In this document: positions 1-41,032 of the stretch, piece by piece
Layout of the letters: each line of letters opens with the position of its first letter
Numbering within the stretch: position 1 is the stretch's first letter
Source of the DNA: a bacterium
GTDB taxonomy: Bacteria > CLD3 > SB21
Assembly: GCA_013360215.1 (NCBI GenBank)
Contig: JABWCP010000029.1
Location: forward strand, 1-41,032
Direction of reading: 5' to 3'
Length of the DNA stretch: 41,032 nt
Made by a program: the position numbers and the translations under genes
Notes under the pieces: generated by a model
Seen by the model: only the letters and a program-made list of their open reading frames with translations
Database searches by the model: none
Told to the model about the DNA's origin: nothing

Positions 1-678
1 TTTGCGGTCATGGTAGAGATTAACTGCGAAACGGATTTCGTCGCTAAAAATGATGATTTCGTAAAATTTTCCAATAACGTATTGGCGCAAGTGCGTGATT
101 CGAAGCCGGCCAATCTGGACGCATTTTTATCTGCGCCGGCAGCCTTTGCTGCGGGTCAGACCATAGCGGATGCCGTGACCGGATTGACCGCTAAAATCGG
201 TGAAAAAATCGCCGTCAAACGCATTGCCGTGATCGAGAACAATCAAGGCGTTATTGCGGGTTATATTCACCCCGGTAATAAGTTGGGCGTACTTCTGCAG
301 CTCAATGTCGAAGGTTTTGCCGCAACAATGACTGCGGATGCGTATTCCGTTGCTTATGACATTGCTATGCAGGCGGCTGCGATGAATCCGACCTATATCC
401 ATCGCGAAGAAGTTCCGGCGGATGTGGTCGAAAAAGAATCGGCTATTCTCCGCGAACAGCTCAAAAACGATCCGAAAAATGCAAATAAACCGGACAATGT
501 TTTGACTAATATCATCAAAGGCCGCCTTGATAAATTTTATCAGGAAGTCTGTCTTGTTGACCAGGCGTTCGTAAAAGATCCCAATAAAATGATCAAAGAC
601 CTTGTTGCCGATCTCTCCAAAAAATTAGGCAAACCGGTAACGATCCGGAGATTTGAGCGCTTTCGCCTCGGCGAATAA
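1..678 (+). CDS. tsf: Elongation factor Ts (5' part lies outside the window)
   Basis: EINCETDFVA motif and C-terminal IRRFERFRLGE; frame is open from position 1; lies upstream of pyrH-frr. Confidence 0.97.
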   Translation, partial: FAVMVEINCETDFVAKNDDFVKFSNNVLAQVRDSKPANLDAFLSAPAAFAAGQTIADAVTGLTAKIGEKIAVKRIAVIENNQGVIAGYIHPGNKLGVLLQLNVEGFAATMTADAYSVAYDIAMQAAAMNPTYIHREEVPADVVEKESAILREQLKNDPKNANKPDNVLTNIIKGRLDKFYQEVCLVDQAFVKDPNKMIKDLVADLSKKLGKPVTIRRFERFRLGE

Positions 679-684
679 TCTTTT

Positions 685-717
685 AAAAGCCACGGATTTT
701 AATTCGTGGCTTTTTTT
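685..717 (+). terminator. Intrinsic terminator after tsf
   Basis: AAAAGCCACG...CGTGGCTTTT stem followed by a T tract. Confidence 0.8.
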
Positions 718-795
718 ATGTCCTTTTTATAATTTTACCTGCTTTCAATAGAAGTCCTGAACTGCAGGCGTATCGTAAATACAAGGAATCATACC

Positions 796-1518
796 ATGCC
801 CATGCCCATATTCAAACGAATCCTCCTCAAGCTCAGCGGCGAAGCGCTTATGGGTGAACAGGGATACGGAATCGATACCAAAGTGCTCGAACAGATAGCC
901 AAAGAAATCAAGGATGTCAAAGCCTTGGGCGTCGAAATCGCCATTGTAATCGGCGGTGGTAATATTTTTCGCGGCTTAGCGGCCAGTGCCAAAGGTATGG
1001 ATCGCGTATCGGCGGATCACATGGGTATGCTGGCAACAGTGATGAATTCGCTGGCATTACAGGATGCGTTGGAAAAACAAGGACTTTTTACGCGGATACT
1101 CAGTGCGATCAAAATGGAACAGGTTTGCGAGCCGTTTATTCGCCGTCGCGCGATACGCCATCTTGAAAAAGGTCGTATTGTAATCTTTGCGGCAGGCACC
1201 GGCAATCCGTATTTTACGACGGATACAGCGGCGTCATTGCGTGCGATCGAAGTGGAGGCCGATGTCATACTCAAAGGCACGCGGGTGGACGGCGTTTACG
1301 ATTCCGATCCGGAGAAAAACAAAGAAGCGTTCCGGTTTGAAAAGATCACTTATCTGGATGTGGTCAAAAAAGGACTCAACGTCATGGATATGACAGCGGT
1401 GACCTTGTGTATGGACAATAAACTTCCTATAGTGGTTTTCAATCTAAAAACGCAAGGCAATCTCCGCCGACTTGTACTCGGCGAAAATGTAGGAACACGC
1501 GTTCAGCAAGAACAATAA
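796..1518 (+). CDS. pyrH: UMP kinase
   Basis: [27 protein letters not shown] and GNPYFTTDT motifs; RBS AAGGA; synteny. Confidence 0.98.
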
Positions 1519-1556
1519 AAATCTAAAGAACCGAATTAAATAATTGAGGTGCTGTT

Positions 1557-2120
1557 ATGTACGACCTGAATAAGCAATATCACGAAACCGAAGAAAAAAT
1601 GAAAAAGAGCCTCGAGACGGTGCGCAATGAACTTGCTAAAATTCGCAGCGGCCGTGCGACGACGACACTTCTGGATGGTGTCAAAGTGGATTATTACGGC
1701 ACACCGACGCCACTCAATCAGGTTGGTAATGTTTCCGCGCCGGAAGCGCGATTGCTTACGGTACAACCATGGGAAAAAGGTATGGTTCCGGCTATCGAAA
1801 AAGCGATTCGTGAAGCGAATCTGGGTCTCAATCCGCAAAATGATGGCGCGTTGATTCGCATACCCATTCCGCCGCTCAACGAAGAACGTCGTAAAGAATT
1901 AGTCAAGCTCGGTAAAAAATATGCCGAAGAAGGAAAAGTGGCCGTTCGCAATGTACGTCGCGATGCCAATGAGCACTTCAAAAAAGCCGAAAAGGATCAT
2001 AAGATTTCAGAAGATGATTCCAAAGACGCGCAGGACAAAGTGCAAAAAATGACCGACAACTATATCAAAAAAATAGACGAAATGTTGTTAATCAAAGAAA
2101 AAGAAATCATGGAAGTTTAG
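1557..2120 (+). CDS. frr: Ribosome recycling factor
   Basis: IRSGRA, VDYYG, PPLNEERRKELVK and VRNVRRDAN motifs; RBS GAGGTG. Confidence 0.98.
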   Translation: MYDLNKQYHETEEKMKKSLETVRNELAKIRSGRATTTLLDGVKVDYYGTPTPLNQVGNVSAPEARLLTVQPWEKGMVPAIEKAIREANLGLNPQNDGALIRIPIPPLNEERRKELVKLGKKYAEEGKVAVRNVRRDANEHFKKAEKDHKISEDDSKDAQDKVQKMTDNYIKKIDEMLLIKEKEIMEV

Positions 2121-2263
2121 TGGACGTTGTGTTTCGTCAGAAGTGGATGCTCGCTGAAGATTTTGTGCAGATACAATATATTGTTAAGTACCTCAACATA
2201 TAAGCATTAACACGATCAAAGCGGGCATCATGCCGGTTAAACGGATAGGTTGATACGGCGCGT

Positions 2264-3496
2264 ATGTCAAATTTCTTTTTTACATCCAAAACCCGAACGA
2301 TCATACAATGGGAATTTACTCAGCGTGTGATTTCAAAGGGTTTTCTTTTTTCAGTCATTTTTATTCCTGTCATTATTCTTGCTTTTACATTATTACCGGT
2401 GTTTTTCGCCAATTCTAACGGCAATCGTATTTTTTCTGTCGGCGTATTTGATGCCACCCGGCGTTTGGGCGAAGATCTATCATCGAAGCTGCAAGATTTG
2501 ACGTATAGCGAAATTCAGCTCGTACCGTTGGCTTCGTCCAATGTGGAAGAGGCATTAGCAGAGGGTAAACGCCTTGCCAAGGAAGACGGAATTGATGCGG
2601 TGCTAGTTTTAACTGTGGATATGTTCACTCAGCGAAAAATAGAAATATATACCGACAACCGTACCGAGAATGCCGTACAGATAGAATTGTTAAAACAAGC
2701 GGTTGCCAGTCTGCTGATAGAATATCGTATGCGTGGTAAAAATTTTACACACGAAGAAATTCAAAACATCACCGCCCCGTTACAAGTAGACACATATAAA
2801 CTGGGTAGTGATCATGCCGCTTCGTTACAAAAATACATGACCGGCATTATTTTGGTTATGATGTTGTATTTTGCAATAGCCAATTCGGCCGGATCGTTTA
2901 TGCGGGGGCTATCTGAGGAAAAAAACAACCGTGTCATTGAAGTGCTTGTCGCCAGTGCCTCGCCGAGGGAAATCATGGCGGGTAAAGTCATCGGTCTCGG
3001 GTTAGTTGGGTTGTTGCAAATTGCAGTATGGACAACATTTGCCGTTATGTTAGGATCACGTAAAGAAATCGCTGCACTTTCTCCGGAGCTGCTACTTTTT
3101 TTTATTCTCTATTTTGTGATGGGTTATATGTTTTTTGCAGGAATCAATGCTTTGATCGGAGCTGTTTTCGCTTCAGATCAGGATATACAGCCCTTACAAG
3201 CGGTCATTTCGATGTTGGGTGTGGTGCCGGTAGCATTGGCGTTTTGGGTTATTGAAGCGCCATCCGATATCGCGATACGAATACTTTCATACGTTCCATT
3301 TCTTACGCCGACGATGATGATTCTTCGTATTATTGTATCCAATCCGCCGTGGTGGGAAATAGGGTTGACATTCATAACACTTTTTGTCGGTGTAGTCTTG
3401 GTGTTTCGTATGGCCGGTCGTTTATTTGAAATAAGTTTGCGGATGCATGGAAAAAAAATATCACTTCGCGAGATGATGCGATGGGCTCGGGCATAA
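2264..3496 (+). CDS. ABC-2 type transporter permease (NatB/YhaP-like)
   Basis: N-terminal TM, extracytoplasmic loop, EEKNNRVIEVL...MAGKVIG motif, several C-terminal TMs. Confidence 0.85.
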   Translation: MSNFFFTSKTRTIIQWEFTQRVISKGFLFSVIFIPVIILAFTLLPVFFANSNGNRIFSVGVFDATRRLGEDLSSKLQDLTYSEIQLVPLASSNVEEALAEGKRLAKEDGIDAVLVLTVDMFTQRKIEIYTDNRTENAVQIELLKQAVASLLIEYRMRGKNFTHEEIQNITAPLQVDTYKLGSDHAASLQKYMTGIILVMMLYFAIANSAGSFMRGLSEEKNNRVIEVLVASASPREIMAGKVIGLGLVGLLQIAVWTTFAVMLGSRKEIAALSPELLLFFILYFVMGYMFFAGINALIGAVFASDQDIQPLQAVISMLGVVPVALAFWVIEAPSDIAIRILSYVPFLTPTMMILRIIVSNPPWWEIGLTFITLFVGVVLVFRMAGRLFEISLRMHGKKISLREMMRWARA

Positions 3497-4092
3497 AAAA
3501 TAAAGTTACTACTTTAGCCATAAAAAACATGGTTTGCGATCGATGCATCCGCGTAGTTCGCGATGAATTGGCTAATATCGGCGTAAATGTGCGTCATGTC
3601 GAATTGGGTAAAGCGATCGTTGAAGGTAATCTAACTTTGCCGATGCAAAATAAACTACGAATGGTATTGACTCAAAATGGTTTTGAACTTCTTGAGGACA
3701 AACGTGCAAAAATCGTAGAGGAAATAAAAAATCAAATCGTGATCTATGTTCAAAAAAACGATGTCGAAAATAAAAATATTAAATTATCCGTACTCTTATC
3801 ACGCACGATCGGTCGTGATTATTCATATCTTTCCGGACTTTTTTCATCGGTAGAAGGGATCACCATAGAACGCTTTTTGATTTTGCAAAAGATTGAAAAA
3901 GTGAAAGAATGGCTAGCGTACGACGATCGGACGCTCAGTGAGATTTCTTATAAACTGGGTTACAGCAGTGTGCCTCATTTGTCCAAACAGTTTAAACAAA
4001 TAACAGGTTTAACGCCGACGGAATTTAAACAGCAAAACGATCATCGCCGAATTCCGTTGGACAAAATAAAAATGATCCATCGTGTCACATAA
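3481..4092 (+). CDS. AraC-family regulator with N-terminal HMA-like domain
   Basis: IKNMVCDRC (MxCxxC) N-terminus; C-terminal LGYSSVPHLSKQFKQITGLTPTEF AraC HTH. Confidence 0.88.
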   Translation: MGSGIKNKVTTLAIKNMVCDRCIRVVRDELANIGVNVRHVELGKAIVEGNLTLPMQNKLRMVLTQNGFELLEDKRAKIVEEIKNQIVIYVQKNDVENKNIKLSVLLSRTIGRDYSYLSGLFSSVEGITIERFLILQKIEKVKEWLAYDDRTLSEISYKLGYSSVPHLSKQFKQITGLTPTEFKQQNDHRRIPLDKIKMIHRVT

Positions 4093-4104
4093 GGGGAACC
4101 AACG

Positions 4105-4866
4105 ATGCGCCAAAAATATTATCTTGTATCCGGAGCCGGAACGGGTATCGGTCTTTCAATAGCCAAAAAATTAGCCGAACGCGCCGATCACAGCGTAATA
4201 CTCTGTGGTCGCCGACAGGACGTTTTAAGCGAGGCCATGCATCAACTTTCCAATACGCGCAATCATTCGATATTGGTGATGGATATACAAAATCCGGACA
4301 CGATAAAAAAAGCGGCTACCAATCTGGCTATACCGTATCTTGATGGTATTATTTCCAATGCCGGTATCGGAGGAGAAAATCAATATGGCGACGAAGATCG
4401 TTGGGATGCAATCATTGCAACCAATCTGACAGGCACGTATCATTTTGTTATTAATTTTCTACCAATCCTAAGAAAATCACCGAATACATATCGTCATATT
4501 GTTATTGTTTCGTCTATTTTAGCAAGACTCGGCGTGGCAAGGTATTCAGCCTATTGTGCAAGTAAAGCAGGTTTGCTCGGTCTTATGCGGAGCTGGGCGG
4601 TTGAGTTAGCTCCTGAGAAAATTTTGGTCAACGCGGTCTGCCCGGGCTGGGTCAATACAAAAATGGCACAGGATGGTATGGAAGGTATAGCTAAAAATAT
4701 CGGTGTAACGACGGAAGAATTTTATCGGATGGCTATGGAATCGGTGCCTTTGCGGAAAATGAGCGAACCGGAGGAGATAGCTGATCTAACTCATTATCTG
4801 GTAAAGCAACGCAGTATAACCGGCCAGACATTGGATATCAATAACGGTGCGATCATGAATAGCTAA
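4105..4866 (+). CDS. SDR-family oxidoreductase
   Basis: GAGTGIG, NAG, YCASK and VNAVCPG motifs. Confidence 0.93.
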   Translation: MRQKYYLVSGAGTGIGLSIAKKLAERADHSVILCGRRQDVLSEAMHQLSNTRNHSILVMDIQNPDTIKKAATNLAIPYLDGIISNAGIGGENQYGDEDRWDAIIATNLTGTYHFVINFLPILRKSPNTYRHIVIVSSILARLGVARYSAYCASKAGLLGLMRSWAVELAPEKILVNAVCPGWVNTKMAQDGMEGIAKNIGVTTEEFYRMAMESVPLRKMSEPEEIADLTHYLVKQRSITGQTLDINNGAIMNS

Positions 4867-4924
4867 GCTTCTATTTTTGTTGTTATTTTAAATAATGTGA
4901 GTTAGATTAAACTGTCTAAGATAA

Positions 4925-5455
4925 GTGAGTACGCTCATGAAATACAAAGTAACCACCGAACAAAAAGAGTACGACATCGAAGTCGTACCGCAAGGCGCAA
5001 GCTTCAAAGTGCGCGTAGGCAAATCTCCTGATATAGAAGAATTGGATGTAGATTTTCACACCGTAGGTCAGGGATCGGTTCATTCGATGCTGGTCAATGA
5101 CAAATCGTATCGTGTGATTATTGATAAAAAAATGCACAAACACGCCGTATATACTCGGCGTCATCGTTTTGAATTTAACGTCGAAGATGAACGCACATTT
5201 TTGATGCGTTCATTAATAGCCGGCTCCGGAGCTAAAGCGGCCGGTGAAGTAAAAGCGCCAATCCCCGGATTGGTCAGTAAGTTACTTTTGCAAGAAGGCG
5301 ACACGGTCAATCAAGGGCAAGGCGTACTGATACTTGAAGCGATGAAAATGGAAAATGAAATCAAAGCACCGATGGCCGGGAAGATTAAGAAGTTTCATGT
5401 GCAGGGCGGAAAAAATGTAGAAAAAGGGCAACCTTTGTTTGTAGTAGAACCATAA
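4925..5455 (+). CDS. Biotin carboxyl carrier protein (BT-like domain plus biotinyl domain); alternative ATG start at 4937
   Basis: EAMKMENEIKAP biotinylation motif. Confidence 0.9.
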   Translation: MSTLMKYKVTTEQKEYDIEVVPQGASFKVRVGKSPDIEELDVDFHTVGQGSVHSMLVNDKSYRVIIDKKMHKHAVYTRRHRFEFNVEDERTFLMRSLIAGSGAKAAGEVKAPIPGLVSKLLLQEGDTVNQGQGVLILEAMKMENEIKAPMAGKIKKFHVQGGKNVEKGQPLFVVEP

Positions 5456-5481
5456 CGTACGCGCTTCAAAGGTCTTGATAT

Positions 5482-6192
5482 ATGAATAAAAAATTCGAAC
5501 TCCCGCTATGTGATCAATGCCATTCACGGATTCACTCCGTTTTTGGTGATCTCAAAGACAGCGATGTCAAGTCGCTGAATGAAAATAAATGCGGCAATAT
5601 TTATAAAAAAGGCCAAGTGCTTTTTTATGAAGGCAACAAGCCGACGGGACTATTTTGTGTCAATAAAGGCAAGATAAAAACGTACCGCATCAATGCGGAC
5701 GGTAAAGAACAAATCATTCGGCTGGCCAAAGAAGGTGATGTTTTGGGATACAGCTCGCTCATTAGCGGCGATTTGTATTCGAGTTCGGCGGCTGTTATTG
5801 AGGATGCGATTATTTGTTATATACCGCGTAATGTGTTTTTGAACCTACTGGATTCCAATACGACATTTTCGATGAAGATGATCCGTCTGCTCTCGCATGA
5901 TCTCAAATCATCTGAAGATCGTGTCGTCAACTTGGCGCAGAATACCGTGCGCGAACGCCTCGCCGAAACATTACTTATGCTTGAAGAATTCGGAGGAACG
6001 GAAAACGACGGTAAAACACTTCGGACATCATTATCGCGTGAAGAAATAGCCAACATCGTCGGAACGGCCACGGAGACAACCATTCGGTTGTTATCGGAAT
6101 TTCGCAGCGACGGCTTGATTGAACTGGAAGGAAAACGTATCAAGATTGTGAACCGAGGTTTGCTACTCAAAGCCGCTAATGTTGAAGATTAA
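5482..6192 (+). CDS. Crp/Fnr-family transcriptional regulator with N-terminal Cys motif
   Basis: CDQC N-terminus, cNMP-binding-fold region, HTH SREEIANIVGTATETTIRLLS. Confidence 0.93.
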   Translation: MNKKFELPLCDQCHSRIHSVFGDLKDSDVKSLNENKCGNIYKKGQVLFYEGNKPTGLFCVNKGKIKTYRINADGKEQIIRLAKEGDVLGYSSLISGDLYSSSAAVIEDAIICYIPRNVFLNLLDSNTTFSMKMIRLLSHDLKSSEDRVVNLAQNTVRERLAETLLMLEEFGGTENDGKTLRTSLSREEIANIVGTATETTIRLLSEFRSDGLIELEGKRIKIVNRGLLLKAANVED

Positions 6193-6198
6193 AAAGTT

Positions 6199-6786
6199 TT
6201 AAAATAGAAAAAATTTTAGAACCAATAAATTATAACAGACAGCCAGCGCTACAAACGTTGGCTGTTCGCTTTTGATCGCGGTGTATATGTCAAATCGGAA
6301 TTTGGGGTGATGGATGTCTTCATATATCGTACGGTATTTTGGAATAAGCCGCGGCGTCAATTGGGAGTATAATTCATAATCTGTGCCGAATTTTTTACGC
6401 AGATATGTTTCTTCATAAATAACGATACAGTAATAAATCATTCCAAAAAAAATAAATACGCAAGGTATTGCGAGTATCAAGAAAGAGTTTGACAAGGCGG
6501 TAAAACCTAAATATATTAAAATATTACCAGTATAGATCGGGTTTCTCATATGCGCGTATGGTCCGGATGTTATCAAAATAGGGGCCGTAACGCCGGAAAC
6601 GCGAGATTCCTTTCCGATATATCCCACAGCCATAATGCGTAACGATTCACCGATAACGATCAGTAACGTACCTGTAATAAATGGTATTGTGTCATAGGTG
6701 CCCGTTATAAAAAGAAAAATGTATAATGGTACGGGAGTAAAACTGCGAAATCTAAAAAAGACTTCCCCAAGTCTTGAAATTACCAT
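6199..6786 (-). CDS. ICMT/PEMT-family membrane methyltransferase (LmtA-like)
   Basis: LITSGPYAHMRNPIYTGN and EETYLRKKFG motifs; several TMs. Confidence 0.85.
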   Translation of the reverse strand: MVISRLGEVFFRFRSFTPVPLYIFLFITGTYDTIPFITGTLLIVIGESLRIMAVGYIGKESRVSGVTAPILITSGPYAHMRNPIYTGNILIYLGFTALSNSFLILAIPCVFIFFGMIYYCIVIYEETYLRKKFGTDYELYSQLTPRLIPKYRTIYEDIHHPKFRFDIYTAIKSEQPTFVALAVCYNLLVLKFFLF

Positions 6787-6816
6787 CGGTTAAGTTTATA
6801 TTTTATCTAGGTTAAG

Positions 6817-6832
6817 TGTGACACACATCACA
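6817..6832. promoter_or_regulatory. CRP/FNR-family binding site (TGTGA-N6-TCACA)
   Basis: TGTGAcacacaTCACA, a perfect consensus in a divergent intergenic region; TAATTT -10-like hexamer at 6854-6859. Confidence 0.7.
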
Positions 6833-6916
6833 GCATTGTAATTTATTCAAACTTAATTTACTCAAAAAATGCCAAAAGAATATCTTTTTCATCACAATAT
6901 TATAAGGAGAGACGGT

Positions 6917-8050
6917 ATGGAACTTAAGGCTGTATTAAGTCGGTTCCGCCAAATGGTCGGGTTGTCACTGATCGTTGCGGTATTTTCGCTCACTACGGTT
7001 GTTGCGCAAGGAACAACGAATGGAGTAACAATTACTCCGGAACCATTGACACCGTTCACCTTTACTTCGTTTCCTTTAAGCCTTTTGGGTATTGGCGGTT
7101 CCGATGCCAACTTATCTTCATTTAATAATTTCGGGTTGAGATTTGAGAATAATAGCGGATCTGTAAAAATAATAAGAATGGGAATAGACTTAAAAACGTC
7201 TCAAGGGTCGATATTTAATAAGAAATATATGGTGACCCTAACTATTCCCTCCGGTGTGCCGATTTTTGTAGGCGTTCCTCAGATATTGAACGGCAGTTTT
7301 GGTTCTATCAAAGCATCAAACAGGCAATCGATCAGCATCAGCGATGACTTCATGAAACAGATCAAAGGCGGATTTCCCAGCGGTCTTTTCACTTTTGACA
7401 TTAAAGCGGGTCTTGCCAATATTAATACTTATGATGGTCTGGATTATATGGGATCACTCCAGATTCAAGTTCTCGGAAATAGTCCCGTTGAAATCATTTC
7501 TCCGTCTTTTGGTTTTGAATCTGTAGACGGACTTCCTCAATTTGCATGGTCTGCGCAAGGTGCTACGAAATTCTTATTGACCATTGCACGTAAAAAGGGT
7601 TCACAATCGGATGAAGGCGCTATCAAATCTGTGGTACAACGCGCCGTGATCGAATTGGATAATGCTTTTTCATATCAATTACCTTCCGGTGGTCCTTCAA
7701 CCTCCAAAGAAAATAATCTTACTTGGGTACCCGGTTTGGAACCCGGTGATTATGTATTCCAAGTGACAGCTGTTATTCAAGATAATTTCACCGGTAAATC
7801 CCGCAATGTAGACAGCCCGATTCGGGCCTTTACGGTAAAAGAAACTATATCATCAACAGCCGGCCTCAATACGGAAGAAATCCTTGGCCTTTTGAATGAT
7901 GCGGCTAAAGGAGCGGTTAATTTCAAAGATCAACTCAAAGGTTTTAAAGCGGTTTCCATTACTATCAAAGGTAATACAGCAACGATCGATGATCTCCGCA
8001 CCGCTGTACAAAACTTACCGGAAGCGGTAAAATTTGAAATTAAACCGTAA
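6917..8050 (+). CDS. Secreted hypothetical protein, beta-rich (possible Ig/FN3-like domains)
   Basis: ATG at 6917 with AAGGAG RBS (ORF track starts at 6869); signal peptide ending VVA-Q. Confidence 0.75.
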   Translation: MELKAVLSRFRQMVGLSLIVAVFSLTTVVAQGTTNGVTITPEPLTPFTFTSFPLSLLGIGGSDANLSSFNNFGLRFENNSGSVKIIRMGIDLKTSQGSIFNKKYMVTLTIPSGVPIFVGVPQILNGSFGSIKASNRQSISISDDFMKQIKGGFPSGLFTFDIKAGLANINTYDGLDYMGSLQIQVLGNSPVEIISPSFGFESVDGLPQFAWSAQGATKFLLTIARKKGSQSDEGAIKSVVQRAVIELDNAFSYQLPSGGPSTSKENNLTWVPGLEPGDYVFQVTAVIQDNFTGKSRNVDSPIRAFTVKETISSTAGLNTEEILGLLNDAAKGAVNFKDQLKGFKAVSITIKGNTATIDDLRTAVQNLPEAVKFEIKP

Positions 8051-8092
8051 ACTTAAAGCAAATCTATAAAACAGAATTTGGAGTAAAAATAT

Positions 8093-8770
8093 ATGAAATC
8101 ATTCATGATCAAAATGACGGCGCTTTTGGCCTGTGTAGCTACGGTCATCACGGCGACGTTGTATTTGGCTGAAGCCAATGACGGCAAAGCGGTTGCGATC
8201 GTCGTCAAGTCCACCGGTAAAGCGCAAGCCAAACAAGGAAACAAATGGGTTGACGTGACTAAGGGATCAAGGCTTTTTTCGGGCGATAAAGTGGTAACCA
8301 AAGATGATGGTTTTGCCGCTGTGATGTTTCTTGATGATAAGAGCATTATCAAGCTTAAGCCCAATTCCAATCTCGAAGTTAAAGGCCAATATGAAGGTAA
8401 ATCCATTTCGAAAAACATTGTGATGGACGTCGGTGAACTTTTCGTGAAAGTATCCAAACAAAAAGGTTCTTTCCAAGTTGCAACACCAACCTCAGTCGCT
8501 TCGGTAAAAGGTACAGAATTTTGGGTGATTGAAAACACCAATGGTACAAAAGTTATCGGTATCGAAGGTTTGATCGAAGTTTTGAATAAAGCATCGAATA
8601 AAAAGCAAGACGTTTCGGCCGGTAATACTGCAAATTCGGATAAGTCCGGTAATTTGAACGTAGATACAACCAAGGAAAATGAGATTCCTGAAGACAAAGA
8701 TCTTGAAGAAATTATTATCAAATTTAGAGATAATGATGGCAAAGAAAAAGAAGTTAAGATTAAATACTAA
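8093..8770 (+). CDS. Secreted FecR-domain protein
   Basis: Signal peptide; GDKVVT, FLDDKSIIKL and FQVATPTSVASVKGTEFWV FecR motifs; RBS GGAG. Confidence 0.88.
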   Translation: MKSFMIKMTALLACVATVITATLYLAEANDGKAVAIVVKSTGKAQAKQGNKWVDVTKGSRLFSGDKVVTKDDGFAAVMFLDDKSIIKLKPNSNLEVKGQYEGKSISKNIVMDVGELFVKVSKQKGSFQVATPTSVASVKGTEFWVIENTNGTKVIGIEGLIEVLNKASNKKQDVSAGNTANSDKSGNLNVDTTKENEIPEDKDLEEIIIKFRDNDGKEKEVKIKY

Positions 8771-8792
8771 GATTGTAATTTAGAAGTTTTGT

Positions 8793-8832
8793 AAAAAACC
8801 GCTTGACTAAAGAGTCAAGCGGTTTTTTTTTT
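8793..8832 (+). terminator. Intrinsic terminator
   Basis: AAAAAACCGCTTGACT-aaag-AGTCAAGCGGTTTTTT followed by a T tract. Confidence 0.9.
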
Positions 8833-8974
8833 GACCTTTCTTATTGCCTAACGACGTCATTTCTATTAATTTATCGTTTACAAACCATTCTCATGCAGTA
8901 TTAACACTTGGCATTTCTTTAGACTAAAAAAGAGTCTTTTCTTTTTTTTATTTCACTTGGCGAGGAGAGAATTT

Positions 8975-11900
8975 ATGGCACGTTGGATACGTTTGCTTTT
9001 GATGTGTTGTATTGTATCAATACATGCACAAAGTGACTGGGTTAATTTAGGACCTTACGGCGGTGAATTTGATGCAATGGCGATTGATCAAAAAAAACCT
9101 AATTACCTATACATTGGAACCCGTAATGGTCAAATATACAGATCTACAAATTCAGGTCAAACGTGGTCGTTTTTGAACGCACTCGATGGGTCAATATCCA
9201 AACTTGTAGTTGATTCGTCCGATGGCCTGCGTATGTTTGTTGGTCTTCGAGATCGAAGTAACTATAGTCGCGTATTTTACTCTACGGATGGCGGGTTGCA
9301 TTGGGAGAACAATAGCTTATTGTCCTATTACAATGAAGAGATAAAAGATTTTATCATCAATCCGGCCAACAATCTTCAAATGCATTTAGTGACGGCCAAC
9401 CGTTCTGTTCCCTCTGTTAATGGCGGAAAAAGTTTTGTTGGAAATGGTCCGTATTATAACGGAAGTTTCAATTCGCTAGCCTATGATCCTCATGATCCCT
9501 CCAATGTCATGTACGCGGCCGGCCATGATGAGGACTTTGATCTGGCGGTTTTTCAAAGCACTCGCAATGCATGGTCCAACGTACATGCCTACCAATATAT
9601 GCAACCCGGCTGGAAGATAGGAAAAATCCATGCTGAAAACACATTTATAGCCGCCGTATACATATTGATGGGTAATACTGACAGCACCAAAATCTTGAGA
9701 AGCACTGATCAGGGACAAACTTGGACGACCGTCTTTGAAGACGATGTTGCCATGTACCAAGGGAATTTTAGAATCGGGCAATACACATGGTTACATCGCG
9801 GAAAAAACAGCAATGAACATGTTGTTGCTTCGCAAAACGGAGTTTTAAAAACTAATGACGGCGGATTGACATGGTTTCGTATGCGTGACGGTCTGAATAA
9901 TAATTTGGTTTCTGTACGCGGAGGGACATTTGTTCGCTCGCCTCAAGACACCTCAGTGTTTTATTGCAACTACGATAAAGCACCGACAAAATTAACTATC
10001 ACGCCCTATGGATATGTCGCTAATGTCAGCCAATCCATAGGATTTACGGCGCAAGAGATAAAGAAGGTTTATCATTCGATAAACACGTATGTCTATGCAG
10101 AAACCCGGACTCGTGACTTGATATATTCAGATAATTTCGGACAGGATTTCTATTCGTATGGACTTTCTTTAGCTCCGGGGGATGAAATCGTAGGAGGACA
10201 CGGATATTTTGTTACCAAACGAGGGAATTATTTGCAGACCCAAGGTTCTTCATTAGGAAATATAACATTTCCTCCTGGCACCGACTCAGTGGTCGCCGTG
10301 ATCGGTGAAGATGTTTATGCATCAGGATTTTATGAAAGTTATGAATTTGGTTTAACCCAAAGTGTGATGAATAGTGTTGCCAGCGGATTTTTTATGGCGA
10401 AGTATGATTTTGGGCTTGGATCGGTTGCTATGTATACGCCTTCGACGCTGCCTGATATTGCTGTGTCTGCCCCGATGACATCCCTATCCATTGCATTCCG
10501 AAGTTATCAAAGAGATACCGTGGATATCTACGTAGCTTCGTCGATGGGCATAGCTACCACCTATTTTGTTGATGGGGCATTTGGGTCATGGCAAACCATA
10601 ACAAATTTTGACGGTTCATTTGTTGTTAACAAAATCGAATTCCGTGAAACGGAAGCGTTTATTTGGGCTAAAGCACCGGGCGGAGATCGCCTATTCGGAG
10701 GTCATCGTGAGAATGTGAATTCAAATTTCACAATAAATGAGTTGTTTATTCAATTTTCAGGTACCGAATTTGGCCAATCAGAAGTCCATACAATTCATAC
10801 CGGAGTTGATGGCTACTACATGATTAGGAACCGGGTGGACTTTGGCGCAAACGGTGCTGAATATAGTCGCCCCCTGTATAAAGCCGGATTTGGTGATAAC
10901 CCTCACTGGACAGAAATTAGCACTAAGGATTTAGGTAAGTTTAATATTGAGAATGTAATTACGGAATATCGATTTGACCAAAATGCCGTCGTTATCTATG
11001 CGGCGGCCAATAATGGTATATGGACTCTGAAGCAAACAGCCAGCATTGAAATTGATACGATTACGACATTTGCCTCGACGTCAGCCTTGCTGGATTCCAG
11101 TTTTGCGAGGGTGACATATCGTAATTCAGGAACGGCATTTTCCTATATTGAGCGGTTTGAAATAACGGATGATGCGGAGCAGTCCTTTTCGATCGCTGAT
11201 AAAAGTATTACCGATGAAAATGGTATATTGTTCTTGGACATTCGCGCCGAGACGGATTTTTCCGTCATGTTTAAACCTACTTCGAAGGGATTAAAGACAG
11301 CCAATCTAAAATCGTATTATACAGTTCGAGCGTCCAATGGATCAGATAGTACGATAGTTGCGACAACACGTCTCGTCGGCATTGGAAAAACCTCTCAAAT
11401 CGGAACCAATCTGAAAAACGACACACTCAATATCAAAGGCGTTTTACTAAACGCATCGAAAGCACAGACCTTTACCCTGACGAACACCGGCGAAGATATA
11501 TTGACTATCAATGATATTTACTTCGTAAAGCAAGAAGCGTTTTCCTTGGTCAGTGTTAATGGATCTGATAGTGTTTCCCTTGATGTAGTTCCCGGGCGAA
11601 CTTTGGCTTTGTCTATCAATTTTACTCCGCAAGCGGCGCAATCCTACACGGATACATTGATCGTCGAAAGCACGGCGTTTGCGGCCAACAATACGCCCAG
11701 TCCTAAGCACCGTATTGTGATCAAAGGAATTGGTTCTTCGATTCAGATTAGTAATCTGGATAATCTGGGTGCAGCATTGAATCAAGCGTTAACCATAGAA
11801 GTCAGTCTCAGTCAGATCGAAGCATCGGACGTTACAGGGATTCTGCGCTATCGAAAAAGCGGTGATGGTTCGTCAGGCTACAAAAGTAAAACGATGGCCC

Positions 11901-13432
11901 CGGCGGCTTTGCAAACCGGCACTTCTAGCCGATTTACGACAACGATACCTCAGGAGGATATTACACAAAACGGGCTTGAGTTTTATGTGGAATTCACATC
12001 GTCCTCCAGTGTGTCACCGATCCAATACCCTGAAAACGGAGAATTTGAACCGCAGGTGGTTTCTGTGACGATTCCTAATCCTGGATTAAGCAGTAGCGGC
12101 TATGTTTCTTTGCCGGGAGGCACCGATAAAAAGGCTTTTCAGCTTATGTCCTTTCCGCTCAATTTAACCAATAAAACCGTGGGCGGCGCATTTACTCCAA
12201 GTAATATGGGTGAAGCCGGTGTCAAAGGTGATTGGCAAGTATATCGCTATGATAACGACCTCTCTAAATTTATCTCATCTTCAGATCCTGATATTACATT
12301 TGGAAATATCGAGTCGGGAAAATCTTATTTATTGGTTTCCCGTAAACCTAAAACCATCAATAGCGGAGCAGGGAAAACAGTAAAAAAAGAGGATGCCCAT
12401 GTAACGATCCAACCCGGATGGAACATGATTGCGAATCCTTATGCGTTTAGTATTAACTGGTCTGACGTTGCTAATTTTAACGACAATGTGGAATTAACCA
12501 ATATTGTGGTTTTACAAAATGGTCGTTTCAAATATGTTGATGAAGTGGATGTGTACAATCTGAAATTAGAGCCGTGGAAAGGGTACATGTATTATTCTCC
12601 CGAAGAAAACGGCACTTTTACAATCAATTATCCCGCGATCAATTCGGATAATGCATCAGCTTTGCAGAAAAAAGAGATTCGGACAACGGTTGATAAAAAC
12701 GGTTATCGTTTGCAACTAACATTACATGATGACGGCGAAGACATGGTGTTTGAAGCAGGTGCTTCGGAAGATGCGCAAGACGGTGCTGACGGTCATGATA
12801 AAAGAGCGCTTCCTATGCTGATGAAGGATGAGGTATCGCTCCACTGGTTGCATGCGGATCGGAAATTGCAAACGGATATACGCGCCGTTTCACCGGAAGG
12901 TCATATATATACGTTTGAGGTAACTACGGGCGCAGATCGTCGCACGGTATCATTATCCTATTCAGCGACAAATTTGCCTGAAGGTTTTTCGGCACGTATT
13001 GTTGAGATGTCCACCGGTATGGTGCAAACAGGTGAAACGCAGAGCGTAATCGTGCAAAGCGGAAAACCAAAGATGTATAAACTACTGATAGGTACGGAAG
13101 CATTTATTGCAAAAGCACAAGCTGAGATTATTCCGTCACAATTTTCGCTGGCACAAAATTATCCTAATCCATTTAATCCAAGCACCACTTTACGATTTGG
13201 TTTGCCTGAGACATCCTCAGTAAAAATTACGATCTACAATATGTTGGGTCAGCAGGTGCGTACATTGGTCAAACAAGTGATGCCTGCGGCATCGCATGCG
13301 TTGTTATGGGATGGGACCAATGATTTCGGTCAACGCGTGGCCAGCGGTGTATATGTGTATCGTTTAGAAGCAACCGGGCTGGGAAGTAACAAGGTGTTTT
13401 CACAGACCCGTAAAATGACTTTGATTAAATAA
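8975..13432 (+). CDS. Large secreted/surface protein: BNR/Asp-box beta-propeller, Ig-like (ASH/choice-of-anchor-D-like) domains, C-terminal FlgD-Ig/T9SS-like domain
   Basis: ATG 8975 with GAGGAG RBS; signal peptide; STNSGQTW, STDGGLHW, STDQGQTW and TNDGGLTW repeats; TLTNTGEDILTI; C-terminal QNYPNPFNPSTT...WDG...SGVYVYRL. Confidence 0.85.
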   Translation: MARWIRLLLMCCIVSIHAQSDWVNLGPYGGEFDAMAIDQKKPNYLYIGTRNGQIYRSTNSGQTWSFLNALDGSISKLVVDSSDGLRMFVGLRDRSNYSRVFYSTDGGLHWENNSLLSYYNEEIKDFIINPANNLQMHLVTANRSVPSVNGGKSFVGNGPYYNGSFNSLAYDPHDPSNVMYAAGHDEDFDLAVFQSTRNAWSNVHAYQYMQPGWKIGKIHAENTFIAAVYILMGNTDSTKILRSTDQGQTWTTVFEDDVAMYQGNFRIGQYTWLHRGKNSNEHVVASQNGVLKTNDGGLTWFRMRDGLNNNLVSVRGGTFVRSPQDTSVFYCNYDKAPTKLTITPYGYVANVSQSIGFTAQEIKKVYHSINTYVYAETRTRDLIYSDNFGQDFYSYGLSLAPGDEIVGGHGYFVTKRGNYLQTQGSSLGNITFPPGTDSVVAVIGEDVYASGFYESYEFGLTQSVMNSVASGFFMAKYDFGLGSVAMYTPSTLPDIAVSAPMTSLSIAFRSYQRDTVDIYVASSMGIATTYFVDGAFGSWQTITNFDGSFVVNKIEFRETEAFIWAKAPGGDRLFGGHRENVNSNFTINELFIQFSGTEFGQSEVHTIHTGVDGYYMIRNRVDFGANGAEYSRPLYKAGFGDNPHWTEISTKDLGKFNIENVITEYRFDQNAVVIYAAANNGIWTLKQTASIEIDTITTFASTSALLDSSFARVTYRNSGTAFSYIERFEITDDAEQSFSIADKSITDENGILFLDIRAETDFSVMFKPTSKGLKTANLKSYYTVRASNGSDSTIVATTRLVGIGKTSQIGTNLKNDTLNIKGVLLNASKAQTFTLTNTGEDILTINDIYFVKQEAFSLVSVNGSDSVSLDVVPGRTLALSINFTPQAAQSYTDTLIVESTAFAANNTPSPKHRIVIKGIGSSIQISNLDNLGAALNQALTIEVSLSQIEASDVTGILRYRKSGDGSSGYKSKTMAPAALQTGTSSRFTTTIPQEDITQNGLEFYVEFTSSSSVSPIQYPENGEFEPQVVSVTIPNPGLSSSGYVSLPGGTDKKAFQLMSFPLNLTNKTVGGAFTPSNMGEAGVKGDWQVYRYDNDLSKFISSSDPDITFGNIESGKSYLLVSRKPKTINSGAGKTVKKEDAHVTIQPGWNMIANPYAFSINWSDVANFNDNVELTNIVVLQNGRFKYVDEVDVYNLKLEPWKGYMYYSPEENGTFTINYPAINSDNASALQKKEIRTTVDKNGYRLQLTLHDDGEDMVFEAGASEDAQDGADGHDKRALPMLMKDEVSLHWLHADRKLQTDIRAVSPEGHIYTFEVTTGADRRTVSLSYSATNLPEGFSARIVEMSTGMVQTGETQSVIVQSGKPKMYKLLIGTEAFIAKAQAEIIPSQFSLAQNYPNPFNPSTTLRFGLPETSSVKITIYNMLGQQVRTLVKQVMPAASHALLWDGTNDFGQRVASGVYVYRLEATGLGSNKVFSQTRKMTLIK

Positions 13433-13452
13433 AATAAATTAAGGATAGATTT

Positions 13453-14109
13453 ATGAAGAGGTTTAAAAAAATCATAGCTGTCTTGTTATCGGCTGCTTTT
13501 TGGAATATTCAGGCGGCATTGCTGTTTTCGCATTCTATACACGCACAACAGGGCACCAGGCCATTAGTGGCAGTTCTTGATCTACAGGTTACCGGAGGTA
13601 TTCTCAAATCGGAAGCGCAATCGCTTTCCGACCGTTTACGTGGCGAGATGCAAGGACTAAAGAAATTTGATATCATCGAACGTTCTCAGATGGATGCTTT
13701 GCTTAAGGAACAAGATTTTGCGATGTCTGATATGACGGAAGCCAATGCGGCTAAAGCCGGGAAGTTGCTCAGCGTCGAACAAATCGTAGTGGGTTCCATC
13801 GGTCGTGTTGGTCGTTCATATACGGTGGACGTACGACTGATTGATGTTGTATCCGGTCGCGTCATCACGGCTTCGCAGCAGGATTATAATGGTCCTACCG
13901 AAGGCTTGACACAGGTCATTCGCAATGTCGCACGACAGTTTGCCGGGCTTCCGCCTTTGAAAGTAAGCGTTGCGAGTAATACCAAATGGTGGGTGATGGG
14001 CAGTTTACTTGCTGTTGGCGGCGGTGTGGCGGCTTATATGATGTTGAATAAAAAAGAAAGCGGATCCTCCGGCCCTCCGGCTTTCAGCGATCCACCGGCA
14101 TTGCCGTAA
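13453..14109 (+). CDS. CsgG/HfaB/DUF2380-like periplasmic protein with C-terminal TM helix
   Basis: VAVLDL, FDIIERSQMDALLKEQ and VRLIDVVSGRVI motifs; C-terminal WWVMGSLLAVGGGVAAYMML helix. Confidence 0.75.
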   Translation: MKRFKKIIAVLLSAAFWNIQAALLFSHSIHAQQGTRPLVAVLDLQVTGGILKSEAQSLSDRLRGEMQGLKKFDIIERSQMDALLKEQDFAMSDMTEANAAKAGKLLSVEQIVVGSIGRVGRSYTVDVRLIDVVSGRVITASQQDYNGPTEGLTQVIRNVARQFAGLPPLKVSVASNTKWWVMGSLLAVGGGVAAYMMLNKKESGSSGPPAFSDPPALP

Positions 14110-14121
14110 TGTCTTCTTGTG

Positions 14122-14159
14122 AAATAAAAAACCTCGACTGAAATCGAGGTTTTTTATTT
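14122..14159. terminator. Bidirectional intrinsic terminator
   Basis: AAATAAAAAACCTCGA-ctgaaa-TCGAGGTTTTTTATTT between convergent genes. Confidence 0.9.
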
Positions 14160-14184
14160 ACATAAACACAAATTGATCAGAAAG

Positions 14185-15258
14185 CTAATTGGATTGGTAA
14201 ACGAATTCAGATGGTGTTAAACCGGTTTGCTCTTTGAATATGCGATTAAAAGAGCTTTTACCTGAGAACCCTGAATCTAAAGCTATAGCCAGCAGAGTTT
14301 CTTCGCTGTATCGTTCTCTGAGTTGGTTTTGGGCATCTTTTACACGATACGTATTGACAAACACGTTAAACGTCATCCCGATGTCTTCGCTTAGCAGTGC
14401 AGACAAGCATCGTGCGCTGATACCAAGGCGAGCCGCCACTTCGGTATAACGCAGGTCGGGTTCTCGATATATTTTGTCCTGTTCCATCAGTTTGTATAAT
14501 TGATTTAAAACTTCATGCTTTCTCTCTTTAGAAAGGCTGTTATTTTTTCTCGGCCATAAAGTAAAAAATATTGTTTCCGGGGAAACGAATGAAAGGAATG
14601 CAATAGTGTAAATAATCGTTGCAAAAATCGGTATTGACCAATTACCCCAATGGACAAGCGTTTCTCCGGTGAAAAGAAAGTAAATAGCATTTATAAAATT
14701 GAAAACGACATATCCCATCATAATGCTAAATAAGAATCGGATAATGCGATTGAGTTTAGAATACGCTTCATTTTGTGACAGCAAACGAATGGCCATAGTG
14801 AGGTACATGACATTTTGCAAGACCATTACGACATTTAGAATAATACTCTCTACGGCGAAATCATTGAACTGTGACGGGTCAATTATGTATGCGATTTTCT
14901 TTTGTACATCCCACAAATAGTATGGTGACAAGAGAAGAATCACTCCCAAAAAAGGTAATGCATGCCAAGCGTCTTTGATGACGAATCGATTTTGCTTCTC
15001 GACAAGATTTTTGGCATAAAGATAATAAGCCGGAGCCAGTGCATACCAAAAAGGGACCGAAATGAAGAGCATATGGGGCAGGGTGGAAAAAAGACCGGAG
15101 ATGCGAATCAATTGTTCCAATACGGCACTTGAAAAAATAAGCATCAGGAGCGCAAGACTTTTATTTGCCAAAACGCTTCCTTTTTTGTTAAAAAAAAGAA
15201 CAATGGCGAGAAAAATTCCTTGGCCGAATATGAGCGTGTATATGATGGTCCAAATCAT
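14185..15258 (-). CDS. Membrane-embedded AraC-family regulator (~7 TM plus HTH)
   Basis: Hydrophobic N-terminal two thirds; C-terminal SGFSGKSSFNRIFKEQTGLTPSEF. Confidence 0.9.
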   Translation of the reverse strand: MIWTIIYTLIFGQGIFLAIVLFFNKKGSVLANKSLALLMLIFSSAVLEQLIRISGLFSTLPHMLFISVPFWYALAPAYYLYAKNLVEKQNRFVIKDAWHALPFLGVILLLSPYYLWDVQKKIAYIIDPSQFNDFAVESIILNVVMVLQNVMYLTMAIRLLSQNEAYSKLNRIIRFLFSIMMGYVVFNFINAIYFLFTGETLVHWGNWSIPIFATIIYTIAFLSFVSPETIFFTLWPRKNNSLSKERKHEVLNQLYKLMEQDKIYREPDLRYTEVAARLGISARCLSALLSEDIGMTFNVFVNTYRVKDAQNQLRERYSEETLLAIALDSGFSGKSSFNRIFKEQTGLTPSEFVYQSN

Positions 15259-15410
15259 AGATTAAGAACTGTATGATAATAATTCAGAAAATTAGATTCT
15301 TATACGATTAGACAATGTTTTTAGTTACAACAAGTTTCTCTTTTTATTTCGTTATATAATTTTTATTCTACAGACAACCAAATACAATTATTATCTATCC
15401 GTTTCTAAAA

Positions 15411-16286
15411 ATGAATATTTGCCCGATTTGTAGTCACAGTACACATCAAAAATGGCCGATGTATTACGAATTTGAATCCCAACATTTCGATCTTTTGCAA
15501 TGTTCATCATGTCGCATTGGATTTGTATCGCCTCAACCTGACGAAAAAACGATTGTACGTATGTACAGTAAGGATTATTTCGAATCGGATTTTAGATGCG
15601 GGCATGAAGATGCATCAGCCTTTAATAAAAAGACGGATCCTGTTCTGCCGGATTGGGCTGAGCAGGTTCACCTTCAACCTGAGTCATCCGTTTTAGAAAT
15701 TGGTTGCGCGACAGGTTATACGCTTAAAGCATTTCATGATGCGGGGCATCATGTCAAAGGGATTGAGATATCCGAAGATGCAGCCCGTCATGCGCGGGAT
15801 GTGTATCACTTGGATGTAGATACGATGGCCGTTCATCAAGCGCAGTTTTCGTCGGAGAAATTTGATCTTATCTATTTGTTGGATGTGTTTGAACATTTGA
15901 CGGATCCTGTTTTACTCCTCAAGCAGGCGTATCAATGGCTGAAACCGGGTGGAACACTGGTGATCGTTATTCCTACGCAAACGAATACACTTTTTTCGCG
16001 ATTTGGTATGACCTTATTTTCGTTAGCCGGCAAACGGGCGCGGATATATATGCCGCCGTATCATCTTTTTGAATACCGACCTTCATCGGTTCGACGTTTG
16101 TTACTTAACCACGGTTTTTCTAAAATAGATATGAAACCGGTGATTATGAAGCCCGGTGAAATTGGTTTGCGCAGCAGCGTTGTTCAAAATACAGCCAAAT
16201 ATGTTTTTCAATGTTTGAATTACCCTCTAACGAAGTTGACGGGACGCTTTGGCGATCGGTTGACCATCATTGCAGTCAAATCTTGA
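15411..16286 (+). CDS. Class I SAM-dependent methyltransferase with N-terminal Zn-ribbon
   Basis: CPIC...CSSC; VLEIGCATG; DVFEHL; LKPGG. Confidence 0.88.
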   Translation: MNICPICSHSTHQKWPMYYEFESQHFDLLQCSSCRIGFVSPQPDEKTIVRMYSKDYFESDFRCGHEDASAFNKKTDPVLPDWAEQVHLQPESSVLEIGCATGYTLKAFHDAGHHVKGIEISEDAARHARDVYHLDVDTMAVHQAQFSSEKFDLIYLLDVFEHLTDPVLLLKQAYQWLKPGGTLVIVIPTQTNTLFSRFGMTLFSLAGKRARIYMPPYHLFEYRPSSVRRLLLNHGFSKIDMKPVIMKPGEIGLRSSVVQNTAKYVFQCLNYPLTKLTGRFGDRLTIIAVKS

Positions 16287-16360
16287 TTATCTACCTTCCA
16301 TTCGATAGTTTTGCCTACCTGTCATAATGCTTTCTTATAGTATAGTATAGTCGGAGAATC

Positions 16361-16843
16361 ATGAAATCGTTGATCACACTTAAGGTCAATGGCGACCTTT
16401 ACGAAATTGCCGTCAAATCCAATCGCACTTTGCTTGAAGCGCTGCGCTACGATTGCCATCTTACCGGTTCCAAACAAGGTTGTGATATGGGCGACTGCGG
16501 CGCGTGCACGGTGTTAATTGATAACGTCCCTATCCAGGCCTGCATCACACTTGCGGTGGAATGCGTCGGCAAAGAAATCATCACCGTCGAAGGAATCGCT
16601 AAAGGAACAGAAGCGCATCCGCTACAGACGGCATGGAATAATCAAGGTGCATCCCAGTGCGGATATTGTACGCCCGGTTTTATGGTTGTGGCCAAGTGGC
16701 TTTTGGAAAAAAATCCTAATCCAAGCGATGTGGAAATCAAAGAGGCCTTGTCCGGCAATATTTGCCGCTGTACCGGTTATACTAAGATCATAACCGCCAT
16801 GAAAGAGGCCGCGGCGATAATGCAAAAAGAAAAAGCCGTTTAA
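16361..16843 (+). CDS. Molybdenum hydroxylase small [2Fe-2S] subunit (HcrC/CoxS-like)
   Basis: GCDMGDCGACTV, QCGYCTPG and GNICRCTGY motifs; RBS GGAG. Confidence 0.93.
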   Translation: MKSLITLKVNGDLYEIAVKSNRTLLEALRYDCHLTGSKQGCDMGDCGACTVLIDNVPIQACITLAVECVGKEIITVEGIAKGTEAHPLQTAWNNQGASQCGYCTPGFMVVAKWLLEKNPNPSDVEIKEALSGNICRCTGYTKIITAMKEAAAIMQKEKAV

Positions 16844-16902
16844 TCGCGATTTGCGTTATAAAAATTTAAAAATTATTTGATTGATTACCGAAAGACATCA
16901 TA

Positions 16903-19305
16903 ATGATAAAGCCTAATCCGAAAAAAAATCAATTCTCTATTATCGGCAGACCCAATCCGAAAATTGAAGGATTGGAGAAGGCCAACGGATCCGCTCTGTA
17001 TACTGATGATCTGATGCTCCCCAATATGCTCATCGGAAAAATTTTGCGCAGCCCGCATCCGCATGCCCTGATCAAAAAAATTGATACTTCTAAGGCGGAG
17101 GCATTACCCGGCGTGAAAGCGGTAATGATCGGGACGGAGCTTACGGAAAAATACGGCGTTCTTCCTGCTTCGCAGGATGAAACCGTACTGGCTGTTGATA
17201 AAGTCTGCTATATCGGTGACGGTGTGGCGGCCGTAGCAGCGCTGGATGAAGAAACAGCGGAAAAAGCGTGCGAACTTATCGAAGTCGAATATGAAGTTTT
17301 GAAACCGTGCCTTACGATCGAAGATGGTTTTCGTGAAGACCTTCCTAAAATACACCCGCACACCAAACAAGCCAATGTAATGAAGGAAGTGCATCAAGAG
17401 TTCGGTGATGTGGATGAGGGTTTCAAAGAAGCCGATTTGGTTATGGAAAACGAATATTTCTTTGAAGGCAATACGCACTTACCTTTGGAACCGCATTGTG
17501 CTCTGGCTCAATACGGAAGCGACGGTAAACTGACTATATGGTCTTCGACGCAGACACCGCATTATCTGCATGTAGCCTTAGCCAAAGTGCTTCAAATGAA
17601 GCGTTCGCATATTCGTGTCATCAAGCCGCATATCGGTGCAGGTTATGGTGGGAAATCCGAACCGTTTGCATTGGAATTTTGTGCGGCATGGCTTTCCAAA
17701 AAAACCGGTCGTCCCGTGAAATTTTTATATACCCGCGAAGAAGTATTTTACGCGCATCGGGGTCGCCAACCGATGAAGATGATACTTAAAACCGGCGTCA
17801 AAAAGGACGGTTCGATCACCGCGATCCACATGCGTACGTTTCTAGACGGCGGATCGTTCGGAAGTTATGGCCTTGTGACTACGTATTATTCCGGCGTATT
17901 TCTGACGTTGCCTTACAAAGTGCCTCGATACAAATTTGATGCGTATCGTATTTATACCAATAAACCGGCCGGCGGGCCCAAACGCGGGCATGGTGCCGTG
18001 CAGCCTCGTTTTGCGATGGAATGCCAATTAGATAAAATAGCCGAAAAACTCGGTCTTGATCCGGTGGAGATGCGTCTCAAAAATAGTATCGAACCCAATA
18101 CGATGACGATCAATTCGTTTCGTGTCACCTCATGCGGTATCAAAGAATGCCTCACTTCTACGCGTGCGCGTTCGGAGTTTGATAAAAAGTACGCGTCATA
18201 TAAAAAACAAAATGGTAAAGTTATTCGCAAAGGTATCGGTATTGCGGCCAGCACATATATCAGCGGAGCGGGAAAATCCATCATTTGGAATGATATGCCG
18301 CATTCCGGCGTGCAGATCAAAGTGGATCGTGGCGGCGGTGTGACGGTATTTTGCGGAGCGTCGGATATAGGTCAGGGTTCGGATTCGATGTTAGCTTATA
18401 TTGCAGCGGAAGTTCTGGGTGTCGAAATATCGGATGTTCACGTTTGCCAAACCGATACCCATCTGACGCCGGTGGATTTGGGCAGTTATTCGAGCCGTGT
18501 CACTTTTATGGCGGGCAATGCGTGCATACAAGCGGCGGAGCGTATTAAAGAAATGATCTTTGAAATGGCGAGCCGTAAACTCGGTGTACCGGTAACTGAT
18601 CTTGATAACGGTAAACGATTGATTTTTTCAAAATCGGATCCGAATAAATTTATGGATTTCGTCGAAGCCGCAAACATGGCGGAATCAGCCTATGGTACGA
18701 TCGGTGCGACCGGCAGCTACAAGCCGCCCAAAATCGGCGGCTCTTACAAAGGCGCAGGTGCAGGTCCATCACCCTCATACACTTTTTCTACGCATATCGC
18801 TGAAGTGTCCGTGGATGTAGAAACCGGTGCGGTGACGGTAGAAAAAATATGGTCAGCCCATGATTGCGGGCGAGCGCTCAATCCCGTGATCGTTGAAGGT
18901 CAGATCGAAGGCAGTGTTTATATGGGTGTCGGTGAGGCGCTTTTTGAAGAACATATTTTTCATAAAAACGGATTGCATCGCAACCCCAGTATTCTGGAAT
19001 ATAAAGTGCCGACGATATTGGATACGCCCGAAATCGAATCCATTATCGTGGAGTCTATTGATCCCGAAGGCCCGTTTGGCGCCAAAGAAGCTGGTGAAGG
19101 CCCTCTCCACGCGGCGATACCGGCGATTGCCAATGCGATCTACAATGCCATCGGTGTACGTCTGGATACGACGCCATTTACACCGGATAAAATCCTGAAG
19201 GCTTTGGAAGAAAAAGAACTCGCTGAAAAAGGCGGTAACGGTCATTCCAAAAAACTTCGTGATATCGGCGCAAAAAAATTGGTATCCCATATCGCAACGA
19301 CCTGA
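16903..19305 (+). CDS. Xanthine-oxidase-family molybdopterin-binding subunit, 4-hydroxybenzoyl-CoA reductase alpha (HcrA)-like
   Basis: LRSPHPHA, GAGYGGK, RGHG, DIGQGS, GSYSSRVTFM and GPFGAKEAGEG motifs, resembling Thauera HcrA as recalled. Confidence 0.88.
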   Translation: MIKPNPKKNQFSIIGRPNPKIEGLEKANGSALYTDDLMLPNMLIGKILRSPHPHALIKKIDTSKAEALPGVKAVMIGTELTEKYGVLPASQDETVLAVDKVCYIGDGVAAVAALDEETAEKACELIEVEYEVLKPCLTIEDGFREDLPKIHPHTKQANVMKEVHQEFGDVDEGFKEADLVMENEYFFEGNTHLPLEPHCALAQYGSDGKLTIWSSTQTPHYLHVALAKVLQMKRSHIRVIKPHIGAGYGGKSEPFALEFCAAWLSKKTGRPVKFLYTREEVFYAHRGRQPMKMILKTGVKKDGSITAIHMRTFLDGGSFGSYGLVTTYYSGVFLTLPYKVPRYKFDAYRIYTNKPAGGPKRGHGAVQPRFAMECQLDKIAEKLGLDPVEMRLKNSIEPNTMTINSFRVTSCGIKECLTSTRARSEFDKKYASYKKQNGKVIRKGIGIAASTYISGAGKSIIWNDMPHSGVQIKVDRGGGVTVFCGASDIGQGSDSMLAYIAAEVLGVEISDVHVCQTDTHLTPVDLGSYSSRVTFMAGNACIQAAERIKEMIFEMASRKLGVPVTDLDNGKRLIFSKSDPNKFMDFVEAANMAESAYGTIGATGSYKPPKIGGSYKGAGAGPSPSYTFSTHIAEVSVDVETGAVTVEKIWSAHDCGRALNPVIVEGQIEGSVYMGVGEALFEEHIFHKNGLHRNPSILEYKVPTILDTPEIESIIVESIDPEGPFGAKEAGEGPLHAAIPAIANAIYNAIGVRLDTTPFTPDKILKALEEKELAEKGGNGHSKKLRDIGAKKLVSHIATT

Positions 19306-19483
19306 AACAAAGCGTTTTTTTTAGTGCGATAGACCTTATCATTTTGTTGTAATTTTTTTTACTTCCTACCGATTGCTATAGCTGTTGCATATCGAGCTGC
19401 ATGCCTGCTGTCAAAAATCATTTTTTTTCTAACGAAGCGTGTCATATTGGAATACGATTCGTTTAAATTGTTTAAGGAGCTTT

Positions 19484-19942
19484 ATGCGTGACTATGTATT
19501 ATTTGCCGTATTAGCGGGATTAGCATGGGGGCTGGGAGGGTATTTTGAAAAATCAGGATTGCGTGCGATGGGAATACCACCGATTGCAGGGATTACTTTG
19601 CGCACCGGAGTAGCGTTCATTTTATTAGCGTTATTATCCATACCGGCATGGAAACAGATTGCCAATGTAAACGATACGACGGCGTGGGTCATGATCATCA
19701 TCGGTGGCGGCGTAGTAGCCGGAAGTCTTGGCATGTGGAGTTTTTACAAATCCTTATCCACGACGGAAAACCTCGGAGTTACGTTGGCTTTGGCGTTTTC
19801 GATTTCACCGATCGCAGGCACTGTGATGGGATTATTCAAAAGCAATCAACCGATGAACTGGCAAACAGGTATCGGTTTAGTCACGATTATCATAGGCATC
19901 ATCATTCTCCAGACGTCGCATACACCGACAACCAAACCTTGA
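19484..19942 (+). CDS. EamA/DMT-family small transporter (single repeat)
   Basis: ATG 19484 with AAGGAG RBS; five TMs; LAWGLGGYFEK and FYKSL motifs. Confidence 0.8.
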   Translation: MRDYVLFAVLAGLAWGLGGYFEKSGLRAMGIPPIAGITLRTGVAFILLALLSIPAWKQIANVNDTTAWVMIIIGGGVVAGSLGMWSFYKSLSTTENLGVTLALAFSISPIAGTVMGLFKSNQPMNWQTGIGLVTIIIGIIILQTSHTPTTKP

Positions 19943-19987
19943 ATTTAATTGATCATAACAGCCTTCAACTCTACGAAAGGTGACGGC

Positions 19988-22219
19988 ATGAAAACATTCA
20001 TTCTGAGTATATTTTTGTTTCTGCAATGGCCATTGGTTTCGCAGGACAGCACGATGTTATCGTTGGAGCGAATTTTTGATTCCGATGAATTGCAGTCACG
20101 TTTTTTTGGTCCGGCGCGGTGGTTAAAAGACGACAAAGGTTATACGACGCTTGAAGTGTCGGATCGAGCGGAAGGTAAAGATATCATTAAGTATGATGCG
20201 GCTACCGGGACGCGTACCGTATTGATCGGCGCTGAAAAGCTAATACCGCAGGGGCAAACCCGTCCTCTCAAAATATCCGATTATTTCTGGTCTTCCGATG
20301 ATTCACGGTTATTGATTTTTACCAATACACGCAAAGTCTGGCGATATAATACGCGGGGCGATTATTGGGTACTGGATATTGGGACGGGAAAACTACATAA
20401 GCTCGGTGGTGCCGACGCCAAAACATCCACCCTGATGTTTGCTAAATTTTCTCCGGACGGTCAGCAAGTGGCGTATGTTAGGGAAAATAATATCTACACA
20501 GAAAACCTGTTAACCGGGAAAATCACACAATTGACTTTCGACGGTTCCGATGTCATCATCAACGGAACGTTTGATTGGGTATATGAAGAAGAATTTGGCT
20601 GCCGAGACGGATTTCGATGGAGTCCCGATAGTCGTGCTGTTGCATATTGGCAATTGAATGCTGAGGGTATCGGTGTGTTTTATATGATTAACAACACGGA
20701 TTCAGTTTATTCCAAAGTCATTCCGGTGCAGTATCCCAAAGCCGGATATCCGAATTCATTCTGTCGTGTCGGTGTAGTTTCTGCCAGCGGCGGTACTACG
20801 GTATGGATGCAAACACCCGGCGATCCGCGGGATAATTATATTCCTCGAATGGAATGGGCAGGAACATCAGAAGCCATCGTCATGCGACACCTCAATCGCT
20901 TGCAAAATACTTTGCAGATCATGCTCGGTGATGTAAAATCCGGCATTGTACAAACGATAGCCACCGATAAAGATAGTGCATGGATTGATATAGATGATGA
21001 ATTTAAAGTACTGGATGGCGGAAAAGGATTTTTATGGATTAGTGAGCGTGACGGATGGCGGCATGTGTATAAGACCAGTCGCGACGGTAAAAAAACGGAG
21101 CTTCTTACGCCGGTTAATTTTGATGTGATCAAAGTTATACTCGCACAAGAAAAAGAAAACATGCTTTATTATACGGCGTCACCCGAAAATGCTACGCAAC
21201 GTTTTTTATATCGCATGAAAATGGACGGTAAAGGGAAAGCCGAACGCATTACAACGGAGACCGGAGGTTGGCATGATTATCAGATTTCGCCCGATGCAAA
21301 ATACGCGATACATAAATATTCGTCTATGCAACTGCCACAAATAGTTGAAGTTGTAGACCTTCCGAAACATAAAACATTACGTACTCTGGAAGACAATCTG
21401 GCTTTGCGTCAACGACTGGCAGGGTTAAAAATAAATGCACCGGAGTTTTTTAAAATTGAAGCCGGCAATGGGTTGATGTTAGACGGGTGGATGCTTAAAC
21501 CGGCATCCTTTGATGCGACGAAAAAATATCCTCTCTTTGTTTTTGTCTATGGCGAACCTGCCGAACAAACAGTAGCCGATAATTGGGATGGCGCTGATTA
21601 TTTGTGGCATCAGATGCTCGCTCAGCAAGGATATATCGTGATCAGCTTAGATCCGCGTGGTACACCTGCGCCGCGGGGCAGAGCTTGGCGTAAAGCGATA
21701 TATAAACAATTAGGATGGCTTGCTCCGATGGATTTGGCTGAAGGAGTGCGTCGTGTGACGACGTGGCCTTATATTGACAAGTCGCGTGTGGGCATCTGGG
21801 GCTGGAGCGGCGGCGGCGCTTCGACATTGCAGTCGATGTTTAGATTTCCGGACGTATTTCACGTCGGCATGTGTGTTTCACCCGTGACGGATCAGCGAAA
21901 CTATGATAATATATATACCGAGCGTTATATGGGTTTTCCCAAAGATAACCTGGAATGGTTCTTAAAAGCTTCGCCGATCAGCTATGTACAAAATCTGAAA
22001 GGAAAACTCTTACTGGTGCACGGTACAGGTGATGACAATGTACATTATCAGAATACGGAAATGTTGATTAATGCGCTGATCGCGGCAGGAAAACCGTTTG
22101 ATATGATGGCTTACCCCAATCGAACGCACAATATTGATGAAGGAGACGGAACCTCGTTGCATCTGTATTCGCTATTGACACGGTACCTCAAGGAACATCT
22201 TAAACCGGGGCCGCAATAA
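19988..22219 (+). CDS. Dipeptidyl-peptidase IV (S9B), secreted
   Basis: Signal peptide; DWVYEEE; GWSGGG nucleophile; DDNVH; C-terminal catalytic His. Confidence 0.93.
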   Translation: MKTFILSIFLFLQWPLVSQDSTMLSLERIFDSDELQSRFFGPARWLKDDKGYTTLEVSDRAEGKDIIKYDAATGTRTVLIGAEKLIPQGQTRPLKISDYFWSSDDSRLLIFTNTRKVWRYNTRGDYWVLDIGTGKLHKLGGADAKTSTLMFAKFSPDGQQVAYVRENNIYTENLLTGKITQLTFDGSDVIINGTFDWVYEEEFGCRDGFRWSPDSRAVAYWQLNAEGIGVFYMINNTDSVYSKVIPVQYPKAGYPNSFCRVGVVSASGGTTVWMQTPGDPRDNYIPRMEWAGTSEAIVMRHLNRLQNTLQIMLGDVKSGIVQTIATDKDSAWIDIDDEFKVLDGGKGFLWISERDGWRHVYKTSRDGKKTELLTPVNFDVIKVILAQEKENMLYYTASPENATQRFLYRMKMDGKGKAERITTETGGWHDYQISPDAKYAIHKYSSMQLPQIVEVVDLPKHKTLRTLEDNLALRQRLAGLKINAPEFFKIEAGNGLMLDGWMLKPASFDATKKYPLFVFVYGEPAEQTVADNWDGADYLWHQMLAQQGYIVISLDPRGTPAPRGRAWRKAIYKQLGWLAPMDLAEGVRRVTTWPYIDKSRVGIWGWSGGGASTLQSMFRFPDVFHVGMCVSPVTDQRNYDNIYTERYMGFPKDNLEWFLKASPISYVQNLKGKLLLVHGTGDDNVHYQNTEMLINALIAAGKPFDMMAYPNRTHNIDEGDGTSLHLYSLLTRYLKEHLKPGPQ

Positions 22220-22252
22220 AATGTATTCGTCGAAATTTGAAAGATCATTGTT

Positions 22253-23443
22253 TTGGTGAAAACACTTCGACATGCCATCGTTTGGTTTGCTGTTATTTGC
22301 TGTGTTATGGCCGTATCCTTGTTGTTTGAGAAACCGCGTGATGCGGCGTTAGCTTTTTTGTTTATTATAGATATGGCTACGCCGGAGGCCTCCGATCTTT
22401 ATCAAGTCGTAACGGATGAAATAGTTGTCACACATGATTCTCTTGATCGTGAGTCAAAAAAAACGCTGTATTATTCTATTTATTCGCCACCCGGAAATCA
22501 TAAAAAATCAGCGATCATCATGGCGCATGGGTTTACTGAAAAAGGAAACAACGATCGAAGGTTACAACGTATGGCGCATCGTATGGCGCGTGCCGGTTTT
22601 ATTGTAATGACGCCTGAGTTTCCTATGATGCGGCGGTTTCGTATAAGTATGGAAGATGCAGACAACACCATGGAAGCTTTTCGTATAGTGAAGCAACGAC
22701 CGGATGTTGACTCGTCGTCTATCGGTTTGATGGGATTCAGTTATGGTGCGGGTCCGGTTATTATGGCGTTATCTGATTCTTCGATCAGAGATCAAGTACG
22801 CTTTGGTGTTATTTTTGGGGGTTATTTTGATATTCGAAAAACACTCAAATATACTTTAACAGGATATTACACGACCGATACCGGTCAAGAAATGCGCTCT
22901 GTATCTAAAAATAATGACCGATGGAAATTTCTATTGGGCAATATACCGGAAAGTGGGAACGAAAAATCGCTGGTTATTTTTAAATCTATAATCGCTCAAA
23001 AAATAACGGATGCCGGATATGACCCCGGGAAAAATTTTCTTTCATTGGATAGCACGCATCAATCACTGTATCGATTTATAGAAAATCAGAATCCCTCGGC
23101 TTTTGATGTATTGTACGCAGCTTTACCCAACGATTTTCGTTCTAAATTAGAATTGGCTGATCTTACGTCGTATGCGCACTTAATTCACTCCTACATGATC
23201 ATCGGCCACAGTGATCAGGATCGTGTCGTCCCGTACACCGAGAGTTTAGCATTAGCAAAAAATCTCACTTCGGCACCGGCTCCTTTTGTAGCTGTTACAA
23301 GTTTATTCACACACGTCAATTTAAAGATCGAATGGGGTTCTTTAACCCAAATTTTTACTGAAACGATTCAGGGATTTTTTCGATTATGGAAAATGACGTA
23401 TCATATTATGCGTATGCGTCATATACCGGTAGCCATTGCATAG
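22253..23443 (+). CDS. Alpha/beta-hydrolase with N-terminal membrane anchor
   Basis: AHGF oxyanion region, GFSYG nucleophile elbow, DRVVP and FTHV; TTG start uncertain. Confidence 0.78.
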   Translation: MVKTLRHAIVWFAVICCVMAVSLLFEKPRDAALAFLFIIDMATPEASDLYQVVTDEIVVTHDSLDRESKKTLYYSIYSPPGNHKKSAIIMAHGFTEKGNNDRRLQRMAHRMARAGFIVMTPEFPMMRRFRISMEDADNTMEAFRIVKQRPDVDSSSIGLMGFSYGAGPVIMALSDSSIRDQVRFGVIFGGYFDIRKTLKYTLTGYYTTDTGQEMRSVSKNNDRWKFLLGNIPESGNEKSLVIFKSIIAQKITDAGYDPGKNFLSLDSTHQSLYRFIENQNPSAFDVLYAALPNDFRSKLELADLTSYAHLIHSYMIIGHSDQDRVVPYTESLALAKNLTSAPAPFVAVTSLFTHVNLKIEWGSLTQIFTETIQGFFRLWKMTYHIMRMRHIPVAIA

Positions 23444-23465
23444 CCCATCAGATAATTTAAAACAG

Positions 23466-24647
23466 ATGATGATTGAAACGGCAAATATAATTTCACTCAG
23501 GCGGCTTTTTGTTTTGAGTTGGTTTTTTGTAACCACGATCTGCGGGCAAAATTTGTATGAGAATCTGCAAAGCAGTTCAGGTGACACACCAGTGGATGTA
23601 TCACGTCGCACCAAAGGGCGTCGTTTTACGCCTATACCTTTGGTGAATTATACATCCGATGACGGTACGGGTTATGGTCTTCGTATGTGCGTGTATGACT
23701 ATGATAGTGTCACGGTGCCGTATCGTCGTGCTTTGAAAGCACAGTACTTTGTGACGACAGAGGGAAAATGGGCGCATGTGTTGTCTTTGGATTATCCGAA
23801 TTTTCTTAAAGGTCACCGTTTTGATTTCGAGTTAGCTTACGATAAGCTCGAGTTTGCCAATTATTACGGAGAACTTTCTAATCATATGGTGGATAGTTTG
23901 CGTTTGAGTAAATCACAACGAACTTTTCGTCAAGCTACACCGAGCGCATCCCTAACATGGATTTATGATCTGCATGGGCCATGGCGCCTTCGCGGCGGTG
24001 TGAGTATTCGCCATACTTCGGTCAAGCCCAATGCTGATTCAGGTAATATCCTTAAGGAACTGAAACCGGTGGGTTATAAAGGTGGTGTATTGTGGAAATT
24101 GGACGCTGCCATGCGATATGATACACGTGATAATTATATCAATTCCACGCGCGGGATATTAGAAGAGTTGCTTGTAGAATATAAAATAGGAGGAGAAGGG
24201 GATTATCAGGGGTGGCTCGCGAGTTATGAACATCGGCATTTCATTCCTATCACACCAAGTGTCGTGGCGGGATATCGTTTAGCGGCTGATCAAGTCTTTG
24301 GACAGATACCATTTTATGACGAATTGAAGCTGGGTGGTGAAGGTTCGGTGCGCGGTATGCCGTCGGCAAGGCGACGCGGGCAAGGTCGTTTTTTGGTTAA
24401 TACCGAACTGCGATGGCGTGGAATACATTTGTCGGATCGCCGTAATATGATGCTTGGGGTTATACTATTCACCGATGCGGGGCAAATTTATAAACGGAAA
24501 GACGGGCCATCCCTGATACCAAAAAACTGGCATGCCGGATACGGCGGAGGGCTTCGATTTTATTGGCATAGCACGATTATACGAACCGATTATGGCATTT
24601 CCGAAGGCGGAAGCGGTTTATACATTTTATTTTCACAGGTATTTTGA
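23466..24647 (+). CDS. Omp85/BamA-TamA-family outer-membrane beta-barrel lacking POTRA domains; alternative TTG start at 23436
   Basis: YDTRDN, LGGEGSVRG, FTDAGQ and GYGGGLRF motifs; C-terminal Phe. Confidence 0.85.
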   Translation: MMIETANIISLRRLFVLSWFFVTTICGQNLYENLQSSSGDTPVDVSRRTKGRRFTPIPLVNYTSDDGTGYGLRMCVYDYDSVTVPYRRALKAQYFVTTEGKWAHVLSLDYPNFLKGHRFDFELAYDKLEFANYYGELSNHMVDSLRLSKSQRTFRQATPSASLTWIYDLHGPWRLRGGVSIRHTSVKPNADSGNILKELKPVGYKGGVLWKLDAAMRYDTRDNYINSTRGILEELLVEYKIGGEGDYQGWLASYEHRHFIPITPSVVAGYRLAADQVFGQIPFYDELKLGGEGSVRGMPSARRRGQGRFLVNTELRWRGIHLSDRRNMMLGVILFTDAGQIYKRKDGPSLIPKNWHAGYGGGLRFYWHSTIIRTDYGISEGGSGLYILFSQVF

Positions 24648-24682
24648 TCTGATTCACAGATCACTAGAGCCCTTATTAAAAC

Positions 24683-24710
24683 AAAAAACGGCGAGTTTAG
24701 CTCGCCGTTT
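24683..24710 (-). terminator. Intrinsic terminator of icd (possibly bidirectional)
   Basis: AAACGGCGAG-tttag-CTCGCCGTTT with an A6 run that gives a U tail on the minus strand. Confidence 0.8.
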
Positions 24711-24730
24711 CATATTTACTTTTTTTGGTA

Positions 24731-25966
24731 TTACATATTTGCGATGATCGCATCGCCAAATTCGCTACACTTGATTTCTTTTGCACCATCCATCAGGCGG
24801 GCAAAATCATAGGTAACCGTTTTTTTTGCGATCGAGGTTTCAAGTCCTTTGATCAAAAGATCGGCAACTTCATTCCAACCCATATAGCGAAACATCATTT
24901 CGCCGGACAATATCACCGAACCGGGGTTGACTTTATCTAAATCGGCGTATTTAGGTGCTGTGCCGTGTGTAGCCTCAAATACGGCATGACCGGTGATATA
25001 ATTGATATTACCGCCCGGAGCTATACCGATGCCGCCGACTTGTGCAGCTAAGGCATCCGACAGATAATCACCGTTGAGGTTCATCGTGGCAATGACATCA
25101 AAATCTTCCGGCCGCGTCAGTACTTGCTGTAGTGTGATGTCGGCGATAGCGTCTTTGATGATAACACCACTAGGCAATTTGACCCACGGCCCGCCGTCAA
25201 TTTCCACACCTCCGAATTCGCGTTTGGCTAATTCATAACCCCAATCACGAAATGCACCTTCGGTGTATTTCATGATATTGCCTTTGTGCACAAGCGTCAC
25301 GCTCTTACGTTTTTGTGCGATGGCATATTGGATGGCGGAGCGAATCAAGCGTTCGGAACCTTCGCGTGATACCGGTTTGATACCGATGCCGCTCGTTTCG
25401 GGGAATCGTACTTTTTTAACGCCCATCTCATTTTGAAGCCAGGCGATTACTTTTTTAGCTTCCGGAGATCCTTCTTTCCATTCGATACCGGCGTAGATGT
25501 CTTCCGTATTTTCGCGGAAAATCACCATATCCACTTTTTCGGGGCGTTTGACAGGAGAGGGAACGCCGTTAAAATAACGCACAGGGCGTAAACAGACATA
25601 TAGATCGAGTGTTTGACGTAAGGCTACATTGAGACTGCGAATGCCTCCGCCCACCGGTGTCGTGAGGGGACCCTTGATCGAAACGAGATACTCTTTGCAA
25701 GCAGTGATGGTATCATCGGGAAGCCAAGTATTGTATTGATCAAATGATTTTTGTCCGGCATATACTTCAAACCAATGAATTTTTTTCTTACCGCCATAAG
25801 CTTTTTGTACAGCGGCATCAAACACACGTACCGATGCACGCCAAATGTCACGACCGGTACCATCACCTTCGATAAACGGTATGACCGGATTATCGGGTAC
25901 TTGGAGTACACCGTTTTGGATTGAAATTTTTTGACCTTCTTTGGGGGGAGTAATGTCTTTGTACAC
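24731..25966 (-). CDS. icd: NADP-dependent isocitrate dehydrogenase (E. coli type), GTG start
   Basis: [35 protein letters not shown] and [11 protein letters not shown] motifs; AAGGAA RBS before GTG at 25966 (ORF-track start 26059 is too long). Confidence 0.96.
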
Positions 25967-26012
25967 GGTTGGCTTCCTTATCGTGGTGAATGATGTGACG
26001 AAATGGTTTGAA

Positions 26013-26041
26013 AATATAGTTCCGATAAACCGCAAACTCAA
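26013..26041 (-). promoter_or_regulatory. Putative sigma70 promoter of icd
   Basis: TTGAGT-N17-TATATT on the minus strand. Confidence 0.55.
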
Positions 26042-26116
26042 GTCGGTCGCGAATATCATTCAAAAAAGCCAACTTCGATACAAAGAACAATGACAAACGT
26101 CAGGCTCGATAGAGAA

Positions 26117-26221
26117 TTACAATCCGTCTGAATAACGATCCCGGCGATCACCATTGCCGTAGAATATCGCCATCACCATAACAACCATAAAAAAAGCAAG
26201 TGCCATAATCATGTACTGCAT
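26117..26221 (-). CDS. Small 34-aa single-TM protein MQYMIMALAFFMVVMVMAIFYGNGDRRDRYSDGL, not in the ORF track
   Basis: ATG preceded by GAAAGGGA; hydrophobic 21-mer plus charged tail; TATAAT at 26269-26264 and CRP box upstream. Confidence 0.6.
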   Translation of the reverse strand: MQYMIMALAFFMVVMVMAIFYGNGDRRDRYSDGL

Positions 26222-26263
26222 AAAATCCCTTTCAAAAAACGATTACAACCATCGTTCAATAGG

Positions 26264-26307
26264 ATTATACATGAAAACCGTGTATTCGGTTTGTGATAGA
26301 GGTCACA
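26264..26307 (-). promoter_or_regulatory. CRP-type site plus -10 element (class II-like promoter)
   Basis: TGTGAtagaggTCACA at 26292-26307; perfect TATAAT on the minus strand at 26269-26264. Confidence 0.68.
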
Positions 26308-26354
26308 GGTTAATAGAGTGCGTCAAATAGTTGACGCCGATAGAGGTAAGTTAA

Positions 26355-27380
26355 TTAAAAATAGAGTTTATCTACGATAGATCGCGAATATTGCAGGGAA
26401 CAAACGCAACGCTGGCATATCGAATTTTGTGATATATCTAGGTTTTTCCGGAAGTGTATTGCATCGTCCCCATTTAGTATTTCCGGAAGTGGTTGATTGA
26501 AAAAATTTCCTAACGATGCATGAAAAAAACAAGGACGCACAGAGCCATCGGATTCTACCACAGCCGAAACCCACGGGGCGTTACAGGGTGGAGATTTGAA
26601 TGAACCTAAACCATGCACCGCTTCGTAATAATCTGCGATGCGCAGCAGTTTCTGAGGAGATTCTGAAATCCATCGCGTATGAAAAGCGTTATTAAATTCC
26701 TTTACTATATCTGACAAGCTCTGGCGCAGATCAGGAAGTTCATTGGGTGAGGGTATTATGGGATCTGTTTGTTCGGATTGCAAAGGCGAGGTGTGGTTAA
26801 AGGCTTGCGAATGCATATCCGCCGGTAAAAAACTCAACCGGCGTAACCCCATGTCTTGTGCGGCGATAATGAGTTCTTTTAAAAATCGGAAGTTTGATTT
26901 TTGGACTACACATCGCGCGGATATATTAAACTCCGGCTTAACGGTCAGTATGCTTTTAATGCCCACACGGATCTTTTCAAAGCCTCCGGGAATATTACGA
27001 ATGGTATCGTGAATTTGCGCCGGGCCGTCTAGAGATACGATCACCTCATCAATATGATCGGTAATGGATCGGGCAAACCGATCTAACAAAAGTCCGGTGG
27101 ATAATAATGTAAGTTTGATATCTGAAATTGATTTTAATGATGTGCAAAATTCAAACAAAGCGGGGTGAAGTAAGGCCTCACCGCCCGAAAAAACCACTTC
27201 ACGCACTCGCAACGATCGGATATCGTTTTCCAGTTTTTTAAAAATATCAGAATCCCACGATCGTAGATTTGAGTTGGATTTCCAGATATCACACATAAGG
27301 CAACGGCAATTGCAAGCGCTATGCGGCATCAGTACCAGTACAGGCAATGTTTTGATAGATTTTGATCTAAAAAAAGTCAT
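26355..27380 (-). CDS. Radical SAM enzyme with twitch/SPASM domain
   Basis: CNCRCLMC motif, SGGEAL, VSLDG; C-terminal CNAPW...DGSVRPC...CQRCVC; start at an ATGA overlap with the upstream gene, GGAG RBS. Confidence 0.9.
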   Translation of the reverse strand: MTFFRSKSIKTLPVLVLMPHSACNCRCLMCDIWKSNSNLRSWDSDIFKKLENDIRSLRVREVVFSGGEALLHPALFEFCTSLKSISDIKLTLLSTGLLLDRFARSITDHIDEVIVSLDGPAQIHDTIRNIPGGFEKIRVGIKSILTVKPEFNISARCVVQKSNFRFLKELIIAAQDMGLRRLSFLPADMHSQAFNHTSPLQSEQTDPIIPSPNELPDLRQSLSDIVKEFNNAFHTRWISESPQKLLRIADYYEAVHGLGSFKSPPCNAPWVSAVVESDGSVRPCFFHASLGNFFNQPLPEILNGDDAIHFRKNLDISQNSICQRCVCSLQYSRSIVDKLYF

Positions 27381-28552
27381 ATCCATGTCTCCGCTATTTT
27401 CCATACGGGATTTTGTTGAAGAAAAACGGAAGGAACGCCCGATGTTATGCGTTTCATCAACGAGGGCATATGTATGCACAGATAGTTTTGACGGATAAAT
27501 AACCTTTTTAATCGAAACGGCCAGCTGTGCGGCGGCTCACCGCGCAATAATCTTACACATCCGTTATGCAGCACCAGTCGGATATCATCGGGGTAAGTCG
27601 AAGTCAAATTCGTTTTGTAATCTTCTTGTTTGCGTGTTGCTATGAATAGATCAGCCGGTGCGCCTTTCGTAATGGCCATCGGCTTTTGTAAGCCGAATAT
27701 TCGTGATGGTCCGTTTGTTACCATGTGAAATATTTCATTCTCTGAAACCAGTCCTGTTTTAATGGCGTCACGAATTTCATCCAAAAGCGTCGGTGATCCG
27801 GTCAGAGTGGAATCGGTACCAAGGGCAACGGGAATGCGGTGTTTAAGCATATCTATCGGCGCAGTTCTTCCGAATAAGTATATATTGGAAGAAGGACACC
27901 AAACCAACGAAGCGCCTTTCTCCTGAAGACGATTTATTTGGTTTGCGGATACGGCAACACCATGAACCAGCACGGTTTGTTTCCGGAGATATCCTAAATT
28001 ATCCAATTCATCAATCTCTCTGGCCGCGCGCTCATTGATTCCTTCCGCAGCATGTATAATCAGCTTTTGTGTACCAAACCAACGCCTGCGGATTTTTTCC
28101 CCAAATACCAACGAATGCATCCATTGGTATCGGCTAAATACAGAGATCGGAAAACCAAAACGAAACCGCGCATGGTATGGATTGTGATGTACGACAGTAG
28201 TTACGCCTGAAATAATATTTTTAAATGCACCAAACAATAACCGATCGCGGAGCGGTAATGCCTCTATGTCAGAAACAGGCGCCGCATGGGGTTTATAAAT
28301 ATCATTTGCCCAAGCAACGTAGTCCTCATATGGCGGTTTCCCTAGCCTCGGATAAATATTCATTTCAAGATGATCGTGACTATTGATCAAACCCGGGTAA
28401 ACAAAATCGCCTTTACCGTCAATTACGATTTCACTCTTGTTTGGTTTTATGTCCTTATCAATTTCTACAATGTGACCATTCTTGATACGTAATGCGCCGC
28501 ATTGCAATTGTTCTTCATGTTCCCAGTTGACGTTTTGTATAAGCAGTTCCAT
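27377..28552 (-). CDS. Amidohydrolase-superfamily deaminase-like protein
   Basis: PGLINSHDH (HxH), HAAEG (HxxE), LVHG, CPSSN and LGTDS motifs; start at MELLIQ. Confidence 0.88.
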   Translation of the reverse strand: MELLIQNVNWEHEEQLQCGALRIKNGHIVEIDKDIKPNKSEIVIDGKGDFVYPGLINSHDHLEMNIYPRLGKPPYEDYVAWANDIYKPHAAPVSDIEALPLRDRLLFGAFKNIISGVTTVVHHNPYHARFRFGFPISVFSRYQWMHSLVFGEKIRRRWFGTQKLIIHAAEGINERAAREIDELDNLGYLRKQTVLVHGVAVSANQINRLQEKGASLVWCPSSNIYLFGRTAPIDMLKHRIPVALGTDSTLTGSPTLLDEIRDAIKTGLVSENEIFHMVTNGPSRIFGLQKPMAITKGAPADLFIATRKQEDYKTNLTSTYPDDIRLVLHNGCVRLLRGEPPHSWPFRLKRLFIRQNYLCIHMPSLMKRITSGVPSVFLQQNPVWKIAETWI

Positions 28553-28559
28553 GTACCAA

Positions 28560-29219
28560 TCATTTTTTTTGGCATTGCATTGCAAATACTACCGGTGTAT
28601 TGAGCCACGAAGCTTCGTTATGTTGTAAGCATGTGAAGCCTGTATCTTCAAGCATTCCACGGTATGTTTCAAGAGTATGAGTATGGTGCGTTACAGTGTA
28701 AGTCACACCGTGATGATCAAAAGAGCGTTTCATACCCTGATGCGCTGCATGCGGATGAAAATCCGTAATAATCAATATTCCGTCAGGACGTAAAGCGTCA
28801 TAAATGCTGTGAAGAATAAGGTTCGGATCGTCGGTGTGTGCCAGAACCAGAGCGCATACGGCCACATCGAATGGTTCATCAACAACAAATGACTGTTTTT
28901 CTGAGATCGTACGAAATTCGGCTTTGTCGGATGGAATCAACTTCCGAGCTTTAATGATCATGTTTTCTGAAATATCAAGACCTAACACGCGTGCGGCACC
29001 ATGATCTAATGCAAGCTTACATGCATGACCTGTTCCGCAACCCACATCAAGTAAAGCTTTGTCTTTCATTTCAGGTAAATATTCTGAAACCATATTATCG
29101 GAAAACGATTTTACGGGATTACGTTCGGTGTCGTATGATTCAGACCACAGATTGTATGCTTCTTTAGGATTGAGCTGAACAGGTGCTTTCCCGAAGAATT
29201 TGCGTACGCGCCGGAACAT
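28560..29219 (-). CDS. Class I SAM-dependent methyltransferase (BioC/UbiE-like)
   Basis: LLDVGCGTG, LDISENM, LRPDG. Confidence 0.9.
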   Translation of the reverse strand: MFRRVRKFFGKAPVQLNPKEAYNLWSESYDTERNPVKSFSDNMVSEYLPEMKDKALLDVGCGTGHACKLALDHGAARVLGLDISENMIIKARKLIPSDKAEFRTISEKQSFVVDEPFDVAVCALVLAHTDDPNLILHSIYDALRPDGILIITDFHPHAAHQGMKRSFDHHGVTYTVTHHTHTLETYRGMLEDTGFTCLQHNEASWLNTPVVFAMQCQKK

Positions 29220-30718
29220 CAGAACCCCTCCTTTTCAGGGCGGCGATATCGGAGCCAATATTTCTGAAGAAATTTCAATTCATATGGGTGCGCATACCGG
29301 TGAAACCGGTAACGCCACGAGGAAAACCATCGCATGGCAGTGCGCTGAAAAGCAGTTAGTTTGAGGTCGCTGATCGTCGGGTATTGTGCATTAAGAACAG
29401 TTTCAAAATCGTGAATATGACGGATCATCGCCGGAGTAAGCCACGGTGTCACATATTGACGGTGCAAATCAAAATTGAGCCACTCCGGTTTCATCCACTC
29501 ATCCAAATGTCGCGGGAACTGAAATCCGCGAGCTAAGGCCTGATTATATAAATCTGAACCTTCCGTAGGCACAGGTGTATATATATATATGATAATTTCA
29601 GTCGAAGGATTGATGGATTTTATTTCACGTATAAAGCGTATCTCCTGGTCAATCAGTTTCCAGACTTCATCTTCGGTGGCAGCCGGAAATCCAAGAACAA
29701 ACGAGTACTCCGGTATAATATCGTGTTCTCTTAATCGCGCGGCGAAACTCCGAAGTTTGTTACCGGACTGAGTTCCACCTTTGTCCATTTGGCGCAATAG
29801 CGTATCGTTTCCGCTTTCTGCTCCAAAAAATATCATGCGGCATCCCGACCGGCGCAGCGTCGCCAATGAAGCATCGCTATACTTATCCATCGTGTCAATT
29901 CGACCTTCTCCCCACCAAGCCATGCCGTCGTGCATAATACGTTCCGCAAATTCGACAACTCGTTTTTCAGAGACGAAGAAGTTATTATCGTGAAATGTGA
30001 TAGCGTTTCCGCCGTAGGTTTCTTTCAAAAATCGTATGTCACGGTAAATACGTTCAGCCGATTTGCCTTTCCAGCGTGTTTCGAAGATCGGTACAACGCC
30101 GCAGAATGAGCATGAAAATGGACAGCCTATACTTGAATGATAGGCAATAGTGCGCGTTCCCAAAAACGTTTTTCCCAAGTATCCATCCATCGGATAAAAG
30201 GAATGTAATGTGTCGTAGGGCAAATCCGGTAGCGTATCCTGATCAATAAGATCGGCTTTCGGTGTTTTATATATTGTGTCACCTGTGCGGTAAACGAGAT
30301 TGGAAATGGTTGCAACGGATGTTCGTGCCGTAAGCGCTTGCAGTAATTCGGGGAAAGCATGATCACCCGGTCCATTAATCACGTAATCAACATATCCCGA
30401 GCGAATCACAGTATGGCTTTGATTGGAAGCAAAATAACCACCCCAGATAATGGTCACGTGCGGATATTGTTCGCGGATCATTTTCGAAATAGGAATGGCT
30501 TGAGCAAGTTGCGGGCCGGGCATGACCGTGCAACAAAAGAATCCGAATGAAGGATCCCTGAATAAATCCATAATCTTTTCTAAAGGATCGGATTCCCTAT
30601 TGCCATCAACGATCACATAGTCATGTTGGCCATGTATCGAAGCGGCTATCTGTAAAATCGAGTTGGGTATGATTTTAGCGTGGATCGTAACTTTGGGGTT
30701 AAAAAAAATTATTTTCAT
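29219..30718 (-). CDS. Cobalamin-dependent radical SAM enzyme
   Basis: N-terminal B12-binding domain (IIWGGYFAS, VINGPGD); SIGCPFSCSFC; DNNFF; FGAESG. Confidence 0.92.
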   Translation of the reverse strand: MKIIFFNPKVTIHAKIIPNSILQIAASIHGQHDYVIVDGNRESDPLEKIMDLFRDPSFGFFCCTVMPGPQLAQAIPISKMIREQYPHVTIIWGGYFASNQSHTVIRSGYVDYVINGPGDHAFPELLQALTARTSVATISNLVYRTGDTIYKTPKADLIDQDTLPDLPYDTLHSFYPMDGYLGKTFLGTRTIAYHSSIGCPFSCSFCGVVPIFETRWKGKSAERIYRDIRFLKETYGGNAITFHDNNFFVSEKRVVEFAERIMHDGMAWWGEGRIDTMDKYSDASLATLRRSGCRMIFFGAESGNDTLLRQMDKGGTQSGNKLRSFAARLREHDIIPEYSFVLGFPAATEDEVWKLIDQEIRFIREIKSINPSTEIIIYIYTPVPTEGSDLYNQALARGFQFPRHLDEWMKPEWLNFDLHRQYVTPWLTPAMIRHIHDFETVLNAQYPTISDLKLTAFQRTAMRWFSSWRYRFHRYAHPYELKFLQKYWLRYRRPEKEGF

Positions 30719-31926
30719 ATGGCTTCATGTTCCGATAAAGGTGTGTTACGATCAACGCTTTGTTCCGGTGCTCCGGATTGGAGTACATAAGCGCCCAATA
30801 ATAACCATTGCGTCAATGCGGCAGATGCGATGGCGCCGGTAAGTCCCAGTGAAGGGATAAACAGAATATTACCTGTCAAGTTGACCAATGCACCGATCAG
30901 ACTCAAACGCAAAACTATAATGGATTTATGTTGTTTGAGTAAAGCGTGTACATATGGTAAATATACGTACATCGGGAGCACAAATAAAAAACCGACGGCC
31001 AATGCCGTGATCGGGACGCGGGTATCCTCGATAAACCATAAAATCCCAATCAAACAAACGACGCCGAGCGCAGTCAAAAGGCTGCCTGCAAAAAGTGATT
31101 GTAAGCCCATGCGCCGAATATGAGAGGCTTGTAACCGATATAGATTTTTTAACTGCGTTGAAATGGCAAACTCCGGCAGCGCTTGTAAAAAGCTAAGCAC
31201 ATTCATGACTATATGATAAACTCCTAATTCGGATGGCGGTAGCAGAACAGCAACACTGTAGGTGTCCATTTTAGAAACTAACAAACCGCTGATATTTTGC
31301 ATGGCAAGAGCCCATGCATGTTTGAGTTGATTCCATTGCGCGATAACTCTAAACCACAATCTGAATGTATTTCTCCATGCTATCAATAGAATGATAAGTC
31401 GGCAAAGAGCAGCCATGCAAGTGGCCCAGATCAAATGGATATGCTGCATCTCCGATGACCATAACGATAACCCTAAAAAAACGGCTGTACCTGCAAGATC
31501 ATTGAGGATGCCGAGTATGTATCGGTGATGAAAAATAATCGCCGGTTCAAATGCATGGATTCCAAATAAACATACGAACCAAAGCAGAAGAGGCGGTAAG
31601 GCGTCATTCGCTTGGACAACAGTACACATCAAAGCGATGGGTAGGATAAGTAAGGGTAAGCGCGTTTTGATATTCGTCAACCAGAGTTCCTGCCAGCGTT
31701 GCGGTTGATCCGAAAAAGCACGCAGTAAATATAAGCGGGAACCCCAATTGGCAAAAGTAACTCCAAAATGGATAACGATCAGATACCGCGCATAATTTCC
31801 CCACACCTCAAGCGAAGCCGTACGAATAATCACCACCGAGGAGATCAACCCCGCTGCGGGCGGAATCGCGTTGCGGAGAGCATTCCATAGCATCGGCATC
31901 CATCGTTGCGGCCATCGGTGTTTCAT
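30715..31926 (-). CDS. Wzx/MOP-family oligosaccharide flippase-like membrane protein
   Basis: About 12 TMs; WGNY, KMDTYSV...ELGVYH and NILFIPSLGLTGAIASA motifs; start uncertain. Confidence 0.78.
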   Translation of the reverse strand: MKHRWPQRWMPMLWNALRNAIPPAAGLISSVVIIRTASLEVWGNYARYLIVIHFGVTFANWGSRLYLLRAFSDQPQRWQELWLTNIKTRLPLLILPIALMCTVVQANDALPPLLLWFVCLFGIHAFEPAIIFHHRYILGILNDLAGTAVFLGLSLWSSEMQHIHLIWATCMAALCRLIILLIAWRNTFRLWFRVIAQWNQLKHAWALAMQNISGLLVSKMDTYSVAVLLPPSELGVYHIVMNVLSFLQALPEFAISTQLKNLYRLQASHIRRMGLQSLFAGSLLTALGVVCLIGILWFIEDTRVPITALAVGFLFVLPMYVYLPYVHALLKQHKSIIVLRLSLIGALVNLTGNILFIPSLGLTGAIASAALTQWLLLGAYVLQSGAPEQSVDRNTPLSEHEAI

Positions 31927-32026
31927 AGGGTATTCCAAAACGAATCGCAAATTAATCGTAAGCTTGTAGTTAGAAACTTTAAATCAAAAATCATGCTATG
32001 GTCGGGCTATTTGTCTATAACGTTAT

Positions 32027-33280
32027 TCATGTTTTATATCTAGGTTCAGAATTTGAATATAACGATTCTACGGAATACCACGCTTGATGTATTGTAAGAG
32101 CGAATAGGGCTGTCGTCGCATATAGACGCGGATAACCCAAAGCGGCCCACAGCCCATCAGGTTTTAAAGTTATGATCTGATGAATGGGGAAGTAGCTTAT
32201 CATAAGATAGAGACATCCCGCCGCGAGTTTAGCCCGCGCCGAAAACCAATTTTGAAAAAAAATAAAAGCTAAAGGAAAAACTAGCAGAACGAAATGGTAT
32301 GTTGCCGACGCAGGCAGTAAAGTAAAGATGGCTAACCAAATTACTACAAGCATTTTATCATCTCGATGTTCGCATCGAGATTTGTACAATTTAAATAACA
32401 CAACTACAGTTGTTACGAAGATGATTCCGTGTAGAAGGTATTTTATAACATGAGCTAATATAGGTAAGTCCAGAAGAGGATTGGCGTTATAATCGGGATG
32501 AAAAACGAAAAGATAATGCAAAACCCCCGTCCATGCCTGATAGGCGATGGCGTATGGAGTTCCGGAAGGGATTTCTGCTGCAAGGTGATTAAGAAATATG
32601 TTCCGAAAAAAAGATGCATTCAATGTATAACCGAAAACTAAAATTTGAATTATCATGCACACAATGATGCTTATGCCCATAGCGCTGACGGCCTTATAGC
32701 GTCGCTGCAGTAATAAGAATGGAATAAATATGGCCGTAAAATATTTTATCATAGCGGCTAGGCCGAGCAATAAACCGGTTAATATATTCCTATTATATTT
32801 GAGCAGCATATAACTACCCATACAAATCAAAAGAAGTATGATGTACAACTGTCCGGCTCGAAAATTATTGATCAGTCCAAAACCTGAAGCAAGTACCAAA
32901 ATTCCTGAGGTAAGAAACGATTGATGGAAAAGTCGCATTAGCCAGAAAACAATCATTCCAAGAGCAACGAGATTAACTATAATCCATATATTTTTAGCTG
33001 TTGCCGCTTCGAAATTAACGAGCGGAGTCATTACAAAAACTGTTAATGGCGGAAATTGAGAAAATCTTCCGGAATTAAAACCATGCTCGGTTAATTTTTT
33101 GTCAAACCACTGATCATCATAAAAATATTCGGCCGGATGCCCTTCGTTGTATAATTTAGCGGCCAAATAATAATTTGGAAAATCTCCATGAACGTCATTC
33201 CATGAAACCCATATGCCGCGCCAAAAAAACAAAGACGCCAGCACAACAAACGTAATCACTTGGCTACGCTTAAGATTCAC
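32027..33280 (-). CDS. GT87-like (DUF2029) GT-C membrane glycosyltransferase; GTG start assumed (alternative 33334)
   Basis: DFPNYY, QFPP, GQL and AAMIKYF motifs; multiple TMs. Confidence 0.8.
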   Translation of the reverse strand: MNLKRSQVITFVVLASLFFWRGIWVSWNDVHGDFPNYYLAAKLYNEGHPAEYFYDDQWFDKKLTEHGFNSGRFSQFPPLTVFVMTPLVNFEAATAKNIWIIVNLVALGMIVFWLMRLFHQSFLTSGILVLASGFGLINNFRAGQLYIILLLICMGSYMLLKYNRNILTGLLLGLAAMIKYFTAIFIPFLLLQRRYKAVSAMGISIIVCMIIQILVFGYTLNASFFRNIFLNHLAAEIPSGTPYAIAYQAWTGVLHYLFVFHPDYNANPLLDLPILAHVIKYLLHGIIFVTTVVVLFKLYKSRCEHRDDKMLVVIWLAIFTLLPASATYHFVLLVFPLAFIFFQNWFSARAKLAAGCLYLMISYFPIHQIITLKPDGLWAALGYPRLYATTALFALTIHQAWYSVESLYSNSEPRYKT

Positions 33281-34454
33281 TGCGCGGTATCTCCAATGAA
33301 GGATTTTTAGAAAAGTAGCTATTGAGTGTTTCATAAACCTGAGATACGGAGATATTTTGCATGCATGCGCATTGACGGTAGCAAACGATTTTTTTATCGT
33401 TATAAATCGAAATACACGGACTGCAATATTCGTTAGAGCTTAAAGCTGATTGATTTACTCCTACCGGTCCGTATAAAGCCGGGGTTTCCGGGCCAAAAAG
33501 ACCGACCGTCGGAGTGTTCGATAAAGTAGCTAAATGCATAGGCCCGGAGTCATTCGTAACCAGTGCAATGGCCTTGCTCAGCATATACGATGTACCGGCA
33601 ATAGTAAAGTGGCCGCACGCGCTAATCATTCGGGCCGAAGATACCATCGCACAAAGCGTTTCAACGCGTTGAATATCTTCTGTTCCGCCTATGACAATAA
33701 TGACACACTCTGGTTCGACAGCAAACCATCGTTTCGCTAATTCTGCAAAACGCTCCAGTGGCCATTGTCGTTCAGGTGCCATACTGCTGGTATTAGGGTT
33801 AAAAACGATAAACCGGTTAATACCTCGTGTTTTTAGGAAAGCATCCACTTTGGATTTCTCGCCATCCTCAGCAACACACGGAATAAGTTCGTCGGTATGT
33901 ATCGTAAATTTTACCGCTTTTAGCGAATCCATGAAAATTTTCGAAATATGGCGTGTTTCGGAATAAGGTATAGTTATATCAAAAATATTTTTGGCACTGC
34001 CGGACGGATTGAAACCTACGAGAAAACTACGGTATGACCAAAAACTTAGCATTGCGGTAAACCGCGATGCAAACTCGAAATCAAACACAATATCCGGCGG
34101 TTGTGCGCGCAAGAACGACATAATTTGGTACAAAGAACGGATCGCCTTGGGCAACGAATTTAAATCGAAATACATAAGTTGATTGATCCATGGACCGGGA
34201 GCGTACAAGCTTTGGTTTTGTTTAAGTGTGATTAACGTGATGTGTGCTTCGGGGCAATTCAGTCGCATATTACGGATAGCGCTACTACCAAGAATCACCG
34301 AACCCATACCCCACATTTTAATAATGACAATACGCCGTATCTCATTTGGCAATGGGCATGTTTTTTTTCGGAAGCGACTAATAACCGACAATATTCGACA
34401 CAACGGTTTCCCGAACTTACGATCAATCCATCGAGCGGTACGTATCGTGATCAT
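33270..34454 (-). CDS. GT9 (heptosyltransferase-like) glycosyltransferase
   Basis: KMWGMGSVIL, RQWPLERF and VTNDSGPMHLA...VGLFGPE motifs. Confidence 0.9.
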   Translation of the reverse strand: MITIRTARWIDRKFGKPLCRILSVISRFRKKTCPLPNEIRRIVIIKMWGMGSVILGSSAIRNMRLNCPEAHITLITLKQNQSLYAPGPWINQLMYFDLNSLPKAIRSLYQIMSFLRAQPPDIVFDFEFASRFTAMLSFWSYRSFLVGFNPSGSAKNIFDITIPYSETRHISKIFMDSLKAVKFTIHTDELIPCVAEDGEKSKVDAFLKTRGINRFIVFNPNTSSMAPERQWPLERFAELAKRWFAVEPECVIIVIGGTEDIQRVETLCAMVSSARMISACGHFTIAGTSYMLSKAIALVTNDSGPMHLATLSNTPTVGLFGPETPALYGPVGVNQSALSSNEYCSPCISIYNDKKIVCYRQCACMQNISVSQVYETLNSYFSKNPSLEIPRSES

Positions 34455-34491
34455 TCTTTTACAATACTTCGAATTAAGAAATCAGAGCCTG

Positions 34492-35313
34492 TCATGATAC
34501 GTTTCTCGTCTTTTTTTGAAATGTCCATATCACGTGATCGGCCCAATGATTAAGTGGCCACGATGTTGAATACCCTTCCTCAGCTCTTTTCAGATAAGCG
34601 TATATGTCCGGATGAGAAACTGCAAAATCCATACGATGGGGAGGCGGCACTAGGGCGCCTAAACCTTCGGACTGACAAAGTTGATATCCGTCACCCAAAG
34701 CTTTTTGCACGTCGGAAACATTGAAATAGTAACATTGGAAATAAATACCCTCGACATGTGCACGTGCGCCACCGCGATGCAGGCGTCGAAAGGCATACCT
34801 CAGATGGCCTTTGAGTGCAGCGGCTATTTCCCATGGTGAGATTTTGGGCATGATCACCCATGTCAGGCGGCCGCCGGGTTTGAGCAAATCGTCTATATGT
34901 TGAGTTACAAGTCTGAGATTGGGTGCGCAATTGAGTCCTCCGAAATTGGAAAAAATATAATCGAAGGGGCCGTTGGAGATACGGTTTAATTCCGTATAAG
35001 ATAATTGTTCTATCGTTATACTGTTTTCCAAATTTGCAGCGGTAATTTTTTTTCTCATCTGACGGATCATACCTTCGGAAAGATCCGTAGCATGCACGGT
35101 ACATCCGTATTGTGCAAAGCGCATCGCATCAATACCGGTTCCCGCGTTGATTTCCAGTACCCGTTCTCCCGGTTTTAAAAATTCAAAAACGTGATTGTAT
35201 ACACGTTGTCGCATCCACAATAATATCGGGTTCGATTGGTCATACGCGTCGTACCCCTCAGACTGCCGCGAGAACGCTGTGTTGATATCGTCTAATGAAT
35301 CGGTTGGTATCAT
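34492..35313 (-). CDS. Class I SAM-dependent methyltransferase
   Basis: VLEINAGTG, TDLSEGM, FSNFGGLNC, LKPGG. Confidence 0.9.
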   Translation of the reverse strand: MIPTDSLDDINTAFSRQSEGYDAYDQSNPILLWMRQRVYNHVFEFLKPGERVLEINAGTGIDAMRFAQYGCTVHATDLSEGMIRQMRKKITAANLENSITIEQLSYTELNRISNGPFDYIFSNFGGLNCAPNLRLVTQHIDDLLKPGGRLTWVIMPKISPWEIAAALKGHLRYAFRRLHRGGARAHVEGIYFQCYYFNVSDVQKALGDGYQLCQSEGLGALVPPPHRMDFAVSHPDIYAYLKRAEEGYSTSWPLNHWADHVIWTFQKKTRNVS

Positions 35314-35317
35314 ATAA

Positions 35318-36757
35318 TCATTTCGGATCGGTCGGGTTCAATGGCCTCATTCTTGTCAGTTGAACGTACGGGCCGTATATCAAATACTTGATTAAATAAT
35401 ACACGGCATGGATACATCGGTGCCATGGACCACGTTTTAAAAAAAGTCTAAGCCGATATTCTGCATGCACAAAACGATGCAGTGCTTTGTAAAAAGATTT
35501 GGAATACGTTCCCTCAAACATCATATCCAAATCATCGGAATCAGACCAATTATGCTTTTCTTTCAATTCATTGCGTACGCGTTCATAAAAAGGAGTACCC
35601 GGCAGAGGATACGATACAGATATGCCGAGTTCATCGGGAAGATTTTGGCGTATCATCGCACGTGTCGCATTGATATCATTCCACGATTCACCGGAATAAC
35701 CGAACTGGATAAAGTATGCCGTTTCGATGCCCGAGCGACGAAGATTTTGTGTGGCCTCGTCAATCTGTGTACGTTGTACGCCCTTATCCATGGCGTTCAA
35801 TATTTTTTGCGAACCGGATTCGGCTCCCAACCAGACGGTACGACAACCCGATTCACGCAGTGCGCTGATCGTATTGCCGCGCAACAGTAAGTCAGCGCGA
35901 CTGAGGCATTTGTACGGCAGATGGAGGCGGCGTTGTTGTAAAGCGACAGCAAAGCTATCGAGCCATCCCGGCTTCAATCCGAAAATGTCATCCGTAATCC
36001 ATATATGATCGGCACCATACCGGTGATGCAGGCGATAAAATTCGTCGGCAGTTGACTCGGCTGATCGTGCGTGATACACTTGCCCATATATCGGTTTGGC
36101 GCACCAGTTGCAGTGATACGGACATCCGCGGGACGTCGTGACGTTCATGGAAAAATATCCGTGATGCCGCTTCCATTCGTTTTGATACGAAGCGATATCT
36201 ACTAAGGTAAAATCCGGTGCAGGCAATTGGTCAATATTCAAAGTTGCATTACGTCGGCCCGGATGATCGGATGGTGCTATATCGCGCCGGAGGAGACCGG
36301 ATACTCGGCGATCACCGCGCCGGACATCATCGTGATGTACGATATCGGATATCACGGATTCACCTTCACCGATGATGACCCCGTCGGATCCGTTATTCAA
36401 ATATAGCGGGGCATGGTCGGTCGCGTCCGAACTATACACGAATACGGGGATTTGGTGTTCGGTCGAACGGCGGATCATATAGAAAGCCGCTTGACGCATA
36501 TTGGTAAGGCACATCTTGGTGAGATAATTGAACTCATCATCATAGATAAAATGCAAATCAGGCCGCCATGATGCTATGGTTTGATCAAACGATTTCATGT
36601 CGCGTGAGAACATGCCGTCAATGATACGCACATCATGCCCTTCATTACGTAACATCGCAGCGGCTATGAGTGTTCCCAGCGGTGCATACGGCATGTGACG
36701 TTTCTCTTCTTTAGGGTCGAGATAACGTTGGTAGGATTGAGTAAAGAGTATTTTCAT
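35318..36757 (-). CDS. Cobalamin-dependent radical SAM enzyme
   Basis: YAPLGTL, IGEGE, TSRGCPYHCNWC, DDIFG, LGAESGSQ and PLPGT motifs. Confidence 0.92.
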   Translation of the reverse strand: MKILFTQSYQRYLDPKEEKRHMPYAPLGTLIAAAMLRNEGHDVRIIDGMFSRDMKSFDQTIASWRPDLHFIYDDEFNYLTKMCLTNMRQAAFYMIRRSTEHQIPVFVYSSDATDHAPLYLNNGSDGVIIGEGESVISDIVHHDDVRRGDRRVSGLLRRDIAPSDHPGRRNATLNIDQLPAPDFTLVDIASYQNEWKRHHGYFSMNVTTSRGCPYHCNWCAKPIYGQVYHARSAESTADEFYRLHHRYGADHIWITDDIFGLKPGWLDSFAVALQQRRLHLPYKCLSRADLLLRGNTISALRESGCRTVWLGAESGSQKILNAMDKGVQRTQIDEATQNLRRSGIETAYFIQFGYSGESWNDINATRAMIRQNLPDELGISVSYPLPGTPFYERVRNELKEKHNWSDSDDLDMMFEGTYSKSFYKALHRFVHAEYRLRLFLKRGPWHRCIHAVYYLIKYLIYGPYVQLTRMRPLNPTDPK

Positions 36758-37665
36758 CCGGCTAAATTTTGTTTACGCTGAAGGCGCTGCTCAATATGAG
36801 CCTCAATAAGTGCGCCGTAATCAATATTCCATCGGGACGATGCCTGATCGGTCGTTGAAAAAAGCTTGTCACGCTGGGATTGTTGAAGCTCGGGATGCCG
36901 CCATTTCCATATCTTATCCCAGATACGCCGTAGGAATGTATCCATACCGGGAATCACCAGAGGAAAACAAACCCACTCCAAAAAACGTTGTACGTAAGAA
37001 GGGTTGGCCTCCGATTTTGACGGATGCGAAGGAAATTTCCAATTGGGTAAAAAGTCATGTATCCATCGGTTGTTTTCCTGAAAGCGATCCAATGCTTTAG
37101 CATTCCATAGCATTTTGACGGTGGCGGTTTCGTATGCCGTATAATAGCTTTTAAATGGTATCTCCAAACCGTCTTCTGCCAGTATGTAATTCACGCAAAA
37201 GTTATCATTATCGTTAAGCAGGAAAATCTTTTTTATTACGGTAAATAGCGTGCGTACAAGCCATACACGTCCGTGAGGAACAATAATCAGATAATCGATA
37301 TCATCGCTGGCATCCGCTACGTTTTTTGATAAACTGCCGGTTAATAACACTCCGCGTACAAACGGAATGAATGCCATCCAACGTGCAATACGTTCTGCTT
37401 TAGCCTTGAGCGGCGCGGCGCGTTTCTCGTCTTCCAAACGTTTGTTGACGATATCTGTTGTGTGATCAGTAAAACAATAGTATCCGTCGCGGCAAATGAT
37501 TTCTCCCTCCGCACACCACTGATTAAGTGCTGCTTCCAGTTGTTTGGTGTCACGGCAGGGGACGGCAAGCATACAGCGAATTTCTTCGGAAGTCAGTGGA
37601 TACTTGAAATAGTCGCAGTAGGCGATAACGCGTACTATGGCGTCAGAAACAGATTGGCTCATCAT
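36754..37665 (-). CDS. Nucleotidyltransferase-fold protein with N-terminal wHTH-like region
   Basis: TGSLSK...DDIDY (Pol-beta GS/DxD motif); N-terminal YFKYPLTSEEI; ATGA overlap with the next gene. Confidence 0.78.
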   Translation of the reverse strand: MMSQSVSDAIVRVIAYCDYFKYPLTSEEIRCMLAVPCRDTKQLEAALNQWCAEGEIICRDGYYCFTDHTTDIVNKRLEDEKRAAPLKAKAERIARWMAFIPFVRGVLLTGSLSKNVADASDDIDYLIIVPHGRVWLVRTLFTVIKKIFLLNDNDNFCVNYILAEDGLEIPFKSYYTAYETATVKMLWNAKALDRFQENNRWIHDFLPNWKFPSHPSKSEANPSYVQRFLEWVCFPLVIPGMDTFLRRIWDKIWKWRHPELQQSQRDKLFSTTDQASSRWNIDYGALIEAHIEQRLQRKQNLAG

Positions 37666-37806
37666 GTACCTGTGTTGTATAAAACAGAAAGAGGGCGATT
37701 AAGTCAAGAACGGTGTCGCAACAATATTTCTAATTTTGAATGGTAATGCAAATAAAATTTACACGTACACAAAACAGTGTATTTCGCGGTTTATTTTATT
37801 ATTCGA

Positions 37807-37835
37807 TTGAGTAATTGATTTTCGGTTTATATTAT
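37807..37835 (+). promoter_or_regulatory. Putative sigma70 promoter of leuS
   Basis: TTGAGT-N17-TATTAT, same -35 hexamer as the icd promoter. Confidence 0.55.
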
Positions 37836-37864
37836 TACGCCATTCATTTATTGCAGGAAAAGAA

Positions 37865-40330
37865 ATGTCCACATCTTCTTCAAACGATCAGATCGCGGCG
37901 AAATACGACTTCACTAAAATCGAAGCCAAATGGCAAGCTTATTGGAATCAGCATAAAACTTTCCGTGTGACGGAAGACCCCAAGTTTCCCAAAGAAAAAC
38001 GATTCTACGTTTTAGATATGTTTCCTTATCCGTCAGGTGCGGGATTGCATGTAGGTCATCCGGAGGGTTATACAGCGACCGATATCCTTGCGCGATACAA
38101 ACGCATGAAAGGGTTCAATGTACTCCATCCGATGGGTTGGGATGCATTTGGATTGCCGGCCGAGCAGTATGCGGTAAAAACCGGTGTGCACCCGGCCATC
38201 ACAACCAAACAAAATATAGACACCTTTCGCCGTCAGCTCAAAATATTCGGTTTCTCATACGATTGGGATCGTGAAGTCAATACGACCGATCCGCATTATG
38301 TCAAGTGGACGCAGTGGATATTTCTTCAATTGTTTAAGAAGAACCTCGCTTATATCGCTGAAGTACCGGTCAACTGGTGTCCGGAACTCGGTACCGTACT
38401 GGCCAATGAAGAAGTACCGGAACAAATCGAAAAAGGTTTTACTGTCGTACGAAAACCCATGCGCCAATGGATGCTCCGAATTACGGCGTATGCGGATCGT
38501 TTGCTGGAGGATCTCAATTTAGTGGATTGGCCTGAAAGCATCAAAGAAATGCAACGCAATTGGATCGGTCGCAGCGAAGGTGCCGAGATTCATTTCCGCA
38601 TCAAAGATCACGACGGGGATATCAAAGTGTTTACGACACGACCGGATACGATTTTTGGTGCGACCTATATGGTGCTCGCACCGGAACATCCGCTGGTTGA
38701 AAAAATAACAAGTGCAGAACAGCGTAATGCGGTGGAAGCTTATCGCAAACAAGCCGCTTTGAAAAGCGATATGGAGCGTACGGAGTTAGCCAAAGATAAA
38801 ACCGGGGTGTGGACCGGTGCGTATGCGATCAATCCTGCCAACGGTAATCCGATACCGGTATGGATTGCAGACTACGTCCTGATCAACTATGGTACCGGTG
38901 CGATTATGGCTGTACCGGCGCATGACACACGCGACTGGGAATTTGCAAAAAAATTTGATCTTCCCATCGTCGAAGTCGTTAAAGCGGCGAAAAACGTACA
39001 AGAAGAAGTGTACGATAATAATACGGATAGCGTCTGTGTGAATTCTTCCAATGCGGAAGTATCGATCAACGGAATGAATTATAAAACCGCATTTGATACG
39101 ATCGTAGCTTGGATCGAAAATAAAGGTATCGGTAAGCGCACCATTAACTATAAGCTCCGCGACTGGCTTTTCTCGCGTCAGAGATATTGGGGTGAACCTT
39201 TTCCCATAGTTCACCTTGAGGATGGCCGTATCATGCCGTTGGATGAATCCGTTTTACCGTTGAATCTTCCGGAAGTACAGTCATATAAGCCGGCCGGTAC
39301 CGGCGAGTCACCGCTTGCGACGATGACCGATTGGGTGAACATAACCATGGATGGAAAATCCGCGCGTCGCGAAACGAACACCATGCCGCAGTGGGCCGGT
39401 TCTTGCTGGTATTATCTTCGTTATTGTGATCCCCATAACGATCAAGCATTTGTGGATGCGGAAAAAGAAAAATATTGGTTGCCTGTTGATTTGTATGTTG
39501 GTGGCGGTGAACACGCCGTGCTGCATCTTTTATATGCGCGCTTTTGGCATAAAGTGCTTTTCGATTTGAAATTGGTTTCTACGCCGGAACCTTTTATGAA
39601 ACTTGTCAATCAAGGTATCATTTTAGGTGAAGATTCACAAAAAATGTCCAAATCCCGAGGCAATGTCGTCAATCCCGATGATGTTATCGCGCAATACGGC
39701 GCCGACGCCATGCGGCTTTACGAAATGTTTATGGGGCCGTTGACACAGACCAAACCCTGGAGTACACGCGGTGTCGAGGGTGTGTACCGTTTTCTTCAGC
39801 GTACATGGCGTCTTTTTGTGGATGAGCGCGACCAACTGTCGTCTAAAGTGCAGGATGTCGAACCGACGCCGGATCAGTTACGCGTTTTGCATAAAACGAT
39901 CAAAAAAGTACAAGATGATATCGAGGCGCTTAGTTTTAATACGGCAATTGCTCAAATGATGATATTTGTAAATGAACTTACGCCGTCGGACGTGCGGCCG
40001 CGAAAAGTTATAGAACCGTTTTTGCTTTTGTTGGCGCCTTTTGCTCCGCATATTGCGGAGGAATTATGGTCGCGTCTTGGGCATACAATGTCACTCACCT
40101 ACGAGCCATTTCCCGTTTTTGATCCCGCATGGACGGTGGAAGATACGGCTACGGTTGTTCTTCAGGTCAATGGAAAATTAAGGGATAAACTTGAAGTGAA
40201 AAAAGGTTTGGATAAACAAACCTTAGAGACCATGGCTAAAGAAAAACTTGGACATTGGGTTGCCGGAAAAGAAATTGTTAAAATAGTTGTGGTACCGGAT
40301 AAATTAGTCAATGTGGTGGTGAAGGGATGA
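37865..40330 (+). CDS. leuS: Leucine--tRNA ligase
   Basis: MFPYPSG...HVGH, editing domain [24 protein letters not shown]. Confidence 0.98.
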
Positions 40331-40905
40331 GTTTGAGATTTCCACTATTTGTTTTTTTAGTTCTTCTGATCGCGAGCTGCGGGAAGAAAAAAACGGATGA
40401 ATCACAGCTTGGTCAAGATAGTGCATCCACAGCGGTACAACCGATCAACTACGATATTCCTATTGAAGCCGGTCGTCCTGTTACTTCGGTAAAAGAGTTA
40501 CCTTTTAGAGATCAACTCCTCGCTTTCAGTATTGAATTAGGCAATCGGAGTAAAGATTTCAATCAACGGCTTGGGCTCATACTTTTTGCCAAACGTTCCG
40601 GCGAGCCGTGGCGCGAGGCGGTGCGAAACAATATTGCACGGGAAAATTATAGAAATGCCGAAATGTACCATACAGCTTATCTGGATAGTCTTCGCGGGGT
40701 TATTCGCCCGACCGATGCCGCATTAAAATCGTCATACAACGAATTGCTCATCGCTCATAAACGCTGGCTCAACAATTACCAGATACTTCGCGACCATGAG
40801 AAATTTGAATCCATGATCGCTGTGCTGGACACGGTCTTATCCAATGAAATGGCAATCAACAAAGCGCTAAAGGATTTCAAAAATACGATTGATACAAAGC
40901 CGTGA
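40327..40905 (+). CDS. Hypothetical lipoprotein
   Basis: Lipobox LIASC followed by GKKK; ATGA overlap with leuS. Confidence 0.75.
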
Positions 40906-40985
40906 TGGATGCGTGAAATAGAGATATTGATAGTGTGTCGTCCTAGAAAAAGTACACAGTTTTTTAGTTAGTGATTTATTCCGTT

Positions 40986-41018
40986 AAATCGGTGTAGGCA
41001 TGCCTACACCGATTTTTT
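40986..41018 (+). terminator. Perfect 30-bp palindrome, probable intrinsic terminator
   Basis: AAATCGGTGTAGGCA|TGCCTACACCGATTT followed by TTT. Confidence 0.75.
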
Positions 41019-41032
41019 GTCCATAAAATTCT

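Follow-up and report, generated by a model that had tools for sequence, protein, structure and literature searches.

Among the closest described systems, HpnI/HpnK/HpnJ (BHT cyclitol ether) and the calditol synthase Cds tailor a sugar on a membrane lipid by means of a class B radical SAM enzyme, a glycosyltransferase and, in some cases, a deacetylase (PMC12583986, PMC13459092). In the nucleoside hopanoids (adenosylhopane, methylated adenosylhopanes, inosylhopane and N-methyl inosylhopane), lipid-bound adenine is either methylated or deaminated and then methylated (PMC12583986). In aminoglycoside tailoring (GenK/GenD1 with GenN; AprD4, AprI), class B-like radical SAM enzymes and SAM methyltransferases act on sugars, and the amino-sugar N-methyltransferases of the GenN/AprI kind are described as carrying an NSPT motif (PMC9338882).

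The window, meaning the whole 41,032-nt stretch of DNA that we analysed, carries ten minus-strand open reading frames at 26355..37665, in the order first described:

NT, 36754..37665, minus strand: predicted nucleotidyltransferase with winged-helix, Pol-beta-type and helical C-terminal parts
RS1, 35318..36757, minus strand: class B-like radical SAM protein with CxxxCxWC and a divergent cobalamin domain
MT1, 34492..35313, minus strand: class I SAM methyltransferase with an SNFGGLNC motif
GT9 glycosyltransferase, 33270..34454, minus strand: the subtype adjoining this GT87 type in relatives
GT87 (GT-C) membrane glycosyltransferase, 32027..33334, minus strand: DF..Y, PP and GQ motifs kept; alternative start GTG 33280
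Gene 6, 30715..31950, minus strand: putative divergent Wzx/MOP-type flippase, accessory; start TTG 31950 or ATG 31926
RS2, 29219..30718, minus strand: class B (B12-binding) radical SAM protein with CxxxCxFC and T/S-x-M and WGG cobalamin motifs
MT2, 28560..29219, minus strand: class I SAM methyltransferase, the deaminase partner
AH, 27377..28552, minus strand: deaminase-type amidohydrolase with a complete H-x-H / H-x-x-E / H / D metal site
TW, 26355..27380, minus strand: radical SAM protein with a twitch-type C-terminal cysteine domain; a frequent, non-universal member

The initial annotation had described ten co-oriented genes with specific overlaps, and all are present as stated. Six of the nine junctions are tight, consisting of ATGA overlaps (36754-36757, 30715-30718, 27377-27380), TGATG at 29219, a 4-nt gap (35314-35317) and one of 7 nt (28553-28559, the start of gene 9 being ATG 28552). 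The looser three are a 37-nt gap between MT1 and GT9, a start-dependent overlap of 11 or 65 nt between GT9 and GT87, and a gap of 76-100 nt between GT87 and the flippase. Its family calls hold by Pfam domain matches, for gene 1 by Atlas, fold and motif evidence, and for gene 6 weakly. The locus is no assembly artefact, because a single contig from run X8 covers 24500-37446 and differs there by 117 substitutions and a 9-nt insertion. Operon GC content (0.39-0.48) is unshifted relative to the window (0.37-0.48), and a recent foreign island was rejected on that basis. A promoter/terminator scan was uninformative, returning fewer sites (20 and 9) than shuffled sequences did (29.8 and 12.8). An RNA run gave one 228-nt contig over MT1, which does not count as expression evidence.

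Relation to known systems and spread of the cassette

Loci related to this one carry GT4 together with PIG-L or NodB-type deacetylases, but RS1 and RS2 score 91 and 100 bits against the HpnJ cut-off of 577.6, and the cassette adds to the HpnI/HpnK/HpnJ and Cds sets a nucleotidyltransferase, methyltransferases, a deaminase, a GT-C protein and a flippase. A search for squalene-hopene cyclase gave no hit in any of 35 genomes (E 1e-20) or in G000 (E 0.001), its control scoring only below cut-off; a hopanoid substrate was rejected on this result. The resemblance to nucleoside hopanoids is an analogy only: the same product pair is predicted for the alternative enzymes discussed below, whereas cassette genomes lack hopanoid genes and HpnH is unmatched. 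Among solved proteins, AprD4 ranks first or second as a match for both RS2 (E 2.5e-14) and RS1 (E 1.6e-25), yet AprD4-type scores reach 56-58 of the required 500 bits, and no aminocyclitol or aminotransferase genes were seen; neither aminotransferases nor amidotransferases occur among 30 cluster representatives and 61 further scanned proteins. OxsB gave a match at E 2.3e-19 only. BlsE, the cytosylglucuronate decarboxylase, is the second-best solved match of TW (E 5e-19, an alignment limited to the radical SAM core) and has the same domain layout, Radical_SAM with SPASM/twitch; TW nevertheless scores 55 bits against the BlsE cut-off of 400 and 54 against 170 for N_Twi_rSAM. In contrast to the Fom1 cytidylyltransferase/Fom3 system, NT is of the Pol-beta/winged-helix type, and no phosphonate genes were seen in the scanned loci. 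The view that this is not a characterised pathway is borne out, since no gene reaches a curated equivalog cut-off or a solved orthologue. No paper on the cluster was found among open-access PMC and bioRxiv texts; a subscription paper or supplement may mention it.

Comparison of homologous loci shows the operon to be a version of a two-module cassette that is widespread and variously shuffled, in which module A comprises NT, RS1 and MT1, and module B comprises RS2 and a swappable partner. Where RS2 is flanked on both sides by 6 kb or more of sequence (23 loci), RS1 and MT1 each occur in 22, NT in 21 and TW in 18; the corresponding counts in 27 GTDB loci are 24, 24, 23 and 10. Gene orders and strands are shuffled between loci. 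A neighbourhood check on the proposed conserved ten-gene set upheld wide co-occurrence but not a fixed ten-gene unit, as the glycosyltransferase block is replaced and AH with MT2 alternates with an N-methyltransferase, MT4. RS2 has thousands of homologues: out of 8,000 candidates that were scored, 7,419 reach E 1e-50 or better, and the best 120 share at least 61% identity. In one large phylum, 28 of 401 genomes are carriers, and distribution within the family is patchy (RS2 in 3 and NT in 7 of 14 other genomes). Phylum searches around G292 and G332 covered three genomes each. The cassette amounts to a common orphan pathway with two or three uncharacterised class B-like radical SAM families, an unusual nucleotidyltransferase and a new deaminase subfamily.

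Module A

NT itself has no Pfam match, although PF01909 is found in one homologue, and a PDB sequence search gave nothing meaningful. The G-S...D-x-D motif is kept, C-x-N stands where the third acid is usual, E178 is invariant, and G109, D121 and D123 are invariant in a 34-row alignment. The structural model (pLDDT 91) has a VIA match to ANT(4') (Z 9.1, rmsd 2.7, 109 aligned), which supports assignment of NT to the nucleotidyltransferase superfamily, with a predicted Pol-beta fold and an N-terminal winged helix. This winged helix (VIA Z 7-8.6, where a Z under 8 may be merely a common arrangement) and the best Foldseek likeness, to MNT AMPylating antitoxins (E 0.005), would suit a core that modifies a base or side chain of nucleic acid or protein, with the winged helix binding DNA or RNA or regulating, and NPPY enzymes and deaminases commonly use bases as substrates. 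We regard such a role as very improbable, given the flippases, GT-C proteins and ligases that are constantly nearby, the fusion of NT to GT4, and the lack of any match to NT in phage records or to the RS2 alignment or the MT2-AH fusion in viral contigs. Plasmid collections contained no match to RS2, AH or RS1.

RS1 has a Radical_SAM domain and a PF02310 score of 28.2 bits, below the Pfam cut-off of 32.1. Class B radical SAM enzymes are recognised by a GG motif that houses the cobalamin tail, a downstream S/T and a GE motif (PMC9204698). In 69 RS1 orthologues the GG position (strand 4) reads SSD in 59, GSD in 8 and is unmatched in 2, while GE is kept in 67; in the RS3 paralogue, GGP is retained in 18 of 22. 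RS1 lacks the GG cobalamin-tail motif, and its status as a normal B12 enzyme is therefore uncertain. Of the two B12 radical SAM enzymes originally called, the B12-binding plus Radical_SAM layout does occur twice, but RS1, with GG absent in 67 of 69 orthologues, may not function as one. MT1 is its constant partner across loci. G000 encodes a B12-using methylmalonyl-CoA mutase.

Module B and its alternative partners

RS2 combines PF02310 (37.6 bits, cut-off 32.1) with PF04055, and C199, C203 and C206 are invariant. Among 115 sequences, WGG is present in 113 and T/S-x-M in 90 by pattern (24 unmatched, 1 other), with G-D replacing G-E. These domains and motifs place RS2 among the predicted class B, cobalamin-binding members. 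The best NCBIfam equivalog scores of RS1 and RS2, 98 and 113 bits, do not reach the cut-offs of 251-775 for HpnJ, HpnR, BchE, PhpK, BzaD, AprD4 and TIGR04295.

AH matches Amidohydro_1 in Pfam and retains HxH, HxxEG, H and GTDS in 38 of 38 homologues, and these metal and catalytic residues assign it, as a predicted enzyme, to the deaminase-type amidohydrolases (the guanine/SAH/cytosine deaminase group). TM0936 and an MTA/SAH deaminase are the solved proteins most similar to it, yet it falls below all SAH, MTA and 5'-deoxyadenosine equivalog cut-offs; for 5'-deoxyadenosine deaminase it scores 70 bits where 522 are required. Gln three residues after HxH marks guanine-type deaminases; AH has a hydrophobic residue there (F in 34, M in 3 and L in 1 of 38), like TM0936 and 4dyk. 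Alignment with known deaminases did not place the conserved His-Ser of AH on their substrate-binding loop, PMC13197243 yielded no usable substrate motif, and a single-sequence fold (pLDDT 33) was unusable. The best 150 AH homologues include 31 long proteins, and 27 of these are distant homologues in which MT2 and AH are fused, Terriglobales included; AH-TW and AH-MT3 fusions also exist. MT4, the alternative partner, has NPPY or NPPF in 49 of 50 sequences, unlike the NSPT of GenN, and is nearest to RsmC, N6AMT1, METTL5 and HemK.

The two partner sets were never found together in one cluster. Across 114 loci, RS2 is accompanied by MT4 in 55, by the deaminase/methyltransferase pair in 44, by both in 0 and by neither in 15, mostly truncated loci. 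A set of 87 loci contains MT4 in 35, AH in 33, MT2 in 37 and both in 0; in a set of 27, the counts are 20 for MT4, 7 for AH with MT2, and 0 for both or neither. Genome-wide, 12 of 35 genomes have AH only, 21 MT4 only, 1 both and 1 neither; in G292, MT4 and a more distant AH-like gene lie on separate contigs. The pairings are not absolute, since G007 lacks an RS2 orthologue but has MT2 and AH, and G137 has AH but no MT2. The second RS2 tree, a quick one, contains seven state changes, five forced by strongly supported branches; in the first (88 rows) strong branches forced one change only. An independent-pairs sign test (5/5, p 0.0625) is not used as evidence; it was circular because the 15 neither-state loci had been left out.

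This mutual exclusion suggests that one amino group is finished in two alternative ways, and we lean slightly towards MT4 and AH acting on one and the same nitrogen. That nitrogen might sit on a nucleobase, the simplest candidate being adenine derived from ATP, SAM or ADP-heptose, though we put this below even odds; less likely still is a carboxamide, with N-methylamide and methyl ester as the alternative products. A different account would have AH, with MT2, clear 5'-deoxyadenosine or SAH formed by the SAM enzymes, its alternation with MT4 being a lineage accident. The SAH/MTA-type deaminases nearest to AH would fit, and so would the strong clustering of state on the tree, where 33 of the 45 AH with MT2 rows fall in a single large clade. 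We think this quite improbable: the 55 MT4 loci, with equally many SAM enzymes, do without AH, as do 21 of 22 genomes genome-wide, AH is fused to MT2, TW or MT3, and well-supported sister rows differ in state (L127/L129, L056/L117, L130 versus L126 with L131). If a single amino group has two fates, the swap provides an experimental handle, as the two natural versions are expected to differ by about 1 Da and AH and MT2 can be assayed alone. The version in the window is compact and needs no cassette genes from elsewhere in the genome, and is therefore suited to heterologous expression.

The transfer block and the proposed pathway

GT9, GT87 and the flippase form a recurring but replaceable transfer module. 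Pfam matches identify GT9 (E 7e-25) and GT87 (E 2e-23); the latter is a GT-C member by PF09594 (84 bits, cut-off 25), eight transmembrane segments and a nearly invariant first-loop D51. In all 9 related loci compared, this GT9 subtype neighbours a GT87 of the present type. Gene 6 has at least seven predicted transmembrane stretches and a weak Polysacc_synt_3 match (E 0.003, 17.4 bits, cut-off 23); its homologue in L107 scores 25.9 against 28.2 bits for Polysacc_synt, and two others have no match. The operon contains no GT2-type polyprenyl-phosphate loader for GT87. In most relatives, GT4s, an ABC exporter and other GT-C proteins replace the block, and some loci with the core, L117, L127, L132 and L133 (the last partly), have no recognised glycosyltransferase or flippase inside; the carrier may therefore be supplied from outside such loci, or there may be none. 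L122 and L128 seemed to contain MT1-GT9 fusions, which were rejected, the extra N-termini being out-of-frame read-back over MT1.

Recurrent neighbours comprise GT4, GT2, GT9, GT87, PMT_2, Wzx, ABC exporter, Wzy_C, Bac_transf and deacetylase genes. NT lies fused behind GT4 in L155 and L156, and these fusions, with the flippase and ligase neighbours, point to a lipid-linked envelope glycan, in agreement with the assembly context first suggested. It is unlikely that the product is instead a freely exported nucleoside-like or glycosylated natural product, carried by ABC or Wzx proteins, with the glycan genes partly mere neighbours. The nearest solved relatives do come from natural-product pathways (AprD4, OxsB, CysS and TokK for RS1/RS2, BlsE for TW), NT is likened to ANT(4')/AadA/LinB, minimal loci lack glycosyltransferases, and in one clade the cassette is directly upstream of cdd-tdk-nupC-pnp. 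However, all of these matches are distant and below curated cut-offs, GT-C and O-antigen-ligase-like genes, which require lipid-linked donors, recur in several unrelated families, and NT is not only fused to GT4 but is also found, in L158 and L163, alongside Wzx and an epimerase where there is no radical SAM gene.

The attachment to LPS or another envelope lipid proposed at the outset stands as regards the envelope-glycan context, but not as regards LPS. G250, a 100% complete genome without an LpxC match, carries GT4-NT-rSAM1-MT1-Wzx, the first module, and LPS is unproven as the acceptor. That the operon specifically modifies lipid A or LPS core, GT9 then serving as heptosyltransferase and GT87 as the lipid A/core transferase of the periplasm, would accord with the LpxC and HldE (ADP-heptose) of G000, the membership of GT9 in the LPS heptosyltransferase family and the nine loci with the GT9-GT87 pair. 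We hold it to be improbable, since GT9 remains below the WaaC/WaaF/WaaQ-type cut-offs (77 against 134.6 bits for heptosyltransferase II, 67 against 185.3 and 64 against 170.2) and is additional to two other GT9s in the genome, one of them beside hldE. It may hold for this operon version without being the general function.

Based on genes, domains, catalytic motifs, co-occurrence, fusions and mutual exclusion, from which the chemistry and product are inferred, the cassette probably makes a multiply methylated, radical-tailored sugar-type unit for an envelope glycoconjugate, with an amino group finished in two ways. Module A would nucleotidylate and tailor a glycan-linked intermediate. In this version of module B, AH would hydrolyse a planar amino group (nucleobase or amide) and MT2 would then methylate the product; in other versions MT4, with its NPPY motif, would N-methylate the planar amino group directly. 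TW would add an optional radical oxidation, epimerisation or decarboxylation. GT9 would load or extend the lipid-linked intermediate, the Wzx-like protein would flip it and GT87 would transfer it outside the cytoplasm, the lipid carrier and order of steps being presumptive; LPS, another glycolipid, protein and wall glycan are all candidate acceptors. A more speculative extension is that widespread bacteria place a nucleobase-bearing, radical-rearranged unit on an envelope glycan or glycolipid: the nucleotidyltransferase or a radical SAM enzyme would join an adenosine-derived group to a sugar on a lipid carrier, and its base would be finished by MT4 as N-methyl-adenine or by AH and then MT2 as methyl-hypoxanthine. 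Such a unit would parallel the nucleoside hopanoids without being a hopanoid. Should the unit indeed bear a nucleobase, it would be a surface modification of a new class and might give rise to unexplained lipid biomarkers.

Synthesis would take place at the cytoplasmic membrane, on its inner face. The share of members whose basic amphipathic-helix score lies above the 75th percentile of the genome is 92% for NT, 91% for MT1 and 93% for RS2, in a comparison of sequences related to each other against a single genome as background; the scores of the AH, MT2 and TW families lie near the median.

Gene content of the operon

All ten open reading frames were found on the minus strand of the window, in the order described in the initial annotation: NT (a Pol-beta-type nucleotidyltransferase), RS1 (a B12-type radical SAM protein), MT1 (a class I methyltransferase), GT9, GT87, a Wzx-like flippase, RS2 (B12-type), MT2 (class I), AH (a deaminase-type amidohydrolase) and TW (a twitch radical SAM protein). 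Direct reading of the DNA gave four stop/start overlaps and gaps of 4 and 7 nt, in agreement with the mostly tight spacing described; the three looser junctions (a 37-nt gap, an 11- or 65-nt overlap and a 76-100-nt gap) all lie around GT9, GT87 and the flippase. Pfam supported the family labels, except that the flippase match was weak and NT had none. The source genome, G000 (contig C50), is 100% complete, and one contig of sequencing run X8 spans 24500-37446. A strain in run X8 carries a 9-nt in-frame insertion at 30755, near the flippase C-terminus.

Features of the window
24731-26059, icd, left flank of the operon
26355-37665, minus strand, the ten-gene operon
37865-40330, leuS, right flank, divergent from the operon
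6869-8050 (393 aa) and 40327-40905 (192 aa), ORFs without a Pfam match
8957-13432, secreted-type protein of 1491 aa carrying BNR/Vps10-like repeats, Ig-like domains and, at its C-terminus, a FlgD/Por-type sorting domain (Pfam); a FecR-like gene before it, a CsgG-like gene after it
16361-19305, xanthine/aldehyde-oxidoreductase-type [2Fe-2S] and molybdopterin subunits, no FAD subunit recognised alongside
40933-41032, end of the contig, where a multi-copy element probably terminates; 30 bases (40933-40963) are common to several different X8 contigs, and 40934-41032 is covered by one high-depth contig

None of the ten proteins reached an NCBIfam cut-off, and a literature search, mostly of titles and abstract openings, returned no description of the gene cluster. 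HpnI/K/J, calditol synthase and aminoglycoside tailoring, compared as presented in part of PMC13459092, resemble the cassette in mode of working, but it fell outside all three. The earlier statement that no characterised pathway matches is supported, and the cluster is a real, uncharacterised one, probably for radical-SAM envelope tailoring. We favour, with moderate confidence, a cassette in which a radical-tailored, methylated unit would be assembled on or for a lipid-linked glycan, the planar amino group of this unit would be finished by one of two alternatives, and delivery would proceed via interchangeable GT, flippase and GT-C parts, here GT9, the Wzx-like protein and GT87. New features are the reciprocal swap of MT4 (an NPPY N-methyltransferase of relatives' loci) for MT2 plus AH, MT2-AH and other fusions, a two-module structure, a GT9-GT87 subtype, an apparently degenerate cobalamin site in RS1, and evidence against LPS as a required acceptor.

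Conservation and modular structure of the cassette

Among 8,000 scored candidates, 7,419 RS2 homologues matched at E 1e-50 or better; the best 120 share 61-100% identity, and those named belong to Cytophagales, Cyclobacteriaceae, Ignavibacteriaceae and other Bacteroidota. Neighbourhoods came from a genome scan (2 loci), relatives of G000, the top 80 out of 503 metagenome matches, which are skewed to close relatives and include some near-duplicates, and an even draw of 400 genomes across the phylum of G252, probably Bacteroidota. Removal of 6 duplicate or extension pieces left a first set of 87 loci with an RS2 homologue. RS2 occurred in 28 of 401 genomes of G252's phylum, and the loci of 27 were retrieved (GTDB loci).

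A neighbourhood check at RS2 loci showed that the gene set co-occurs. The 23 loci flanked by 6 kb or more in both directions carry RS1 (22), MT1 (22), NT (21), TW (18), GT4a of relatives' cassettes (17), an ABC exporter (13, with a second type in 2 more), a GT9-like gene (5), GT87 (3) and the window-type flippase (1). Corresponding counts for the 27 GTDB loci are RS1 24, MT1 24, NT 23, GT87 11, TW 10, window-type GT9 8 and window-type flippase 0. Gene order and strand are shuffled between loci, which argues for functional linkage beyond shared ancestry alone. L126 nearly matches the window set (NT, RS1, MT1, GT9, GT87, RS2, TW, MT2, AH), L056 holds GT87, GT9, flippase, RS2, MT2 and AH, and window-type GT9 adjoins window-type GT87 in 9/9 cases. 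Outside its operon, G000 yielded no orthologues of MT3, MT4, GT4a, GT4b or the flavin-reductase-like gene of relatives' cassettes. That the product is an exported small molecule seems unlikely to us.

Companion genes vary. The flavin-reductase-like protein is frequent (26 loci of families FR12/FR14, besides L001:691-1668) and is possibly an electron donor to the radical enzymes. Two further variations occur across L039, L059, L062, L079, L093, L095, L107, L108, L122, L128 and others: RS3, a third B12-type radical SAM protein that is an RS1 paralogue and has kept its GG motif, is inserted (22 ORFs counted), and a second twitch family, TW24, joins or replaces TW in 5 loci. Extra tailoring accessories include sulfotransferase or arylsulfotransferase genes (L062, L134, L138, L145) and FkbM methyltransferases (L035, L043, L121, L134). 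A membrane-anchored calcineurin-like phosphoesterase lies within the cassette in 7/27 GTDB loci, all of MT4 type (L122:4574-5851; L124, L128, L130, L137, L139, L140). Cassette genes are unclustered, singly on different contigs, in G292 (L112, L141, L153, L161) and G019 (L027, L143, L154, L160). A distant version, L113 of G332, has RS1, RS2, RS3, MT1 and TW, with an NTP_transf_5 nucleotidyltransferase (PF14907) nearby as a possible non-orthologous replacement of NT.

The cassette consists of two modules, NT-RS1-MT1 (module A) and RS2 with its adjacent partner. Module A occurs without RS2 in G002, G006, G007, G010 and G250, in the company of GT4, GT9, ABC exporter or Wzx genes; NT is fused behind GT4 in G002 and G006, and L158, which lacks radical SAM genes, combines NT-MT1 with Wzx and an epimerase. 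The initial annotation had proposed LPS or another envelope lipid as acceptor. G000 itself encodes LpxC, HldE, methylmalonyl-CoA mutase and two GT9s besides that of the operon. Since the 100% complete genome of G250 carries module A and gave no match to LpxC, module A does not depend on lipid A, and LPS as a needed acceptor was not upheld; an LPS-specific modification, which overlaps the reading we favour, is improbable.

Alternative partners of RS2

RS2 is adjacent either to MT4 or to MT2 plus AH. The 87 loci contain MT4 in 35, MT2 in 37, AH in 33 (MT2 present in all 33) and neither state in 15, and MT4 never occurs together with MT2 or AH (0/87). Neither state was seen in 5 of the 47 loci whose flanks each reach 2.3 kb or more; the GTDB loci divide into 20 with MT4 and 7 with MT2 plus AH, none having both or neither. 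Genome-wide, 12 of 35 RS2 genomes had AH only (E under 1e-90) and 21 MT4 only (E under 1e-21), thresholds fixed after the score gaps were viewed, the MT4 gap being narrow at its low end. In G292, where the cassette is spread over contigs, MT4 coexists with a more distantly related AH-like gene; G332 (84% complete) lacks both. A first RS2 tree (88 rows) needed 3 state changes, 1 forced by strong branches; a second (100 rows; GTDB rows added, 15 stateless rows dropped; quick LG+G4, SH-aLRT only) needed 7, with 5 forced.

Of the 150 best AH homologues, 31 are longer than 520 aa, and 27 of these are MT2-AH fusions; some of the fusions come from Terriglobales, and Atlas clusters are mostly from Acidobacteriota. 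To judge from sequence, MT2 and AH are a single unit, with G007 (MT2 and AH without RS2) and G137 (AH without MT2) as exceptions to the pairing. Because one enzyme would methylate and the other remove an amino group, they would not usefully be combined in one pathway, and MT4 and AH would exclude each other. Alongside this pairing and exclusion, it is quite improbable that AH serves in by-product clean-up.

A distant AH subfamily (about 190-210 bits; L147:9292-10542, L148:9250-10713, L150:9474-10964) directly precedes a cyclic-nucleotide-binding/CRP-like gene pair in three genomes without the cassette; these proteins are candidate cyclic-nucleotide or purine deaminases.

Predicted chemistry and substrate

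Deaminase-type amidohydrolases release amino groups from planar carbon by hydrolysis; enzymes of the NPPY type add methyl groups to planar nitrogens in bases or amides. The AH deaminase site (HxH, HxxEG, H, GTDS) is complete in 38/38 proteins; its top solved relatives, TM0936 and an MTA/SAH deaminase (E 2e-15 to 1e-10), are too distant for the substrate to be named. MT4 has NPPY or NPPF in 49/50, and its nearest solved structures are MJ0882, RsmC, N6AMT1, METTL5 and HemK. We consider nucleic-acid or protein modification by the cassette very improbable. The amino-sugar enzymes GenN and AprI have an NSPT motif, according to part of PMC9338882. A scan of 30 cluster representatives plus 61 additional proteins, which took in 44/66 unassigned in-cassette ORFs (several others were scanned separately), yielded no aminotransferase or amidotransferase; the nitrogen would thus probably enter with a preformed building block, for example ATP, SAM or an NDP-sugar. 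Both finishes are known for hopanoid-bound adenine in the portion of PMC12583986 consulted; a hopanoid route was rejected, as squalene-hopene cyclase was found in 0/35 genomes.

The NT model (pLDDT 91) combines a winged helix with a Pol-beta nucleotidyltransferase fold and best matches ANT(4') (Z 9.1, rmsd 2.7, 109 aligned) and MNT antitoxins (E 0.005), both hydroxyl-adenylylating enzymes. RS2 retains the cobalamin motifs as defined in the part of PMC9204698 used. RS1 has SSD or GSD instead of GG in 67/69, while RS3 keeps GGP in 18/22, so cobalamin binding by RS1 may be different or absent. Among solved proteins, TW is nearest to SkfB and BlsE, aligned over the core only. Candidate basic amphipathic helices at conserved positions in NT, MT1, RS2, MT4 and the GT4s (family medians at the 89th-96th percentile of 1,113 soluble G000 ORFs; RS1 83rd; AH, MT2 and TW 50th-67th) are suggestive of membrane-surface enzymes.

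In some loci (L122, L125-L131/L142, L135-L139) the genes immediately downstream of the cassette, mostly in the same orientation, encode cytidine deaminase, thymidine kinase, a nucleoside transporter (NupC) and purine nucleoside phosphorylase. This neighbourhood is consistent with a nucleoside link and may be inherited synteny of one clade.
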